Shown piece by piece: positions 1 through 61,530 of a stretch of 61,530 bases of DNA; within the stretch, counting starts at the first letter, position 1, and each line of letters starts with the position of its first letter. Source of the DNA: a virus; UHGV virus genome UHGV-2167453; one strand, written 5' to 3'. The notes below the pieces were generated by a model. The model had not been told where the DNA came from. It was given only the letters and a program-made list of their open reading frames with translations, and ran no database searches. Position numbers and translations under genes: made by a program.

Positions 1-160
1 CCTGTCGCTGAGGATGCTCCGTAGTCTCCTGTCGCTGAGGATGCTCCACAGTTTCCTGTCGCTGAGGATGCTCCTTTGTATCCTGTCGCTGAGGATGCTC
101 CTTTGTATCCTGTCGCTGAGGATGCTCCGTAGTTTCCTGTCGCTGAGGATGCTCCTTTGT
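1..160. repeat. Tandem 27-nt repeat array (about 6 units of cctgtcgctgaggatgctcc + 7 variable nt) at window start; same unit as at window end
   Basis: Direct reading: 20 invariant + 7 variable nt per unit; in-frame on minus strand encoding GASSATGxx nonapeptides. Confidence 0.9.
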
Positions 161-503
161 AATCATCAGAATCCGCTTCTGGTTTTACTCTTTCTTTCGT
201 ATATTCAATAGCTGCTTCTACTAATCCTGCAATACTAAGTTTTGCACCAATTTTAATTTTTGTTGATGCAACTTTGGTATCTTCTGATTTTTTCGAAAGC
301 TTTCCACTCTGTTCAACTTCATGATATACACTTTCAGAAGGACTATAATAACTAAGACAATCCAACGGATATTCACAAGCATGGAATCCATTTTCACAAA
401 CTAATGCATTGCTTTCTTCATATTCTTTACCTTCCTCATACTGAAAACCTCTGCAAGTCATATCTTTTTTGAATCCTTTGTATGATTTAATAACTTCACT
501 CAT
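1..503 (-). CDS. 5' part of repeat-containing protein (N-terminal ~115-aa domain MSEVIKSYKGFKKDMTCRGFQYEEG... followed by GASSATG(Y/N/D)(Y/K/C) nonapeptide repeats); runs off window start
   Basis: ATG at 501-503 (minus), open frame continues in-frame into repeats; not in ORF track because truncated by window edge. Confidence 0.6.
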   Translation of the reverse strand, partial: MSEVIKSYKGFKKDMTCRGFQYEEGKEYEESNALVCENGFHACEYPLDCLSYYSPSESVYHEVEQSGKLSKKSEDTKVASTKIKIGAKLSIAGLVEAAIEYTKERVKPEADSDDYKGASSATGNYGASSATGYKGASSATGYKGASSATGNCGASSATGDYGASSAT

Positions 504-508
504 ATTCT

Positions 509-1039
509 CTATCCTTTCTCTTCAATCATTCCAACATTTCTGTTATCTGTAATTGCATTTCTGATAACTAAACTCATCTTACCGAACAGTGTTTCGATTC
601 TCACTTCTTCTCGGTAAGATCGCATGAAGTTTGAGCTAGCCACCTGTTCATTGTAATTTTTGTCTATTGCCCATGTTCTTAACTGACTAGGGCTGCCAAC
701 TGCTTTCTGAACAAGCTTCGGAAGTTTCTCAAATTCTTCATCAGCATAATACCCGCATCTTTTGAGTGCTTTGCTGACAAGCGACCATGCTTCTACTTCA
801 TTCATCTGTTTTGGTTGAGTAATGAACTGAATCTTCTCCATTAATTGTCCTGGGACTGGTGCAAAACCTTTTGTGTCTGATCTGATGTAAGCCATTAAAG
901 CTTGTTCAACAACGCTGTATTCTTCTTCTTCGAATATCTTCTGCCACATATTGACGGTGTATTGCTTGTCTTGCACATCCCATTGAGGATACGTGGCTTG
1001 AATCATCATTATGATTTGAATTGTTTCATTTTTTGTCAT
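509..1039 (-). CDS. Phage replication-module protein, possibly helicase loader/inhibitor (G39P-like)
   Basis: 176 aa; ATGA overlap with upstream replisome organizer; N-terminal ...ATYPQWDV...YTVNMWQKIF pattern recalled from G39P-like family (weak). Confidence 0.35.
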   Translation of the reverse strand: MTKNETIQIIMMIQATYPQWDVQDKQYTVNMWQKIFEEEEYSVVEQALMAYIRSDTKGFAPVPGQLMEKIQFITQPKQMNEVEAWSLVSKALKRCGYYADEEFEKLPKLVQKAVGSPSQLRTWAIDKNYNEQVASSNFMRSYREEVRIETLFGKMSLVIRNAITDNRNVGMIEEKG

Positions 1040-1767
1040 GTCCGTAACTCACTCCATTCAGAAATCTTTCCATTGGCAGAATTTGCAGTAGATGCACTCT
1101 GATTTAAGTAACTCTCAAATTTAGTACCGAACAATGTCTCTGGTCTCAAAAACTTGCTCATGTTCGTACCGTTCCACTCAGTGTATTTCTTGTCAATCAC
1201 TGCCTTGAAATCATCAACAGTGAAATGTTCATTCAGCCTTGCTTTAATATGCTTCTGAGTGCTTTGAGTTTGATATCTGTATCTTGCTCCGGTTCTCATA
1301 TTCAAGTACGATATGATTTCTTTGATTGACTCAATCTGACTGCTTGTTTCCTCAATTTGTGCGATTTCTCTATCATATGTAATCTTGTCAGTTGCCTGGA
1401 TGCATCTCTTATCCATCTGAGATTCATCAAGAGTGTAAACCTTGTTCTTTTTCAACCCAAGCATTTTCTTTTCGTCAATGCAATCGGTTGGCTTATATCG
1501 GTCAGATTGAATGTAGTTATGCATTCTCCAATGCTTGATTACGATAACACCACTTTCAAACGTCAGAATGAATCTCTTCCTAATTAACAAGTCATAATCA
1601 TCATTTGAAGCACCGCACGTTCTCTGAATCTTCCGTGGATTGCTGACAAATCCATCATCGTCAGCATTCATCGAAAGATGGAAGTAAAGCATCTGAGAGC
1701 TGCTAGGCATTCCCAAAAATTCATCTGATTCTGTGATTCTTTTCGTAAACATTCTTCTATCTCCCAA
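1036..1767 (-). CDS. Phage replisome organizer (N-terminal phage_rep_org_N-like domain + DnaD-like conserved phage C-terminus)
   Basis: MFTKRITESDEFLGMPSSSQMLYFHLSMNADDDGFVSNPRKI... and C-terminal ISYLNMRTGARYRY...KARLNEHFTVDDFKAVIDKKYTEWNG...FLRPETLFGTKFESYL. Confidence 0.75.
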   Translation of the reverse strand: MGDRRMFTKRITESDEFLGMPSSSQMLYFHLSMNADDDGFVSNPRKIQRTCGASNDDYDLLIRKRFILTFESGVIVIKHWRMHNYIQSDRYKPTDCIDEKKMLGLKKNKVYTLDESQMDKRCIQATDKITYDREIAQIEETSSQIESIKEIISYLNMRTGARYRYQTQSTQKHIKARLNEHFTVDDFKAVIDKKYTEWNGTNMSKFLRPETLFGTKFESYLNQSASTANSANGKISEWSELRT

Positions 1768-1768
1768 A

Positions 1769-2197
1769 TCAAGCTCCCCCTGGCTTTAATTCTGCCTTTC
1801 TTTGTAAATATCTCTTTCTGTCATATTCTTTCTTGTGTTCCATGTGAGATTTTCTCCACTTTTTACATTTTTTCGTATTGCAATCAGTGTCATAAGAACT
1901 GGAACGATTCTTTTTAATCCTTTCCTTATTCTTCAGATAATATTGTTTATTGTATTCAGAACGATCTCTTTTGACCGGATGCTCTTTCCTGTACAGCTTC
2001 TCTCTCTCTGCTCTGTATTCATTGTCCGTACCTTTATGATACTTTTCACCTGTTGACTCTTCGTAAAATTGATAGTCTCGATTATTAGTCTCTGACATAT
2101 CGCTTGACGTAAGTTCATCCCATCTACAATCGGAATACGGACAATTAAAACAATCTGGATGGCAACACTTTTTCGGCTTATGAAAACGGGAGTTCAT
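1769..2197 (-). CDS. Hypothetical basic Cys-cluster protein (CCHPDCFNCPYSDC), probable start MNSRFHKPKK
   Basis: SD gaaggtg 7 nt upstream of internal ATG at 2197; longer ORF-track start overlaps ssb. Confidence 0.4.
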   Translation of the reverse strand: MNSRFHKPKKCCHPDCFNCPYSDCRWDELTSSDMSETNNRDYQFYEESTGEKYHKGTDNEYRAEREKLYRKEHPVKRDRSEYNKQYYLKNKERIKKNRSSSYDTDCNTKKCKKWRKSHMEHKKEYDRKRYLQRKAELKPGGA

Positions 2198-2615
2198 CTT
2201 CAGCACCTTCAGGAATAGACATAAAATCGTCTCCGCTAGAACCGTATGGTGATTTTCCAGCTTCTGCATTGCTATGAGTGGAACTTTCATTGCTCTCTGA
2301 TTTACTCTGAGCGATTTCCTGTGACTCTACGATAATCTCTGTCGTAAAAACAGTCTGCCCATCTTTGTTCTTGTAACTGCCAGTCTGAATTCTTCCAGTA
2401 ATCGCAACTCTCATTCCTTTTCGGAAATATTTTTCTGTGAATTCTGCTGATTTTCCAAATACTGTGCAATTGATAAAATCAACTGTAGGATCACCGTCTC
2501 TTTTAAAACGCCTTTCAACTGCCAGTGAAAACTTTGCTACTGAAACACTTTCATTTTGTCCATATCTCACTTCAGGATCACGGACAAGTCTACCAACTAA
2601 ACTTACATTGTTCAT
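2178..2615 (-). CDS. ssb: Single-stranded DNA-binding protein
   Basis: OB-fold SSB sequence with acidic C-terminal tail DDFMSIPEGAEDELPFS. Confidence 0.9.
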   Translation of the reverse strand: MNNVSLVGRLVRDPEVRYGQNESVSVAKFSLAVERRFKRDGDPTVDFINCTVFGKSAEFTEKYFRKGMRVAITGRIQTGSYKNKDGQTVFTTEIIVESQEIAQSKSESNESSTHSNAEAGKSPYGSSGDDFMSIPEGAEDELPFS

Positions 2616-3004
2616 TCTTCTACCTCTTCAATTGTCACTTCTACTCTCGGTTTTTGCTTGTCAATATCAAATGATAGTGTTGGAGTGAGTACATCGTCCC
2701 AACCATCATTTCTGATAATTCTACATTTTTGCATCGCATCTTCAAAAGACTTAATAAAAGCAGAAGCAACATTCATCCTGTCGTGCATCTTGTTTTCACA
2801 ATAAAACGAATAATGAATAATTACAGGTCTTTCAATCTTTACGCCACGTAAATCCTTGCTCAGTTTGATGTACTTAGCGCAGATTGCATCATTTCTACTC
2901 TTTTCCGGATTACGATACTTCTTTGTCCGGTGGTCATACATTCTTCCACCTAAAAGCTCATTCAATCCGCTTTTAAACCCTTTAACAGTCACATGATATT
3001 CCAT
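2612..3004 (-). CDS. rusA: RusA-like Holliday junction resolvase
   Basis: 130 aa; DRMNVASAFIKSFEDAM and DGWDDVLTPTLSF...VEVTIEE resemble RusA D.DN and C-terminal LELTITE region. Confidence 0.5.
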   Translation of the reverse strand: MEYHVTVKGFKSGLNELLGGRMYDHRTKKYRNPEKSRNDAICAKYIKLSKDLRGVKIERPVIIHYSFYCENKMHDRMNVASAFIKSFEDAMQKCRIIRNDGWDDVLTPTLSFDIDKQKPRVEVTIEEVEE

Positions 3005-3858
3005 TACTTATCACCCTTTTTCTCGTTCTCTTCTTCCTCTTTCATCAGCTCTGAAATCTGACTTGCTGTCTTCGGTTGCTCGAACCAATCTGAGACGGTT
3101 GTTTCTTTGTGAATCAGACCGTTATAGATTCCGGTATATTCAACAAGTTCATCAGAAGTCATGGTCTCAACTTTGTGGTTCAGACGTTTCTCAATCATTT
3201 CCTGTGTCACGCCTTTCTTAGAGAAGTACGCAACCAGTGTTCTTACTCTGTCAGACAGTGGTAAGCTCTCTTCTCCCCTGAGAGTCTTCTTGCACTCATT
3301 GATACAGTTTTCGATAAGGTCAGGTGGCAAAATCGCAAGGATACGGCTTCTGAGTCTTCTTGCTCCATCGTTGGCAGTCTTCTCATAGATGTCACGCTGA
3401 GATGTGAGCTTGTCATTCCCGTACCGTGTCTCTCTGATATGCTCAACAGTAAAGTTCTGACTGGAAATAGTGTTCGTTTCCAAATCCCAAGCGTAAGCCT
3501 GCATTTCCGAACGTCCATCTTCGTGTGAAAGCTCTTTAATACCGTAATCCATGTTTCCGTAGCAGCGAGCAAGCTCCTCAGCAAATCTGATCGTAACTCC
3601 TGTGACAGTTTCTTTCCCTCTTGGATAAGAATAGAATGCACTTTTGGCAAATCCTTTCCGCTGACACGCTTCAATCGCCTTGGTGTAAGACTGTGTGTAG
3701 TTTCTAGGAAACTGTTTCGCAAGCAGAAGCTTTCCCTGTGCTTCTACCATGGCTCTGCTTGACTCAATAGCAACGGTTCCCTGATTTATTTTTGATGTAT
3801 CAGCCAGTGGAATTGTAGGTGTTCCTACCTGATACTCTTTTACTTCATTGTTTGACAT
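3004..3858 (-). CDS. recT: RecT-family single-strand annealing recombinase
   Basis: 284 aa with RecT-like core (...AYAWDLETN..., ERF/RecT context next to nuclease and SSB). Confidence 0.7.
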   Translation of the reverse strand: MSNNEVKEYQVGTPTIPLADTSKINQGTVAIESSRAMVEAQGKLLLAKQFPRNYTQSYTKAIEACQRKGFAKSAFYSYPRGKETVTGVTIRFAEELARCYGNMDYGIKELSHEDGRSEMQAYAWDLETNTISSQNFTVEHIRETRYGNDKLTSQRDIYEKTANDGARRLRSRILAILPPDLIENCINECKKTLRGEESLPLSDRVRTLVAYFSKKGVTQEMIEKRLNHKVETMTSDELVEYTGIYNGLIHKETTVSDWFEQPKTASQISELMKEEEENEKKGDK

Positions 3859-3872
3859 AGTTGTTTATCCTC

Positions 3873-4685
3873 CTATTCAAATTCTTTCTGTAACCATTTT
3901 GGCAATCCAAGACTCTGTACGTCCCCGGTTTCGCCCATGTATCCATACCAGTTGTCAGTAACCTTGCAGTTATGGTATATTTCCATCAAATCGTGAAATA
4001 GATTCTTTCCCTCAATCATCATGTATTCATCAGCTTGAAGAATGTTGATCGCATACGGCGGTTTCTTTTCCTGTGCCACGAAAATGAATATTGCATCTTC
4101 ACCAGTGTTCGCTTTGTACCCCTCGCAGTACATTCCGGCTTGCAGATCATATCCATATTTGATAGCCGTTGCTCTGAAAGCTTCTGTTTCTGCGTTGTCC
4201 GTGGTTTTATAGTCAACAAGGATGTGCTGATTTCCAATAATGGTAATATCATCCGGTCTGCACTTGCACTCTTCTCCTGTCTGTTCATCAGTCCAGAAAA
4301 ATGACTTTTCATGTTCACCGGAAAGAAGTCTCTTTGCAAACTTGTTGGAATCGATCACTTCTGCCATGGCTTTTATTTTCTCCATGTCATCAGAAGAAAC
4401 CACGTCTTTCCCCTCATTTTCTTCTAGCCACTTAGCATATTCTTCTTTTCCGGATTTAGTTCTCCTGTCCACGTTCAAAGCAACAGCAAATTCACTGTCA
4501 AAATCATCTCGCTCAAGAATATACTTGTGGCACGCACTTCCAAATATGAGTGCTGCTGTTTTGTCTTCCTTGTTCTCCATTGACCATTTAAAATGAAGTG
4601 GAGACTTTGTAATCTTGAACAAATCTGATTTACTGATTGCTGGATGCGCTCTATATTCGCTTTGTGGAATTGATAATCCAGCCAT
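3873..4685 (-). CDS. PD-(D/E)XK family exonuclease (RecT partner, YqaJ/Cas4-like)
   Basis: 270 aa; ...ILVDYKTT... D-x-K motif, Cys cluster CKCRPDD; operonic with recT. Confidence 0.65.
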   Translation of the reverse strand: MAGLSIPQSEYRAHPAISKSDLFKITKSPLHFKWSMENKEDKTAALIFGSACHKYILERDDFDSEFAVALNVDRRTKSGKEEYAKWLEENEGKDVVSSDDMEKIKAMAEVIDSNKFAKRLLSGEHEKSFFWTDEQTGEECKCRPDDITIIGNQHILVDYKTTDNAETEAFRATAIKYGYDLQAGMYCEGYKANTGEDAIFIFVAQEKKPPYAINILQADEYMMIEGKNLFHDLMEIYHNCKVTDNWYGYMGETGDVQSLGLPKWLQKEFE

Positions 4686-4882
4686 CAGAATTCCCCTCCC
4701 TCGTCTTCCTTATTGAATGGAATAAAACAAATACTTGCGATTTTCTTTTTATCAATATAATCACTTGATTCTGATTCGATTTCAGCACTGATATGTTCTT
4801 TCAATACCTTGAGTTCCGCTTCCTTTCTTAGCAATTCCATGAGTGTTACCATTGGAATAGTTACTTTTACAATCTCGTTCAT
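4685..4882 (-). CDS. Hypothetical small protein
   Basis: 65-aa ORF in early operon, start overlaps upstream stop. Confidence 0.4.
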   Translation of the reverse strand: MNEIVKVTIPMVTLMELLRKEAELKVLKEHISAEIESESSDYIDKKKIASICFIPFNKEDEGGEF

Positions 4883-5064
4883 ACAATCCTCCTATACTGA
4901 TCGTTTAAACAATCCTCACATAATATTTCTCCTGATATGCAGTACATATAATCTCCGTCATCGATTTTGCATCCACAACAAGTGCATTTTACATCAGGTT
5001 CTTCTGGTTCAAAGTTATCATCACATTTATACAAATCGGATAAGCACTCCTTTCTCTTTGTCAA
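4879..5064 (-). CDS. Hypothetical small Cys-rich protein (CTCCGC...CEDC zinc-ribbon-like)
   Basis: 61-aa ORF, four CxxC-type pairs. Confidence 0.4.
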   Translation of the reverse strand: MTKRKECLSDLYKCDDNFEPEEPDVKCTCCGCKIDDGDYMYCISGEILCEDCLNDQYRRIV

Positions 5065-5207
5065 TGATTGCTCTGTTTTTGCAATTCTTCCTTATTATAT
5101 GTAAGTATGCAAAATCTTCTAATGCACACTCCCATTCTTCCGGTTTTAATCCAGCAGCAGACACGATCTCTGATTCTTCTTCGGTAAGTCCTCTTGTTTT
5201 CATGGTT

Positions 5208-5368
5208 CATCTCCTAAATTTATCAATGCTCTTCGTCTTGTTCGTGTACTTATTGATAATCTTCAAGTAGAATTCTGTTTCCTCAAGAAGCATCCAGTCT
5301 TTGGCGTTCAGATAATGTGCTGCTACACACTTCTTTTGCCACAATGAAAGTTTCTTTGGTTGTTTCAT
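5208..5368 (-). CDS. Hypothetical small protein MKQPKKLSLWQKKCVAAHYLNAKDW... (53 aa, below ORF-track cutoff)
   Basis: ATG preceded by aggagga SD; read directly from sequence. Confidence 0.4.
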
Positions 5369-5635
5369 TTCTCCTCCTATGCTATTATTAAGTTGGTTTT
5401 ATAGCCGAGTGCCAGAAGGTTGCCTCCTTTGTTATGGGCACTCTTTTTAATATCCGCATATCGCCCATACCGCTGTCATAAGCAGTGGGATTGCTACCGC
5501 TATCACTCCAACAAGAAATGGTGTCAGGTCATCGTCAGATTCATCTTCTTCCATCACTGGTGGGTCTCTTCGGATATCAATTACTTCAAGCTTCTTCCTT
5601 TTGATATCAATTACATCTAACATTTATTTATCCTC

Positions 5636-5875
5636 TTAGTTACGAGGAATCATGTCCTCTGTCAGTGCGTAGAAATCGCTGAGGTACGCTCCGTCTTCTG
5701 TGATGCTTAAATCAACAGCAACGTTGCTCTCGTTCATCAGCATGATTCTCAACGCACACTCTTCTCCGATTGTTCCGCTACCAACATCTAAGACATTGAA
5801 CCCTTTCAGTGCGTGAAGTTCTTCAGAATCTCCATTAATTCTCTTATCGACAATCTTTTTCTTCATTGCTTTCAC
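5636..5875 (-). CDS. Hypothetical protein
   Basis: 79-aa ORF in early operon. Confidence 0.35.
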   Translation of the reverse strand: MKAMKKKIVDKRINGDSEELHALKGFNVLDVGSGTIGEECALRIMLMNESNVAVDLSITEDGAYLSDFYALTEDMIPRN

Positions 5876-5895
5876 CTCTCTTCATCAGTACCCAC

Positions 5896-6654
5896 TCACG
5901 CTGCCTGCTCAATCACCGGAACATATCCCTGTTTCTTTAACTCTTCATATAAGAATAGCCTTCCTTTCTGTGTCCATTCAGTCTGCATTGCAACATCAGG
6001 TCTTCCATCAGTTCTTGTAATATCAATCGTCCGGCTGTGAACATATCCATTATTTTGATATTTGGAATATAGAACCCATTGACCCCCGACCTTGTACTGA
6101 ATTTTTAATTCCTTAAGAATCTGATTAAACTTTCTTCCACTCATTCCATAGTCTTTTGCAATCTGCGTGATAGTTACCAATGATTTAGACTGCAAAATCT
6201 TATCAACATAATTTGCTTTTGGTTGTAGCTCAGTAATAATCTTCTGCTGTTCAATAACCTGTTCTCCGAGAAATTTGCATTGAGCTTTCACAGACTCAAT
6301 CGTTCTGTCAGCCATCTTCAATGCTCTAGCCATAATCTGCTCCGGTGTGTTCCAGGCTTTTTCTAGATCAATAAAGTATTGTCGCATCTCTTTTCCTTTT
6401 TCGGTTTTAGTCATCATGGAAATATGCTTTGCCATGTCTGTTGATAACAAGTAGTCATCAATCGTACGTTTTGCACCGTTGTTTACAACCGTAGGTTTGC
6501 CTACGCTCTGATAATCTACTTCATTTTCAAATACATCTGAGTATCTTGAGAACCACAAGCTAAATCTTTCTTTGATTCCAAGAGCTTCATGCAAATCTCT
6601 TGCCGATACTGTTGGTTCCTCTGTTTCAAAATTGATTTTTAGTAATTCGTTCAT
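5896..6654 (-). CDS. Phage antirepressor (AntA/Bro-N-like N-terminus + KilA-C/ORF6C-like C-terminus)
   Basis: 252 aa; N-terminal MNELLKINFETEEPTVSARDLHEALGIKERFSLWF... typical of Ant/Bro-N. Confidence 0.55.
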   Translation of the reverse strand: MNELLKINFETEEPTVSARDLHEALGIKERFSLWFSRYSDVFENEVDYQSVGKPTVVNNGAKRTIDDYLLSTDMAKHISMMTKTEKGKEMRQYFIDLEKAWNTPEQIMARALKMADRTIESVKAQCKFLGEQVIEQQKIITELQPKANYVDKILQSKSLVTITQIAKDYGMSGRKFNQILKELKIQYKVGGQWVLYSKYQNNGYVHSRTIDITRTDGRPDVAMQTEWTQKGRLFLYEELKKQGYVPVIEQAA

Positions 6655-6671
6655 CTTTCTCCTTTCTACTC

Positions 6672-7331
6672 TTACGCAATCTCCAAATAAGCCAAATCTT
6701 TGACCGTCTCAAGACGATTCTTGCAATCCTTGTAGATTTCTTTGTAGTGCTTTCCTTTCATTATCCCTAAATCAATCTCATGCAGAATGATGTTTCCCAT
6801 TAGAGACAAGTCATTTAATTGTTTCACAGTTGCTTCATCACGGTTCTTGACTCCTGCCATCTTGTTTGCCAGTTTTGAATAAGTCATGTAAAGCATCTCG
6901 GCATGACCACTTCCCTGTTCTTTGGCATATTCGACAAGTTTCTGAATTGTATCCGTCTCGGCTTTCCGAGTGAGTTTCCCATACTTCCTTGTCTCAACCC
7001 ATGCTTGAGTTGACTTTTCTCTAATGAAGCTTTCCATTTGATTGAAGGCTTTGATGTACTGCCATTTCCATTCATTAGCTTTGCTCCCAGTAAATCCCAT
7101 GACAAGAAATGTGAAGCCATCTCTGTTCATTACATACATTTTGTTTGATTTGCCAGTATCATCTTTATATGTAGATTGCTTAAAGCACTGAACGCAATTT
7201 TGCGTTGAGTCATTTTTTACAAGATTTTCAATGGATCTCATAACATCTGCATGTCTCTTTCCAAACTTCTCAGCGACTTGTAAGCTACTGCAAACTGCTT
7301 CATCGTTTTTCAAATAAACAAGTTCTTCCAT
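6672..7331 (-). CDS. Phage regulatory protein Rha family (antirepressor-like)
   Basis: VCSSLQVAEKFGKRHADVMRSIENL Rha signature; start MEELVYL with SD aaggagg. Confidence 0.65.
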   Translation of the reverse strand: MEELVYLKNDEAVCSSLQVAEKFGKRHADVMRSIENLVKNDSTQNCVQCFKQSTYKDDTGKSNKMYVMNRDGFTFLVMGFTGSKANEWKWQYIKAFNQMESFIREKSTQAWVETRKYGKLTRKAETDTIQKLVEYAKEQGSGHAEMLYMTYSKLANKMAGVKNRDEATVKQLNDLSLMGNIILHEIDLGIMKGKHYKEIYKDCKNRLETVKDLAYLEIA

Positions 7332-7378
7332 GTATCCTCCTTTCGTGATAAACTCTCTGTATTGGAGGTGCTTCATTT

Positions 7379-7726
7379 ATGACTGATATAAACTATCCAC
7401 AATACAGAATGTTGTGTAGGGCTAAAAAAGTAACATCAATGAATCCTAGTAAATTTTCAAAAGAAGAAACCGACATCTGCGAATTTCTATGTTCGTGTGG
7501 TTTCTTAACAAAAACTGAAAAACACGTTCGTGATTCAAACGGCAAAATAAACATTTTTGAATTTGAAGTAACAGGATACACAATCACACAAGCTGGGAAA
7601 GCTCAAATTTCTGTTTATCACCTTTCTTTTCACAAATGGTGGATTCCATTGATTATTTCTATCGCATCGCTTATCCTGACATACATAAATAAACTATTAG
7701 AATTATTTCAATTGCTAATACGATAG
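7379..7726 (+). CDS. Hypothetical protein with C-terminal transmembrane segment, plus strand, divergent from early operon
   Basis: 115 aa; SD ggaggtg 9 nt upstream. Confidence 0.4.
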   Translation: MTDINYPQYRMLCRAKKVTSMNPSKFSKEETDICEFLCSCGFLTKTEKHVRDSNGKINIFEFEVTGYTITQAGKAQISVYHLSFHKWWIPLIISIASLILTYINKLLELFQLLIR

Positions 7727-7859
7727 ACTGAACATACAACGGAAAGTTTGGAAATCTTAATCTGAAACACAATCTGTTTCCCGGATGGTCTTTAGAATAA
7801 TTTTTCCTTTCTTCCGGCGTAAGTTCATGACCCGTGATCACGATTACTTTCTTTTTCAT
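7671..7859 (-). CDS. Hypothetical small protein, first gene of early leftward operon
   Basis: 62-aa ORF downstream of cro-like gene. Confidence 0.35.
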   Translation of the reverse strand: MKKKVIVITGHELTPEERKNYSKDHPGNRLCFRLRFPNFPLYVQSIVLAIEIILIVYLCMSG

Positions 7860-7893
7860 ACTCTCTCCTTTCTCTGTTTTTAAATCCTAAATT

Positions 7894-8112
7894 TTAGGAT
7901 ACTTTTTGCACAAAAATAAAATCCATAGGAATTCCAGAAATTTCACTGATAGTTCTAAGCTGGCTTAAATCTGGTTCTGTTTTTCCAAGTTCCCAGTTAG
8001 TTACTGTAGATATTGAAACCCCAAGTTTTTCAGCGAATTCTCTCTGTTTCATTCTTGCGTTAACTCTACAAGCTGCGATAGAAATTCTAGGTACTTTGTA
8101 AGTATCAAACAT
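7894..8112 (-). CDS. XRE-family HTH regulator, Cro-like
   Basis: 72 aa; QREFAEKLGVSISTVTNWELGKTEPDLSQL HTH_3 motif; divergent from plus-strand repressor genes. Confidence 0.8.
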   Translation of the reverse strand: MFDTYKVPRISIAACRVNARMKQREFAEKLGVSISTVTNWELGKTEPDLSQLRTISEISGIPMDFIFVQKVS

Positions 8113-8261
8113 TTCGTTTCCCTCCTTTCGTTTGTTTCTGTGATTATACTATAATCCTATTTTTTCGGATTGTCAATACGTAAATTGATATTTTTAGGAT
8201 TTGTATTGAATTTTTTAGGATTGTGTGTTACTATATTCAATGCAAGAGAGGAGGTGTGAGA
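8113..8261. promoter_or_regulatory. Divergent promoter/operator region with repeated TTTAGGAT / ATCCTAAA motifs and -10 boxes
   Basis: tttaggat at ~8199 and ~8217, aatcctat ~8156; 17-bp palindrome atcctaaaTtttaggat at 7877-7893. Confidence 0.5.
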
Positions 8262-8648
8262 ATGTCATATACCGATGAAGAGCAAAAGAAGATATTTGCT
8301 AAGAACTTGAATTATTACATTGCCAAGAGCGGAAAACAACAAAAAGAAGTAGCCGAAGAGTTGGGATTTTCTTATACAACATTTAATACATGGTGTAAAG
8401 GAAAGATTCTTCCTAAAGCTGGTAAGATTCAAGAGATTGCTGATTATTTTAGAGTTTTGAAAACTCAGCTAACAGACGATCATCCATATATAGAAGATGA
8501 AGCGTTAGACGAATTCCTGAAAATTGTTCAGAAAATTGTTCAGACTGATGAAGATTTTGTGAATATGGTAATGGACTACTATTATATGGATGATGACAAG
8601 AAAAAACTTTTTTGTAACTTCTATAAAACGTTTATTTCAAAAAATTGA
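8262..8648 (+). CDS. XRE-family HTH transcriptional regulator (repressor-like)
   Basis: Start MSYTDEEQKKIFAKNLNYY with SD agaggaggtg; HTH QQKEVAEELGFSYTTFNTWCKGK. Confidence 0.7.
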   Translation: MSYTDEEQKKIFAKNLNYYIAKSGKQQKEVAEELGFSYTTFNTWCKGKILPKAGKIQEIADYFRVLKTQLTDDHPYIEDEALDEFLKIVQKIVQTDEDFVNMVMDYYYMDDDKKKLFCNFYKTFISKN

Positions 8649-8652
8649 GGAA

Positions 8653-8680
8653 GGGAGACTTACGTCTCCTTTCTTTTTTC
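8653..8680 (+). terminator. Rho-independent terminator
   Basis: ggagac-ttac-gtctcc hairpin followed by tttcttttttcc. Confidence 0.7.
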
Positions 8681-8853
8681 CTCTTCAAAACATACTTTTG
8701 CAAAATGGAACAACGTTTTCAAATTACTTTCATTTTCTATTTCATTCGTGTATTCGATAATTATTATTCTATAATATTCTTTTACGTCTCTATACTTCAT
8801 AGAAAACCCCTCCTAAAACTGCTATAAGAGAATTTAATAGTACTTGTTAAGAA

Positions 8854-9057
8854 TTAATCATTAATAAATTTGAAAATATCACTTGCAAGATTGTCAGCAC
8901 TGGTGTAAGATGCAAGAGGAAATCGATCAAATTGGTCTGACTTTGACTCCGGGACAATCGTTCCAATGTAGGAAGACAACTGTCTCATGTACTCAGTTTC
9001 ACCGATAATCGGTCTCACAGATAATAAGTATGCAATAGTGTTTAAAAATTCTTTCAT
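8854..9057 (-). CDS. Hypothetical protein, flanked by direct repeats agtacttgttaa
   Basis: 67-aa ORF (MKEFLNTIAYLL...), repeats at ~8835 and ~9112. Confidence 0.35.
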   Translation of the reverse strand: MKEFLNTIAYLLSVRPIIGETEYMRQLSSYIGTIVPESKSDQFDRFPLASYTSADNLASDIFKFIND

Positions 9058-9258
9058 GTGTTTGCCCTCCATTTCTAAAATATGTTTTAATTATAGCGGA
9101 AACGGAGAAAAAAGTACTTGTTAAATTTTTTATAATTATGCATTAATTTTTTTGTTCGCAATCTTGGAAAACAGGCATAAAAAATTATGTCTTTATTTTT
9201 TAAAATAGAATACACAATTTTTTGGTTGCGAAATAGCAAAAGGGAGGTAAAATTTTTT

Positions 9259-9879
9259 ATGTCATCTGAGATTGAAAGAGCACAGAATTTTGGCAACATG
9301 CTTGCAAAATCAAGAACAGATGCCGGAAAAACAAGAAAGCAAATGGCTCAAGCTCTCGGAAAGTCAGTCACTACAATTCAGAACTGGGAATCCGGAATAG
9401 GTGAGCCTGGTTACAGAACACTTGAGAAGTGGTTTTCTGTTCTAGGATTGAATATGGAAAAGTACATTCTCAGCTACCGATACCCTGACAAATTCTTGAC
9501 TTTTGACAAAGATACAGAAATCGAAAAGATGGTTGACTGTATTCATGCTTACATCAACACGAACTACACTGAGCGAGATATTCGTCAAATGGCTTACTGT
9601 ATGTTCGGAGATACTGGTTCCTCATGGCACGAGCAATTAAATATGCTGACAGCTAACAATCACTGCTCTATGCGGTCGAGAGTTAATATCTGTCAAGCTG
9701 TTTACGACAACTTCCTTATGGAAAAGGCAAGAGGAGAACTTGTCAATGAAGATAATATAATGCCTGACCTTGCTTCTTTAAATATCGCTTTGCAAAGAGG
9801 TCGTGAAGCCGCATGTGAAAACAAAAACGGTTACACAATGACTGGTCAAACAAGAAAGAATAACGATAAAAAGAAATAA
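9259..9879 (+). CDS. XRE-family repressor with extended C-terminal domain (CI-like candidate)
   Basis: Start MSSEIERAQNFG with SD aaagggaggt; HTH KQMAQALGKSVTTIQNWESG; 206 aa. Confidence 0.65.
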   Translation: MSSEIERAQNFGNMLAKSRTDAGKTRKQMAQALGKSVTTIQNWESGIGEPGYRTLEKWFSVLGLNMEKYILSYRYPDKFLTFDKDTEIEKMVDCIHAYINTNYTERDIRQMAYCMFGDTGSSWHEQLNMLTANNHCSMRSRVNICQAVYDNFLMEKARGELVNEDNIMPDLASLNIALQRGREAACENKNGYTMTGQTRKNNDKKK

Positions 9880-9882
9880 AAA

Positions 9883-9917
9883 GAACCCGGGAATTTCACC
9901 CGGGATTTTTGTTTTTT
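9883..9917. terminator. Bidirectional rho-independent terminator between CI-like gene and endolysin
   Basis: cccggg-aatttca-cccggg stem-loop flanked by A-run and T-run. Confidence 0.8.
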
Positions 9918-9932
9918 AGAACAGTTGCAGTC

Positions 9933-11003
9933 TTACTCAATCCAAGCCTGGAACTTGTCAATGAATCTGTATTTGTCTCCGGCATATCCGTCCATTCCAC
10001 TTGCTTTCAGTGTATCGACCTGATCTGCGTAGAAGTTCTTGTTATTCTGTACAGAAACTCTGTAGTGAACCATCTGGTACTCATATCCTTCCGGTGTAAT
10101 GTAATACAGCTCAACTGCGAGAATCTCTGAACCGTCTCCGAGGATTCCATTTACCTTGTCATTCAGATCATAGCTGTTGCCGAATGTAAGATATGGAAGC
10201 CAACCACTCTTTCTTGTGTATACTCGACAACGGATACTTCCCTTGCTGACCTTGATAGCAAGCCACTTGATTGGAACATCATCACCTTTTCCAGCCCAAT
10301 CCGCTTTATTGGTTACTGGACTCCACCACTTAGTAGTATAAGCCTGATATGTAATATCGACCCGTCCTAAGTCTTTCTTTTCTACCGGCTTAGATGGTGC
10401 TGACGGTGTAACAGGTGTAGCACTTCCACCGAACTCCATGTAGCAATAGTTGACATCTACTCTGCCATTAACTCCATCTACATGACCATCGGAAGAATAC
10501 TGCCAAATTGCATACTGACCATTGTAAGTATCCTCCGGAAGATTCTTGTATCTTGCCATCCATTCAATGTACTTGCCACGTACACTGCCAAGATGGCTGT
10601 TGAACCAACTAAGTGAAGCGTAGATTCCCGGAGTATATCCATTTGCTTTTAGTCCTTCGCAGACAATCTCACAGCATCTAGGTGCATATCCCTGTGTACC
10701 CGGCTCTTCCACATCAATGAAGATAGGTAACTGAAATGTATGACCTTTAATCAATCTCAAAATATGATCAAGTTCGCTCTGTGCCTGTCTGTCACAAGTC
10801 GCATAGCTATACAGATAGACTCCTACCGGAATTCCAAGTCTTTCGCACTCTGCAAGGTTGCGAATCCACTGCTTATCGTCCTGTGATGCGATATCATCTC
10901 CATATCCACATCTAAGGATAGCTCCGGCACAACCTGACTCCTTGACTCTTTCCCAGTTGATGACTCCATTATGATAAGATACGTCAATAATAAGTCTACT
11001 CAT
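9933..11003 (-). CDS. Endolysin: GH25 muramidase catalytic domain + C-terminal cell-wall-binding domain
   Basis: LIIDVSYHNGVINWERVKESGCAGAILRCGYG...VGVYLYSYA GH25 pattern; ATG at 11003 with SD aaggtgg (ORF-track GTG start 11012 less likely). Confidence 0.85.
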   Translation of the reverse strand: MSRLIIDVSYHNGVINWERVKESGCAGAILRCGYGDDIASQDDKQWIRNLAECERLGIPVGVYLYSYATCDRQAQSELDHILRLIKGHTFQLPIFIDVEEPGTQGYAPRCCEIVCEGLKANGYTPGIYASLSWFNSHLGSVRGKYIEWMARYKNLPEDTYNGQYAIWQYSSDGHVDGVNGRVDVNYCYMEFGGSATPVTPSAPSKPVEKKDLGRVDITYQAYTTKWWSPVTNKADWAGKGDDVPIKWLAIKVSKGSIRCRVYTRKSGWLPYLTFGNSYDLNDKVNGILGDGSEILAVELYYITPEGYEYQMVHYRVSVQNNKNFYADQVDTLKASGMDGYAGDKYRFIDKFQAWIE

Positions 11004-11172
11004 ACCAGCCACCTTCTTTCAGTTCTGCTTTCTTCTGCTCAATCTCCGCTGCGTGTTCCTCTGCAAATTTCTGCATTATTTCTAATGATGTTCCCTCATT
11101 GTCCGAGATTTCTTTCGCCGAAAGTCCGTAGGCAAAACTCTTGATAATTTCTTTTACTGTCTGCTCTGTCAT
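10996..11172 (-). CDS. Small hypothetical protein (58 aa, MTEQTVKEIIKSFAYGLSAKEISDNEG...) between holin and endolysin, overlaps endolysin start
   Basis: Read directly; stop overlaps ATGAGTAG of endolysin. Confidence 0.35.
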   Translation of the reverse strand: MTEQTVKEIIKSFAYGLSAKEISDNEGTSLEIMQKFAEEHAAEIEQKKAELKEGGWYE

Positions 11173-11174
11173 AA

Positions 11175-11468
11175 TTACTCTTCCTTTCCACTCTGCTTGA
11201 TTAACTGGTTCACATAATTACTCAATCCGGCTACTAAAATTCCTTGTACGATTGCGGTAAACAGTGCCATTGCGATCTCCTGTCCTGTTCTGAGAGTGCA
11301 AGTTGCAATCACGTAGATACCGCAGATAACAATTCCAGCAATTCCTAAGATAGTAGGAATATACTTGTCTGCGATAGTTTCGCTCTGTTTCACTGCCATA
11401 CCAATAAAGTACAGCACAATAGCTACAACAATAAGTTCCGGTTTAATGTAATTGATAATCTGTCCCAT
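11175..11468 (-). CDS. Holin (phage holin, LL-H/phi-LC3-like), copy 1
   Basis: 97 aa, 2-3 TM segments, immediately upstream of endolysin; paralog of 27167..27463. Confidence 0.7.
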   Translation of the reverse strand: MGQIINYIKPELIVVAIVLYFIGMAVKQSETIADKYIPTILGIAGIVICGIYVIATCTLRTGQEIAMALFTAIVQGILVAGLSNYVNQLIKQSGKEE

Positions 11469-11470
11469 GA

Positions 11471-11785
11471 TTATTCTCCTTTTTCTCTTAGGTGTAATTC
11501 TTCAATTTCGTGCATCATTTTTGTAATCATTCCATTGCCACCGAGTTTGTGATACGCATTATACATTTCACAGAAATTCTCGTAAGCATACGATGGGATT
11601 GAACCAAGTCTCATATACTTATCATGGTATTCAATCAACTGGACTCTAAGTAAAAGCATCGTGCCTTCACTATTTGCATCCCTGTCTTTCTTCTGATTTT
11701 TTAGCATCCATACCACATAACCCATAAGCGCAGTTAAAATGATTGGCAACGCTGTGATATAGGTCTGATAAAAAAAGTGTTCCAA
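11471..11785 (-). CDS. Membrane protein (N-terminal TM then LKNQKKDRD basic patch), possible holin partner
   Basis: 104 aa; same architecture as 27460..27774. Confidence 0.45.
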   Translation of the reverse strand: MEHFFYQTYITALPIILTALMGYVVWMLKNQKKDRDANSEGTMLLLRVQLIEYHDKYMRLGSIPSYAYENFCEMYNAYHKLGGNGMITKMMHEIEELHLREKGE

Positions 11786-11799
11786 TGGTTTAATCCTCT

Positions 11800-11958
11800 C
11801 TATTCTTCGGACTGCTCCGCTTTTTCGGTATCCTCTCCAACAATGTAGTTATACTCATCAATTGAGATAACGCCCTTTTCCACTCTCTTCTGTAGCTGCG
11901 CCTTTGTCACTCTGTCATTCTCGTACAGTCTTTTCAGACTTTCTACTAAAATTCTCAT
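11800..11958 (-). CDS. xkdX: XkdX-family small protein
   Basis: 52 aa MRILVESLKRLYENDRVTKAQLQKRVEKGVISIDEYNYIVGED... matches XkdX pattern (..YxxGxWTKExVxxxVxKGxITxxEYxxITGE). Confidence 0.55.
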   Translation of the reverse strand: MRILVESLKRLYENDRVTKAQLQKRVEKGVISIDEYNYIVGEDTEKAEQSEE

Positions 11959-11975
11959 TGCTTATACCGCCTTTC

Positions 11976-12305
11976 TTAAATAAGTCCTTCTTCCATTAAC
12001 TGTGCTGTGTACTCGTCAATTTTAAGGTTCGCGTACTCAACCATTGCGTCTGTAGGAGCTTCATCTCCCTCGTAGTCCAGATAACTCTCAGGATCAGCTT
12101 TGATCTGTTCAGCTGTCAGTGAGTGAGTGCGGAAGATACATCCATCATACTCATATGCCGTAGACTCTTTTACTTCACCGTCTTCCAGAGGTTCTGTCTC
12201 TGCAACCTCTCTTTCGTTTGTCAGAATAACCACATCTCTTGCTCCGTTCTCAAGCTCATAGATGCTTACTTTCTCCTGTTTCTCCGAAAATCTCATTGTA
12301 TTCAC
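11976..12305 (-). CDS. Hypothetical acidic protein (XkdW-position)
   Basis: 109-aa ORF between RT and xkdX-like gene. Confidence 0.35.
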   Translation of the reverse strand: MNTMRFSEKQEKVSIYELENGARDVVILTNEREVAETEPLEDGEVKESTAYEYDGCIFRTHSLTAEQIKADPESYLDYEGDEAPTDAMVEYANLKIDEYTAQLMEEGLI

Positions 12306-12306
12306 G

Positions 12307-13461
12307 TTATTCTCCTTTCGTGGCTCGTCCGATTACTTTCTTAGCTGCCTTATTTATAGTTTCAATGTGGTATCGTCTTTGGAATCTCTTACTATCCGTG
12401 TGTTTGATTGCTCCGTATCTTGCGACACAACTTCTTGCAAGTTTCAGTGGAATCTCTTTCCCGTGGCAGACATACGAATATGCTCTCTTGTAAGTTCTCC
12501 TTGCTTTCAAGAATGTTGATGAACGTATCGTCAGATTCTTTCTTGATATCTTCCGTCCAAGAATATCTACATATTCTGTTTGCAAATCGATAAAATGAGC
12601 TGTCTCCTTTAATTCAAGCCTTAACTCTTTGCTGATATATTCGTTAAATCTTTTCACTAGCATTTTCATATCTTTCTTGCTGTGACCGAAGAAAATGATA
12701 TCATCCATCTGAAATAGCACATGGCTTACAAGCCTTACTTTCTTGACTGTTCCATCTCTCCTCTTGCGAACCTTGAACTGTTGGCTTGCGGAAATATAAG
12801 CCTTGCTCAGATAGTAATTTGCTAAGAACTGGCTCAAATATGAACCTATAGAAAGTCCGTATTCAAATGTATCAATCAAGAAGAACACTAAATGAAGAAG
12901 TCTGTCATTCTTTACATCACGTTTCAACATCTTTTTCAGAACATTTTTATTTATATTTTCATAATAATGCCGAACGTCTGCTTGCCATGCCCAACGAATA
13001 TTTTTATCTGCCAACCATTTCTTGATAGCTCCAGCTCCAAATTCATTACCTTTACGTTTAACTGCTCCGCATTGATAAAAGCCGAGTTTCTTTTCAAACA
13101 ATTCTTTCAAGCCGTATACTGCGATATAATCGTAGATTTGCTGTTTAATATCTTGGATTCCGATATTTCGTAGCTTTCCAGTACAAGAATCTTTCTTGAT
13201 TCTGTAACGGATTTTCTTCACGATATACTTCTGTTCCAGGATTTCTTGACGGATACCATCTATGACAGTTTCTACAATGCCGTCAAGCATATATCTGCTT
13301 TCTTGAGCCATATCCATCAAGAACTGATACGGAAGTCCCGTGTATTCCATGAACATGTGAATTGTGTCGCTACGTGTGATCTTATTGCTGATACAGCTCC
13401 ATGTTGCTTCTGAGATTAATTCTCTGCTTGTTATATCAATGTTCTTGCAGTATCGTTTCAT
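12307..13461 (-). CDS. Reverse transcriptase of a diversity-generating retroelement (DGR RT)
   Basis: RT motifs: GLSIGSYLSQFLANYYL (motif 4 with DGR-type IGxxxSQ), VLFQMDDIIFFG (motif 5 xxDD), WAWQADVRHYYENI (motif 3); adjacent TR/VR pair. Confidence 0.85.
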   Translation of the reverse strand: MKRYCKNIDITSRELISEATWSCISNKITRSDTIHMFMEYTGLPYQFLMDMAQESRYMLDGIVETVIDGIRQEILEQKYIVKKIRYRIKKDSCTGKLRNIGIQDIKQQIYDYIAVYGLKELFEKKLGFYQCGAVKRKGNEFGAGAIKKWLADKNIRWAWQADVRHYYENINKNVLKKMLKRDVKNDRLLHLVFFLIDTFEYGLSIGSYLSQFLANYYLSKAYISASQQFKVRKRRDGTVKKVRLVSHVLFQMDDIIFFGHSKKDMKMLVKRFNEYISKELRLELKETAHFIDLQTEYVDILGRKISRKNLTIRSSTFLKARRTYKRAYSYVCHGKEIPLKLARSCVARYGAIKHTDSKRFQRRYHIETINKAAKKVIGRATKGE

Positions 13462-13639
13462 TTTAGTTCCGAGGGACTTTCGGTTTTTCTACTAGCCCCA
13501 GCCTATACCAATTCGTATAAACTGCCAGTACCACTGCCGTGGCACCAGCTCCCTTTCTTGTTACTTATTTAAGACCTTTCGGTACAACTTATTGTTGTGA
13601 AATGCCGTGCAAGCACCCAGCGGTGCGTAATGTTTGCAT

Positions 13640-13741
13640 AATAAAATTCAGAAGGCGTAGTTCCAATTCGTCCTAGAGACCTCGTTCCTGAGATTCGAGT
13701 AGCAGAAACCGCCATTCGTGCCATTCCTGAGATTCCCACGC
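13640..13741 (-). repeat. DGR template repeat (TR), intergenic between target gene and RT
   Basis: 102-bp near-copy of 13837-13938 (offset 197); coding-strand adenines are the only mismatched positions. Confidence 0.85.
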
Positions 13742-13780
13742 CAGCACGACAAGTCCTGTATTTTCTATTCAGCTTAATTA

Positions 13781-13795
13781 AGGGGAAGAGCCCCT
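13781..13795. promoter_or_regulatory. GC-rich hairpin (agggg-aagag-cccct) ~45 nt downstream of VR/stop codon, candidate DGR homing hairpin
   Basis: 5-bp G/C stem; T-run lies on plus strand so not a minus-strand terminator. Confidence 0.45.
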
Positions 13796-13836
13796 CTTTT
13801 TTTCTGCGAAAAAATTCACCCTTGAAAGGTGGCGGG

Positions 13837-13938
13837 AACTAAACGCAGAAGGCGCAGCCCCAATTCGCCCAAGAGACCACGTCCCAGAGAGCCGAGAAGC
13901 AGAAACCGCCATTCGCGCCATTCCTGAGATTCCCACGC
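13837..13938 (-). repeat. DGR variable repeat (VR) covering last ~32 codons and stop of 504-aa target gene; GC-rich IMH at its 3' end (about 13828-13850)
   Basis: Alignment to TR: 12 mismatches in 93-bp core, all at TR-A positions (T on plus strand). Confidence 0.85.
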
Positions 13939-15353
13939 TTCAAAGCTTCTCTGTAACCAGTATCGGTACCGCCTTTATAGAGTTTGTCTCCAACACCAAC
14001 AGAATCACCAATTCCAACCGTTTTTAGATAATCAACGCCAGTCTCAAGATCAATGTCGATATCTCCAATCCAACAGTCATTCGAGTCAATCATGTCCACT
14101 GTAACAACTTTCTTCCATCCTGAAGCTGTCGCAGACCAAGCCACACCTTTTGGACGCACATAATAGTCAACCATACTGGCTGTGGTTTTATTCCATAACT
14201 CATTCATGGAGATGAAGTTAGCTCCAACGCCCTCCTCGATACCACCGAGCTTGAATGCGTGCTTGCCATCATTGGAAATGTATCCGTCAGCTCCAAGCAC
14301 TTCATCTGTTGTACCTGAATGAAGTGGCATTGATGAAATGTAAGTATCCGCAGTGATTGTCATGCCAGTTTTTTCAACGTAGACCTTGCTGTTTGCTGTA
14401 TCCGCAATAGATTCGATCGCTGTAATTCTCACATTCTTTGCAATTGCATTCATGCTTGCCTGTCCACGATCAACATTGTTATTAGCTCCCGGAGTACCGA
14501 TTGATACAGTTTCTCCGACATAGAAGTTCTTCGCCTGAGCTGTTGTAATTACCACGTAATTTACATTCTCGCCAGTTTCAGCAACTTTGTACTGGTGATT
14601 GCCAGTATCAACACAACCTCTAAAGTATTTCTGACTATTCTTTGTCGCATACTTAATCCACAGCATACAGAGCAGATATGCAGTACGCTCCGAACCGGAA
14701 CCGACATATCCAGCACCTTTCTTTTCCAGCTCACCGATTGCCAACTGTGCAGAAACAAAGTTGTAAATCGCATTTCCAGAAGAACTGTATGCGATTCCAT
14801 CAATCAATCCGGCATAATACTTTGTGACCATGCCATATCCAAGATTCTCATCTGTCCACGGAGTTGGAATGGTGCAGCCAACTTCCGGATGCGGCGTATC
14901 AGAAAAATGAATGATGTAATATCCGTCAAACTCTTCCTTGCCCCAGTAAGTTGGTGGAGTCATGATTCCTACATCAACCTTTCCTATATTGGAAAATCCG
15001 TTACCACCTTTTATTGCAACTGGAATCTTATCACCGGCATCATTCACCGTAAAATTACAGTCAATGTAATTGAAAGCATTTCTTCCAGCGAAATCATCCT
15101 GATTCTTCGCCTTGTCTGTGGAAGGAACTGCAACCAGTCCTTTTGAAGCGTTCAGTTTTTCTCCAGCTGGATTCGTTGAGTTTTCGTAATTATAAAACTT
15201 TGTGGAGAACAACTCTCCTGTTGCCATATTCGCCCAGAAGTTTTTCCAGTCGAATTTTTCTACATCCGTCACCATTGTGCGAATAATTTTACACATCTCA
15301 AGAATCTCCTGTGATGTTTTTTCCATAGCAATATCTACAGATGCCTGTGCCAT
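13839..15353 (-). CDS. DGR target protein: tail-fibre/receptor-binding candidate with C-terminal variable (C-type-lectin-like) region
   Basis: 504 aa; ends ...RGNLRNGANGGFCFSALWDVVSWANWGCAFCV encoded by VR; located between tail genes and RT/lysis genes. Confidence 0.7.
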   Translation of the reverse strand: MAQASVDIAMEKTSQEILEMCKIIRTMVTDVEKFDWKNFWANMATGELFSTKFYNYENSTNPAGEKLNASKGLVAVPSTDKAKNQDDFAGRNAFNYIDCNFTVNDAGDKIPVAIKGGNGFSNIGKVDVGIMTPPTYWGKEEFDGYYIIHFSDTPHPEVGCTIPTPWTDENLGYGMVTKYYAGLIDGIAYSSSGNAIYNFVSAQLAIGELEKKGAGYVGSGSERTAYLLCMLWIKYATKNSQKYFRGCVDTGNHQYKVAETGENVNYVVITTAQAKNFYVGETVSIGTPGANNNVDRGQASMNAIAKNVRITAIESIADTANSKVYVEKTGMTITADTYISSMPLHSGTTDEVLGADGYISNDGKHAFKLGGIEEGVGANFISMNELWNKTTASMVDYYVRPKGVAWSATASGWKKVVTVDMIDSNDCWIGDIDIDLETGVDYLKTVGIGDSVGVGDKLYKGGTDTGYREALKRGNLRNGANGGFCFSALWDVVSWANWGCAFCV

Positions 15354-15816
15354 TATTATATCCTCCTATTTTCCATCATCATAAGTTACTCTAAGTCCAC
15401 CAAATTCGTTAATCGAGAATGAAATCCCTTTTCCGTTTGCTTTTTCTTCATTTAGTAAACTAATTTTTTCTTTGTTTGTTTTGATCTGCGCCAAGTCTTC
15501 TTCCGAAATTCCACCTAAATCACCATCAGACGGAGCCGGAGGAATCAGGGTTTTCTTTTCGATTTCACCTGTTTCTTTGTTCTTTACATTTAAAAATGAA
15601 CCTTTTCCAATATCACTCGTTGCCATGTCGTACCTCCTTACTCAATCGAGATTCCTCTTGTCTCCGGGTTGTATGTGCTGTTCCTGCGGTAACTGGATTT
15701 TCTTTTAGATACTCATTCACAGCTGTTGTCACCTGTTCTTGAGTGACAGGATTCTTTATTTTTTCATTGACAATCGCCAATACATCTTCTGCTTTCAATG
15801 CCATAATTCTCACTCC

Positions 15817-16392
15817 TTAAACAATAGATATGCCACGGGTTGACGGGTCGAATTCCAACTTCACAGCTACTTTAGAATCGTAGGTGTTCAACAACTGTTC
15901 AATCAAGTCCTTGTTCTTTTCCGCGATCTGCTGAGTAGTTTCCAATCCCTCAAGGACTTCTCCCTCAGCCCATGTTGTGTTCCACTCTGTCGTAAGAGTG
16001 CCGTCTGAATTTGACTTTTTGGCGCAGACAGAGAAGTGGATTCCGTCTGTATATTTCGTTACATTTCGACCAAGAACCCAAGAGAATGTGATGTAGTCTC
16101 CGCTTGTCACAACATCTTGAACAATGTAGGAATCACCCTCTTCATCTGCTTGATTCGGACTTTTGTAGTTGATGTACAGATTCATGGTCGCAAGATTGAT
16201 GTTGTTTCCAACAATTTTCGGACACTTGAAATACTTTCTTTCAGCCTTTTCATCTGACTGCACACCGAAAAGTCTCTCTGAATCAGGAACATTAATCGTT
16301 CTTGTCTCTGGGTCAATCATAAGAATGTCATTGACTGGCTTTACAATCTCCTGTTCTGCCAATGCTACAGCTAATGCTTCTTGTTCCGTCAC
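15817..16392 (-). CDS. Hypothetical tail/baseplate-region protein
   Basis: 191-aa ORF in tail module; smaller ORFs 15366..15626 and 15613..15813 lie downstream. Confidence 0.35.
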   Translation of the reverse strand: MTEQEALAVALAEQEIVKPVNDILMIDPETRTINVPDSERLFGVQSDEKAERKYFKCPKIVGNNINLATMNLYINYKSPNQADEEGDSYIVQDVVTSGDYITFSWVLGRNVTKYTDGIHFSVCAKKSNSDGTLTTEWNTTWAEGEVLEGLETTQQIAEKNKDLIEQLLNTYDSKVAVKLEFDPSTRGISIV

Positions 16393-16769
16393 TGATCCAC
16401 CTCCGTTCTGTTCGTGGTGAGTCTTCTTCCATCTGATACGCCGATAACCCTTACTTTGAATGAGATGCTGTCAAGAACTTTTGACGGGATTTCGCACTCA
16501 TTACCGATAATTGGTCTGCACTCTTCTACTTTGTCCCATGCATCATTAAAAACAGCTACCTTTGCGTATCCGTTCCAATCATAGGAAAAAGAAAACTGCG
16601 CTTTCAAATATCCCGTTGTCCCTCTTGCGAGATCACGAAAATCACAGTTCTTCGCTTTCTCTATCCTCTGCTCTTTCACGTTGAATTTTAATGTTCTCAT
16701 AACATCACTCCTGCGCTTTAATAAAGAATTCAGACACATAAATTTCTGTTCCAGCTGCAATGACTCCAC
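16389..16769 (-). CDS. Hypothetical tail-region protein
   Basis: 126-aa ORF, overlapping stops/starts typical of structural operon. Confidence 0.35.
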   Translation of the reverse strand: MESLQLEQKFMCLNSLLKRRSDVMRTLKFNVKEQRIEKAKNCDFRDLARGTTGYLKAQFSFSYDWNGYAKVAVFNDAWDKVEECRPIIGNECEIPSKVLDSISFKVRVIGVSDGRRLTTNRTEVDQ

Positions 16770-17187
16770 CGAACGGAGTGATAGTAACTTGTCCGTTGCC
16801 TATAATGTCTAAAATAAAACCAAAATTATTATCGATGTAGATTTTTCGTGATACTTCGAACATAGGTGCTGGCACAATACTCAGTAAATATTCGTGTCCT
16901 TCTGGAACTTCCGTTCTCATCTTGTACGTAATGTTAAGCCATGTTACAGCTCCTACTTCCGTAATGTAGCACCCGCTACCGACAGCTCTTGTTTTAGGAA
17001 CTATAACAGAGTTAATAGCTTTCCTTTCTTCATTAACTTCTTTTGCTCCATAAGGGCTACCTTCTTGAGAGTACTCAGTAACATCAGTGAAAGAAACTGT
17101 ATTGTCGCTGTTGTTCGTCATTTTGTATTTCTTATTTCCAGTTGTGTCTTTCAATACACTATCCTTAAAATCAGTTCTTAATGCCAT
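16705..17187 (-). CDS. Hypothetical tail-region protein
   Basis: 160-aa ORF. Confidence 0.35.
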   Translation of the reverse strand: MALRTDFKDSVLKDTTGNKKYKMTNNSDNTVSFTDVTEYSQEGSPYGAKEVNEERKAINSVIVPKTRAVGSGCYITEVGAVTWLNITYKMRTEVPEGHEYLLSIVPAPMFEVSRKIYIDNNFGFILDIIGNGQVTITPFGGVIAAGTEIYVSEFFIKAQE

Positions 17188-17198
17188 AACGATGCCTC

Positions 17199-17639
17199 CT
17201 ATAACTTCATTCCAAGCTTTATATCACCGAGCTTGTTCTTGTTTTTCTTGATGCTGTTCAAACCATTGTAGTAATCAACAGTCATCTGTTCATATCTGTT
17301 CATATCCTCATAAGACGGTGTCGGTTTATTTGGATACCAGTTTTTCATGTCTGATGATGTGTATTTTACAAAACCGAACGACTTGTCATGTAAAAGCTTT
17401 AAGTTCAATTCAATCAGATTGAATTCATCTGCAAATGGGAAATCCGAATATGTCTTATCGATACCCATATCCTCATATTCGTATTCAGGAAACAACTCAA
17501 AAGACAAGTCGATCAGATATTGTATGTTGTTCTTGATTCTATTGTAATCAGTATGAGAAAAATACGAGTGTTCTCCCCAATTAGTATATGGTGTCGAAAA
17601 TGATGCCATGCTATTACCTCCTTGTTTCAAGCGTTCCAC
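17199..17639 (-). CDS. Hypothetical tail-region protein
   Basis: 146-aa ORF. Confidence 0.35.
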   Translation of the reverse strand: MERLKQGGNSMASFSTPYTNWGEHSYFSHTDYNRIKNNIQYLIDLSFELFPEYEYEDMGIDKTYSDFPFADEFNLIELNLKLLHDKSFGFVKYTSSDMKNWYPNKPTPSYEDMNRYEQMTVDYYNGLNSIKKNKNKLGDIKLGMKL

Positions 17640-19869
17640 TTACAGTTCCGTCATAGGTAAGCGACACGCTTTCCGCTACCGTCTTAACCATTTTACCGTC
17701 ACGATTTTCTTGATAGATTGTATCTCCGGCATCCAGTGCCGGTTCTCCACGGTAATCGATAGAGTAATCAATTCCTGGATTGTAATAATCAGCTACCCAT
17801 TTGCAGACTTTATCGCAGAGTTCCTTATCCGAAATCAGCGGATTTCTCCAATCTTTTTCAACACCGTAATTGCTGATTTCCGCAACGGAATAAGTGTTTG
17901 ACTGATTGAATTTTTTACCGTTAACGATGACTTGAACCTTCTTTCCCCTGTCATTTCCGCTAAGTTTAAGTTCAACAAAGTACGCTCCACTGTCTGAAAT
18001 CCGAACGCTTTGACCATCCTCCTGATTCTCAAGAGAAGCTGTATAAGAATGATGTGGTTCGTCAAACGTATATAGCAAAGTTTCATTCGTCCACTCAACC
18101 TCTTCGCTTACTACTTCTTCAATCGTATCGGATTTTGAATAGACAGTTCTGATATTCTTTAACCGCTTGATATTCTCCGGCTTACTCATAGTCGGACTGG
18201 AATACATATCATCTCTTTCGATTGTGTAATCGATGTTTTCACCAAGCTCAATATAATCAACCACAAGCCTTGTATTTACATTGATTCTTCCAAACTCAAT
18301 AACCATCTTGTCGAATTCTTTAAATTGGTGATCTGTAGTCCATGTTTTCACATCAGCATAGTTGATTTTTCCATCAGAAATTCCGATAGATTCAACAATC
18401 TGGTCTTTCAGATAAGTGTTAATGCTCATCGTGTTTGGGAACAAATGATACACTTTCACTTTCATTCCATTGCTTTTTCTAGGAACATCAAACGTCTTTA
18501 CAATCTGCGGAGGTGTAGAAAACGTTCCACCTTTAGAAGCAATATCTTTTGTAACAAATCCGACGTCATCTTTAACACCAGTCCTCGGAAGAAACGGCGG
18601 TCTGCTGCCGAGCTTCCACATTGAATCTTCATATGTCGCATAACGCGTCTTTTCATTGTCAATATTCACATTGGAAACATCAGAGAAATATGCAGTATCA
18701 GTAGAAGTTGTCTCTGCATCCGGGTCAAATGCTGACTTGATACAGATTTTTCCATATCTGTCCACAGTCAAAATGCATCTTCCGGCATTAGCAATAATTT
18801 GCAATGCTTCTTTGTGCGACACTAATGGAATAGGGTTTCTGGCCTCTACGGACTGCAAATACGTGTCAATAAAAAACTTATCTTGAGGAATCGAATAAGT
18901 ACCGATTGCATCAGCAATTACACGATTTGCTAAAACATACAGCGTAATGCCATTTGCGTGCCAATCACCACGATAATAGTTACCTTCTCCAAACTGCTGA
19001 AGAACATCTACAGCCGTTATACTTGCTTCATCGTCATTTGCAGACCATTCACTCAGTTTCAATGTATGCAACAAAATCCACTCTGTTGTTCCATCGTCAA
19101 GGTCATATCCCATCTGAACAAATATATTTTGTCCTGTTCTCAGATAATTGATGATTGACTCCTTGTTGTCGTAATCAAACCTCTTATCATTATTATCAAT
19201 AGTCAAAGTAAAATTAATCTCCGGCAAATCCTCGTTGATCTGTGATACCGTAGAAGTTGATTCTGCGTTGATTATGTCATTATCTGTAAAAACTATCGCA
19301 TTGCCAAATAAAATCCTTTCAATACGCACACGATTGTTTGTAGCGGACATTGCAGTGACTTTTATCTCAAGAGAAGTTGTGTTATCAAATCTATCATCTG
19401 TCGTAAAGTTCAAACTGCTGTTTGAATAGCTCTTTGATGTTCCGTCAGATGTGATTATGCTGAATTTGCTAGGATAATTCCCGGCAAACTTTATAGTTAA
19501 TCCGGCAATGTCAACATTCTCTTGAAATGTAATTTTCACCGAGAAACTGCTTGAAAACAGATTATCCGATACGATTCCAACAGGTTCATACTGAGATGCT
19601 GCATCCGGAAGAAATCTCATAGAACCATCAAGCATCCAAAAGTTATTCTCATAGGTTGCATACTGGCTTTGAACTTCTTTCTGTTCAAATACTCCATCAA
19701 AATCAGAAAATCCGGCATACTGGCTTTGATTACTCAGCAATGCCTGACTCTGTGCTGTATCATTTATAACGCCGAGTGTTACTTTCATGTAAGAAGCATT
19801 TCTCAGCTGATTTTTCATCGATTCTCTATATGCATCTGATACTTCGTACATCCTACCACCCCGTATCAA
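17614..19869 (-). CDS. Large tail protein (751 aa), candidate tail-associated/baseplate protein
   Basis: Position downstream of tape measure; no motif recognised. Confidence 0.4.
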   Translation of the reverse strand: MIRGGRMYEVSDAYRESMKNQLRNASYMKVTLGVINDTAQSQALLSNQSQYAGFSDFDGVFEQKEVQSQYATYENNFWMLDGSMRFLPDAASQYEPVGIVSDNLFSSSFSVKITFQENVDIAGLTIKFAGNYPSKFSIITSDGTSKSYSNSSLNFTTDDRFDNTTSLEIKVTAMSATNNRVRIERILFGNAIVFTDNDIINAESTSTVSQINEDLPEINFTLTIDNNDKRFDYDNKESIINYLRTGQNIFVQMGYDLDDGTTEWILLHTLKLSEWSANDDEASITAVDVLQQFGEGNYYRGDWHANGITLYVLANRVIADAIGTYSIPQDKFFIDTYLQSVEARNPIPLVSHKEALQIIANAGRCILTVDRYGKICIKSAFDPDAETTSTDTAYFSDVSNVNIDNEKTRYATYEDSMWKLGSRPPFLPRTGVKDDVGFVTKDIASKGGTFSTPPQIVKTFDVPRKSNGMKVKVYHLFPNTMSINTYLKDQIVESIGISDGKINYADVKTWTTDHQFKEFDKMVIEFGRINVNTRLVVDYIELGENIDYTIERDDMYSSPTMSKPENIKRLKNIRTVYSKSDTIEEVVSEEVEWTNETLLYTFDEPHHSYTASLENQEDGQSVRISDSGAYFVELKLSGNDRGKKVQVIVNGKKFNQSNTYSVAEISNYGVEKDWRNPLISDKELCDKVCKWVADYYNPGIDYSIDYRGEPALDAGDTIYQENRDGKMVKTVAESVSLTYDGTVSGTLETRR

Positions 19870-20242
19870 TCAGATTCATTTTACAGTTAATATAAGCAAG
19901 AGGACGGCCGGATGAATCAATCTTGAAAACATCTGCCGTCCTATCTCCGCAATACATTGTTAATGTACGCCACTTATTATTTACCATATCCCAAAACCGA
20001 ACACTACTAAAGAAATTCTTATCAAACTCTTGTAGCATTGTTGACCAAGTTTCTGCATCCAAATATAGCCACTCCAATGAATCTATCTTATAGTTATCAC
20101 GACCAATTTTCTGCCCAACCACTTTATTCGCTGCATTTCTCGCAGCATTTGTAGCTGTAGTGACTTGAAAATTCGGATAATATTTCGGTGCCGGATATTG
20201 ATGACCATTTACAATGATGAAATCACTCAATTTAATTGACAT
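19853..20242 (-). CDS. Hypothetical tail protein (129 aa) immediately after tape measure
   Basis: Position only. Confidence 0.35.
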   Translation of the reverse strand: MSIKLSDFIIVNGHQYPAPKYYPNFQVTTATNAARNAANKVVGQKIGRDNYKIDSLEWLYLDAETWSTMLQEFDKNFFSSVRFWDMVNNKWRTLTMYCGDRTADVFKIDSSGRPLAYINCKMNLIDTGW

Positions 20243-20255
20243 ATCCTAGCACCTC

Positions 20256-23200
20256 CTATGTTGTACTGAAACTGTATCCAGAGTTTCTACTTCCCCTTGA
20301 CAGTTCCTTATTTACTTTCTTGCTGTTCATCATCAGTGATGTATTCTTTCTAAGAAGTCTCTCATTCTGCTCGATAAGCTTCTGCAAGAGTCTTTCTGTA
20401 TTTTTGTTCGCTTCTGCAACTCCGTTGGATACTCCGGTCACAATCTGATTGTTATTGGCAACCACATTTCTATTTCCCATTCTTCCAACGTATTCCGGTG
20501 CTTTCTCATTCGCCACAAACAGCTCGCCATTATGAGGAAATCCACCTACAGAATATTTCCCGACCACATCAGACAGCTTGAATGTACCGATACCGTTTGC
20601 GTATCCTTTGTATCCACGTGCAGTCCATCCAGCATACAGACTTCCGTATCTTTTGACTGTGTAATTGATAGCGGCGATCATGTTTGACAGTGGATCGTAT
20701 ATGTTTGTGTTGAATCCAGCCATCGCATTTGCACGGAATGTCGGGTCAATTACCTGCATCAGTCCTTTTGACGGAATACCTCTGATTGCGTTGATATCCC
20801 AATTGTTGATAGCGTTCGGATTTCCACCTGACTCATGCATCATCTGAGTTAACAAGGCATTCAGATTGGATTCGCTGAACTGATTTGTCAGTAAAAGAGC
20901 TTGTTTCGCAAGTCCTCTCCACTGCTCCACTCCGGCAGATGGTTTGTAATCAATAGCACCGAAACTGTCAAAGAATCCTTTGATTTTAGAAACTGCTGTT
21001 TCAAACAGTGAATTAACTGCCGTCTTCGCAATTGTGATTCCAGGCTCAAGTGCTCCTGTCAAATCTGTGAATTTATCAATTGCCGCTTTAAGAAGCTTCT
21101 TCGGGTCTTTGATGTAACTGAAAATGTTACTTGCAATATCGCTGATTTTGTCTGCTGTACTTCCAAAGAAATTACCGATTCCAGATTTATACTTCTTCAC
21201 GCCAGTAATTCCCATCAATGCTGCTGTTTGACCAGCTGGCATCACCTTTGTACCTTTTGGCATCGGCAGAACGACATTTCTTCCTGTTGGAATTACTGTT
21301 TGTCCGTTCGGATACTGGACAAGCTCTCTGTAGGTATTTCCCGACTGGTCATTGACAACACCAAAGGAATCTCTCGCGACTCCGTTTGTACCGCTTGCGT
21401 ATTTATCAAGTCCAGAGACGTTAATCAGATCGCCGTCTCCACCTAATTTTCCGTAAACCCAGTTCACAGCCTTAGCGATTGCTTTTACTGCGCCTAAAAC
21501 AGGTGATTTTATCCAACTTGCTACAGTATTGAAGTACCCACCAATCTTGTCAAAAATTGAAGTAATTCCGTTATAGGCAGACTTAAAAATATCCTTGAAC
21601 CACTGAGCAATCGACTCCATATTTGACTTGATATCCTCACGTTTTTTACCAAACCAAGAACCGATGTTTGAAAATGCATTCGTTACACCGTCTCTAGCAG
21701 CTTGAAATTTTTTCGAAAACCACTGCACAATTGGTGAGAAAATTGTTGTAATTGCCATAAAAAGCAATTTGAATAAAGATGAAATATATTGCTTAAATCC
21801 AAGAGCAATATCTTCTACTCCTTTCCAAGCTTTTCCCCAATCACCAGTAAACACACCTGTCACAAACGTAACCAAGCCTTGGATTATCTTTATCGCCCCA
21901 CTCACCATTCCAGTAATAGTAGAAACAACTTGTGCTATCTTGCTGATTATTATGGAAAGCACTTCTCCGATTTCTTTTACTGCGGCAATCATTGTTGATT
22001 CGAACAGCTCTTTCGCTCCACTTGATTCATATAAATCGTAAATAGAATTAAACAGTTCTTTTAGGTTCTCCCAAAGTGGTTTAAATCCGTTGTCCCAAAT
22101 TTCTTTTTTAGCAAAAGAAAATGCATCTCCAATTTCCCCAACAGCATTTTTTACAGCATCTCTGAATCCCTCAGAAGTATTCCACAAGTCCATGAGTTCA
22201 GCAGCTAAAATTGTAATTCCGGCAACAATCAATAAAGTTGTTGGAGATAATGTAATAAGAGATTTAAAGTTTAGCTTTCCTGCAACTTCCTTTATTTTAT
22301 TGAATTTTTCTGCCATTCCATCTAATTTTGGAAGGATTTCAGCTATTTTCTTTGTGATTTCACCTGTTGCTCCGATTCCAATAACCGATGCAAGTATTCC
22401 TGTATTTTCACCACCGTCAGAAGCAAACTTGAAAGCATTCTTTATTCCTTCAATAATCTGTGATCCAAGCTCTTTCCAATTGGCATTCTGAATAAATGTT
22501 TTAATTGACTCTATTACAAGAGCAACCATTCTTCCGATGGATTCTCCGATTGTTCCAAGATTGATTGATTCCAGTGCGCCGTTAAAAGCATTAGCCAGCG
22601 CCATTCCAATGTCTTCACCTTTAAGTTCTCTCAGTACACCGACAAGAGTGTTCCAAGAAATCATAAAATAAGCTCCGAGAGTGTATCCTATCGTTCCCCA
22701 GTCAATGTTTTGAATCCCTGTGGAAATAGCTGTTCCGATTCCTGTTCCAAGATTCGTCCAGTTAAACCCGGTAATCAAAAGCTGTGCAGTATTGAAGACC
22801 GTATTCACTCCGGCAGCAACAGTAGCTCCCATTAACGGCCATTCAATATTGTCAACAAGGCTATTCATTGTTGTGGTAAAAGCATTGCAGAAATAAGTTA
22901 TCTTTTCCCCATGCTTATTCCAGTCAAATATGTCATACAATTTCTGCATTCCGGCATTTACGCCCTCTGCCATAATTGAGCCTAGAGAAGTCCAATCTTG
23001 AGCCTTGAACGCTTCTCTGATCCGTTTAGCATAATCAGAAATAGCTTTAGTAGGTTCAGTTGTCTCAAACATTTCAGAAACATCTGGTCCCGTATAAGCA
23101 CCGGAACTTCCGTCAGAGCCACCACTTGAACTTGAGCTTGATGTTGTCGGCTGGATCACATTTAGTTCATCAATTCCAAGAGTATAGTTCTCAAGGTCTT

Positions 23201-24338
23201 TTGCTGCTTTTGCCGCATCACTTCCAGCTTTTTTAGCACTACTTCCAGTGGATGTGAGTGTTTTTCCGTAGTCTTTCCATGCTTTTTTTGCTTGCACCAC
23301 TGCTGTTTTTCCAGTCAATACAGCCATGAACTGCGCGACCTTATTCATTGCATTGGCGAGCATATCAATAAATGCTGAAATATACGGTCCGACTACATTG
23401 ATAATCGGAGCAAAAGCCGCTGCCCATGCATTCTTCAAATACAGAAGAGATGTGACAATACCTGAAATGCTCTTATTGTAATCAGAACTGTATTGAACAA
23501 GGTTGTTTGAACCTTCCTTAATAGCATTATTTATTGCGCTCAGCGCTGAAAATACAGTGGAAAATACAAGTGACATTCCTAGCATTCTTCCCATTGACAT
23601 TTGACCACCGGATTTATTTGTTTTGGTAATCAAATTCTTAAGATCTTTTGCTTTAGAAACCACGCCACCAACTGTTTTTCCCATCTTTCCAAACGTACTT
23701 GAAAGAGATTTTGAAACTTTCTGAGTGCCGGAAAGAATCTTTGAAAGATTAGACGCTTCTTTTGTCTCTTCTTCAGCAATTCCTTTGTCTTTATCTGGGA
23801 CGATGCTCGAAAATCTTTGTCTCGTTTCAGCTCCGCTCAATACGGATTTACCATCAGATGCACCAAGTTGTCCGCTTGCCTTTTTGATGGTCTGAGCACT
23901 TGCTTTTAAACCGGAAGTTTTCTTTTTCAGTTCTTCGCAAGCCTTTTTCGCAGAATTAACCTCAGAAGAATCAACGGAAATTTTTATGCTTTTGGATGCT
24001 TCTGCAACTTTTTGAGAAAGGTCTGTCACTTTCTCTGCTGCTTTTTCTACATCTCCAAGCTTGTTTACGCTGATTTTAATTTGCCGTCCATTGATTTTTG
24101 CCATATCTTTGGACATTGTTTTAATAGCGTTTTTTAAATCTTTTACATTCTTAAAATCAAGTCGAGAAATGCTATTGAGATTTCCAGTAAGTGCCTTTAT
24201 TGTTGGTTGATAAGAGCAAACAGATTGAAGCTGTTGCGATACAGTACCTAATCTCTTTGCCAAATTAGTTAAACTAGCATTTGCTGACTTAGCCGACGCT
24301 TCAACTTTTACCTCAAGAGAGTCAACCTCTGTTCCCAT
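20256..24338 (-). CDS. Tail tape measure protein with C-terminal lytic transglycosylase (SLT) domain
   Basis: 1360 aa, coiled-coil/Gly-rich repeats; C-terminal ...MMHESGGNPNAINNWDINAIRGIPSKGLMQVIDPTF... SLT signature. Confidence 0.85.
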   Translation of the reverse strand: MGTEVDSLEVKVEASAKSANASLTNLAKRLGTVSQQLQSVCSYQPTIKALTGNLNSISRLDFKNVKDLKNAIKTMSKDMAKINGRQIKISVNKLGDVEKAAEKVTDLSQKVAEASKSIKISVDSSEVNSAKKACEELKKKTSGLKASAQTIKKASGQLGASDGKSVLSGAETRQRFSSIVPDKDKGIAEEETKEASNLSKILSGTQKVSKSLSSTFGKMGKTVGGVVSKAKDLKNLITKTNKSGGQMSMGRMLGMSLVFSTVFSALSAINNAIKEGSNNLVQYSSDYNKSISGIVTSLLYLKNAWAAAFAPIINVVGPYISAFIDMLANAMNKVAQFMAVLTGKTAVVQAKKAWKDYGKTLTSTGSSAKKAGSDAAKAAKDLENYTLGIDELNVIQPTTSSSSSSGGSDGSSGAYTGPDVSEMFETTEPTKAISDYAKRIREAFKAQDWTSLGSIMAEGVNAGMQKLYDIFDWNKHGEKITYFCNAFTTTMNSLVDNIEWPLMGATVAAGVNTVFNTAQLLITGFNWTNLGTGIGTAISTGIQNIDWGTIGYTLGAYFMISWNTLVGVLRELKGEDIGMALANAFNGALESINLGTIGESIGRMVALVIESIKTFIQNANWKELGSQIIEGIKNAFKFASDGGENTGILASVIGIGATGEITKKIAEILPKLDGMAEKFNKIKEVAGKLNFKSLITLSPTTLLIVAGITILAAELMDLWNTSEGFRDAVKNAVGEIGDAFSFAKKEIWDNGFKPLWENLKELFNSIYDLYESSGAKELFESTMIAAVKEIGEVLSIIISKIAQVVSTITGMVSGAIKIIQGLVTFVTGVFTGDWGKAWKGVEDIALGFKQYISSLFKLLFMAITTIFSPIVQWFSKKFQAARDGVTNAFSNIGSWFGKKREDIKSNMESIAQWFKDIFKSAYNGITSIFDKIGGYFNTVASWIKSPVLGAVKAIAKAVNWVYGKLGGDGDLINVSGLDKYASGTNGVARDSFGVVNDQSGNTYRELVQYPNGQTVIPTGRNVVLPMPKGTKVMPAGQTAALMGITGVKKYKSGIGNFFGSTADKISDIASNIFSYIKDPKKLLKAAIDKFTDLTGALEPGITIAKTAVNSLFETAVSKIKGFFDSFGAIDYKPSAGVEQWRGLAKQALLLTNQFSESNLNALLTQMMHESGGNPNAINNWDINAIRGIPSKGLMQVIDPTFRANAMAGFNTNIYDPLSNMIAAINYTVKRYGSLYAGWTARGYKGYANGIGTFKLSDVVGKYSVGGFPHNGELFVANEKAPEYVGRMGNRNVVANNNQIVTGVSNGVAEANKNTERLLQKLIEQNERLLRKNTSLMMNSKKVNKELSRGSRNSGYSFSTT

Positions 24339-24383
24339 GTTTTCACCACCTTTTTACAAAAAATAAAGGATGGTGAACCCATC

Positions 24384-24701
24384 CTAATTCATCGATGTCT
24401 CCGGCAATCCTCTTGCCCTGTCTGCTGCAATCCAAGCATCCATTTTTCTGATTTCCTCTTCCATCTCACGAAGTTCACGTTCTTCATCAGTCATTCGCGA
24501 TTCTTCAATTAATGTTTTCAGAATCGGTTTCTTCAGATACTTTTCTTCTTTGACAAAGCACGTATTGATTGCACTGATAAGATATTGTCCTGACATCCAA
24601 TTCATATAATCAATATCAAGGAGTTGCTCTTCGTATCCGGCAGATACCGCTTTCAGGATTCTAGGATTCATGCTCCAAAATTCTGTCCAGCCAACTCCCA
24701 T
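24384..24701 (-). CDS. Tail assembly chaperone, T portion (expressed as G-T fusion via -1 frameshift)
   Basis: -1 frame is open from slippery run to this ORF with no stop (verified codon by codon). Confidence 0.55.
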   Translation of the reverse strand: MGVGWTEFWSMNPRILKAVSAGYEEQLLDIDYMNWMSGQYLISAINTCFVKEEKYLKKPILKTLIEESRMTDEERELREMEEEIRKMDAWIAADRARGLPETSMN

Positions 24702-24760
24702 TTTTTTTGCTTGTGGATACCATTCACAGGTGAAAAACTCACGCTGAGAACGATACGATC

Positions 24761-25114
24761 TTACTTCGCTGCTGCTGTTTTTCTGCCGCCAGTGTTCTTC
24801 TTCTCCTGATTCTTTGTAGCTTCCGCTTCCGCTCTCTTGTTGAGGTTGCGAAAAAAATCAGACTGTTCCATTTCTTCTTGCATTACTTTGGTTGCATCAT
24901 CCATTGTGCCACCATTCAGAATATGCTCTTGAATCTCAAGTCCGGCATCTGCACGTCTTTTTCCCATGCACAGCGCAATATATCCTCTAACCATGCTCAT
25001 CGGTTTCTCTTCCATGGATTCAACTGATACGCCCATGTCCTCAAGGTCGCAAACAAGGTTAAAGTCAAAAGGTTTCCCTGAATATTCTTTTCCATTAATT
25101 TCAAATGTTTTCAT
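24761..25114 (-). CDS. Tail assembly chaperone, G-like
   Basis: 117 aa between major tail and tape measure genes. Confidence 0.55.
   Translation of the reverse strand: MKTFEINGKEYSGKPFDFNLVCDLEDMGVSVESMEEKPMSMVRGYIALCMGKRRADAGLEIQEHILNGGTMDDATKVMQEEMEQSDFFRNLNKRAEAEATKNQEKKNTGGRKTAAAK
24851..24857 (-). other. Slippery heptamer T TTT TTT (plus-strand aaaaaaa) for programmed -1 ribosomal frameshift
   Basis: In-frame gat ttt ttt in G gene; -1 shift reads tcg caa ... continuously into ATG GGA GTT of 24701 ORF. Confidence 0.55.
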
Positions 25115-25139
25115 GTCTTTGTATTCCTTCCCGTAATTT

Positions 25140-25168
25140 TATATGGGAAGGGCGCCACTAAGAGCGCC
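25140..25168. terminator. GC-rich hairpin (ggaagggcgc...gcgcccgttcc) downstream of major tail protein gene
   Basis: ~10-bp stem; weak U-run on minus strand. Confidence 0.45.
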
Positions 25169-25250
25169 CGTTCCTGTTGTTATTCTGTAATGTCAGCGTA
25201 ATCAAATTTTACGTTCCGAGTATTCGCTGACCTGTCTTGCTCGGAACGTG

Positions 25251-25745
25251 CTACCCCTTTGTTACTGTAAATGTGCCGTTTCCAGCGTCAACGATTGTAT
25301 ACTCGTCTGTCACTTTCTTTGCGACAGTGTTCTGAATGATGGTTGCTGTCATCTCACAGATTTCATCGACACCACCAACGTCTGACGGAGTAGCTGATAC
25401 CTGTGCAACGTATGCATATTTTGCAACGCCTCCGATGCCGTCTGTTCCATATAACTGGAAGATAGCTACTCTTTTCTTCTCAAGTTTGTCAATATTGTCC
25501 AGGTACTCTTTTTCAAGGTTTCCTATTACCTCTTTTGCATCAGACTGTTTAATACCCATCTCAAATGTCTGTGCATCATCTTCCATAGTTGTTGATTCAA
25601 CTGTGTTTGGTGCAGACACCGGAGCAGGCATTGATTTTGCTTTCAGAAGCAGTTTGTAACTTCCGGCAAAATCAACAGTTGACAAATCCGCACCATCGTC
25701 TAATTCTTTGTAAATAGCTCTTACTTTATAACTGGTTGAAGCCAT
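25251..25745 (-). CDS. Major tail protein (siphovirus-type) candidate
   Basis: 164 aa, position upstream of chaperones, followed by strong hairpin. Confidence 0.5.
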   Translation of the reverse strand: MASTSYKVRAIYKELDDGADLSTVDFAGSYKLLLKAKSMPAPVSAPNTVESTTMEDDAQTFEMGIKQSDAKEVIGNLEKEYLDNIDKLEKKRVAIFQLYGTDGIGGVAKYAYVAQVSATPSDVGGVDEICEMTATIIQNTVAKKVTDEYTIVDAGNGTFTVTKG

Positions 25746-25794
25746 TTCTTACCTCCATTTCTGCCGTTTAGGCAATAAAAAAGATCCTTTCGGA

Positions 25795-26214
25795 TCAGTG
25801 TAACGCATCTATGTTTCCGAGAGTTCGCCTGACTCGCATTACACATCGGTAATATTCGTCTCCGTCACTCTCTCCGGGAAATGAATTGATTTCAAAACCC
25901 ATATTTTTGTATACCAAGGCAACCTCTTTCAAAACCGCCTTAGCTTCTTTAGCACTTTTATCTGTACTTACTTCCACTTGCATAGAATACAAGATTCCGC
26001 TGATATCTTCACCGTCCAAAGTGCGTGCTTTTTCTGCACCAGGCAATTCACGAATGTAAACTGTTGGATATTTTACGGTCACGCCTTTAGGTTTTGAAGT
26101 AGTCGTGAAACGAATGTTCGGATACTTACTTTTCAGCTTATCTCCTACTTTCTTCTGAACAATAGAGAAGATGTGTGTCTCTAAGTCGAAAACCCATGAA
26201 TTATCCACTTCCAA
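25795..26214 (-). CDS. Hypothetical head-tail joining/tail completion protein
   Basis: 139-aa ORF in structural operon. Confidence 0.3.
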   Translation of the reverse strand: MEVDNSWVFDLETHIFSIVQKKVGDKLKSKYPNIRFTTTSKPKGVTVKYPTVYIRELPGAEKARTLDGEDISGILYSMQVEVSTDKSAKEAKAVLKEVALVYKNMGFEINSFPGESDGDEYYRCVMRVRRTLGNIDALH

Positions 26215-26740
26215 ACACCTCCCTCGCTACTTCTGAAACGGATTTAATCATCTCAAGGCTTGCATTGTACATCGGCATAGTTGCTTTGATACCGTAGGAA
26301 TGATGCCATTTTCCATCATCACCAAAGTAGTACCAACCGTTCGGATCATCCGCATGAGTCTGTCCCGGATAACTGCCAACACCGAATCCAAGCTCTCCGG
26401 CTTTTGGGTTTGGGATGCTGTTGTAACGAACACCGGCTCCGAATTCCATAGCGAACAGAAGATTGAACGGTTCTCTTCCCTCTGGATACTTTACTTCACC
26501 AGTGGCAATCAGTACCGCTTTGCATCCCATCTCTTCTTCTGTCTTATCACTTTTCAGAGTCACTGTTTTTCCGAGCGGAGATTCTGTCAGCTTTTCAACT
26601 GCGACAGTCTGTCCTCTCTCAATCAATTTTTCACAGAACAAGCTTAACTTTGAATCAAGCGATTTCTGGTAAGCTTCAATCTGTTTGATTGCTTCATCAA
26701 TGCTCTTTTGTGATAATCCGAAACTGATTTTTGTGCTCAT
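26201..26740 (-). CDS. Hypothetical structural protein
   Basis: 179-aa ORF. Confidence 0.3.
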   Translation of the reverse strand: MSTKISFGLSQKSIDEAIKQIEAYQKSLDSKLSLFCEKLIERGQTVAVEKLTESPLGKTVTLKSDKTEEEMGCKAVLIATGEVKYPEGREPFNLLFAMEFGAGVRYNSIPNPKAGELGFGVGSYPGQTHADDPNGWYYFGDDGKWHHSYGIKATMPMYNASLEMIKSVSEVAREVFGSG

Positions 26741-26742
26741 TC

Positions 26743-27189
26743 TTATCCCTCTTTAATCAATCGTTGAAGCAAGAATGTATCTTCGTGCATAGCTTCATCG
26801 TTGACATCCTTAACAACGTAATCTGCTGAGTTTTCATCCACGTTTGACATATTTATCGTGTCTTTGTATTTAATGGCTGAATTACGCCAAATACGCGCTC
26901 CTTTTGCCAATGGAAGAGTTCCTTTTGCACAGACAATCGTTGCCTTGTCAGAGGAATCATCAATGCCAAACGCCCGAATAAATGTATCGGTCAATGTAGA
27001 ATTGATATTCGCTCTGAATAACTTAGGTTCCGTGTAGTGTGGTTCAGTCTCTCCTGACTCAACAGGAATTTGTTCTCCATCTACTTCGATATATTTCACA
27101 TTTCCATCATCATCAGTCATATATACCGGAGACGTACCATCTTGCAAGGAGTAGTACATTTTCTGCTTATTTCTGTTCAGTGTCCTCAC
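26743..27189 (-). CDS. Hypothetical structural protein
   Basis: 148-aa ORF. Confidence 0.3.
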   Translation of the reverse strand: MRTLNRNKQKMYYSLQDGTSPVYMTDDDGNVKYIEVDGEQIPVESGETEPHYTEPKLFRANINSTLTDTFIRAFGIDDSSDKATIVCAKGTLPLAKGARIWRNSAIKYKDTINMSNVDENSADYVVKDVNDEAMHEDTFLLQRLIKEG

Positions 27190-27463
27190 TTACGGTCACC
27201 TTCTTTACTTGCTTCTGAATCTGATTTACACCAGTACTTGCAAGTCCGGATACAATTCCTACTGCAATTGCATCAAGAACGTCTGTTGCTGGAAAGTTAG
27301 GAATTACATACATTCCAACAACTCCGAGAATTCCTCCGGCCACACCAACAATCACAGGGATATAATTATCTTTTACTTTCGGACACAGCTTCGCTCCTAG
27401 TCCAACAAGATAAGTAATAACCACGATTGCCAATACGGTTTCCATTGAAAAAATATCCATCAT
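27167..27463 (-). CDS. Holin-like protein, copy 2 (paralog of 11175..11468) embedded in structural module
   Basis: ...KDNYIPVIVGVAGGILGVVGMYVI... vs copy 1 ...ADKYIPTILGIAGIVICGIYVI... Confidence 0.6.
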   Translation of the reverse strand: MMDIFSMETVLAIVVITYLVGLGAKLCPKVKDNYIPVIVGVAGGILGVVGMYVIPNFPATDVLDAIAVGIVSGLASTGVNQIQKQVKKVTVSEDTEQK

Positions 27464-27774
27464 TCTTCACCACCATTCATTCTGTTTTCCAGTGTATCAA
27501 TTCTGTGATGTGCACTCTTTACACTGTCTTCCAGTTTGATTATTCTTCCATTGTGAGAATCAAGCTTATCTTTCATCTGAGAAATCTCACTTTTGATGTC
27601 CTCACTCAAAGAAGAAATGTTATCAAGTTTCATATTGATTTTTGTGTTCTGCCTAACTCTTTCTTCGATATCTTTCGTGTCCGAACGTTTATTGTTCTTC
27701 AAACCGAAGAAAATGGAAAAAGCAACTGACACCACACTTATAATGATTGCTGTCGATATTTCAATAGTCATCAA
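27460..27774 (-). CDS. Membrane protein: N-terminal TM, LKNNKRSD basic patch, C-terminal coiled coil
   Basis: 104 aa; architecture mirrors 11471..11785. Confidence 0.45.
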   Translation of the reverse strand: MMTIEISTAIIISVVSVAFSIFFGLKNNKRSDTKDIEERVRQNTKINMKLDNISSLSEDIKSEISQMKDKLDSHNGRIIKLEDSVKSAHHRIDTLENRMNGGEE

Positions 27775-27879
27775 TCATTTACCTGCCTTTTTCTTATTTC
27801 CATTAGCTGCCCACCACCAAATTAGCTAATACCCTGCGACCATATTGCTGACATCAGCAAAATGTTCACGCACAATCTT

Positions 27880-28218
27880 CTACAAAAAATGAACATACGG
27901 AAGCACGTCATTAAATATCGAACTTGAAACATAAGCATTTTCATAGGAACGGCTGATTGAATTTTCACTATGGCTTGTCTCTCCCTCAGCTCCCTCTTTT
28001 GCTTTTAGGTCAACAACAGCCATGGCGATTGTATTCAAATGCTTTTCCATGTCAGATTCTATCTTCGCATCCGTAAAAGACGGAGGATAGTTTCTGCACT
28101 GCTTAAATTTCTCAGTTACGAATCCGATTAACAGTTTTGATGGTTTTTCATCGGCAAGCTCTGGAATATCAGACAAGTATTCTACTGATTTCTCATAGAT
28201 TCTGTCTTCAATTGCCAT
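27880..28218 (-). CDS. Head-tail connector/adaptor candidate
   Basis: 112-aa ORF between capsid genes and tail genes. Confidence 0.3.
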   Translation of the reverse strand: MAIEDRIYEKSVEYLSDIPELADEKPSKLLIGFVTEKFKQCRNYPPSFTDAKIESDMEKHLNTIAMAVVDLKAKEGAEGETSHSENSISRSYENAYVSSSIFNDVLPYVHFL

Positions 28219-28497
28219 AGCTGCACCTCACGATCTACAGATTGAACCTTGTAATAAAGTATTCTTTCAAATCTTGCCCAGTCATATCGTCAACATTTGA
28301 TACTTCATGTTCTCTTGCCAATTCTTTCAAATCAGCAGTGCTCATTCTGTTGATGTCTGTTTTCTTATACTTAAACTCTACCGGTATTTGCATTTTCTCA
28401 GAATACAGCCCCGGAGTTTCTTCCGGGACTTCTTCTCCTGCTTTGTACCACTTGCCGTTCATTTTGATAATGTTCTTCGCAAGCATCCGATCACCTC

Positions 28498-29586
28498 TTA
28501 CGCTACTTTCATAACAACAACGCTGTTCATTCCCTCAAATGATGGAAGACCAATCATAGATACTACGCAATGAGTATTGATTGGATGCTCTGTTGCATAT
28601 GTGTAGACAGAAATACCAGTTTCAACAAGTTGCAGATTTCCTCCGGCAAGGTCTCCGCTTCTCTCTTCCGGTGTTCTTCCGAATACGTAGTCTCCAAGAT
28701 ATACTCCTGCTGACTGACAAGAAATAATGTTTGTTGGGATGAAATACTGTGTTGTTCCAGATTCATCAACATACATCTTGTCATATACCTCGATTTCGAT
28801 TCCGTACTCTCTCAGATAAGAAAGAACATCAGCTTGTCTTACTCTGATACCGCCGTTGTAAGCAGTAATTCCGAGTACCTGTTTCTTTGTGTCTTCTGCT
28901 TTCAGAATCATCTCAAATGTCTCTGTATTCATAGAAAATCTTGTCAGAGAATATCCTGTCTTCTTTGCAAAATCACGTCTTGTGTCAATCAAGTCTTGAA
29001 GTGGTGTTGCTGTTGCCGGAACGTTCCACTTATCAGATGCACCCTGAATCTCAACGAAGTGATCTGCCTTGTGCTTTGCTCCATTGTCTGTTGTGTAATC
29101 AATTGTGTATGTCTTGTCTTTGATTTTAACAGTAACTTTCGGAACACCGTCTGACGGAGCAAGTAACTGCCAAATCTGTCTCTCAGGAACTACCATAGCT
29201 CCTTGAATCAGATTCATAGGTTTCTTGCTGATCTGTCTGAGTACTTGATTTGCAAGATTTGAGTTTTCGGCAGACTGATAGTTCGCATACTGCTGCTCCT
29301 CTTTTTCTGTTACCATATAGGACTCTCTGTAGAACGGCATTTCGTTCTGGATGTCCTGGAATCCACCAACATCTCTTAATTCTGCCTGTGCATCAAAGTT
29401 GGCTGCTTTCAGAGAGATTGGCTGAGAATTTTCGCCAAGGATATATCTCATCTCCAGTGAATCCTGTTTTGTTGTTCCAAATTTCTGTCTTCCAAGATAC
29501 GGTGGAAGCGCAAGAGACGCTTTGTAGTTATTCCACATAACTCCAAGACTTCTCGCTGTAAATGCTTGACTTAATGGTAATGCCAT
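28498..29586 (-). CDS. Major capsid protein candidate
   Basis: 362 aa, downstream of scaffold-like protein; starts MALPLSQAF... Confidence 0.5.
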   Translation of the reverse strand: MALPLSQAFTARSLGVMWNNYKASLALPPYLGRQKFGTTKQDSLEMRYILGENSQPISLKAANFDAQAELRDVGGFQDIQNEMPFYRESYMVTEKEEQQYANYQSAENSNLANQVLRQISKKPMNLIQGAMVVPERQIWQLLAPSDGVPKVTVKIKDKTYTIDYTTDNGAKHKADHFVEIQGASDKWNVPATATPLQDLIDTRRDFAKKTGYSLTRFSMNTETFEMILKAEDTKKQVLGITAYNGGIRVRQADVLSYLREYGIEIEVYDKMYVDESGTTQYFIPTNIISCQSAGVYLGDYVFGRTPEERSGDLAGGNLQLVETGISVYTYATEHPINTHCVVSMIGLPSFEGMNSVVVMKVA

Positions 29587-29605
29587 GTCTGTTATTCCTC
29601 CTTAA

Positions 29606-29950
29606 TTAACCTTCTGCAATCTTTGGTGCTCCGTAAAAAGTAACTCTCGGAGTAGCTTTTCTTGCCGCATCTGCAATTGAAAGACCTGTTACTTTTTCCC
29701 AATCAATCGTTCCCTGATATACATATGTTCCCGGTGCATCTCCCTGTGTAACATCAACGTCCTCAAGAAGATATCCAAGGCATTCAGCATCATTGGACGG
29801 ATACGGCGTTCCAGCTTTTACAATTTTCATTCCGTTGTTATCTGCCGCAGATACCATTGACTGCTGTACTACGCAAGCAGCTCCCTCATACGGGAAGAAC
29901 TTCAGAATTCCTTTACCTTGTGTAAAATCTCTTACAATTGGTTTACCCAT
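29606..29950 (-). CDS. Hypothetical head protein (decoration candidate)
   Basis: 114-aa ORF. Confidence 0.3.
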   Translation of the reverse strand: MGKPIVRDFTQGKGILKFFPYEGAACVVQQSMVSAADNNGMKIVKAGTPYPSNDAECLGYLLEDVDVTQGDAPGTYVYQGTIDWEKVTGLSIADAARKATPRVTFYGAPKIAEG

Positions 29951-29964
29951 TGCTTAATTCCTCC

Positions 29965-30555
29965 TTATTTCAAAACGTAGTAGTCTTTTACAGACCGCTC
30001 ACTCTGTTTGTTGCCGAAAACAATAGATTCTGCATTTTTCACATCTTCCGGCTTATCATCTGGTTTTCCACCGCCAGGATTTCCACCGCCCGGATTAATT
30101 GAACCGTTAGCGATTTCCTGTTCTTTCGCCTGTGCGGCGGCTGTTTCTTTATCGGCGATAATCTGTGACATGGAATCAATGGCTGTCTTTGCAAGATCGT
30201 AATTGTCTTGAAAACCAGCAAGAACATTCTCTGCCTGTTCACCCGTCAGTCCTTTTTCAGCAGCATAAGCACGAATATCTTTCTTGATGTTCTCTTTCTG
30301 CAATGCATCAATCTGTTTTCTCAGCTTCTCAATCTCGTTATCGTTCTGTGGTGCCGGATTTGGGTTCGGCTGTGGATTTGGAACTGGTGCCGGTGTAGGC
30401 TGTGGCTGAGGTTCCGGCTTTGGTGCTGGATTTGGGTTCTGTGCCGGAGCTGGTCTGTTATTATGAAACTGATTCAAATAATTAGTGACCTGTGCATCTG
30501 TCGGCTCTTCAATTCCTAACGCAACCAAATTTTGTTTTGCTTCTTCTCTTGTCAT
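29965..30555 (-). CDS. Scaffolding-like protein with Pro/Asn/Gln-rich linker
   Basis: 196 aa; PAPAQNPNPAPKPEPQPQPTPAPVPNPQPNPNPAPQ low-complexity segment and coiled-coil region. Confidence 0.45.
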   Translation of the reverse strand: MTREEAKQNLVALGIEEPTDAQVTNYLNQFHNNRPAPAQNPNPAPKPEPQPQPTPAPVPNPQPNPNPAPQNDNEIEKLRKQIDALQKENIKKDIRAYAAEKGLTGEQAENVLAGFQDNYDLAKTAIDSMSQIIADKETAAAQAKEQEIANGSINPGGGNPGGGKPDDKPEDVKNAESIVFGNKQSERSVKDYYVLK

Positions 30556-30930
30556 AGTTATTACCTCCGTGATCTACATTTGATTTCGCTGTTCTATCAG
30601 CATGGATTTTTTCTTTTTCCATTTGACGCATGGATGCAAATTTATATAGAAAAAGCCAACCACTGATTTCTCAATGACTGGCTTATTTCTACTATCCTAA
30701 TTTCTGCCAACTCTTTGTCTCAGAGTTGAATTTGTATAATTCCGATGTGTCTAACATCAAACAGGAACTTCCTGCATCTACATAAGTCGGGAGCTTATCA
30801 ACATCTTTTGACTGAGCTTCATAGCTTCTAACATTTCCCGATGCTTCGGTACAAACAATGCTCCCCATATCCGGCACATCTGTTCCCGGAGGATACGTCT
30901 GTCCGTCTTGTTTTACTGTGTAATCATATG

Positions 30931-32400
30931 TCATTCTTCTACCTCCGGCGTTTTGTTGCCATTTGAATTCTGATTATTTCCCGGTTCTTGATTCTGATTA
31001 GCATTATCATCAATTTGATTTTGCTTATTTTCATCATCAGAGGTCCTGTAAAGCACATCCAAATAAGGCTTGGACAGAATGTACGCTTTTTCACTATCCG
31101 GGAATAATGTGCTAAGCTCATATGCAAGTTTCGGATGAGTGCCGTCTTTCAACAGGTAGTCCAGAAACTGTGCCTTTACTAGCATATTATCCATAGGGCT
31201 GTGATTAATAATCACTTCAAACTGGCTCGTATCAATAGGACATTCATTTTTCCCTTTTCTTACACGAATAATATTCAAGATAACTTCATTCAGTCTTTGT
31301 TCTGACTCTTGAATAATCGGGTCTTTCAGTTTTCCTCTCGTCTTAGCCATATCCCATCCGTTGCGGAGTTGTACCGCCCCTTGAGTGTCACCTCCTGTGT
31401 TTCCCTCAAGTTTAGGAATGGCAAGAATCTGTAAGATATTATCCAGCAAGTCTTGTTTTGCAACCTGTGACTGAGTTTGATTTAGCTCCTGTGTCATAAT
31501 ATCAACATCAGCCTTATTGTCAGTACCATTGTTTGATTTAACAACAAGAGCACCTTCCATTTTCATCTGTTGGAATGTTTCATGGTCAACTGTACAGTTT
31601 ACAAATTTCACCCAAGCACTAACGAACTGCTCAATGCTGTCCATTCTGTTTGACTGCATATTGTTAATTGCATCAAACATGGATGCTACAAGCTCAATAT
31701 CAGAAATTCTCTCAAAATTGTTTGGGTATTCAACAATAGGGATTCCACCAAACGCATGTACACCCCATTGTTCAACTTTTCCGTCTTTGATAATGCATTG
31801 GTGCGTTTTCGTGTGGCATGACTTATACCATTCACCATTCAAGTCCTTGAATTCCTGAACAGAAACAAGCGGTTCTTCCGTAATAGATGAATAAATGATG
31901 TAGGTATTCATCGGAGTTGGAACTGTAATTCTAAACGGCATTTTTTCTCCCGGTTTTTCAAACTGAGCAGCTAAAAAAGCTGTTCCAGTTGCCGACTGCC
32001 ACTCACCAGCTCTGATATTTCTAGCATGTTTATGAGCGCGTCTCAAATAATTATTAAACACGTCAACATATTCACTGATATTTTCCTTTACAATGCTCAC
32101 GCACTGCAACGGTTCTCCATAGGACTGTCCTACTTTGAACTGAACTGCTTCATAAGCGTGATTTTCTACTACTTTGTTTACCACATCATCTCTGATCGTC
32201 TTTGTACGGTACAGAATCGGTTGATCTCCTTTGTAGTAGTCCCACAAATATTTAGTAACACTTTTGTTAAAGTAAAAGATTCCAAGTGTTTCCCCTACAA
32301 CTTCCAAAATATTGCTTTGATCAACCTCTTCGACATTCGCATATGCAATTTTTCTTCCGTATTTGCCTTTTACAAGGTCTTGTAGAGTATTCTTGTTCAT
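30931..32400 (-). CDS. Portal protein (SPP1 gp6-like)
   Basis: 489 aa, position after terminase, acidic N/Q-rich C-terminus. Confidence 0.6.
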   Translation of the reverse strand: MNKNTLQDLVKGKYGRKIAYANVEEVDQSNILEVVGETLGIFYFNKSVTKYLWDYYKGDQPILYRTKTIRDDVVNKVVENHAYEAVQFKVGQSYGEPLQCVSIVKENISEYVDVFNNYLRRAHKHARNIRAGEWQSATGTAFLAAQFEKPGEKMPFRITVPTPMNTYIIYSSITEEPLVSVQEFKDLNGEWYKSCHTKTHQCIIKDGKVEQWGVHAFGGIPIVEYPNNFERISDIELVASMFDAINNMQSNRMDSIEQFVSAWVKFVNCTVDHETFQQMKMEGALVVKSNNGTDNKADVDIMTQELNQTQSQVAKQDLLDNILQILAIPKLEGNTGGDTQGAVQLRNGWDMAKTRGKLKDPIIQESEQRLNEVILNIIRVRKGKNECPIDTSQFEVIINHSPMDNMLVKAQFLDYLLKDGTHPKLAYELSTLFPDSEKAYILSKPYLDVLYRTSDDENKQNQIDDNANQNQEPGNNQNSNGNKTPEVEE

Positions 32401-32409
32401 TTCTTCACC

Positions 32410-32643
32410 TTAAATCAAAAAAGTCATTCCGCTACTGCAATTTCTAATTGGCAGCGACTTCCTGACTGTTTCTCCCGTTGCTACTTTGAAAATAATCTTT
32501 TTGTTGCACTTCTTGCATCGACAGACTTTGTCGATTTTTCCTTTTCCGTCATAAGTGCCAACTTTCCTGTTGCACTTCGGACAATAGATTGTTTGTTCTT
32601 TTACCATGTTTTTCACCAATAAAAAATGCACCTGGTTCGTCAT
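32410..32643 (-). CDS. Zinc-ribbon small protein
   Basis: CPKCN...CRCKKCNKK. Confidence 0.4.
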   Translation of the reverse strand: MTNQVHFLLVKNMVKEQTIYCPKCNRKVGTYDGKGKIDKVCRCKKCNKKIIFKVATGETVRKSLPIRNCSSGMTFLI

Positions 32644-32782
32644 TCCAAGTGCATCTTTGAAAAAGGATTGTGAGAATTATTATGTATCCTCAAGTTGTAT
32701 TTCTTCGATTATTATTATATCACGTCAAGTATTTGGAAAAATAGTGAAAAGATGTGAAATTATATGAAATTATGTGAAGCGA

Positions 32783-33205
32783 TTACAGATAATAAGAGCC
32801 GAAATACTTCTCAAACTCTTGTAATGCTCTTCCATGAATTGACATTGCATTTCGGAAAGTGCATCCCATCTCCACGCTGATTACATTCCAGTCTTTGCAT
32901 AAGACGTATCTTTCGTACAAGATTCTGTACTGATTTGTATTTTGGATCATCTCTATCTGTTGAACAATTTCTTTTTTCTTTTGTAGTGAGCGTTCAACAG
33001 AATCTGCAAGCTCTGCTTCTGCATCTGCAATTTTAGAGACAAGACTTCCCATTTTGTCCGGTTCTCCGCTGCTCTGAACATTAACCTCTTTTGGAGACAC
33101 AGAAATAGAACAAGCCATATCTCTCAACTGATTAATTTCTTCCATTTTGTTCTTGATTCTGAAATTTAACTTTGAAATCTGTCCCAAATATGTTTTTGTA
33201 TCCAT
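32783..33205 (-). CDS. Hypothetical protein between terminase and portal
   Basis: 140-aa ORF. Confidence 0.3.
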   Translation of the reverse strand: MDTKTYLGQISKLNFRIKNKMEEINQLRDMACSISVSPKEVNVQSSGEPDKMGSLVSKIADAEAELADSVERSLQKKKEIVQQIEMIQNTNQYRILYERYVLCKDWNVISVEMGCTFRNAMSIHGRALQEFEKYFGSYYL

Positions 33206-34950
33206 TATCTATAACCTCCTCTAAACGGATTGTGTACCGCTTCGACTCTTGGTGGTTCCCATGTTCCTTCAATGAAATATGCAAGCGACGCAAGACAATC
33301 AGGAGCGTCTTCATGCTTATTTTTACCCTTAATGGTAAAAGAGTACAGATTCCTCATAAAGTTCCTATATTCTTGATTTCTGAACCCAGTATCGCGAAAA
33401 TAAAACTCACGTATAGAACCAGCTTTGTCCCAAATTCTCTGACTTTTTCTCATTGATGTAGGTGCATACTGAGAAACAAGAGTTACCTTATGTCCTTTTT
33501 CTCTCAGTATTTCGTCCACTTCATCTTTGTAACCCTCTCCACCTTGGTTTGATTCAAAATACACACTTCCTATGTTGTGGTCAATAATCATATTCACAAC
33601 TTTTGGCTTTGTGATTTTCTTTTCTGAATTATCAAAAATGACATCATCAATGTATATGGACCCGTCTTCGTACATGTAAGCCACAGCAAATGCCAAGTAG
33701 TCTTCACCTCCGAGAGCCACATCACATGCAGCACAAATTCTATATGGTTCTTGCGCTGGGAGCACTCCATTGTAGAATCTCATGTGTTCTTGATTAAATA
33801 CAGCTCCGTCTCTTTCAATAGGCTCCTGCTGGCACTGTGCATACCATCCGGCCATATCATCGTTTTCTTCAAATTTTGCACGTTTGATCCTATAGAATTT
33901 TGTTGAAAATCCAACTCCATAGTCATAATCAAAGTTACTTTCATCTGTAACTGGATCAAGTGCTGGAATCTTCAAAATATCATACCTGATATCTTTTGCC
34001 TCTGGATTGTTCTCTAAGAAATCCAATCTGTCCATGTAGATATCTTTCAGACTCCAAATTGTACCGTTGTAGATTATTTTGCATTTCTCTTTCTTACGGG
34101 TCATTACGTTGTTGTCAAAGATAGTCTGCTTTCTTTTGAGAACATCTGGGTTTAAAACATCCTGAATACCCTCGATAATGTCATCAACAATTAGCCATCC
34201 ATACGCATCGTATTCGCCGTTAAGTCCGGATGTAAGTCCTTTTCCAGAAAGAGATTTATATTTTTTCTTTCTTCCTAAATCAACCTTATTGTTTTTTAAG
34301 TCAGTATCTTTGATAATTCCTTTTGGGAACACCTCTTTAAAGCAATAAGTCGGGTCAGTCCATATTTCCATAACTCCATCAAGGAACGCGCTTCCAAGGC
34401 CCTCTTTGTATGTTACGTACAAATTGCTCGCTTCCATATCTCTAGCGCATTTCCATGAAGTCGCAAGCGTAAGTTCTTGGCTTTTACCAACACGGGCAGG
34501 CATATGAACAAACAGTTCATCCAATAAATCGTCTTCAAGCATCTGAATCTTGTCAGTTACCAATTTCAATGTTTTTCTTCTCGGCTCGTAGAATCTGTCT
34601 CTTCGTTTTCTGTTTTTTTCCACATACAGCATATAGCTGTCAAGAATTTCCGGTGCTTCTATTTTCAAAATCTTATAATACTGATTAATCAAGTCAAACT
34701 CTGTCTTATTCTGCTGAGCATAATCTTCAAGCCACGCAAAATCCCCACCGTTTGTCTGTTTTTTTATGATTTGATTAACAATCTGCTTTGCTCTATCAGA
34801 AACTTGCAATCCGTACTTTATGTCTTTCTCTTGCTCAAATGCAGTCTGAACCGCAAGGATGTACGCATCAAGCACCTGTTCGTCAATCCCCTTACGCTCT
34901 ATGTAGTTTTCATACCCTTTTACGGTTTTAATCAAATAATCGCTCGCCAT
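33205..34950 (-). CDS. terL: Terminase large subunit
   Basis: 581 aa; P-loop-like HMPARVGKSQELT; position upstream of portal. Confidence 0.65.
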   Translation of the reverse strand: MASDYLIKTVKGYENYIERKGIDEQVLDAYILAVQTAFEQEKDIKYGLQVSDRAKQIVNQIIKKQTNGGDFAWLEDYAQQNKTEFDLINQYYKILKIEAPEILDSYMLYVEKNRKRRDRFYEPRRKTLKLVTDKIQMLEDDLLDELFVHMPARVGKSQELTLATSWKCARDMEASNLYVTYKEGLGSAFLDGVMEIWTDPTYCFKEVFPKGIIKDTDLKNNKVDLGRKKKYKSLSGKGLTSGLNGEYDAYGWLIVDDIIEGIQDVLNPDVLKRKQTIFDNNVMTRKKEKCKIIYNGTIWSLKDIYMDRLDFLENNPEAKDIRYDILKIPALDPVTDESNFDYDYGVGFSTKFYRIKRAKFEENDDMAGWYAQCQQEPIERDGAVFNQEHMRFYNGVLPAQEPYRICAACDVALGGEDYLAFAVAYMYEDGSIYIDDVIFDNSEKKITKPKVVNMIIDHNIGSVYFESNQGGEGYKDEVDEILREKGHKVTLVSQYAPTSMRKSQRIWDKAGSIREFYFRDTGFRNQEYRNFMRNLYSFTIKGKNKHEDAPDCLASLAYFIEGTWEPPRVEAVHNPFRGGYR

Positions 34951-35041
34951 AACACAAAAAGTGCCCCCTAACTCTTAAAATAAAAAAGTTAAGGAGCACT
35001 CCCCTGTTCCCTGTCCGCATCCGGGCATGAGCTGTTAATAT

Positions 35042-35419
35042 TTAATTTTCATTAATCTGATCTTTTCCAATCAACAAGTCATCTTTCAATGTATTAATCA
35101 GAACTTCCGTCTCTTTCACGATGCTCCAATCTTTCTTGCTGATTAGCGGAACTCCATTGTCATCCGTCTTTACTCTTTCAACAGAGCAATAAACTTCTCC
35201 CGGTTCCGCATGAAATATAAAATCAGCCATTGTAGCTTTTGGAATCTGTTTTCCATCAACAAAAACCTTTGTAGTTGTTCCATCACTTTCGATTCTGATA
35301 TCCATTATTTCACAACCTTTTCTTTGTGACTGGTAATCTTCGCCCCGTCTTTTGTCGGTCGGATTGTCACTGTATAACCGGAATTCACCACCAAACTGGC
35401 AATATCTTCCATTTTGCAA
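35042..35419 (-). CDS. Hypothetical protein upstream of terminase
   Basis: 125-aa ORF. Confidence 0.3.
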   Translation of the reverse strand: MQNGRYCQFGGEFRLYSDNPTDKRRGEDYQSQRKGCEIMDIRIESDGTTTKVFVDGKQIPKATMADFIFHAEPGEVYCSVERVKTDDNGVPLISKKDWSIVKETEVLINTLKDDLLIGKDQINEN

Positions 35420-35471
35420 GTAATCACGCGTTTTACTTCATTTTTTCTCATTTCATCGTCCATTTTCATCA

Positions 35472-35666
35472 CTATTTCTTCCTTTCGAACAGTTCTTCCG
35501 GCAGTGGTTCTCCCATCCAAACCATTCTTAGATATTTGCGGAATGTCGGAGTACAGACACCCATTTTCTTTGCCGCTTCATCCATTGTAATTTTATGGCT
35601 GCAATAATCATTAATAGCATCGACGAAATTGTCTCTGTCAAGCACCTTGATTTTTCTTCCCATCAA
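35472..35666 (-). CDS. Small HTH protein, terminase small subunit candidate
   Basis: 64 aa; HKITMDEAAKKMGVCTPTFRKYLRM HTH; sits at start of packaging operon just after tRNA cluster. Confidence 0.4.
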   Translation of the reverse strand: MMGRKIKVLDRDNFVDAINDYCSHKITMDEAAKKMGVCTPTFRKYLRMVWMGEPLPEELFERKK

Positions 35667-35706
35667 AACTATCCTTTCTTCTCTTCACATTTCCATTTTT
35701 TTCAAA

Positions 35707-35777
35707 CAAGCGTAACTGGAATCGAACCAGTACACCAGGAGTCAAAGTCCTGTGCTCTACCATTAAGCTATACGCCC
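35707..35777 (-). tRNA. tRNA-Gln (anticodon TTG)
   Basis: Cloverleaf by eye: acceptor gggcgta/tacgctt (2 G-U), D-arm gctt-aatggta-gagc, anticodon stem cagga/tcctg loop ctTTGac, T-arm actgg-ttcgatt-ccagt. Confidence 0.7.
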
Positions 35778-35997
35778 TTAGCTGCAAGAAATTTACCTCG
35801 AAAGCCGTAAGGAATTCTTGCACTGCTACGGTTCTTTATAATATTGGAGTTTATTATATGATCGATAAACCACGTCTTTTATTAACAAAACGTTAGTTTC
35901 CGAGCTTCAGCGAACTCCGCAGCTAAAACACTGATTGAATTTTAATTCAAACATGATTAGGGTTTCCCCTTATTCATCATGAAATCATGTTTGAAAA

Positions 35998-36076
35998 TAG
36001 CCATATAAGGATTCGAACCTCAATCTTTCACTTGGGTAGGGGTAGAATGAACGCTTTACCATTAAGCTATACGGCT
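35998..36076 (-). tRNA. Non-canonical tRNA-like gene: intact acceptor, D- and T-arms but anticodon region forms ttcat/gtgaa stem with 16-nt loop (no standard 7-nt anticodon loop)
   Basis: Acceptor agccgta/tatggct, D-arm identical to tRNA-Gln, T-arm tgagg-ttcgaat-cctta; exhaustive 5-7-5 and 5-8-5 searches of the 29-nt middle segment fail. Confidence 0.4.
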
Positions 36077-36137
36077 TCCAGCTACACTGTAGCAAGGAAA
36101 GTAAGTTATGAAAAAGTTTTTTCTCCGAAACTCGGAG

Positions 36138-36209
36138 AGAGCTATCGCCCGGAATCGAACCGGACCCTGTTGATTCGTAATCAACTGCTCTACCATTTGA
36201 GCTATGATA
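36138..36209 (-). tRNA. tRNA-Arg (anticodon ACG)
   Basis: Anticodon stem gttga/tcaac loop ttACGaa; T-arm tccgg-ttcgatt-ccggg; acceptor gctatca/cgatagc (one A-C mismatch). Confidence 0.7.
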
Positions 36210-36344
36210 GCATTTCACGGTTTTTGAAATCTTTTAATCACTTTAAACTTATGGGAATCAAAACTAATCTAAAGGGAAATGGCATATTTACTGCACATAG
36301 GGCGCGTACATGAGGGGTGTTTCTGAGAACCGTGAAACTCAGAA

Positions 36345-36427
36345 CGCCACAAGGAGGATTCGAACCTCCAAGTCGTTTCCGACCGAATGGTTAGCAACCA
36401 TCTCCAATACCTTTATGGGATTGTGGC
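36345..36427 (-). tRNA. tRNA-Ser (anticodon GCT), class II with long variable arm
   Basis: Acceptor gccacaa/ttgtggc perfect; anticodon stem gatgg/ccatt loop ttGCTaa; variable arm cggtcggaaacgac; T-arm ggagg-ttcgaat-cctcc. Confidence 0.7.
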
Positions 36428-36648
36428 TTACGACTGGGTGAATCGTCATTCAATTACTTGCCGATCATCAGCAAAACCAGCCTTGATTACGTCAGATTAC
36501 AATCAACAACGATATTCTGACGGAACCGATTTCAGAATCGGCTAAACCTACCGGGACTTGTGACGTCCCTTTGTTCAGCTTTCCGCTAGTAGGTGGAGAA
36601 TCGTCACATGGACGAATATATGAAACAAAGTATTAGTAAATGTCTTAA

Positions 36649-36897
36649 TTATTTTTTTGGCGTGGAAATCGCAAATCCTAGAAATCCAGCAAAAATGATT
36701 ACCGCCATAACAATCACTGAGAGAAATGCTTTTACGATTGTTGTCCAAATAATCGCTGCTGTAATTTGCCCTGCATCCAAAGCAATACAAGCTGTCAAAA
36801 TTGATTTAAACAAAAGCAAATATCCTCCGACATAAAGTCCTCCGGCAACTCCGGCAATTAGAAATGCAATTGACAAAATCCATCTTAATTTCTTCAT
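36649..36897 (-). CDS. Small multi-pass membrane protein
   Basis: Start MKKLRWILSIAFLIAGVAGG..., three hydrophobic segments. Confidence 0.4.
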   Translation of the reverse strand: MKKLRWILSIAFLIAGVAGGLYVGGYLLLFKSILTACIALDAGQITAAIIWTTIVKAFLSVIVMAVIIFAGFLGFAISTPKK

Positions 36898-37836
36898 GAT
36901 TAATCCTCCTGTTCGCCAGGACGTTTGCTTATTGGATCTACTCCAATCAAGCACCCATTTCCGGCATATGCTATAAATTCAAATTTATTATTCACAACAA
37001 CCTTTGATGTTTCGCTGAAAGGCTCTATCAGTTGATATGTCTCAAATATTGGCAGATACAGTGCTTTTGGTGTTTGCCAGTACAGTTTCCTTTTACCATC
37101 AAGTTTAAATCCGGCATCTGTAGTAATTGTCTCAAACCTTAAAATTCCAAGAACTTCCTGCCCTGTTGTTTCAATATGTGCAATTGTTTTTTGTATCATT
37201 CCGCAAACACCCAATCTTCAGCAAGCATATCTGCTCTTATCTTTCTCACCCATCATTTATTCCTCTTGCGTCCACTATCCCAAAACAAAAACGAAAATGT
37301 TTCTAATTCAGGCACTTTAACGCCGCATAATGCACATGTCAGCTGAATCTCCGCATTTCTTGTAAAACTCAGAATAAATGCTATAAAACATATCAACAGC
37401 TTTCTGCGTTTCTTTATCAATCATCCGACACACCTCTAATACAAGCAATCACTATAATGAAATTTGCAAAAATCAACAGTAGTCTACTTACTTCTCTTCT
37501 CCCTGTGCTTCATCTGACAAGAAATCATTTGCACCACATTTGTTCTTTCTTGTCTGATTCCGTGTCCCTGTTTGAAAAGTTTGCATTCAAGAATCTCTCC
37601 GCAGTGAACACATTCATCGTTGATTTCTTTCCCGGCAATTCTCATGTCATCCCTCCCCGGAAATACGTTTCGTGATTCTCTCAGCGATAGCAAGTGTCTT
37701 TTCTCCAACCTCAGGTATCTCACGTATCACTGATTCAACAGATGCCACAAACGCATCATAGAATTCTCCGTGCTTCATCAGTTCACTTTTGACAACCGCA
37801 CATGATGTTTGGAGAATCTGCTCTTTGAACCCGATA

Positions 37837-38208
37837 TCATTCATACGAATCGCCCCGTAAGGTTCTTTCTCTAGCGTACAGATCAACAAGAACTCTAATT
37901 GCTGTCTTCAAGTCTTCATTGTCTATTTCGAGATATCTGTTCTTATCTTCTGCAATCTCGATTTCACGAATGAGGTCTGATCTGTCGCAATCCTCATATG
38001 GGTCAAACGAGAATGGGAGTGATTCATCCTCAAGAGATTTGATATCTTCTCCGAATGCAGTAGTATCGATTTCCTGTCCGGCAAATTCCATCGAATAGTC
38101 TTTGAACTCAAGAACAAGTCCGCACTCTTCGCACCACTGACTTGCCAAACACAGCATCTCTTTCAGTTCCCGTTTACTCAATCCCTTCAAATCTTTCTTT
38201 GTAATCAT
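37837..38208 (-). CDS. Hypothetical acidic protein
   Basis: 123-aa ORF. Confidence 0.3.
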   Translation of the reverse strand: MITKKDLKGLSKRELKEMLCLASQWCEECGLVLEFKDYSMEFAGQEIDTTAFGEDIKSLEDESLPFSFDPYEDCDRSDLIREIEIAEDKNRYLEIDNEDLKTAIRVLVDLYARERTLRGDSYE

Positions 38209-38354
38209 TTTCCTGGTATCACCTTTCCGCAGCTCTTACACCGCCAATAATGTTTTGTCTTGAAACTTCCGTCTTCCTGTCGAACAAGGTCTGAATGGTC
38301 ATGCACCACGTGATCGTGTCGACAGAACAGGCGTTGAATGATTTTCAGCATATA
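38208..38354 (-). CDS. Small zinc-ribbon protein (48 aa, MLKIIQRLFCRHDHVVHDH...WRCKSCGKV)
   Basis: Read directly; below ORF-track cutoff. Confidence 0.35.
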
Positions 38355-39054
38355 TTCTCTCCTACTCAATCCTCAGGATGTACTTGATATCTTTGTCATT
38401 GACAATTGCTCTGATCTCTTCTCCCTGCTCAAAGACAATCAAGTTATCTTTTTCGATTCTCACTGAATCCGCTGTTATCGTCATCGTTACTCTCTCTTGA
38501 GCTATCTCGTATCTGTGCATAATCAGTTTCTCCTGTCTGTTTTCCGTCTCATTGGCAATCCGTGGTATTTTCGATAGTTATTTGAACCGAATAGCAATTT
38601 CCAAGCGAATGTGTTTCTAACGAGTGATTCATCAAACTCAAACTTGATATCTAGTCCGCCATCGTTGTTCATATGTGTTGTGATTTCTGCATCATCAACA
38701 AGTTTTTCAGAAAGATCATGAATCCAATCACCTATAATCGTCATTCTTCTAACAATTCCATCAGACGTTATAAAAACCTGTCTGAGATTTTCATCTTTCT
38801 CACCCATCGTAACACCTCTTTTTATTTTGGGAAATTTCAGAACGACTTAGCAAGCCGATTTTTCACTATTGATTTAATGGGGTCCCCCATCGGTCAGAGC
38901 GTCGAACATTTGTTCCGAACACATGATTCTATACGAAAAATACTTATTTATCCAATAGAGTTGACCATTTCCGAGGAAACTCTGTTTAAAATCACTGCAA
39001 AGTCAATGATTTATTTTAACCATCAGTTTTTCCGTTCTCAAATCTTAAAAAATA

Positions 39055-39741
39055 TCAATCGTTTTCCTCGATCTGTGGCGGTAAATCCTGTCCGAGCTGT
39101 GGCAATTGATCCGCGGTCAGTGGTCTTGCCTCCACTTTCTCACGGCTAACCCCTGGAAGGTTCCACATATGGTGTCTGTTCAGTGATGGTAGTACCTTCA
39201 TTGGATTGATGCGCTTATCTTGTAACATTGACTCTAATGATTGTTCGTTGTCATCCATGATTTTCTTGCGCAAATCGAAATATTTTTTACTTAGTCTATT
39301 ACTATTACCACCACTATTACTAGGATTATATTTAGTGTTATATCTACTGTCTTTATCCCAGTTATATAGTGTTTGTTTATCTATCCCAGACATATCAGAG
39401 AAGCCTTTAATGTTTACAACTTGGCAATGTCTATTGCAGATTCTCTTGTAAATCTCATAGGCATTCATGACTTTCTCATCGTCATAGGTTCCGCCAATGC
39501 TGCCATTGATCCAGAGCAAATTCCCGTTCTTCTCGAACAGTGTCACTCTGATCTCCTCGATAATGTCATTCCAAATCTGTGGTGGAATGTCTGACTCGTC
39601 AAGATCATCTCTCATGCAGTAATCAGTGATCACGTCATCAACTAAGGCTCTGAGGTTGACTGGATCAACTTCAACACTTTCAACACTGTTCACCGTTTCA
39701 ACTTCTACTCTCTCTGTTTTCTGTGTTCTTCTCTTAGCCAT
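39055..39741 (-). CDS. Hypothetical protein (228 aa) immediately downstream of sRNA copy A
   Basis: SD gcggaggtg; no motif recognised. Confidence 0.4.
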   Translation of the reverse strand: MAKRRTQKTERVEVETVNSVESVEVDPVNLRALVDDVITDYCMRDDLDESDIPPQIWNDIIEEIRVTLFEKNGNLLWINGSIGGTYDDEKVMNAYEIYKRICNRHCQVVNIKGFSDMSGIDKQTLYNWDKDSRYNTKYNPSNSGGNSNRLSKKYFDLRKKIMDDNEQSLESMLQDKRINPMKVLPSLNRHHMWNLPGVSREKVEARPLTADQLPQLGQDLPPQIEEND

Positions 39742-39777
39742 TGTTTTTCACCTCCGCATTGTTAATAATCTATAAAC

Positions 39778-39905
39778 AAAAAAGCCTAGACACACCGAGA
39801 TATTAAACAGCTCATTGTCTGTTATTTTCTCGATATGCCTAGGCTGACGATTCCTAGCTCTTTTCGATCCAGCTCCCATTCGGCTTTCACGGATTTCTTG
39901 TCGCT
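39778..39905 (-). ncRNA. Candidate small RNA, copy A (~128 nt): sigma70-like promoter, conserved 5' region, long intrinsic terminator
   Basis: -35 ttgcaa / 17 bp with TG / -10 tataat (39912-39940, minus); 17-bp terminator stem agcctaggcatatcgag...ctcggtgtgtctaggct + U6. Confidence 0.55.
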
Positions 39906-39911
39906 GATGCC

Positions 39912-39940
39912 ATTATAACACAACGAAAATCTGTTTGCAA
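39912..39940 (-). promoter_or_regulatory. Promoter of sRNA copy A (ttgcaa-N17-tataat, extended -10 TG)
   Basis: Direct reading of minus strand ttgcaaacagattttcgttgtgttataat. Confidence 0.55.
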
Positions 39941-39984
39941 TAGTGTCGAGTAAATTAATTTTAAATTTTTATCAAGGCGTGTGC

Positions 39985-40040
39985 GTCCGTGTATGTGCGT
40001 GCTCGGCTGTGCACTGGCGTGTCCGTGTTTTGATAATCAG
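39985..40040. repeat. GC-rich GT/GC-alternating tract (gcgtgtgcgtccgtgtatgtgcgtgctcggctgtgcactggcgtgtccgtg) in AT-rich 760-bp intergenic region
   Basis: Local composition outlier with gtgcgt/cgtgt repeats. Confidence 0.4.
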
Positions 40041-40465
40041 ATCAGACAATGCACTGTTCTGTTGGCTGTGGTTGTCTCTTCCGGCCGTTGTTCATTTCTT
40101 GTCTGATCGATTTATTTTTACATCGATTTTGGGGAGGTACACAGTCGGTGTTTTCTCAAAACCCGACCTTTTTAAAACTATAGACTGAACGTAGTGAAGG
40201 ATATAGTTTTGAAAAGTAATATATATAATATTATAAATTATTTAGTAAGTCGATTATTATGGCTGTATCCATTCTGTATCCAATCTGTATACAAATAGCA
40301 TAATAATTTGCACAGCGTAACATTTGTGAAATCCCTGTTTGCCCTTGTGTTTACTGGCTTTGTTGGCATTTGTTAAATATTTATCGTAACAATTTGTTAA
40401 CAGTTTTGTAACCCTACTTGCCCTGTTAGTTTGAACTAACAACTATTTTTAAAAAAATAGAGCAG

Positions 40466-40500
40466 GAATGCCCATTTCTTGCTCTATTGGCTAAAATAAT
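40466..40500 (-). terminator. Rho-independent terminator after 40503..40694
   Basis: atagagca...tgctctat 8-bp stem with A7 on plus (U-run on minus). Confidence 0.6.
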
Positions 40501-40790
40501 ATTTAATAAATCACATCTTTCAGAATCAGTTCTACAGAGTTTACTTTGATGATTTCGGGAAGCTTATTTCTGTTGTTCGCAACCTTGAATTTCTTCAATG
40601 CATTGTCGTGAGTGTGTGAAAATATATGCTTAGTTATTGTCGTTCCGTCTTCGAGATCAGCTGATATTTTATATACGTTTTTCAGTCTTTCCATTGTCTT
40701 TCACCTGTTCATTTGATATAATAATTGTTTGAGAGCGGTGGCAAGTTCCGCCCTCTCTTGTGTGTCTGAGTCGCTTTGTGCGGCTCTTTC

Positions 40791-40928
40791 TATTTGTCTT
40801 CTGTCGGTTTGTACTCTTCTGCTCCGCTCTCGATGTAAAGAAGGAAGTCGTTTATCTTCTTCTCTTCCCATCCAGCCGATCGCAGTCCCTCAATTAGTCT
40901 TGCTATCTCTGTCATTGTCATATCGTTC
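40791..40928 (-). CDS. Small hypothetical protein (46 aa, MNDMTMTEIARLIEGLRSAGWEEKK...)
   Basis: SD aaaggag; driven by promoter containing operator copies 1-2. Confidence 0.4.
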
Positions 40929-40939
40929 ATAGTTCTCCT

Positions 40940-41400
40940 TTCTCCGTCTTGCCACGGCAACTTGTAAGTATCTCTTACAAGTATTACTATACATTATTAA
41001 ACTATTCTTGTCAATGCATTATTAAACTATTCTTTCATTCTTTCAAGTTCTTTCTGAACGCAATCAAGAACAAACCCGGATATTTTCATTCCTTTCAGTT
41101 CGGCAGCTTTCTTGATCTGGTCTTTCGTTCCTCTAGGTGCCATCACTGTTATTCTATCATAGTTGTCTTTCTGATATTGTGCGATATAGCTTAATTCTTT
41201 TTCTTTATCTTTGAATGCCATTATTAAAACTCCTTTCTTATCTATAATGCTATTATACATTATTGAACTATGCTTGTCAATTTGGTTGAAAAATTTTCAT
41301 TATTATATAAGAAGAAACAAAAATATTTTAAAATTATTAAACTATACCGTTGACATAATTATTAAACTATGCTATATTATAACCATAGCAAAGAACAAAA
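40940..41400. promoter_or_regulatory. Three promoters (two minus, one plus) each built around a 13-mer operator attattaaactat / atagtttaataat (5 copies), flanking the RHH gene
   Basis: Copies at ~40992, ~41019, ~41258 (rc), ~41335, ~41363; ttgaca-N17-tata(g/a)t arrangement with operator inside spacer. Confidence 0.55.
41027..41218 (-). CDS. Ribbon-helix-helix DNA-binding protein (Arc/CopG/ParG-like), probable repressor of flanking promoters
   Basis: Start MAFKDKEKELSY...; DRITVMAPRGTKDQIKKAAELKGMKISGFVLDCV RHH pattern. Confidence 0.55.
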   Translation of the reverse strand, partial: AFKDKEKELSYIAQYQKDNYDRITVMAPRGTKDQIKKAAELKGMKISGFVLDCVQKELERMKE

Positions 41401-41495
41401 CAAAAAAGCCGACCGGAGCAGCTACCAACTCACACCGATCGGCACCAATCAAAAGAAAGGTAGCTCTATTATAACAGGAGCAAAGGAAAAAAGCA

Positions 41496-41903
41496 ATGTT
41501 AAGAACAAACAGCAGAAAAGCAATGGAGAACATCAGAAAAGAGATCGTGAACAGCTACGAGGCTGCAAACGAATATTACACATTCGAAGGCAGAGAAGCA
41601 AAGACAGATTTTAACGAGATCTGCGCAGACATCCTGGAGGCGTTCAGAATTGAAAAGCTTGAAAATGACTGTTATTACATCGCAGGCAGAGCAAGTAAAA
41701 ATGAAATGTTCATGGACTGGATGCAGGGACTTCCAACAGCGTTCCCGGTTGCTGATGATATTTTTCTCAGATCAGCGATCGACTTTCTTGGAAATATCCT
41801 TGAAGAGACAGAGGAAGAAAAGGCAAGATACACAGAGGACAAAGCCGAGAAATTAGCTTGTAACCTTCTTTACAGAGAACTTGAGAAAGGCGCACGCAAA
41901 TAG
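41496..41903 (+). CDS. Hypothetical protein, first gene of plus-strand operon
   Basis: 135 aa, SD aggagcaaagg. Confidence 0.4.
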   Translation: MLRTNSRKAMENIRKEIVNSYEAANEYYTFEGREAKTDFNEICADILEAFRIEKLENDCYYIAGRASKNEMFMDWMQGLPTAFPVADDIFLRSAIDFLGNILEETEEEKARYTEDKAEKLACNLLYRELEKGARK

Positions 41904-41959
41904 ATAGAGCAACCGGGGAGCAATCCCCGGAAGTCTTGAGCAGATCAGGAGGGCAAAAC

Positions 41960-42163
41960 ATGATAAAGATAGATATGTGGTATGAATATAAGCCGGAAGA
42001 AGTGACCGGAATTAATTGGAGTTTTTACGGTTACGACGTTGTATATCGTGGCAACCTTTACAAGAACGGGAAAACGATCGGAGACTTTACAGCGGACACA
42101 ATGCAGGAAGTACAAGAAGCCTTCCCGCAGTTATCGGAATCGATTAACAAGGCATTGAACTAG
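41960..42163 (+). CDS. Hypothetical small protein
   Basis: Start MIKIDMWYEY with SD aggaggg. Confidence 0.4.
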   Translation: MIKIDMWYEYKPEEVTGINWSFYGYDVVYRGNLYKNGKTIGDFTADTMQEVQEAFPQLSESINKALN

Positions 42164-42366
42164 AAAGGACTTGAAACCATGAGAAAAGCACTTGACTTTA
42201 TTATTTTAATTTTGATGGTTGCGGCGATCAGCTCAGCTGCCACCCGTGTATACATGATAAGAACCGCAGCGCCTTCCGTGCCTTGTTCTATCGCATGGAA
42301 TGACGAAGTGCACGACTACAGATAACAGCCGCCCGCCACGGAGGAACGAAGGCAGAAAGGGAAGAA

Positions 42367-42663
42367 ATGAGGAAATACGATTTTGATAAAATGGGGAATC
42401 TATGGAAGGATCACGCACAGACGATCATAAGCAAGGGAACATTTTTGGCAGTCTCCGGAAGTTGGGACATGTGGGCATATGATGGCATAGTTTACAGCAT
42501 ACCGCAGGCAGGGAGCGGCGGGGCGTGTTCTGTATGGTGCGGAGTTAAGAACCTGCGCGCCCACCTTTACAGACTTAGACAGATACGCGAAAGCGCCGGA
42601 CTCATTCCGGAAGACTGGCAGAACGTCAACAAGAAATTCTTTGAAGAAATGAAAATAGCATAG
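42367..42663 (+). CDS. Hypothetical protein
   Basis: 98-aa ORF. Confidence 0.35.
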   Translation: MRKYDFDKMGNLWKDHAQTIISKGTFLAVSGSWDMWAYDGIVYSIPQAGSGGACSVWCGVKNLRAHLYRLRQIRESAGLIPEDWQNVNKKFFEEMKIA

Positions 42664-42710
42664 CCGGACGCGTTCCGGCTTTTAGAATACCAGAAGGGGG
42701 ACAGAATCAA

Positions 42711-42893
42711 ATGAAAAATAGAGATATCGCAGAAATGATTTTTACCGCTTTAAGTGACGGATACGACAACGAAGAAGAACGCCAGGAGACAGAAACAGAG
42801 CTTGCCGCAGAACTTGAACAGCTGGAAGAAGGTGCAACGCTCAAAGCTGCATTGATTGCACTCTGTGAACGTGTCGAAGAATTGCAGAGCTAG
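42711..42893 (+). CDS. Hypothetical acidic small protein
   Basis: 60-aa ORF. Confidence 0.3.
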   Translation: MKNRDIAEMIFTALSDGYDNEEERQETETELAAELEQLEEGATLKAALIALCERVEELQS

Positions 42894-42982
42894 GAACTGA
42901 GCCGGAAGATATTGATCTATTGCATAGAGTGGAGAGTTTCACGAATACAAATAACAGGAAAGAGAAAAGGAGGAAAAACACA

Positions 42983-43744
42983 ATGAAAGCACAGAGAAAT
43001 TGGATCACACCAGAGGGAAAGAGTTTTGTCAAGTATGAGAACATGATGGAGCAGCCGCACTTGTTAGTTGCTGGAGCTACCGGATCGGGAAAATCGGTTG
43101 TAATTAATGGAATTATCACAACTGCACTGTTTGATGCACCGTCACAAGTACAGTTCATTCTTATCGACCCGAAGAGAGTGGAACTCGTAGACTATAGATA
43201 TCTTCCTCACACGGCTTTCTACGCATCCGAACCGGCTGAGATGGTCAGAGGATTGCAAATGGCTATGAATACCATTGAAACGAGATATACACAGATGCAG
43301 AGAGCGCACGAGAAGAAATACCATGGGACGCAGTTATACGTAATTATTGACGAATTAGCGGACTTAATGACCACGAACAAAAAACAGGTAATGCCACTGA
43401 TCCAGCGCATCGCACAAATAGGACGTGCCGCCGGAGTCCATCTGATCTGCGCGACTCAGTGTCCACTTGCCAAGGTCATACCGACAGAAATCAAGGTCAA
43501 CTTTGATGCCCGTGTGGGACTGCGTACGAGGTCAGCACAGGACAGCAGAAATATACTAGGCTTTAACGGTTGCGAGGATTTACCGCGCTATGGACAGGCA
43601 TATTATATGAATCCTGATAGTGGAGTAAAAAAAATAGTTGTTCCGATGTATGACAAGGGCGAAACATGGCGTTTGATTAATCACTGGATGCAGCAGCGCC
43701 CACCGAAAAAGAAAGGATTCTTTGAAAGATTGTTTAGAATATAA
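42983..43744 (+). CDS. FtsK/SpoIIIE-family P-loop ATPase (DNA translocase-like)
   Basis: Walker A LLVAGATGSGKSV, Walker B LYVIIDELADL; start MKAQRNWITPEGK with SD aaaggagg. Confidence 0.7.
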   Translation: MKAQRNWITPEGKSFVKYENMMEQPHLLVAGATGSGKSVVINGIITTALFDAPSQVQFILIDPKRVELVDYRYLPHTAFYASEPAEMVRGLQMAMNTIETRYTQMQRAHEKKYHGTQLYVIIDELADLMTTNKKQVMPLIQRIAQIGRAAGVHLICATQCPLAKVIPTEIKVNFDARVGLRTRSAQDSRNILGFNGCEDLPRYGQAYYMNPDSGVKKIVVPMYDKGETWRLINHWMQQRPPKKKGFFERLFRI

Positions 43745-43778
43745 AGAGAACCGGGAGAAATTCCCGGCTCTTTTTGTT
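43745..43778 (+). terminator. Rho-independent terminator ending plus-strand operon
   Basis: gaaccggga-gaaat-tcccggctc then ttttt. Confidence 0.75.
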
Positions 43779-43896
43779 TGCTTATTTTTGTACAACGCTC
43801 TATTTTGCTTTTTAAGGCTATTTTCATCGTTAGGCAAAGAAGCATAGCTTAAACTAATTCAAATCAATTCTAGCCACATTCTGCGAAGCCACAGAA

Positions 43897-44631
43897 TCAA
43901 ACTCCGAATTCCTTGTTGTTCTTTTTCTTCCACTCTTCCCGTTCTGCTTCTTTCTTCTTCTCTTCTTCGGTCATTTCTGAACCGTTTCGCACCCTCTTGA
44001 CATAGTTGACGATGTCGTTTTTTGTCGCTTCCTGAATCTCTTTTAGTCTATTCTTTCGCTGTTCTTCTTCCGCGGAAATCTTAGCAGCGTCTTCGGCTCT
44101 CTTCTTTGCAAGTTCTTCGTTTAATTCCTCAAGTGATTGAATTCCCTTTTCTTGTGGTTTGTTTTCCTGTTCCGGTTCTTCCAGTAGTTCCGGGTGTTCA
44201 ACGTATTCTTTCGCTTTTGCAAAAATATCCACGCTGTAAGTATTTATCAAGTCTTTCTGTATAACAATGTCAGTGATTCGCTCCCCGTATTTGCGTGCTA
44301 AGAATTTAGCCGATTTCTCTTTCTTCTTTTCCTCTTCTGACTCATACAGAGGATCAACAAAACCCTCTTCCCATGGCATCAATTCAACTGCTGCCATCTG
44401 GTCGACCTCTTTCGTCCCTTTTTCGGTCGAAACGCTCTCTGTAGACTCTAAAATCGGGGCTGTTGGCGTTTCAAGTGATTTAAGCATAGTTTCTACTGCT
44501 TCAACGATAAAAGCGTTTATAGTGTAGTCTATGCTCTGTATTCGCTCTTTCGTTCCTTTCGGTAATCTAGCTTGCACAATATCAAACTTTGAGTTATAAC
44601 GGTTTTGCGCGTCTTTCTGGTATTTCTTCAA
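43897..44631 (-). CDS. Hypothetical acidic coiled-coil protein transcribed out of TATATAT array
   Basis: 244 aa, E/K-rich C-terminus. Confidence 0.35.
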   Translation of the reverse strand: MKKYQKDAQNRYNSKFDIVQARLPKGTKERIQSIDYTINAFIVEAVETMLKSLETPTAPILESTESVSTEKGTKEVDQMAAVELMPWEEGFVDPLYESEEEKKKEKSAKFLARKYGERITDIVIQKDLINTYSVDIFAKAKEYVEHPELLEEPEQENKPQEKGIQSLEELNEELAKKRAEDAAKISAEEEQRKNRLKEIQEATKNDIVNYVKRVRNGSEMTEEEKKKEAEREEWKKKNNKEFGV

Positions 44632-44649
44632 GAAAAAGCACTCCTTTCA

Positions 44650-44800
44650 AACGATATCTTTGCTATATATAATACTATATATAAAATCTATATATCAAGC
44701 TATATATAAAAGGTATATATAAACACTATATATCTATCATATATATCTTTGCTATATATCATTACTATATATCTTTTATATATATCATGCATATATAGTT
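44650..44800. repeat. Array of ~11 direct repeats of (c)TATATAT(a/c) spaced 12-13 bp
   Basis: gctatatataat actatatataaa ctatatatcaag ctatatataaaa ggtatatataaa ... catgcatatatag. Confidence 0.7.
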
Positions 44801-44927
44801 TGCATCTAATTGTATTTATATAATGGTATTTAGATTTTTTCTCGAAAATTTCAAATTTCTTCCCTAAAACCGCGAACTTTACTCCGTTCTGAAAAAATGT
44901 TATGATAAAAAGAAAAGGAGTATTGGC

Positions 44928-45098
44928 ATGTACGAGGACATTTTAGAGTACCTGGACAAACGTCTCAAGGAAAATACTCGCGATATCGGCTCCGCAATCA
45001 CTTCCAGGGATGTTGATGATATCCACAGATATGAGGGCAGAGAGCAGATGATTCTTGAAATCAAGCGGTTTATAAGGAAAAAGCAAGGGGAGAAATGA
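44928..45098 (+). CDS. Small hypothetical protein (56 aa, MYEDILEYLDKRLKENTRDIG...)
   Basis: SD aaaggag; followed by hairpin ggggaga-aatgat-ctcccc. Confidence 0.35.
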   Translation: MYEDILEYLDKRLKENTRDIGSAITSRDVDDIHRYEGREQMILEIKRFIRKKQGEK

Positions 45099-45344
45099 TC
45101 TCCCCTCTTTGATTATTTGCAGAAATTGTTCAGCAATTCTTCTTTTAATTCCATCTTCCCGGCTCTAAAACCGAGCTTGAAAGCATAGATCAGTGCTTTT
45201 GTCTTCCCCATCTCCACTTTGTCAGCAATCGTAACCAATGGAAGCAGGTCTTCCGCAAAGTAATCTGTAACCACACTGTCGCTGATCGGGCGAATTTTCT
45301 CTTCAATATTATTCAGCGTGCTTCTCATATCGCTGACTTTTACT

Positions 45345-46064
45345 TTAAACTTCTTTACTACCATTCTTTTTCTCCTCTCTATGTTCTACCTTTAATTCGT
45401 AAAGGCCGTCAATCACGGTTTTTGCACGTTCAGCCATGTCAGGGAAGAAGTCAAATAAATCTAATTTGCTTTCAAGTCTCTTTCCTGTCCCCATAATATA
45501 TCTGATTTCTGCTTCCTCAAGGTCGAATTTTTCTTCAATGTAAGGAAATATAAGCTCAAACAAAAATTTTTCTTCGACACCGTAGCTGCTGCAAATAGCT
45601 GCTATTTTATATCTGTTTTTTCTGTAGAACGTAACTGGTTTAGGTGCCGGGATGCTAGATACCTTCGGTCTCTGCGGAATTTCTGCCACTTCTCTCGCTT
45701 TGAAATAGGTATTCACAAGTCTTCTCTGAACGCTCCACGACAATTCGTCTTTGAACGTCTTGACAGCCATCAGATATCCGCTCTCTGTCAACAAAACAAC
45801 TTCAAGATTAGGGTTGCCAACACTCTTATCTGAATTCTGTACGTGATACGTACTGAACTCTGACATCGTAACCTTAAAGTAATCCTCGCCCTTAATAAAA
45901 TGTTCCTTATGACTGTTGAAGTTTCTCTTAGCTGTGCCAGACGGTCTCTGGTGAACTTCATCAATGTCCTTGAAAGTAACTACTCTCTGTCCTTTGTATT
46001 CTCTGATCGGTAATGCTATTTCACTTACTGCTAAATTTTCTTTTGCCATCTTCTTAACCTCCAT
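45345..46064 (-). CDS. ORF6N-domain (Bro-N-like) antirepressor-family protein
   Basis: ...GQRVVTFKDIDEVHQRPSGTAKRNFNSHKEHFIKGEDYFKV... ORF6N signature. Confidence 0.55.
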   Translation of the reverse strand: MEVKKMAKENLAVSEIALPIREYKGQRVVTFKDIDEVHQRPSGTAKRNFNSHKEHFIKGEDYFKVTMSEFSTYHVQNSDKSVGNPNLEVVLLTESGYLMAVKTFKDELSWSVQRRLVNTYFKAREVAEIPQRPKVSSIPAPKPVTFYRKNRYKIAAICSSYGVEEKFLFELIFPYIEEKFDLEEAEIRYIMGTGKRLESKLDLFDFFPDMAERAKTVIDGLYELKVEHREEKKNGSKEV

Positions 46065-46463
46065 ATCAAATTACACTGTTGCTCTTGCCTTTGATTTTGC
46101 TTTCGCTTTTTGTAGTTCCCGATAGCCAAATGCATAGTCAAGAAGTACCCTGATTGCATCAACATCTTCCAGTTCATCTACCAGCTTCTTAATGTCATCT
46201 CTATAAATCTCTCTGTAAAATTCATCTCTGTCTTCGTAAAAATCAACGTCTTTCATTTATTTGTCCCCCTTAGACATCATTATAAAATCATACTTTGCTG
46301 CGTACATTTTACAAAATCCTGCAAGTTCAGCAAGACTGGTATAGCAGACAAGATTGTCCGCAATGTAATGGAGAATTGCTCTGTTGTCCTCTGGCTTCAT
46401 AATATTTACTTCTAAGTTAATTTCTTTCATAATAAAAACTCCTTTCAATTTAAAAAAATGTTC

Positions 46464-46492
46464 TTGAAAGAAGTCCCCGTCTGCATTATAAT
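46464..46492 (+). promoter_or_regulatory. Plus-strand promoter ttgaaa-N17-tataat
   Basis: ttgaaagaagtccccgtctgcattataat. Confidence 0.45.
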
Positions 46493-46498
46493 ATTTGC

Positions 46499-46567
46499 AG
46501 AAGGAAACTTCTAACTTGGTGGAGATTCACTATTACTTTGGTCGGTAGGTGTGAATCTCTATTTTTT
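46499..46567 (+). ncRNA. Candidate ~70-nt plus-strand small RNA, convergent with and overlapping 3' end of RHH gene 46559..46735
   Basis: Promoter above; internal hairpin agaag-gaaa-cttct; terminator gagattcac...gtgaatctc + tatttttt. Confidence 0.35.
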
Positions 46568-46735
46568 GATTTCAGACTTTAATTTGTGAATCCCTCTTCT
46601 TATCCCCTCTGTCTTCGGAATTTCTTCTTGCTGACAATATTCATCAAGAATTTCCTTTGTTTCATTGTCTAGCCTTACGTGAATAGGGTTTGATTTTGGA
46701 TTTTCACTTTTTGGTCTTCCTGTTCTTGGACTCAT
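46559..46735 (-). CDS. Ribbon-helix-helix protein (CopG/antitoxin-like), 58 aa
   Basis: MSPRTGRPKSENPKSNPIHVRLDNETKEILDEYCQQEEIPKTEGIRRGIHKL; SD ggggtga. Confidence 0.55.
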   Translation of the reverse strand: MSPRTGRPKSENPKSNPIHVRLDNETKEILDEYCQQEEIPKTEGIRRGIHKLKSEIKK

Positions 46736-46860
46736 ATTTTCACCCCACTTTCTGTAGCCCTATAATTATGATAATATATGTAGCCCAATAAGTCAATACC
46801 TAAATTCAAAAAAATAGAGAGGAATAAAAATCCCTCTCCAAAATAATCCATATTCAATTG

Positions 46861-47430
46861 TTACTGTACGATTTCTTCAAGGTCAAGGCTGTATCCCATA
46901 ACCTCTCCTACATCTGTACACTTTCCTCTTACTGTAATAGTGTCACCAGTTGAAAGAGTCTTCACAGCGTTGATGATATCTTCATCTCCATTTGTGTAGC
47001 ACTGAACTCCAGTAAGCGCAAAGTCATCATCTTCAGGAAGAATACTAATGTATGATGAGTCACTATCTATATTTGAAAGTTTTCCTGTAATTTCAAGATA
47101 CTTGTCTTTGTACTCATCAGAAGCTGCTGCTGCATTCTTGTCAAGAGCATCCACCATGTCACTGATAGAAACCTGTGTATACTCAATTGTTTCTTCCTGT
47201 TTAGCATCTGTGGCACCTTTACTGTTTGAATCACTCTTTGCTGTGGAATCGTCTGATCCACCACCGCCCATAGCAGCTCCGATAATTCCAATCACTACAA
47301 CTGCAATGATAATCCATTTCAGCTTTCCACCCTGTTTCTTTCTACAATTCGGACAAACCTTTGCTTTCTTTGGTATTTCTGACTGACAATGTTTGCAAAT
47401 TTTTGTTCCTGTGTTTTTTGATTTTCCCAT
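46861..47430 (-). CDS. Membrane-anchored protein: N-terminal zinc ribbon (CKHC...CPNC), TM helix, Gly/Ser linker, extracytoplasmic domain
   Basis: 189 aa; topology by inspection. Confidence 0.45.
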   Translation of the reverse strand: MGKSKNTGTKICKHCQSEIPKKAKVCPNCRKKQGGKLKWIIIAVVVIGIIGAAMGGGGSDDSTAKSDSNSKGATDAKQEETIEYTQVSISDMVDALDKNAAAASDEYKDKYLEITGKLSNIDSDSSYISILPEDDDFALTGVQCYTNGDEDIINAVKTLSTGDTITVRGKCTDVGEVMGYSLDLEEIVQ

Positions 47431-47643
47431 AATCCTTTTTTCCTTTCTTTCGATATACTGTAATTGTATTACATTCTTTTGAAAAACTCAATAGATTGCA
47501 TGAAAAAAGCACGGATCAACCGTGCGATTTCCGTTACAAAAATATTATTCTTATAGTGTGGATTATGCAGCCATATCAAACAAACCTAAGATAAACTTTC
47601 TTCCAATGCTATCGATGACCTAGGTAGTAGCTATCCCATCTTT

Positions 47644-48237
47644 TTAAGATACCCAGTTGTTTACTCCATCTTTCAATTCAGAAAAAGTATAGTATTCAAT
47701 ACCGTCTATTTTACTTCCGTTATCAAAAGGAGTCTCTGTTATTCCAATGAGAATAGGATTGTCAAAATTAGATCCGTATGAAAGTAATTGCTGATTTGGA
47801 TTCTTTCTGTCAATCTTTAATTCTATAATAATCGGTCTTCCATTCTTTTCTGCGTAAATATCTATTTTACCAATTCCTTTCACATATTTTTCTTCTTCAA
47901 TATGATCACATCCAGGGAATATTTTGTCAAAGTTATCTAATATTTCTTTTTTCATCTTAGCTTCGGTACATTCTCTAGCTTTGATACTTCTATAAGGAAG
48001 ATTTAAATCGGCATAAAGTGTTTCAGCCAAAAGAATTATTGTTCGTAAACCATAAATTTCGGAATACTCGTAGATTACCTGAGCAAGTATTCTTAGGTCT
48101 GCATTGTTTAATGCTGATTTCAATTCACTGCAAGCAATAAAAAATTCGGTAAAATTTTTGCATGAATCAAGAACTTTCAAAAGATCTTCTTTCTCCACTG
48201 TTTCATCATCAAACTTATAATTTTTTAATTCATTCAT
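47644..48237 (-). CDS. Hypothetical protein with possible PD-(D/E)XK-like motif (GKIDIYAE...IIIELK)
   Basis: Start MNELKNYKF with SD aaaggagaag. Confidence 0.35.
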   Translation of the reverse strand: MNELKNYKFDDETVEKEDLLKVLDSCKNFTEFFIACSELKSALNNADLRILAQVIYEYSEIYGLRTIILLAETLYADLNLPYRSIKARECTEAKMKKEILDNFDKIFPGCDHIEEEKYVKGIGKIDIYAEKNGRPIIIELKIDRKNPNQQLLSYGSNFDNPILIGITETPFDNGSKIDGIEYYTFSELKDGVNNWVS

Positions 48238-48486
48238 TTTTCTTCTCCTTTTCATAAAAACGTTGGTTTTTCCAAAAGGATGTGCTATTATAATTTAGTA
48301 AGCATCCTTTTAGATTGGTTGTTTTAAGAGTTGTTTCTTTGGTAGGTGGCAACTCTTATTTTTTTGTCAGAAATAGCAGAGCCTAAATCAATAGACTCTG
48401 CCACGTTCAATTCGTAACCAGCCGCATTACTGGTCGGTATTCCGTTTTTAGTATCCAGCACCATCAATGGAGTATATTAGAGAAAT

Positions 48487-48616
48487 AAAAAAGCCTGAGT
48501 ACGCTGAGAGTAAAGACAGTATTTTGTACTATCCTTTTTCTCAGTATACTCAGGCTGACGATTCCTGACCCTTGTTGATCTGAATCCCATTCGTTCTTCA
48601 CATATTTCTCGTCGCT
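48487..48616 (-). ncRNA. Candidate small RNA, copy B (~130 nt), paralog of copy A
   Basis: -35 ttgttt / 17 bp / TGnTATAAT (48623-48651, minus); 18-bp terminator stem agcctgagtatactgaga...tctcagcgtactcaggct + U5; ~70% identity to copy A with compensatory stem changes. Confidence 0.55.
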
Positions 48617-48640
48617 GATATTATTATAACACAAATGGAA

Positions 48641-48970
48641 TTAATAAACAACACGCGCAAGCAAAATATTTTCAATCAAATCAGTCAATGAAATAATTTC
48701 TCTCGCATGGTCAGAAATGAAATTGCAAAGGCGTTCCTCTGTTTCTATAGGAAGAGAAATTCCGTAGGTCATACAAACAGCGTGAGTCAGCTCATGGGAA
48801 AGAACGCGGTCAAACATGGTATCTGAGAGACGATTAGACAGATAGATTGTATTGGTCATTCTGTCAGTAACTCCTAGCGTGTAAACACCGTCTGACCGTC
48901 TCAGTAGCTCACTGGATGGATTTTCGTATTGGACATGCCATAATTCATCATTGATATAGAAATTCATCAA
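48641..48970 (-). CDS. Small HExxH metallopeptidase-motif protein (ImmA/IrrE-like candidate)
   Basis: ...VLSHELTHAV... HExxH; 109 aa. Confidence 0.4.
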   Translation of the reverse strand: MMNFYINDELWHVQYENPSSELLRRSDGVYTLGVTDRMTNTIYLSNRLSDTMFDRVLSHELTHAVCMTYGISLPIETEERLCNFISDHAREIISLTDLIENILLARVVY

Positions 48971-49011
48971 ATCACCTACTTAAAAAGGGAAGGCTTTCAC
49001 CCTCCCGTAAA

Positions 49012-49644
49012 TTACATCTTATTGATGAGAGTCGCAAGCTTTGATTTTGCAAGAGTTCTCTCTTCCGGCGTCATGTCAGAAATCAGATCAGTCACGTCTT
49101 TTCCAAGTTCTGTCATGTAAGATTCAAGCTCATGCATCTTCGTGTCCTTGTCCTTGTGTGTATCTCTTGCGTCTGTATAGCCACGGCGAGCCATATCATA
49201 GCGACTGGATGATTTAGGCTCTGTGTAATACATTCTTCCGTGCTTGTCTCTGTCCATGTCACGATCAGTGTCCCAGTTACGATACATCTCAGGAGTCATG
49301 TGCCAATAAGGCGGCTCATTGTATCCTCTTCTCATTCCGTGACCTTTCGGAGCGAATCTGCCGGATTTATAACGGTATTCGTCATAATATCTCCTGGCAT
49401 CCTCTTCACCGTACTGGTCTTTGAACATTTTCAGAAGATACTTCTCTTCCTCTTTTTCATCTTCATCGGCTTCTTCCATAGCTTTTGAGATTCTTGCATG
49501 GTATTCAGCATCTGCAAGGTCTTTAATCATGTCGATGACCTGTCCCATTTCACAAGTATTAACGTTTTCAATACCGCTGGAAAGTTCAGAACAAGCGCAC
49601 TCAGAAAGTTTTTCAATCAATTCATGGATATGTTTGATATGCAT
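49012..49644 (-). CDS. Hypothetical charged protein (RD/DR-rich middle region)
   Basis: 210-aa ORF. Confidence 0.3.
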   Translation of the reverse strand: MHIKHIHELIEKLSECACSELSSGIENVNTCEMGQVIDMIKDLADAEYHARISKAMEEADEDEKEEEKYLLKMFKDQYGEEDARRYYDEYRYKSGRFAPKGHGMRRGYNEPPYWHMTPEMYRNWDTDRDMDRDKHGRMYYTEPKSSSRYDMARRGYTDARDTHKDKDTKMHELESYMTELGKDVTDLISDMTPEERTLAKSKLATLINKM

Positions 49645-49658
49645 AACATTCTCACCTC

Positions 49659-50081
49659 CTAAGCTTCACGAGTCACAACAAGGTTAGCGTTTGCCACGTT
49701 GATTGCCTGTGTACTTGTATTCTCAACAGCAATATTCACACAACATCCGGCCGGTACGTCAATATAGATACCAGCAGATACATTGTTGTACTGGTCAACT
49801 GCTGCCGGAGTGCTAATCATCTGAGAAGACAGAACAGGCTCTCCGCTGATTGCAATTGCCAGTGAGATTGCTCCGGCTGTACCTCCGGTCGGTACTGCGA
49901 TATTTGCTGAAAAATCAACAAAATAGCGCGCTCTGCACTGATTTGTGATTCCTCTCAGAGTCACGATTCCAGAACCCTCACGATGTTTGATGCAGTTATT
50001 TCCTTGAACTGCCGTGTTTGTAAAGATAACATTTCCGTTCACTGCTACTTCTTGAGCAGAAACATTTGTAAACTCAGCCAT
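49659..50081 (-). CDS. BclA C-terminal-domain-like / C1q-TNF-like protein (stand-alone)
   Basis: 140 aa, beta-rich ...FVDFSANIAVPTGGTAGAISLAIAISGEPVLSSQ...NVSAGIYIDVPAGCCVNIAVENTS...LVVTREA resembles exosporium BclA CTD. Confidence 0.45.
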   Translation of the reverse strand: MAEFTNVSAQEVAVNGNVIFTNTAVQGNNCIKHREGSGIVTLRGITNQCRARYFVDFSANIAVPTGGTAGAISLAIAISGEPVLSSQMISTPAAVDQYNNVSAGIYIDVPAGCCVNIAVENTSTQAINVANANLVVTREA

Positions 50082-50730
50082 TTTTTTCCCTCGCTTTCTT
50101 ATTTCTTTTTGAAATCATTGTTGGCTTCGAAATTGCTTCTTGAAAGCTCCATCCAAGTTTGTGTATTCGATTGTGTACCCTTTTGTAATTCAGGTCCATT
50201 TTTTTGCAAAAATCCATTAAATCTAATTTTTCTCCATCAAAAATTATTTCGTAACTCGATCTCCTGTTTTTTGCTTGTTCTCCAAGAGAAATCCATTCGC
50301 AATTTTCCGGACAGTAATTTTGGTTAACATCTTTTCTTTCTATGGTAGCAGAATCAAAATACCCGTTTTCTAATGACCATTTTTCAAAATTCAAAAAATT
50401 ATGCCATTCATCGCAAAGCTTAATCCCACGGCCACCGTAGTGTTTGTAGGAAAGCGAGTTTTTATTATAACATCTGCTTTTTATGCCGCACCAAATAGAA
50501 TATAACCTTCTGCTTCCTTCTCTAACGTAACTATTCCAAGCTTTTCTATGTTTTAAGCAACCACAGCTTTTAACGCCACCTGTTTTTAAATTACTTCCGG
50601 AAACAACAGTATAATTTCCACAATCGCATCTGCACTTCCACATTGCCTTTCCGCTTTTAGAGCTTTCCATTCTTTCGATAACAGTTAGCTTGTTAAATTT
50701 TTTACCTGAAATATCATCTATTTTACTCAT
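50074..50730 (-). CDS. Putative HNH/AP2-type homing endonuclease
   Basis: N-terminal NKLTVIERMESSKSGKAMWKCRCDCGNYTVVSGSNLKTGGVKSCGCL zinc-binding motif typical of phage homing endonucleases. Confidence 0.45.
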   Translation of the reverse strand: MSKIDDISGKKFNKLTVIERMESSKSGKAMWKCRCDCGNYTVVSGSNLKTGGVKSCGCLKHRKAWNSYVREGSRRLYSIWCGIKSRCYNKNSLSYKHYGGRGIKLCDEWHNFLNFEKWSLENGYFDSATIERKDVNQNYCPENCEWISLGEQAKNRRSSYEIIFDGEKLDLMDFCKKMDLNYKRVHNRIHKLGWSFQEAISKPTMISKRNKKAREKNG

Positions 50731-51090
50731 TTATAAAATCCTCCCAACTTCCTTGATGGCTACTTTTATTCTATCATAAAATAATGAATATTTCAAAGTA
50801 AATCAAGGGACAAACCGTTTACAGTCTGCCCCTTGTATTCGTAATACTGCTTATAGCAGACATAACATTTAAGTTAAGTTACTCATTCGTCTTGGAAAGA
50901 ATCTCCAAGATTTGATTTTGATTGGAAATTATCTTTTCGAGATACTCCCTGTCCTGTCTCTGCAAGGCTCTTAGCAAGTCATCATTAGACGTTTGCTTCT
51001 GATCTTTGTCGTATCCAATCATCTGCAAGATAACGGAAAAGACGTTCAACATATCAAGAAAAGAGTAGTTTCCGTTTTGATTGTTGGTCA

Positions 51091-51870
51091 TTAACAACCA
51101 CATCCATTACCGCATCCGTAATACACATTCGGGTTAGGTACCTGATATGCCGGAATTGGTGCCGGGTTCACAGCATTGATAATCTGATTTGTCTGAGCTG
51201 TCATTGCAGTAGTCAGAAGAGCATTCTGTCTATCCTGTGAAGCTGCAAGTCTCAGATCGTTGTTCTCAGCCTGTAATGTAGCGATCTTATCCTGGCAGAG
51301 GTAATCAAGGATTGCTCTTGTTCCAGCGTTCTGGCTCTCAATGATGTCACGAGTGTTCGTATTCATTGTGTTCTGCAAAGCGCATGTGTCCTGTGCCATG
51401 TCAAATCTTACCTGAGAAATAGCTTCTCTGTTCTGGCAGCAACAATCGGCAAGCTGTGCCTGTAATGCATTCTGCCCCTGCATCAAAGCAACATTTGTTG
51501 TGTTGAATCCCTGCTGTGTCTGGTATCCCAGATTGCAGATTGCGTTGTCAATTCCGTGGAATCCATTCATCAGAGCTGTATTCTGAGCGTAAAAGCCATC
51601 ACACAATCCATTGTTGATTCCGTCCAGTTTTCCAACAATGTTCTGAGTATCGAATCCCCTCTGAATGTCAGCCTGTGTAGCTACTGTTGCTGCATAACCG
51701 CCACCATTTCCGAATCCGTTACCAAATCCATTGTTTCCCCAGCCAAAAAGCAGTGCGAATACGACGATGATCCATAACCATCCCCCGTCTCCCCAACCAG
51801 CTCCATCAGCGTAACCGCCTGTTGCTGGCATGACTGGCATTGTAAAAGGTGTGTTAGTTGAGTTAAACAT
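51091..51870 (-). CDS. Secreted/membrane Gly- and Asn/Gln-rich protein with C-terminal CGNGCGC
   Basis: TM segment WLWIIVVFALLFGW then GNNGFGNGFGNGGG and Q/N-rich repeats. Confidence 0.4.
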   Translation of the reverse strand: MFNSTNTPFTMPVMPATGGYADGAGWGDGGWLWIIVVFALLFGWGNNGFGNGFGNGGGYAATVATQADIQRGFDTQNIVGKLDGINNGLCDGFYAQNTALMNGFHGIDNAICNLGYQTQQGFNTTNVALMQGQNALQAQLADCCCQNREAISQVRFDMAQDTCALQNTMNTNTRDIIESQNAGTRAILDYLCQDKIATLQAENNDLRLAASQDRQNALLTTAMTAQTNQIINAVNPAPIPAYQVPNPNVYYGCGNGCGC

Positions 51871-51937
51871 ATTAGTTCCTCCTTAATTTTATTCATAAAG
51901 AGGTTTCTCGAGTTTCTGTGCACAAACCTCTAATATG

Positions 51938-52156
51938 CTATAATCCAAACTTACTTCTTATTTGATTCATAAGTTCATCAACATTTGTTCCTTGTTCTTT
52001 CCCAAGGTTCCTTGCCAACTGCTCTATTCCTTTCATGTCTCCTTTTTGAGCCATATCAAGAGCATTCTTGGCCATGGGGTTGTTCATTACTTGATTATTC
52101 CCCATCATCTGTTTTAAAAACTGCTGAGGATTTCCGAAAAGGTTAATTGGGTTCAT
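51938..52156 (-). CDS. Hypothetical small protein
   Basis: 72-aa ORF. Confidence 0.3.
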   Translation of the reverse strand: MNPINLFGNPQQFLKQMMGNNQVMNNPMAKNALDMAQKGDMKGIEQLARNLGKEQGTNVDELMNQIRSKFGL

Positions 52157-52659
52157 TCTCCGTCACCATCCTTTTTGACTGTAGACCGTGTTTTCGGTTT
52201 GTTGTTGCTCATAGAGTTTTCCAGTTCATCAAGCTTACGTCCAAGCTCGTCAAATCTCTTCATAAACGCTTCTGTCGCATCGTCAGATAGCCCTATTTTC
52301 ATTTCTGATTGAGTAGACGGTAAATTGTCTGTCCGCTGATTTTGAACAGGCTTAAAGACGATTGTCTGAATAGTTCCGTTGGCAGTCCATGACTTCAAAT
52401 AGATTTCAGACAAGTCATTTTTGGGAAACAGCGCATAAGGAGCGTTCATTGGAACGTCACTTGCCTGTATCGTCTCTTGACTGTCAACAATGTGCCCGAT
52501 CAACTGTGGCTGCTGAATCTGCTGTGGGACCTGTTGCATCTGGTTGTAAACAGGTTGCTGTTGAGCTTGCATCTGTTGAACTGGTTGCTGATATGGAGTT
52601 CCGTACCTCTGCTGATTCTGTTGTAAGTACGGATTTCCAAAATATGGATTCTCGTACAT
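52153..52659 (-). CDS. Gln-rich hypothetical protein
   Basis: Start MYENPYFGNPY with SD aggagg; QQ-rich N-terminus. Confidence 0.4.
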   Translation of the reverse strand: MYENPYFGNPYLQQNQQRYGTPYQQPVQQMQAQQQPVYNQMQQVPQQIQQPQLIGHIVDSQETIQASDVPMNAPYALFPKNDLSEIYLKSWTANGTIQTIVFKPVQNQRTDNLPSTQSEMKIGLSDDATEAFMKRFDELGRKLDELENSMSNNKPKTRSTVKKDGDGE

Positions 52660-52948
52660 GATAGACCTCCTATCTTTCACACACATCCTCAAGTATCTCT
52701 TCCCTTGAAGCGAACGGTTTATCAGTGTAGAATCTTCTGTCAATCACATCTTCTACAACATGAACAACCGTTGACTGATATTCAAGTGGGATGCCATTGA
52801 GACGATCATCACTGAATATCTGAACAAGTATCGCATCTGAAAACATTTGACCGCCTCCTTATGGTTAAATTTTCGCATAAAAAAAGAGAAGCAAGTTTTC
52901 ACTTTCTTCTCATATTTATGTCATATAGTGGCTCTATTTTATTTACTA

Positions 52949-53230
52949 TTTTGCGTACACACTTTTGCTGTGTACCGTACACACTTTTTACACACTTTTG
53001 CTGTGTAAATTCGTGTAAATACGTGTAATTTTATGAAATTCAGTGTGTATGCCAAATTGCTTGAAACCCTTATAAACTCAGTGTTAGAACGGTGTTCCAT
53101 ACAGATCATAAGGTGTCACCTGATATACGTAATAAGTTTACAAAGTTTAGTACAAAATGCTCCAAAAATCCTTTATTTTAAGGCTTTTTTATGTTGGCAA
53201 GTGTGTAACTTACACACCATTTACACACTT
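52949..53230. promoter_or_regulatory. Candidate attP region with repeated TACACAC(T)TTT arm-type motifs adjacent to integrase 3' end
   Basis: tacacacttttgctgtgta at 52956-52974 and 52989-53007; tacacacttttt 52979-52990; further tacacac/gtgtaa copies at 53200-53228. Confidence 0.45.
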
Positions 53231-54419
53231 ATGAAATTTTTTGTTTGAAATCCACGATATTATTTGGCGTATTATCTACCAGTTTTTCAATATCATTAAA
53301 AGATTTTTCTTTCGTAACATGAGTATATAAATCAAGAGTCATTTTAACACTTGCATGACCTAAATATGATTGAACAACTTTAGGATCGATTTCGTGTTCA
53401 AAACATCGAGTGGCAAATGTATGCCTAAATGTATGTCCACTAAAATTTTTGAACAAATCATTGTTCGGTCGCAACAAATTTATTTCTCTTATAACTGCAT
53501 GTATAGCATCTGCATATATCACTGAATTCATCGGAGTATTGTACTTTGTAGTGAACAAAAAATCATTCTGTTCTTTTGGTCTCTTGCTTGATACTATCGC
53601 TTTTTGTTGAATCTGTCTTTCAAGATATATTTTACAAACGCTGTTTATTGGGACTTTCCTATAACTCTGCTTTGTTTTTGGTTCTTCTAGGTGAAAAGTC
53701 TTTCTTGTATCTGTAAGGTACTTTTGGTACACTAACGTTTTGTTTACATCGATGAACCCATTTTCAAAATCGATATCTGATTCTGTCAACGCAAAAAGTT
53801 CTCCTGGTCTCATTCCAGTATTTACTGCAACATTAAACATATTATCATAAAATGTATTTTTGCAATATTTAAAGAAAATGTTCTGTTCTTCAAGAGTAAG
53901 AGATTTGGCTTTAGATTCTTTCTTGTCTATAACTTTGGATCCTAAAACTGGGTTTTTTGAAATCAGATTATCTTCAAGTGCTCTGGCCATTAGATCTGAT
54001 AATATGACTTTGATTTTATTTTGCCTTTCATACCCATATCCATTTGTATGAGCCAATGTTATTATTCTTTGAATATCTGATTTAACCAAAGAATTTATGT
54101 TGCGATTTCCTATAAAAGGTGATATATTCTTATTGTATATGTGAGTGTATTCTCTAAGAGTATTAGGGCGTACACTCTTTTCTTTATATATCTTTATCCA
54201 TTGATTAAACCAATTATCCAATTTTACGGTTTCTCTTACACTTACAAATGTTTCATTTTCTGCAATTTTAACAGCAAGATCTTTTCTCAACTCAGATAAC
54301 TTTTTTGAATATATTGTCTTTGAATTGCCAAACCTATCTTTATATCTTCCTTGATAGGTCCCGTTTTTTCTTTGAGTTATCCCAACTCCTAGTTCTTTTC
54401 CTCTTAAATCCTTTCCCAT
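53229..54419 (-). CDS. int: Tyrosine recombinase / phage integrase
   Basis: 396 aa; C-terminal ...SGHTFRHTFAT...LGHASVKMTLDLYTHV catalytic R-H-R-Y signature. Confidence 0.85.
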   Translation of the reverse strand: MGKDLRGKELGVGITQRKNGTYQGRYKDRFGNSKTIYSKKLSELRKDLAVKIAENETFVSVRETVKLDNWFNQWIKIYKEKSVRPNTLREYTHIYNKNISPFIGNRNINSLVKSDIQRIITLAHTNGYGYERQNKIKVILSDLMARALEDNLISKNPVLGSKVIDKKESKAKSLTLEEQNIFFKYCKNTFYDNMFNVAVNTGMRPGELFALTESDIDFENGFIDVNKTLVYQKYLTDTRKTFHLEEPKTKQSYRKVPINSVCKIYLERQIQQKAIVSSKRPKEQNDFLFTTKYNTPMNSVIYADAIHAVIREINLLRPNNDLFKNFSGHTFRHTFATRCFEHEIDPKVVQSYLGHASVKMTLDLYTHVTKEKSFNDIEKLVDNTPNNIVDFKQKIS

Positions 54420-54496
54420 TATTTTTTTGCTCCTTCCATTTACAAAAGAGCCACTATACAGCTACATATTACTATATAAAGGCTCATATTTCAATG

Positions 54497-54901
54497 TTAG
54501 ACTTCAATTGTTTTTTCAATATACTTCTCAAATTCTTTTCTTTTAACTAATCTCTTACCTTTTCCAACGCAAAAAAGGAACGGGCATCCTGGTTCGTTCA
54601 GCATGGAACTTATCTTATTAACACCAATGTTGCTATACTGCGAAGCTTCTTCCACTGTGAGCATTACCTTTTCCCATACAGGAATACTATTGTCTTTCAA
54701 TTTTACTACCTCCATCACTTTGGACATTATACTTTTTACTCGTCTGTTTACAGTTGATTCTGAAACAGAAAGCTTTTCCGAAATTTCAATTATGCTTTTT
54801 CCTTTTGATAACATAATAAAAATTCTCAATTCTTCATCGGTAAAGTTACATTCTTTTATGTAATAATTTATCTCGCTTTTTACACATTTACATAACTTCA
54901 T
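54497..54901 (-). CDS. Excisionase-like DNA-binding protein with N-terminal sigma-70 region-4/LuxR-type HTH
   Basis: SESTVNRRVKSIMSKV HTH plus C-terminal LTVEEASQYSNIGVNKISSML...GKGKRLVKRKEFEKYIE Xis-type HTH_17; directly upstream of int. Confidence 0.55.
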   Translation of the reverse strand: MKLCKCVKSEINYYIKECNFTDEELRIFIMLSKGKSIIEISEKLSVSESTVNRRVKSIMSKVMEVVKLKDNSIPVWEKVMLTVEEASQYSNIGVNKISSMLNEPGCPFLFCVGKGKRLVKRKEFEKYIEKTIEV

Positions 54902-55937
54902 ACGCGGCCCTCTTTCAATGGAGTGGCTAAACCACTATATCCCGGCTCAAATCCACTCCCATACGTTCTATTCATTCATGTGGCAACTCGCTTAAATATT
55001 CCCCTTGTTTCTTCACAAGGTTAGCTGCTTCATATGGTTTTGTTCTGAAACGTCTAACAGCTTTTACGCTAGGTGTGCTACTCGCAAGCTTTCCATGTTT
55101 AATATCTCCACGGAACTTCATTGATTTTGATCCTTTATTCATCTTCGTTTACCTCTTCTTTCAACCATTGTTCAAATCCAGTATGTCCCTTGTCGCACAT
55201 ATCTTGTACAAGACATTCAGAGCAGACTCCGGCAATCTTGCAGAGTTCTCTTGACAGCTCCATGTCGGACATTGATCGGATTTTATCTCCGTTTGTCATA
55301 ATAATCACTCCAATCCAATCTCTGACCACATCGGCTGCAATATTTTCCATAAGGATTGTCTATTCCTCTAACTGTTTCACCACAAACCGGACAATCGGCT
55401 CTATTGGTTGATGCATATGTTACAGGCCTCTTCGGGATTTGTTTCTTCATAGCAGCTACTGCCATCTCCTTTGCTTTAATATTCTCTTCACTATTGGATG
55501 TATCCAATCCTTCAATGATTCTGATCGCATCTTCCATCTATACATCACCCTCCGCTCTATGTAATGATCTATCGGTAATAAACCCTTCCGGATACCTTGC
55601 TTTCATTATTCTCTTCCTTCCCATTCATCACATGAATCGTCATATTCTATCCAGTCTGCATAATATTCACTTCGGTCATTAACACACACCCAACCATCAC
55701 CTATATCATCATAACGATTGTACTTGCACGTTCCGCAACATTTATCATTCGACATAATTCTTATCCTCCTAAAACCACGCCCAAAGAAACGCAAGCGCAA
55801 TCACAATTGCATGAAAGCATTTCCATAATACCCACGCAAGTTCACTTTTTTCGTTCCGGCGATTATTAATCAGCCACATCCATATTGCACTATAACCGAT
55901 TATCCCAACCACAATGCTTGCGATTCTCAATCCTAGC

Positions 55938-56429
55938 TTAATCTGTTCCATGCACATTCTCCTCTTCTAACAGTTCAGGATTGTCAAATACGTTGCCGAC
56001 AACTTCCATCTCATTTAACTTGATATACGTGTCCGTAAGTGGCATCGAATAACAGAACGGCTCGCATTTACTTAATTCATCCGTTGGAATCACTTCATAA
56101 TGCCATCCAATTACACTGTCTATTACTTCTTCACTTTCCACTTCTATGACGTTAAACTCTCCGAATACTGCTTTTACAAGATCATCCGGATTACCATGAC
56201 ACATCAAAATGTCGTTTTCCCATATTTCCTCGCCTTTTAAATCAGTCAAATTCACATATCGGCAAATCGTATTTTCATCAATCAGAAATTCACCCTCAAG
56301 ACTTTTATCGTAAATATAATTCTCGTCACTAAGATAGCCATGTACCCATGTTCCGTTGAGATGCTCATTACCTGAAGTTGCATGAATATGTTTCGCTCTG
56401 AAAAGTTTTTCTCTATTCATAACTGTCAA
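55938..56429 (-). CDS. YopX-like protein
   Basis: KLFRAKHIHATSGNEHLNGTWVHGYL...GEEIWENDILM pattern of YopX family. Confidence 0.45.
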   Translation of the reverse strand: MTVMNREKLFRAKHIHATSGNEHLNGTWVHGYLSDENYIYDKSLEGEFLIDENTICRYVNLTDLKGEEIWENDILMCHGNPDDLVKAVFGEFNVIEVESEEVIDSVIGWHYEVIPTDELSKCEPFCYSMPLTDTYIKLNEMEVVGNVFDNPELLEEENVHGTD

Positions 56430-58139
56430 CCACCTCCAACTTCTTCAGATCCTCAATAAGCCACGGTTCGGAGTCTGGCCATTTAATCATTGGAAAATCA
56501 ACATCAGCACAATCATCCAAACAAAAACAATCACAATTATTTCTTGACCAAAAAACATCAAGTTTGTCTGGCTTCGCGCTGTATACGTATAAATAATTTG
56601 TCTTGTCTCTTGCAATATATTCATACTTTTCTATGAGATACTCCAAAAACTCTCTGTCTCTCTTGCTTATCACTGGCTTTTCGATGTACTCTGACTCTGC
56701 CCACTCTCTTCTTGCCTTGTCACAGTCTTCCATCTTCAAAAACAAACAAGCTGCACATGGAGCGTCACAGCAATCCGCAACTTCATTCGTATTTTTATTA
56801 ACCCTAAAATCGTGTCCTTTGCAAGCAATCTCCACAATCTCTGTTGCAAACCTCTCTTTATTCTTCATCCTTATTACTCCTATCCTTAGCGCACTCATCA
56901 CAATCACCATTCGCAGCTCCGAAGCAACCGCAACAAGCATTTGTCTGCTCTTTATTTTTCACCTCTTCCAACAATCCATTCACAACCAGTTCGCACTCAA
57001 TCTCGGTTGCTGTCCGCTTGTCGCTGAATTTACAGTTTGGATTCTTGTGGATTCGTGCATCCTTGATCGGCCATTCAGATTCCGTAAAATGCTTACTGTC
57101 CACAAACATTACTCTGTGTCCGTTCTTCACGCAGAGATAGTAACTCTCTGCGCTTTTCGGAAGTCCTCGGCAAGGCTTGAACCCGAACCGCATAAACTCA
57201 CTTGCCTTTACTACTGGTTTTAGTCTCATTTCTGTTCCCTCTTTCTTCTTGCCATGACCATGTGCTTTCCGCTTTTCTGCAATTCACCATAAATCGAATC
57301 ACATATTGCTGATATCCCAATGTTTCTCGACAGGCTCTCAAAATAATTTGTATCCGTCTTTTCCCATGTCCTTGTTGGTGCGTGGTAAAATCTTCCGTCT
57401 GCTGTCTCTACCATCGTCTGTTCCTCACATGCTGTAGGTGTGTAGAATTTCACACATATACCTCGTACACCTGATTCGTAACATCTGATTTTGTCACCGA
57501 TATCAAACCTTCTCATTTTTCTCTTCCTCTGTGATACTTCACTTTATTGTTTTTGATTGCATCCAATACAGTTCTTTTCAATTTTTCATCTGTAATCGCT
57601 ATTACTTTCCCATGTTCCAATCTTCTTTCTTCAACAAGATATATAACGTTGCTCACCTTGTCCAAATCAAGTATTGCGATATCTTCCGGATGCATAAACA
57701 AAATACGTTTATTTGACAGCTCTATTTTTAGCCTGGCTTCTTCAAGCGCTCTTATAAAGTCTTTACCATTCATCTTTTCTTTCCTTTTCAACTAAACAGT
57801 TATGACCGCCGGATTTACAACGCCGTCACCGTCATATCCATAATCTTTGTTGTGCCATTTTCTTAGACATTCTCCGTATTCCCAACATTGAGAAAGAATA
57901 CTGACAGCTGCTCCGTACATAAATCTTGAGATTCCCTCTTGATCCGCTTCATGGCTCAGCTGCTTTGCATTATCAACAATAACTTTCATTTCGTCTTCTT
58001 CTGATGCTTCTATCTTCTCTTCCATCATTCCTGCCCATCTTTCAGCATATGTAAAACACGCTCTACCGTATGGATTACTGTTTTTTTCATACCAGTCTTT
58101 ATATTCCTGTTCTTTACCTTTTACAATTTTCATCTTCAT

Positions 58140-58283
58140 TCTCCTTTACATAATCCGGACATTCTACCGCATATTCGTAGCTGTCTATATCATCGCACTG
58201 AATATTGCATTGGTCTTTTATCTGACATTCCAGACAACACGCATTCTGTCCGTACAAGCAATAATTCTTGCATCCCATTTACT
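58140..58283 (-). CDS. Small Cys-rich protein (47 aa, MGCKNYCLYGQNACCLECQIKDQCNIQCDD...)
   Basis: SD ggagagg; 9 Cys. Confidence 0.35.
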
Positions 58284-58977
58284 GTTCCTCTCCATATTTG
58301 AATTCGCACTTAATCTGTCTAGCTGAAACAATCATATTCACGAAATCAGCTGCATGGTTAATTTCAATATTTACCGGAATTCCATAGTCATCAAACATCT
58401 TAATTTCATAATGCTCGTCTACTAATTCCAAAACATCAGCAAAATCATTGTCCTCGTCTGGAAATCCATCGAGAATATCTCTGATTTCATCTTCGATGTT
58501 TGACAGTAATGAAATCATCGGAACATTGACTGTTCTCTGCGGAATTACAAGCCTTCTGGTTGCCTCTCCGCAAGTCAGAAGTAGCTCATATTCGCACTCG
58601 TAATATCCTTCTGTCAGATAAGCGTTTTCCGGGAATTCGTCCGTCACTGTCGGTCTATTCTTGCTGCTCTCCTGGATATCATACGGAACATAATAGTCAA
58701 TCACATTCTTATCTTCTATCGTTTCTCGACTAAAGACGGTATGCTCTTTTTCTAACAATGTTACGTTCTCCCGGAATCTGTCAAATTCCGCTGTATTGCC
58801 TTTCTCAGCATCAACCTTGAAGAATGATTCGAATTCTCCGGTATTAACATTCTTTCTGCCGATTATACTCGAATAAATGTCCGGAATTGCTGTTCCTCTA
58901 CATTCAAGTTCAATTTTGTTTTTAAGAATCAACCCTTTTGCTTCTAAATCTTCTCTTGCTATTCCTGTTAATTTCAT
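58279..58977 (-). CDS. Hypothetical protein
   Basis: 232 aa from MKLTGIAREDLE. Confidence 0.3.
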   Translation of the reverse strand: MKLTGIAREDLEAKGLILKNKIELECRGTAIPDIYSSIIGRKNVNTGEFESFFKVDAEKGNTAEFDRFRENVTLLEKEHTVFSRETIEDKNVIDYYVPYDIQESSKNRPTVTDEFPENAYLTEGYYECEYELLLTCGEATRRLVIPQRTVNVPMISLLSNIEDEIRDILDGFPDEDNDFADVLELVDEHYEIKMFDDYGIPVNIEINHAADFVNMIVSARQIKCEFKYGEEQ

Positions 58978-59021
58978 AATTCGTGTTCCTCTTTCCATTT
59001 CTTCTCACCTACGCAAATCTT

Positions 59022-60140
59022 TCATTTCGGCATTACTTCCGGGAAGTCCTCTATAGACATTTGACCTTTTAACTTTCCTGCTTTTTTATCTTCCATTCTT
59101 TTCTTTTTGTATTCGTTATACTGTTTTCGATACTCATAACTTTTTCCAAAAATGTTCCATGCTGCTTTTACTACATTCGGTTCATAAGGTCTGATTTTCT
59201 CCAAATCATCCACAGCTTTGTATGATATAGGGCAACCGCAACATCCTGTTCTTGTCAGTCCGTATACCTCATAAGCATCGGAATACTTGATTCCGTAATA
59301 GTTTTTGTACCATTCCTTATCTTTGTCAGATACATAATAAAGAGGTCTCAAACGATACTGTCCGCTTGCAGTCTCAGTAAAGCACAATGCTGTATTATCC
59401 TTTCTTGGAACTGATCTCATTCCACCTTCATCTCTTCGTTCTCCGGTTATCACCATGTCGTATGATTTCTGAACCTTATGAGCAATTTGCTTTTTGCAGT
59501 AGTCACAACATTTCGCACTTATCATAAAATCCGGTGGATATTCCTCAATAAAATCACGCATATACTTTGAAGAGTTGATTACCAGCTGAATGTTCGGTCT
59601 TGGTTCTCCTTTAGAATTGCAGCAACAAAGAAAGTTGATTAAACTCTCACACTTCGGATATCTTTCTTTCAGTTCTTTTCTCTTTGCCGCTTTATCCTTT
59701 GCCTGGTCGTACTCTTGAGCAATAGACAGTGGAACTCCTTTTTTCTGCCAATCTGATAATCCTCCAGACATAATCTTTGATACAAATGGAATTCCATATT
59801 TTCTCGTGGATTGCACGATATTGATTTTCGGTCTTACTTCTTCAATCTCAACACCATATTTCTCAGCAACATCTTTCACATGGTCTTTTGTTGCTTTCAT
59901 TTCCAATCCAGTGTTGAAAAACACATATTTGATTGGTGGAAGTTCAAATATCCGTCTCGTCCTTTCAATCAGGTCAATCATAATGTCACTATCAGCACCG
60001 CCAGAGTAGGAACAAATAGCATTAGGATGTTCCCTCAATCTTTTTGCGATAATACTCTTAATTGCTTCAAATTTTGCCGGAGAATCAAAGTCTGCATAAT
60101 CCGGTCTATCTGTGTATACTTTACTTACTCCTGTTTTCAT
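59022..60140 (-). CDS. PAPS-reductase/PP-loop ATP pyrophosphatase family protein
   Basis: PP-loop ICSYSGGADSDIM; ITGERRDEGGMR; C-terminal CCGCP cysteine cluster. Confidence 0.65.
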   Translation of the reverse strand: MKTGVSKVYTDRPDYADFDSPAKFEAIKSIIAKRLREHPNAICSYSGGADSDIMIDLIERTRRIFELPPIKYVFFNTGLEMKATKDHVKDVAEKYGVEIEEVRPKINIVQSTRKYGIPFVSKIMSGGLSDWQKKGVPLSIAQEYDQAKDKAAKRKELKERYPKCESLINFLCCCNSKGEPRPNIQLVINSSKYMRDFIEEYPPDFMISAKCCDYCKKQIAHKVQKSYDMVITGERRDEGGMRSVPRKDNTALCFTETASGQYRLRPLYYVSDKDKEWYKNYYGIKYSDAYEVYGLTRTGCCGCPISYKAVDDLEKIRPYEPNVVKAAWNIFGKSYEYRKQYNEYKKKRMEDKKAGKLKGQMSIEDFPEVMPK

Positions 60141-61124
60141 CTTCTCGAAAGGAGCCGATATATCTTTGCCCGGCCGGAGCTCCGTCTCCTTTCTGTAATT
60201 TAATGTTATTTATAGCAAAGCGTATCAACCAACTCTGCTACAAGATCTACGCACTGTTCACTTATGCTATCTCGCTGCGTCACATCTTCTGCACAATTAA
60301 TATCGTTTGCATCGACAAATTCATGTAGTTTGCAAAGTACCTGTTCTTCTCTTACTGTCATCATTACTTCACCTCATTCGCAAGCTGGAATCCCATTCTT
60401 GCCACATTCCTAAGATTCTCTCTAATCAGTGCTTTGTTCGGGCTCCTGTGTGTATCAAGAAATTTCCACAGCTCTATCTGTTCACTTGGCATGTTTGCGA
60501 CATAATCAGCTGTGTACTCATACTCAGCTTTTGCGACTTTCAAACACTGAATCATGTAATCTATCTTTTCTCCTGTGTTCATCATTGCTTCACCTCGTAT
60601 CTAAATTCCATAAGCGAGAAGAATTTCCCATCGTGATTTTCACAGTAGTTTTTCAGCACATCCATGCAAGAATCACTATTTCCAATTTCTTCTTCATGCA
60701 CGACTTTTCTTTTTTCATCCACTACAAGGCAATAAATTTTCTGTGTAACCTCGACTTCTTTCTTCTCATGGTCTTTCTTCCACTGCTTGAGGATTTCGAT
60801 AACTTGTTCAGGGTATTTTCTAAAAATTTATTGCAGAAAAGATTTTCACCATTATTAAGTCTACTGAACTTACATTCAGAACATGAAATACTTTCACACA
60901 TTTCACACTTAAGCCTAATTGCTTCTTCTGCTGTCAGTTCTTCTGCCAATCCATTAAGCATTTCGTCTGCCCACTTATAGTCATCTTCTACAACTTTGTA
61001 GTAATCATCATGCACGGATTTAATCGCTACGATCTTTTTCTTTAACATTTCATCAACTGCATATAAACCACCATACAGCTCCGTATTTTTTAAGTCACTC
61101 CTGACTCTGACCTTATCTCCTACT

Positions 61125-61530
61125 TTATATCTCATTACGCTTCTCCTCATTAACAACTTTTCCGTCAACCATCGTGTACCATGTATCTTCTTTGATTGTC
61201 TCTCCGTCAACACGAACCATCACAGCATCTTTGAGTTCCCACATATCTTCTTTATAATAGTTATCTAATTCTTTTCCTTTACACTTCCAGTCTGCAAGGA
61301 CAAGGAACGAGCCTTTCACGCCTTTTGCTTTTCCTTTATATCCCCAAGCCACAGCGACAGCGTTAGGGCTTTCTGCTGAGGATGCTCCGTAGTATCCTGT
61401 CGCTGAGGATGCTCCACAGTTTCCTGTCGCTGAGGATGCTCCGTAGTCTCCTGTCGCTGAGGATGCTCCTTTGTATCCTGTCGCTGAGGATGCTCCGTAG
61501 TATCCTGTCGCTGAGGATGCTCCTTTGTAT
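61125..61530 (-). CDS. 3' part of the same repeat-containing protein (repeats then ...AWGYKGKAKGVKGSFLVLADWKCKGKELDNYY...NEI); consistent with circular join to 1..503
   Basis: Frame of ORF 61125..61352 is open upstream through the repeats and reads GASSATGYY... in same frame as window start. Confidence 0.55.
   Translation of the reverse strand, partial: YKGASSATGYYGASSATGYKGASSATGDYGASSATGNCGASSATGYYGASSAESPNAVAVAWGYKGKAKGVKGSFLVLADWKCKGKELDNYYKEDMWELKDAVMVRVDGETIKEDTWYTMVDGKVVNEEKRNEI
61369..61530. repeat. Tandem 27-nt repeat array (about 6 units) at window end, phase-continuous with array at window start
   Basis: Last unit ends ...gctcctttgtat and window start begins cctgtcgctgagg, reconstituting the unit exactly. 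Confidence 0.9.

Follow-up and report, generated by a model that had tools for sequence, protein, structure and literature searches.

Does the repeat pair lying beside a reverse transcriptase (RT) gene in the gut virus genome UHGV-2167453 belong to a working diversity-generating retroelement (DGR), and, if so, how might such an element operate with no recognizable accessory gene? We addressed these questions in the complete 61,530-nt stretch of viral DNA, hereafter the window, in which a preliminary description had proposed an RT, a template repeat (TR), and a variable repeat (VR) at the 3′ end of a tail-fibre-like gene. The element is a real and recently active DGR, a clean but ordinary example of a well-known system type. 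It is very probably a functional, accessory-free DGR of the "target - TR - RT" kind, carried by a siphovirus-like gut phage of ~61.5 kb with relatives in Lachnospiraceae genomes. The coordinates of its components are collected in Table 1.

Table 1. Features of the retroelement cassette and its surroundings (positions in the window)
Feature	Position	Strand	Description
Target gene	13839..15353	-	504 aa; C-terminal part is a variable protein of C-type-lectin fold; last large gene of the tail module
Variable repeat (VR)	13846..13938	-	93-nt mutagenized core, codons 472-502 of the 504-codon target; TR homology continues to 13841
VR 3′ boundary, IMH-like	13839..13853	-	invariant GCCTTCTG, then TGC GTT TAG; fixed difference from the TR end
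Hairpin CACCTTTCAAGGGTG and T-run	13817..13831	-	terminator-like, from a terminator scan; 8 nt past the target stop codon
Two more intergenic hairpins	13780..13814	-	A/T-rich, 13798-13814; G/C-rich, 13780-13797; positions conserved across relatives
AGGACU motif and 5′ arm UGUCGUGC of the TR-enclosing helix	13744..13757	-	conserved motif, then arm of the long-range helix
Template repeat (TR)	13644..13741	-	non-coding, intergenic, with an in-frame TGA; mutagenic core 13649-13741 with 22 adenines
H1, 3′ arm and AUUUC	13598..13626	-	H1 hairpin, 13613-13626; 3′ arm GCACGGCA, 13603-13610; conserved AUUUC motif
H2 and H3 stem-loops	13574..13598	-	short; H3 with a GAAA tetraloop; conserved A-rich single strand after
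Structured RNA domain, 112 nt	13459..13573	-	directly upstream of the RT start; H4, 13524-13549; H5, 13500-13523; H6, 13473-13499
DGR reverse transcriptase	12307..13461	-	384 aa, pI 9.9; matches PHROG 1423 and 8ub7_A
109-aa ORF	11976..12305	-	translationally coupled to the RT; strongly acidic, pI 4.1

Adenine-specific transfer from template to variable repeat

A repeat search recovered the pair as a 98-nt direct repeat (TR 13644-13741, VR 13841-13938) with 86% identity. The near-copy at an offset of 197 nt that had been described earlier is therefore present, but the 102 bp assigned to it overshoot its limits: homology ends at 13644, and 13643 is mismatched at a non-adenine position. Base-by-base comparison of the 93-nt core (13649-13741) located mismatches at 12 of the 22 template A sites and at none of the 71 other sites (hypergeometric p of about 1.6e-9), reproducing exactly the earlier count and list of positions (13658, 13661, 13662, 13671, 13674, 13682, 13686, 13689, 13694, 13695, 13700, and 13719). 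At all 12 the plus strand carries T, that is, A on the coding minus strand. These values lie within the usual DGR thresholds, by which at least 75% of mismatches fall at A and mismatches number at least 5 (PMC11792537). The amino acid substitutions reported previously do stem from adenine-site changes; they involve ten VR codons rather than eight, R>W and T>A each occurring twice. Substitution of TR adenines cannot create a stop codon within codons 473-502, and the AAY, AGG, ACG, TAC, and GAG codons of the TR cannot become stop codons. No third copy of the repeat, that is, no further VR, was found within the window. Two more adenine-site differences lie outside the core, at 13647 and 13648 (TGA ATT in the TR, TGC GTT in the VR); because they are identical in every relative examined, they represent a fixed boundary difference rather than mutagenesis.

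The same bias is seen among relatives of the phage. In 56 distinct TR/VR pairs from related loci, changes affect 829 of the 1264 A sites but 31 of the 4258 non-A sites, the A-site changes comprising 399 A>G, 306 A>T, and 124 A>C substitutions. The TR is identical in the window and in four related loci (L001, L002, L009, and L137), the VRs of which differ, and where the TRs of L003, L004, and L005 carry non-adenine changes, their VRs show the same ones. Copying is thus one-way, from TR to VR, with a hypervariable VR and a constant TR.

At the protein level, the codons with A in the TR coincide exactly with the 15 columns of highest variability when 22 close homologues are compared, and column entropy amounts to 0.94 bits in residues 471-504 versus 0.19 elsewhere. 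The protein closest to the target (P0121) differs from it by 6 residues, all within the VR. The contig that encodes this protein (L137), from a near-identical phage in another sample, shows only 6 differences over 12307-15353, every one of them at a TR-A site within the VR (chance about 1e-13). As the two cassettes are otherwise identical, this diversification is newer than any other cassette mutation. Variation among related phages is restricted to TR-adenine codons, as the preliminary description had anticipated. The family, located in Lachnospiraceae and also in other Bacillota genomes, is already represented by about 100 related contigs in IMG/VR, and the sole DNA-level relatives in the annotated phage database are two unannotated human-faecal "Bacteriophage sp." records.

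Reverse transcriptase and target protein

The preliminary description gave the open reading frames, the RT motifs (GLSIGSYLSQFLANYYL and FQMDD), and both repeat translations correctly, and the 384-aa ORF is, as had been claimed from its motifs, a DGR-type RT; both its sequence and its fold show this. It matches the PHROG 1423 reverse transcriptase family (3e-54), and its best PDB sequence match is 8ub7_A, the Bordetella phage RT (bRT), which is a DGR RT according to the PDB description returned by Foldseek. The predicted model (pLDDT 93.5) likewise has 8ub7_A, the RT of a DGR RNP, as its top Foldseek match (E 2.8e-16, TM 0.74/0.86). The IGSYLSQ and QMDD motifs align to IGSLTSQ and YMDD of bRT, in which I181, G182, and Q187 contact the template and the incoming base, and D138, D215, and D216 are catalytic (bioRxiv 10.1101/2023.10.23.563531). 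The RT thus retains both the catalytic and the adenine-mutagenesis residues of bRT; the aligned positions are, respectively, I205, G206, Q211, D162, D253, and D254, all invariant in 51 homologues except Q211, which is nearly so. The RT is 56 aa longer than the 328-aa 8ub7 chain of BPP-1, and its N-terminus carries an invariant Cys pair (C5 and C23). Among its distant tblastn matches are the RTs of the DGR-carrying phages LBR48, VHML, and ANMV-1 and of crAss-like phages, which carry DGRs as well.

The C-terminal fold of the target, which the preliminary description had suggested might be a C-type lectin, is indeed one; it is nearest to DGR variable proteins, with the Thermus aquaticus variable protein TaqVP (PDB 5vf4) among the closest known systems, and the VR is displayed on this fold, in keeping with the C-type-lectin or Ig-like folds of DGR targets. 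The target has no match in Pfam or NCBIfam, and its sole PHROG match is a family of unknown function. The gene order in the window is target/VR - TR - RT, in agreement with the earlier account, and the cassette has tail genes on one side and lysis genes on the other. The "tail-fibre-like" label, however, had been derived solely from this position, and it is weakened by some relatives in which the same cassette does not follow tail genes but has packaging genes and capsid genes as its neighbours. By analogy with BPP-1, the target is probably a receptor-binding protein.

Template RNA, repeat boundary, and proposed mechanism

The sequences flanking the TR form conserved RNA helices. The TR is enclosed by a helix of 8-10 bp (13744-13751 with 13603-13610), in which 89% of cells are paired across 27 distinct loci, against 20-48% in a slid-partner control by anchored pair count; all 10 of its 10 pairs show two-sided changes. 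We used the anchored count, since a mismatched-partner permutation test of this long-range helix was uninformative, many lineages sharing similar arms. The 112-nt domain also covaries, being 93.7% paired versus 32-45% in the slid control, with two-sided changes at 22 of 25 pairs. The model of this domain (R1) has one match in the window (119 bits), and 36 related loci likewise have a match ahead of the RT; the domain is absent from Rfam, against which 11500-16000 gave no match at E ≤ 1. Its helix H6 closes a loop holding a near-invariant UAGUAG (13489-13494) and CCGAA. A CCGA/UCGG pseudoknot across H6, invariant in near relatives and absent in distant ones, was dropped as unsupported. Compensatory variants in H2 and H3 are apparent by eye. 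The H1 hairpin is missing in many clades of the family, and for this reason we make no claim for it as a fold-back primer equivalent to the TR:Sp duplex of BPP-1. A search for the priming nucleotide, with RNAduplex and by eye, yielded only A/U-rich, unconvincing matches.

In BPP-1, the TR flanks pair, and a stem-loop and unpaired adenosines follow (Handa et al., bioRxiv 10.1101/2023.10.23.563531). The TR-enclosing helix described here parallels this upstream:downstream "cPRT Stop" duplex and may be its functional equivalent; after it come the H2 and H3 stem-loops and then a strand rich in A, as in a layout of the "cPRT Stop" type.

At the other repeat, close relatives all share one VR end and one, different, TR end. 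By analogy with BPP-1 (PMC8632793), the VR 3′ boundary may act as an IMH, although it is A/T-rich whereas the BPP-1 IMH is G/C-rich. The hairpin just downstream of the VR occupies the same place as the BPP-1 DNA hairpin that aids DGR target recognition; a hairpin at this position is family-wide, but is present also in DGR-less relatives. The G/C-rich member of the remaining two hairpins resembles a terminator when read on the plus strand.

Taken on the BPP-1 paradigm, the element would work as follows. An RNA would be transcribed from the minus strand across the TR and its flanks (~13459-13757), pairing of the upstream segment with the downstream spacer would enclose the TR, and the 112-nt domain would follow. 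Primed in cis, the RT would copy the TR, misincorporating at template adenines only, and the cDNA would take the place of the homologous VR core (93 nt) in the target 3′ end, presumably by the BPP-1 mode of integration. Up to 15 codons on the ligand-binding face of the C-type lectin would be re-randomized, corresponding to about 4.7e12 peptides, with no stop codons, and the fixed differences at the 3′ boundary would make the transfer one-way.

The element resembles the BPP-1 DGR (mtd-avd-TR-brt) in several respects. Transfer is A-specific and one-way and is directed at the 3′ end of the gene for a protein of C-type-lectin fold. The two RTs have a common fold, the IGxxxSQ motif, and a YMDD-type box, which reads QMDD in the present RT. 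A hairpin lies past the VR, and a temperate-type phage carries the cassette in its tail-to-lysis region. The element differs in being without avd, in a TR core of 93 nt rather than 134 nt, and in a spacer bearing the 112-nt three-helix domain. Other DGRs of human gut phages with Firmicutes hosts (viral clades 1, 4, and 6 of Roux et al. 2021, PMC8144416; Faecalibacterium prophages, PMC11792537) likewise have tail-module targets with C-Lec VRs and widespread signs of recent activity, but the Faecalibacterium targets bear DUF6273 or are Mtd-like (PMC11792537), whereas the present target has no Pfam domain. In limited literature searching, we found no published description of the RT/target family or of the RNA domain.

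Accessory genes and alternative explanations

The Avd family (Pfam PF05635) was absent among the matches of ~55 small ORFs on both strands; the scan covered the flanking ORFs, ~45 minus-strand ORFs as concatenates, 10 plus-strand ORFs and, in part, shadow ORFs. None of the PHROG matches in the window indicates an accessory gene, nor did the ORF scans turn up HRDC or any other accessory gene that is known. Accessory genes are frequent but not universal in DGRs, avd being found in about 74% and HRDC, MSL, or CH1 in others, and Wu et al. 2018 report TR-RT without an accessory in 75/372 DGRs (29%; PMC5758913). The element has this known accessory-free "TR-RT" architecture, and as in Architecture A1 of that study the RT follows the TR, avd, HRDC, MSL, and CH1 are lacking, and the target is immediately upstream; Lineage 3A of Wu et al., by comparison, is from Bacteroides (PMC5758913). 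The absence of an accessory gene is consistent with Architecture A and so does not exclude membership among DGRs.

That the repeats are instead an ordinary duplication or gene-conversion tract beside an unrelated RT, from a group II intron, a retron, or a defence system, with a coincidental or compositional A bias, might be suggested by the profile searches. In NCBIfam, the RT matches best to TIGR04416, a model for group II intron RT/maturases (54.8 bits against a cutoff of 300), and the PADLOC DRT and retron models match only at E 1e-11 or weaker; both collections gave weak generic matches only. By Foldseek, however, bRT is a closer structural match for the RT than group II, retron, or DRT enzymes are, and the Rfam scan of 11500-16000 detected neither intron RNA nor retron msr/msd nor a member of any other family. 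With the adenine specificity found in the window and over the 56 pairs, an intergenic copy that is invariant while the coding copy varies, and a repeat-spacer-RT layout retained in about 55 loci, this explanation is vanishingly improbable, and we consider it effectively refuted. Very improbable, too, is a relic, in which the TR/VR pattern would record the past activity of an element that no longer works. Decayed copies do exist in the family, including one that has lost the TR through VR/TR recombination (L006), one with a frameshifted RT (L129), and one with non-adenine mismatches and a truncated RT match (L123), and no accessory protein was found here. Against this, the RT ORF is uninterrupted and no catalytic residue is missing, the TR and all conserved RNA helices are intact, and 6 adenine sites in the VR are the only ones at which the 3-kb cassette differs from that of the near-identical phage.

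A somewhat likelier, if still improbable, alternative keeps the DGR but makes it reliant on an unrecognized accessory, either the 109-aa ORF or a host factor. In 41 of 61 related loci, the gene directly after the RT is a homologue of this ORF, with identities as low as ~30%; the ORF is without a match in Pfam, PHROG, or the PDB, and reverse transcription in BPP-1 strictly requires Avd (PMC5758913, PMC6182149). On the other hand, the ORF is acidic, whereas Avd is a basic, nucleic-acid-binding protein with a mean pI of 9.5, and 29% of DGRs in Wu et al. have no accessory gene at all (PMC5758913). Moreover, in four loci (L133-L136) a target homologue is followed directly by a 107-aa homologue of the ORF and XkdX with neither TR nor RT. 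The small gene therefore belongs to the target/XkdX module and not to the RT, and we rejected it as a new DGR-specific accessory; in PBSX, the slot before xkdX is filled by xkdW. The accessory-free DGR that we favor has points against it as well, among them an RT that scores below threshold for Pfam RVT_1 (25.6 bits; gathering threshold, 29.6 bits), a prototype that needs Avd, and the base composition of the 3′ boundary. Reading the element against BPP-1, we nevertheless infer that it would function independently of Avd. It is conceivable, and we put this forward tentatively, that this clade of Lachnospiraceae phages has a true two-component DGR, made up of RT and RNA, in which the enlarged structured spacer, with its TR-enclosing helix and 112-nt domain, takes the scaffolding and positioning role of the Avd pentamer, and the extended, Cys-bearing RT N-terminus contributes to it. 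If true, mutagenesis would here be carried out by a compact module independent of Avd, and the RNA would represent a family not described before.

Tens of thousands of DGRs have already been catalogued. In the present case, a gut phage would keep re-randomizing the tip with which a probable receptor-binding protein binds its ligand, and may in this way follow changing host surfaces; two phages that are the same over a 3-kb cassette save for six template-adenine sites provide an unusually clean natural case of recent activity. The accessory-free family retains the RNA duplex that encloses the TR in the prototype, which depends on Avd, and has a large conserved RNA domain in addition, and is therefore a reasonable candidate for the study of DGR reverse transcription without Avd, as well as a candidate for a smaller engineering chassis.

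Adenine-specific repeats and the reverse transcriptase

By function and by every testable defining feature, the element is a diversity-generating retroelement (DGR). A repeat search recovered a single long direct repeat in the region (86% identity, spacing of 197 nt), and position-by-position comparison of its core placed each of the 12 mismatches between the template repeat (TR) and the variable repeat (VR) at a plus-strand T, that is, at an adenine on the minus strand, the coding strand of both ORFs. Mismatches affect 12 of 22 adenines but none of the 71 other positions (hypergeometric p = 1.6e-9), reproducing base by base the list in the preliminary description; the 102-nt limits proposed there for the repeat proved 4 nt too long, with position 13643 mismatched at a non-adenine. 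All 12 changes fall at codon positions 1 or 2 and alter ten codons, and the adenine-bearing TR codons (AAY, AGG, ACG, TAC, and GAG) cannot mutate to a stop, leaving ~4.7e12 peptides reachable. Two extra adenine-site differences, at 13647 and 13648 (TGA ATT in the TR vs TGC GTT in the VR), are the same in all relatives examined and are interpreted as a fixed difference at the boundary, not as mutagenesis. The proposed check for more repeat copies, run on the cgaatggcggtttc motif, returned the TR and VR and nothing beyond them.

Coordinates of the features discussed in the window
Feature	Position	Strand	Size
Reverse transcriptase ORF	12307-13461	minus	384 aa
3' RNA domain (three helices, directly upstream of the RT start)	13459-13573		112 nt
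TR-enclosing helix, spacer arm	13603-13610
TR-enclosing helix, partner arm	13744-13751
Direct repeat, TR copy	13644-13741		98 nt
TR core	13649-13741		93 nt
Direct repeat, VR copy	13841-13938		98 nt
VR core	13846-13938
Target gene	13839-15353	minus	504 aa
FtsK/SpoIIIE-family ATPase	42920-43744	plus
Tad4-like ORF	57792-58139	minus	115 aa
27-nt tandem repeat, window start	1-~540
27-nt tandem repeat, window end	~61100-61530

The reverse transcriptase (RT) scores 25.6 bits against Pfam RVT_1, below the 29.6 threshold, and matches PHROG 1423 "reverse transcriptase" at 3e-54. Its top sequence match among solved structures is 8ub7_A, the RT (bRT) of the prototype DGR of Bordetella phage BPP-1, described as "DGR ribonucleoprotein reverse transcriptase," with IGSYLSQFLANYY aligned to IGSLTSQLFANVY and QMDD to YMDD. 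The same entry is the top structural match (E 2.8e-16, TM 0.74/0.86) of an AlphaFold model built from 51 homologues (pLDDT 93.5), ranking above G2L4, group II intron, DRT9, and retron RTs; matches to group II intron, retron, and defence-RT models were weak. In bRT, I181, G182, and Q187 contact the template and incoming base, and D138, D215, and D216 are catalytic (bioRxiv 10.1101/2023.10.23.563531). By alignment, these residues correspond to I205, G206, Q211, D162, D253, and D254, each invariant or nearly invariant across the family, and the earlier assignment of a DGR-type RT is thus upheld by sequence, structure, and retained key residues. Distant tblastn matches (23-29% identity) are the RTs of Lactobacillus phage LBR48, Vibrio phages VHML and VP585, ANMV-1, crAss-like phages, and Faecalibacterium phage FP_Epona, several of which are known DGR carriers. 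The N-terminal extension (residues 1-40) holds K2, C5, K6, R13, C23, R30, D32, and Y40, a Cys pair among them, invariant in 51 homologues; the bRT alignment begins only at RT residue 102.

Variation and decay among relatives

Among 22 target homologues (82-99% identity), column entropy averages 0.19 bits over residues 1-470 vs 0.94 over residues 471-504, and the C-terminal columns that vary coincide exactly with the 15 codons having an adenine in the TR, adenine-free codons being invariant. Relatives in the virus contig database IMG/VR whose RTs are 95-98% identical carry identical TRs but VRs that differ, and then only at TR-adenine sites. The closest protein to the window's target, P0121, shows six residue differences, all within the VR. 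Its contig, from an independent run (ERR11554157), differs from the window at 61 positions over 13.5 kb, and within 12307-15353 at six only, each of which lies in the VR core opposite a TR adenine (probability of six out of six at such sites, ~1e-13). The expectation that variation would be confined to TR-adenine positions is borne out by these comparisons, which are taken as evidence that the element is functional and diversified its target in the recent past. In three relatives (L003, L004, and L005), non-adenine TR changes are mirrored in the virus's own VR, which shows that copying runs from TR to VR. Across the family, surveyed down to 33% RT identity in IMG/VR contigs and in genomes of Lachnospiraceae and other Bacillota, 56 distinct TR/VR pairs carry changes at 829 of 1264 adenine sites vs 31 of 4258 other sites.

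Hosts were assigned from the genome records holding the relatives. Outside the otherwise Bacillota range, an Akkermansia sp. MAG (L121, JAZRHL010000068.1) has an adenine-specific TR/VR pair on a 136-kb contig; mis-binning or a broader host range may explain this. Decayed copies were also found. In L006 (3700-3830; RT 94% identical), VR/TR recombination deleted 197 bp and merged the repeats into a single hybrid, whose 5' side is target coding sequence and whose 3' side is TR flank; the template is removed, and the protein ends at the TGA of the TR. The copy in L129 (2803-4010), a prophage adjoining radical-SAM and MutS genes, is decaying, its RT frameshifted into 174 + 225 aa, as is that in L123, where TR/VR mismatches show no adenine specificity (8 A, 6 G, 2 C, and 2 T) and the RT match is partial.

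Target gene, accessory genes, and genome context

The target has no Pfam or NCBIfam domain, its sole PHROG match is a family of unknown function, and its 714 homologues are unnamed. In the direction of transcription, it is preceded by terminase, portal, major head, major tail, tape measure, and tail protein genes and followed by a 109-aa ORF, XkdX, holin, and GH25 endolysin; this order makes the target the final large gene in the tail module. The preliminary description had it as a tail-fibre-like, receptor-binding protein: the location at the end of the tail module stands, whereas the receptor-binding role is a reasonable inference only.

No match to Avd, the accessory protein of BPP-1, was found in the flanking ORFs, ~45 small minus-strand ORFs, or 10 plus-strand ORFs. 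The acidic 109-aa ORF (pI 4.1) abuts the RT stop codon, and 41 of 61 loci carry it in the same place; as a retroelement gene, it was rejected because in L133-L136 the small ORF and XkdX come immediately after a target homologue (55% identity) in the absence of any TR or RT. The small ORF is therefore part of the target and XkdX module. With no Avd found and the 109-aa ORF assigned elsewhere, the element fits the accessory-free Architecture A1 (TR-RT), which accounts for 29% of DGRs, a lineage without avd having been noted (Wu et al., PMC5758913).

In L133-L136 (2400-4460), the cassette of target, small ORF, and XkdX sits between terminase and portal, and in L125-L128 (915-4480) between portal and a minor capsid gene. 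It occurs with or without TR and RT and seems to move as a unit; since its position after the tail genes is not universal, its virion location is uncertain. Elsewhere in the window, a 115-aa ORF in the phage early region matches Pfam PF25186 "Type I Thoeris inhibitor Tad4" (E 5.4e-33) and is a probable anti-defence gene, and an FtsK/SpoIIIE-family ATPase (E 1.6e-33) is encoded in the non-structural genome half, on the strand opposite to most genes. Both window ends lie inside the same 27-nt tandem repeat (CCTGTCGCTGAGGATGCTCC...), which encodes G-A-S-S-A-T-G repeats on the minus strand in a gene with a DUF7666 N-terminus, and the outermost 25-30 nt of each end are found again at the other. The window probably represents an entire phage genome of ~61.5 kb that is circular or permuted and was cut inside this repeat; relatives in IMG/VR measure 60-63 kb.

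RNA architecture and comparison with known DGRs

Three hairpins, one of them 8 nt past the stop codon and followed by a T-run, lie between VR and TR, and a conserved AGGACU motif follows them. The 8 nt that follow this motif pair with the spacer just before a conserved AUUUC, enclosing the TR. Across 27 distinct loci, 89% of cells in this helix are paired vs 20-48% with the partner slid, and 10 of 10 pairs are changed on both sides, in a count anchored on AGGACU and AUUUC with two anchors hand-set and eight loci without recognisable anchors excluded. This enclosure resembles the avd:Sp "cPRT Stop" duplex of BPP-1, and similar duplexes are reported for 207 DGRs having Avd (bioRxiv 10.1101/2023.10.23.563531).

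The 3' RNA domain has 96.6% of cells paired in 17 sequences, with 13 pairs changed on both sides; near-invariant UAGUAG and CCGAA motifs lie in the loop closed by its third helix. A covariance model from those 17 detects the domain ahead of the RT in 36 related loci and has exactly one match in the window; over all 39 matches, in an alignment fitted to the model, pairing holds in 93.7% of cells and both sides have changed in 22 of 25 pairs, counts that lean towards the model's structure. The domain matched no Rfam family, and a search for the priming nucleotide did not locate it. One relative has a second, weaker match to the spacer-RNA model ~5 kb downstream of its RT (L021:8978-9080, plus strand; 29 bits, E 3.6e-5), perhaps another DGR-type RNA or else a remnant.

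Compared with BPP-1, the element is without Avd and has an A/T-rich boundary, a shorter TR, a longer RT, and a target closer to the Thermus aquaticus variable protein TaqVP than to Mtd. Phage-borne gut DGRs with C-Lec-fold tail targets have been catalogued in very large numbers, the majority with signs of recent activity (Roux et al. 2021, PMC8144416; review PMC8632793), and ~100 contigs of the same RT/target family are already present in IMG/VR. The RNA architecture of this Avd-less clade is the one part that may be new, and we offer it as a lead rather than as a demonstrated finding.

Follow-up and report, generated by a model that had tools for sequence, protein, structure and literature searches.

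The phage analysed here is a temperate siphovirus of ~61.5 kb from the human gut, and the whole 61,530-nt stretch of its DNA (hereafter the window) carries two paralogous copies, A and B, of a cassette made up of a promoter, a leader and a terminator. Both copies lie on the minus strand, where a preliminary description of the DNA had placed a pair of small RNA genes. Copy A stands at the head of the late operon, copy B is attached to the 3' end of an ImmA/IrrE-like gene (48641-48970), and a mosaic slot of cargo genes separates them. The features of the locus are as follows.

9933-39741, minus strand: late operon putatively gated by leader A, ~30 kb, with packaging, morphogenesis and lysis genes
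39055-39741, minus strand: first late gene, 228 aa, small-terminase-like from the matches of its AlphaFold model
39778-39940, minus strand: copy A (promoter, leader and terminator)
39778-39845, minus strand: terminator A, an 18-bp lower stem with a small apical hairpin (39784-39845) and U6 (39778-39783)
39847-39908, minus strand: 5' domain of leader A, positions 1-62, marked by a covariance-model score of 101.4 bits, pair counts and low diversity
39865-39891, minus strand: P2 hairpin of A, in which 18-19 pair with 43-44, with the stem AGCC/G(A)GCU
39912-39940, minus strand: promoter A, with TTGCAA, a 17-nt spacer ending in TGt, and an extended -10 TATAAT
39941-48486, no strand: mosaic cargo slot between the copies, which are spaced 7.3-8.9 kb apart in relatives
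48256-48486, minus strand: non-coding stretch past terminator B, conserved in relatives, with further hairpins and then variable cargo
48487-48651, minus strand: copy B (promoter, leader and terminator)
48487-48556, minus strand: terminator B, 17 bp plus one mismatch, with a 10-bp apical extension (48493-48556) and U6 (48487-48492)
48558-48619, minus strand: 5' domain of leader B, positions 1-62, with a covariance-model score of 99.0 bits
48623-48651, minus strand: promoter B, with TTGTTT, a 17-nt spacer containing TGt, and TATAAT
48641-48970, minus strand: ImmA/IrrE-like gene, 109 aa, HExxH, which ends a block syntenic in distant relatives

Two paralogous cassettes

Copies A and B are 77% identical over 99 nt according to a repeat finder and 80% identical over 235 columns of a MAFFT alignment. 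A covariance model built from the 5' 71 nt of A and B, and run with filters off, matched exactly two sites in the window, A (101.4 bits) and B (99.0 bits), with the next best match at 13.4 bits. Near-matches considered as a third copy (51-147 and 61419) proved to be a 27-nt coding tandem repeat. A template and variable repeat pair of a DGR was likewise rejected, as the differences between A and B are of all types rather than adenine-specific, and the copies, with promoters and terminators of their own, are 26-36 kb away from the RT gene (12307-13461).

When the whole window was searched against Rfam 15 at gathering thresholds, only tRNAs were returned, and in E-value mode (E up to 10) the two loci gave spurious miRNA or snoRNA matches alone, the best being mir-883 at 24.9 bits against a threshold of 85; no Rfam family fits either copy. 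GenBank phages (INPHARED) yielded no blastn match to the copies. Pattern scans recovered near-identical A or B copies plus chance matches from IMG/VR, 16 matches from GTDB genomes (approximately the chance expectation, with none in gut Firmicutes), and 28 human-gut loci from metagenomes, each of A type or B type. We found no distant homologues of the cassette in INPHARED, IMG/VR, GTDB or the metagenome scans, which keeps the covariation statistics thin. Judged by their sequences, A and B constitute an RNA family that has not previously been described, though one of a known kind.

The two promoters share the sequence TGtTATAAT, in which the TGt belongs within the 17-nt spacer and is not extra to it, as had first been written. 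Across 25 variants the -35 and -10 elements of promoter A are invariant and the spacer varies. The -35 element of B (TTGTTT, 48651-48646) is weak, with three of six consensus matches. It finishes 3 nt short of the TAA stop of gene 48641-48970, and promoter B overlaps that stop codon. Since the immunity-region operator ATCCTAAAAA is absent from promoters A and B, control is expected after initiation. Transcription of leader A, whose positions 1-9 read AUCAGCGAC, likely starts at position 3-5.

Structure and conservation of the leader RNA

The terminators provide a first line of evidence for selection acting on RNA. Terminator A pairs at 18/18 positions of its lower stem and terminator B has a single A.C mismatch, while whole-RNA folding gave z-scores of -4.95 (A) and -6.57 (B). 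Between the copies, five pairs of the lower stem have changed on both sides and 97% of cells are paired, bearing out the claim that both copies keep the pairing of the stem through compensatory change.

The 5' domain of leader A holds a short helix, P1 (5-8 paired with 59-62), and the P2 hairpin. P2 did not feature in the preliminary description. In A it contains an internal loop, UGAA/GGAU, with a possible tandem G.A; in B the stem reads GAAC/G(A)UUC and the loop is identical, such that the P2 loop CGAAUGGGA is conserved in both copies. Four pairs of P2 have changed on both sides between A and B, with 99% of cells paired, although the covariation rests on few independent events, namely the A/B split and one or two events within type A. 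Slid controls gave no such pairs, and the variant substitutions in P2 of A sit in the loop or bulge. Two linear blocks are also conserved, AGCGACRAGAAAU on the 5' side and AGGAAUCGUCAGCCU, which reaches the base of the terminator. The 5' domain by itself folds weakly (-3.6 to -8.6 kcal/mol). Among 45 distinct variants leader diversity was 0.014-0.025, as compared with 0.09-0.24 in the flanks (for leader A, 0.025 versus 0.09-0.18), and the copies are 3-10x less diverse than their flanks.

Conservation of this kind could in principle reflect a translated leader peptide, MG..S.R.RNRQP, that is itself the product or links translation with termination, and an ATG-started frame with an identical RNRQP segment is indeed open in both copies. 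We regard this as highly improbable. The ATG is lost in two relatives (ATG to ATA in L026 and ATG to ACG in L016), there is no Shine-Dalgarno sequence, with GUGAAAGCCGA preceding the AUG, most differences between A and B are non-synonymous, and the identical segment falls on the RNA block AGGAAUCGUCAGCCU. Moreover, the frame of copy A does not stop after ~18 aa but continues through the hairpin as a 43-aa ORF (39748-39879), and the peptides of A and B diverge completely past RNRQP. A protein-coding frame, which had been named as a possible refutation of RNA-level selection, thus fails to account for the conservation, whereas the compensatory pairs in the terminator and P2, together with loss of the ATG, argue that selection is on the structure of the RNA rather than on a peptide.

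With a gene following promoter, leader and terminator, the arrangement is also the classic one of a riboswitch or attenuator in Firmicutes; the 5' domain would then be a ligand or temperature aptamer switching between antiterminator and terminator folds. No Rfam family was found at gathering thresholds, however, and the 5' domain is weakly structured. Nor did we find an alternative antiterminator pairing conserved in both copies: upstream sequence pairs with the terminator's 5' arm no better than shuffled sequence does (53/200 and 132/200), and the upstream partners of that arm differ between A and B. In addition, the non-homologous leaders found in relatives (see below) would demand many aptamers before one gene. 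We consider an aptamer quite improbable, as the lack of a conserved antiterminator pairing and the weak 5' fold together speak for a factor rather than for a fold that senses a ligand.

The late operon and the cargo slot

Copy A lies upstream of gene 39055-39741, as first noted, with 36 nt rather than 40 nt between its U-run and the ATG at 39741. The product of this gene had no sequence match in Pfam, PHROGs, NCBIfam or the PDB. Its AlphaFold model (pLDDT 67) matched a BFVD 'DNA-packaging protein' (E = 4.5e-5) and gave several further weak matches to 'terminase small subunit'; on the strength of the model, the gene is probably small-terminase-like and heads a late operon of ~30 kb. Downstream on the same strand lie terL and genes for the portal, capsid, tape measure and endolysin. 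Promoter A is the sole promoter-like site in front of this operon, and no near-consensus minus-strand promoter was found within it. The operon contains terminator-like hairpins (35003-34957, 30684-30653, 25796-25783 and 24385-24367), and internal terminators without strong promoters fit processive antitermination.

We examined homologues of the first late gene (44-56% identity) in eight more lineages of distinct sequence. Six of these (L112, L114-117, L118-120/L153-155, L121, L152 and L156) have, ahead of the homologue, a near-consensus promoter, a leader of 85-150 nt and a strong terminator situated 25-50 nt before the ATG, and the leaders are unrelated in sequence to that of A and B. The leader terminator is absent from the other two (L110 and L122). 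The only motif common to all nine leaders compared, A and B included, was the terminator U-run; a word, AGAGC[AU]AGGA..CG.CA, that also occurs in L152, L156 and L114 was not significant. In L111 a 100% identical A leader adjoins a first late gene with just 71% protein identity.

The cargo slot encodes a NucS-like nuclease, a Sie-like protein, an ORF6N antirepressor, an FtsK-like ATPase and RHH proteins with iterons, and a scan of the module for defence systems gave generic ATPase or nuclease matches only. Copy B is found in this clade only and is a clade-specific duplicate at the start of this hypervariable slot. It had been asked whether homologous phages lack the intervening 8.6 kb; distant relatives also have the mosaic slot, with a single leader.

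Direct repeats that flank a mosaic module varying in content and length among relatives, one of them restricted to a clade, might be neutral scars left when the 8.6-kb module was inserted or duplicated, or might be used as substrates in excising it, without any RNA function. Relics of this sort had been put forward at the outset, and we now think them improbable. Nine two-sided pair changes keep complementarity at 20% divergence, the promoter hexamers and U-run are intact in A and B, and diversity is several-fold lower in the leaders than in their flanks. Both copies are retained in every relative of sufficient length, and the 45 distinct variants include no A/B chimeras or one-copy deletion products, the longest run identical between A and B being 15 nt.

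A candidate termination gate for late transcription

We propose that A and B are paralogous leader cassettes, each comprising a strong sigma-A-type promoter, a 5' RNA domain of ~65 nt and an unusually long intrinsic terminator, that may serve as cis-acting termination gates for late transcription analogous to lambda PR'-tR', a proposal we hold with about even confidence. By default, polymerase would start at the promoter and halt at the terminator, producing an RNA of ~128-130 nt, and read-through would be needed for the genes downstream, namely the late operon (A) and the swappable accessory slot (B). We infer that read-through is conditional, with the conserved 5' domain as the recognition element for a putative antitermination factor that acts in trans and comes from phage or host. 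The parts recognised would be P2, including the invariant CGAAUGGGA loop, the AGCGACRAGAAAU block and the AGGAAUCGUCAGCCU block; read-through itself would depend on the P2 loop and the AGGAAUCGUC block. Such a factor could render polymerase terminator-resistant or hold the base of the 5' stem open. Copy B would have arisen by duplication of the late leader, bringing the cargo slot under the same switch. The copies are probably not free-standing small RNA genes, copy A being the late-operon leader, and the terminated ~130-nt RNA would be a by-product of the gate that may itself be functional.

Several lines of evidence point to a gate. The promoter-leader-terminator design recurs with unrelated sequence before a homologous late gene, promoter A is the only site upstream and terminator A lies just before the ATG, the leader in L111 is identical next to a diverged gene and leader diversity is low, and both P2 and the terminator covary. 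There is also a precedent, as lambda and Stx PR' are always active and are terminated at tR' until Q acts (PMC7547250; PMC10325885). Against a gate, a scan of ~70 ORFs with Pfam, PHROGs and NCBIfam, covering the Q, N-like, NusG/LoaP-like, conAn1, RinA/ArpU and sigma families, brought up no known antiterminator or late activator, L110 and L122 have no leader terminator, and the covariation events are few. The 17-18-bp stems could also be hard stops, since in B. subtilis terminators with stems of at least 14 bp withstood processive antitermination by conAn (PMC10325885), and an activator-dependent promoter may overlap the terminator (TAGATT past U-run A, TAATAT past B). Two genes upstream of B (210 aa and 109 aa), positional analogues of Q that showed no informative homology, were rejected as candidates because they also occur in L110, which is without a leader terminator. 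RHH proteins, which sit upstream of the late leader in relatives, were considered as well.

Hard stops would likewise suit stand-alone trans-acting sRNAs, a reading we judge somewhat unlikely but regard as a serious rival. The purine-rich, weakly structured 5' region of the ~130-nt product would then act on host or phage mRNAs or proteins, the long-stem terminator would be a deliberate stop, and the late operon would be driven from an activator-dependent promoter overlapping it. All the parts of an sRNA gene are there, namely a strong promoter, a 5' domain without structure and a terminator of high stability. At least one system of processive antitermination fails on long stems, a second copy with the same 5' blocks would give twice the dose, and prophage leader by-products with sRNA function are known in StxS (PMC7547250) and IsrK (PMC4825925). 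Single-stranded conserved blocks exist in the leader, but the translation-initiation regions of the phage pair with the 5' domain no better than shuffled sequence. Furthermore, unrelated leaders occupy the same position before the same gene, which is unexpected of independent sRNA genes, and the 25-50 nt from U-run to late ATG leave little space for a separate promoter and 5' UTR. An sRNA is nevertheless compatible with a gate, whose terminated leader could also act in trans, like StxS.

Amongst known systems, the closest is the lambdoid late leader PR'-qut-tR' (lambda 6S RNA, StxS, and IsrK/AntQ of Gifsy-1), whose by-product RNA is capable of sRNA function (PMC7547250, PMC4825925). As in lambda, a promoter and then a strong intrinsic terminator precede the first late gene; a strong promoter outside repressor control yields a short terminated transcript directly before the late operon, and late expression is predicted to come by read-through. 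In contrast to the lambdoid leader, there is no Q-family gene among the ORFs scanned (Pfam, PHROGs, NCBIfam), and the initial transcribed region shows no obvious sigma-dependent pause element. What is conserved is a covarying hairpin in the transcript rather than a determinant in promoter DNA. The putative host is a Gram-positive bacterium of the gut, the phage carries the cassette in duplicate, and sequence similarity is lacking.

A further resemblance is to lambda nutL/nutR and HK022 putL/putR, where a genome likewise has two paralogous RNA elements close to promoters, each a linear conserved block with a small conserved-loop hairpin that would modify polymerase as it reads into long operons. 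The nut and put sites have no terminator of their own immediately downstream, whereas A and B do. Other differences are the lack of a boxA/boxB consensus, of the two-stem put fold and of any recognised N-like arginine-rich protein, and the location of both copies on one strand, with one heading a late operon and not an early one. The conAn (pLS20), zipper-type attenuator and LoaP leaders resemble the cassettes in that very long operons, there of Gram-positive mobile elements, open with a leader RNA whose intrinsic terminator has to be overcome (PMC8191782, PMC13401043, PMC12691694). However, conAn2 is ~280-380 nt and pairs with the upstream-encoded ConAn1 protein, no ConAn1 or NusG paralog domain was found in the ORFs scanned, and no complementary flanks of the kind that extend the central stem of a zipper attenuator were found in the cassettes. 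Long stems resist antitermination in the conAn system (PMC10325885), and those here are 17-18 bp.

Carried further, and in a form we consider distinctly unlikely, the gate hypothesis would make the 5' domain a new RNA-borne antitermination signal of Gram-positive gut phages, acting on polymerase as put does or serving a phage protein as nut does, that overrides 17-18-bp terminators and was copied to tie the cargo slot to the late switch. The differing leaders of relatives would then be specificity variants of one new system of late-gene control.

Late-gene control in Gram-positive phages is known through activators such as RinA, ArpU and Alt, and to our knowledge it is largely unknown in temperate phages of gut Firmicutes. 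A recurrent terminator gate with interchangeable leaders would indicate that these phages employ a lambda-like antitermination logic, and the leaders offer concrete RNA elements with which to seek the factor. Copy B would suggest that accessory genes, including those for a nuclease and a superinfection-exclusion-like protein, can plug into the same switch, and the ~130-nt by-product RNA is a candidate prophage sRNA in human gut bacteria.

Two paralogous leader cassettes and the late operon

The window is a temperate siphovirus-like genome with nearly all of its genes on the minus strand. Both of its ends (1-200 and 61350-61530) lie inside one minus-strand coding tandem repeat of 27 nt (GASSATG-Y/N...), which makes the sequence a closed circle opened at an arbitrary point within the repeat-containing gene; near-matches to the leader 5' motif at the window ends are a product of this repeat.

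Landmark genes and late-operon hairpins
1-7400, antirepressors, recombination and replication genes
8223-8648 and 9187-9879, plus strand, repressor-type HTH genes
9933-11012, endolysin
20256-24338, tape measure
28498-29586, major head protein
30931-32400, portal
33205-34950, large terminase
53229-54419, integrase
54497-54901, excisionase-like gene
34957-35003, minus strand, 20-bp hairpin with a weak U-tail, directly 5' of the large-terminase start codon
30653-30684, 25783-25796 and 24367-24385, minus strand, other terminator-like hairpins

Two minus-strand cassettes, copy A (39940-39778) and copy B (48651-48487), each comprise an extended -10 promoter, a conserved stretch starting at AUCAGCGAC, and a long hairpin followed by U6. 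The preliminary description had presented them as paralogous structured elements, and several analyses bear this out. The pair is the longest dispersed direct repeat of the region (77% over 99 nt by repeat finder), the copies are 80% identical over 235 MAFFT columns, and both RNAs are far more stable than shuffled sequences (folding z-scores of -4.95 and -6.57). Rfam returned no matching family for either copy. A covariance model made from the first 71 nt of the leader in 13 distinct variants, run over the whole window with filters off, hit the A and B sites only (101.4 and 99.0 bits; next match 13.4 bits). GenBank phages contained no similar sequence. A and B are confirmed as real RNA-level features under selection, outside every described RNA family.

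The ATG of the first late gene (39741; 228 aa) lies 36 nt beyond the end of leader A. Its protein has no family match, and its AlphaFold model (pLDDT 67), compared with BFVD, matched a 'DNA-packaging protein' (E = 4.5e-5) and, weakly, several 'terminase small subunit' models. Standing directly before this small-terminase-like gene, A therefore heads a late operon of ~30 kb. A is preceded by ~500 non-coding nucleotides and by a terminator that ends the unit before it; no further near-consensus promoter was found on the minus strand of the late region, within which several terminator-like hairpins occur. CA-rich ACACGSAC repeats just upstream of promoter A (39960-40060) may represent a cos/pac region, and a similar 'cacgcacg' with a hairpin is found upstream of the terS-like gene in relatives L110 and L122.

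The late operon also carries tRNA-Gln, tRNA-Arg and tRNA-Ser genes (35707-36427, minus strand) and a fourth tRNA-like sequence detected by Rfam (35998-36076), whose anticodon loop has 14 nt against 6 in the model and which ARAGORN does not call. A reverse-transcriptase gene among the tail genes (12307-13461, minus strand; PHROG 1423) is probably a diversity-generating retroelement. In the early region, a 115-aa protein (57792-58139, minus strand) matches Pfam Tad4, a Type I Thoeris inhibitor (E = 9.6e-35), marking an anti-defence gene.

Covariation and conservation of the leader RNA

The lower stem of the terminator spans 18 positions, with 97% of cells paired. A and B differ on both sides of five pairs (A-U/G-C, G-C/A-U, C-G/U-A, U-G/U-A/C-G and C-G/U-A) and on one side of three, and sliding the 3' partner as a control abolished nearly all covariation signal. 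Within the 5' domain, numbered with AUCAGCGAC at position 1, we found a small hairpin, P2, absent from the preliminary description: 24-27 pair with 34-38 (AGCC/G(A)GCU in A, GAAC/G(A)UUC in B) around an invariant loop, CGAAUGGGA, that is the same in both copies. A symmetric internal loop (UGAA/RGAU) could form tandem G.A pairs, and closing pairs join 18-19 to 43-44; most A copies carry C-G at 18-44, and three A variants and every B copy carry U-A. The domain as a whole may be closed by P1, a helix of 4 bp between 5-8 and 59-62. Overall, the 5' domain has four pairs altered on both sides and 99% of cells paired, and no covariation appears when the register is slid; because independent events are few, this is supportive rather than conclusive. 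Relatives carry substitutions that either lie in the loop, the bulge or single-stranded segments or preserve pairing (e.g. C6U, giving U.G). Outside P2 the domain is purine-rich and folds weakly (-3.6 to -8.6 kcal/mol).

A short ORF was considered and its coding reading rejected. The A frame, MGAGSKRARNRQPRHIEKI..., stays open across the hairpin, giving an ORF of 43 aa, and the B frame reads MGFRSTRVRNRQPEYTEKKDS..., with RNRQP common to both. That shared peptide is merely the invariant RNA block AGGAAUCGUCAGCCU, the ATG is lost in two relatives (ACG in L016, ATA in L026), and the ORF has no Shine-Dalgarno. A leader peptide is accordingly disfavoured, and the earlier argument for selection on RNA structure holds, given the pair covariation and the lost start codons.

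Exact-pattern scans of human-gut viromes and metagenomes recovered ~50 loci, every one near-identical to the A type and/or B type, with both present where the contig was long enough, 7.3-8.9 kb apart. Among 45 distinct variants, pairwise diversity was 0.014-0.025 in leader and terminator, 0.10-0.18 in the promoter A spacer, 0.09 downstream of A and 0.24 downstream of B, and no A/B chimeras occurred. L111 matches the A leader over all 71 nt, although identity of its first late protein drops to 71%.

A duplicated leader and a recurrent design

Synteny with L110, L112 and L121 covers the gene block whose last member is the ImmA-like gene (window 52743-48641); in these relatives a plain terminator or a gene comes next, and not a B-like leader; from this block to the late leader, the DNA varied in all phages compared. 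Together these observations indicate that B is a clade-specific duplicate of the late leader at the entrance to a mosaic cargo slot. After B, ~260 nt of non-coding DNA (48225-48486), containing more hairpins, are ~95% conserved in most relatives compared, and the NucS-like PD-(D/E)xK gene beyond (47607-48224) is unique to the window, being replaced in every relative compared.

Farther into the slot, an CTATATATA iteron array of 13-nt period (44650-44800) lies directly upstream of an RHH-like 244-aa gene (43897-44631). What relatives retain of this protein is its N-terminal RHH, and in them proteins of this type are encoded immediately upstream of the late leader. At 40990-41375, a 77-aa RHH gene (41027-41260) is surrounded by five ATAGTTTAATAAT repeats and by three near-consensus promoters (11-12/12 matches), which gives the region the look of an autoregulated divergent switch.

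Homologues of the 228-aa protein (44-56% identity) led to eight distant lineages. Six (L112; L114-117; L118-120/L153-155; L121; L152; L156) place a promoter-leader-terminator design, unrelated in sequence to the window's, ahead of the first-late-gene homologue: a promoter of TTGACA or TTGCAT type, then a leader of 85-150 nt and a strong, in many cases very long, terminator, with the ATG 25-50 nt further on. In a k-mer test the U-run was the sole feature common to nine leaders, the window's two included. L110 and L122 have no such design; upstream of their terS-like gene (L110 8860-8900, L122 3900-3960) they share the motif TTCGTTCTTTTA..AAATC.ATTGTA, which may be a different, activator-type late promoter.

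A proposed termination gate and its alternatives

We favour, at roughly even odds of being right, a duplicated termination-gated late leader with a putative antitermination partner, the best-supported reading of A and B. A promoter and terminator recur directly before the late operon and leave no space for a second promoter of conventional type, an arrangement that speaks for late transcription having to pass the terminator. A trans-acting factor would recognise the nascent leader. This is suggested over a metabolite-sensing fold, which is disfavoured, by four features: an immunity operator is absent from both promoters, no conserved alternative antiterminator pairing was found, the weakly structured 5' domain consists of one covarying hairpin and invariant single-stranded blocks, and one of these blocks runs into the terminator stem base. 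The operators ATCCTAAAAA / ATCCGAAAAAATAGGAT, absent from promoters A and B, belong to a second immunity switch (8150-8250), in which the HTH gene 8223-8648 (plus strand) diverges from a TTGACA-17-TATAGT promoter. Among window ORFs, a search for the factor gave no Q, N-like, NusG-paralog, conAn1, RinA/ArpU or sigma domain, and two genes upstream of B, of 210 and 109 aa, are shared with a relative lacking the leader terminator. The nearest working parallel is lambda PR'-tR' and its Q protein, where the promoter is always on and yields a short RNA until Q arrives (PMC7547250); nutL/nutR and putL/putR are, like A and B, two-copy arrangements.

The cassettes could instead be stand-alone small RNA genes with late transcription starting at an activator-dependent promoter overlapping the terminator, a serious rival that we consider less probable than the gate. 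In B. subtilis, terminator stems of at least 14 bp resist conAn antitermination (PMC10325885); if this is general, the 17-18-bp stems here would be hard stops. After the U-runs come weak -10-like words (TAGATT in A, TAATAT in B). Antisense targets within the phage did not exceed shuffled controls, and a GTDB scan for the host gave chance matches only. Small RNA function is compatible with a dual role as gate and regulator; in Stx phages the short late-leader RNA StxS is itself regulatory (PMC7547250). A neutral scar of insertion or duplication is disfavoured. On the favoured reading, A and B, undescribed so far as RNA elements, would be a variant of a regulatory kind that is already known.
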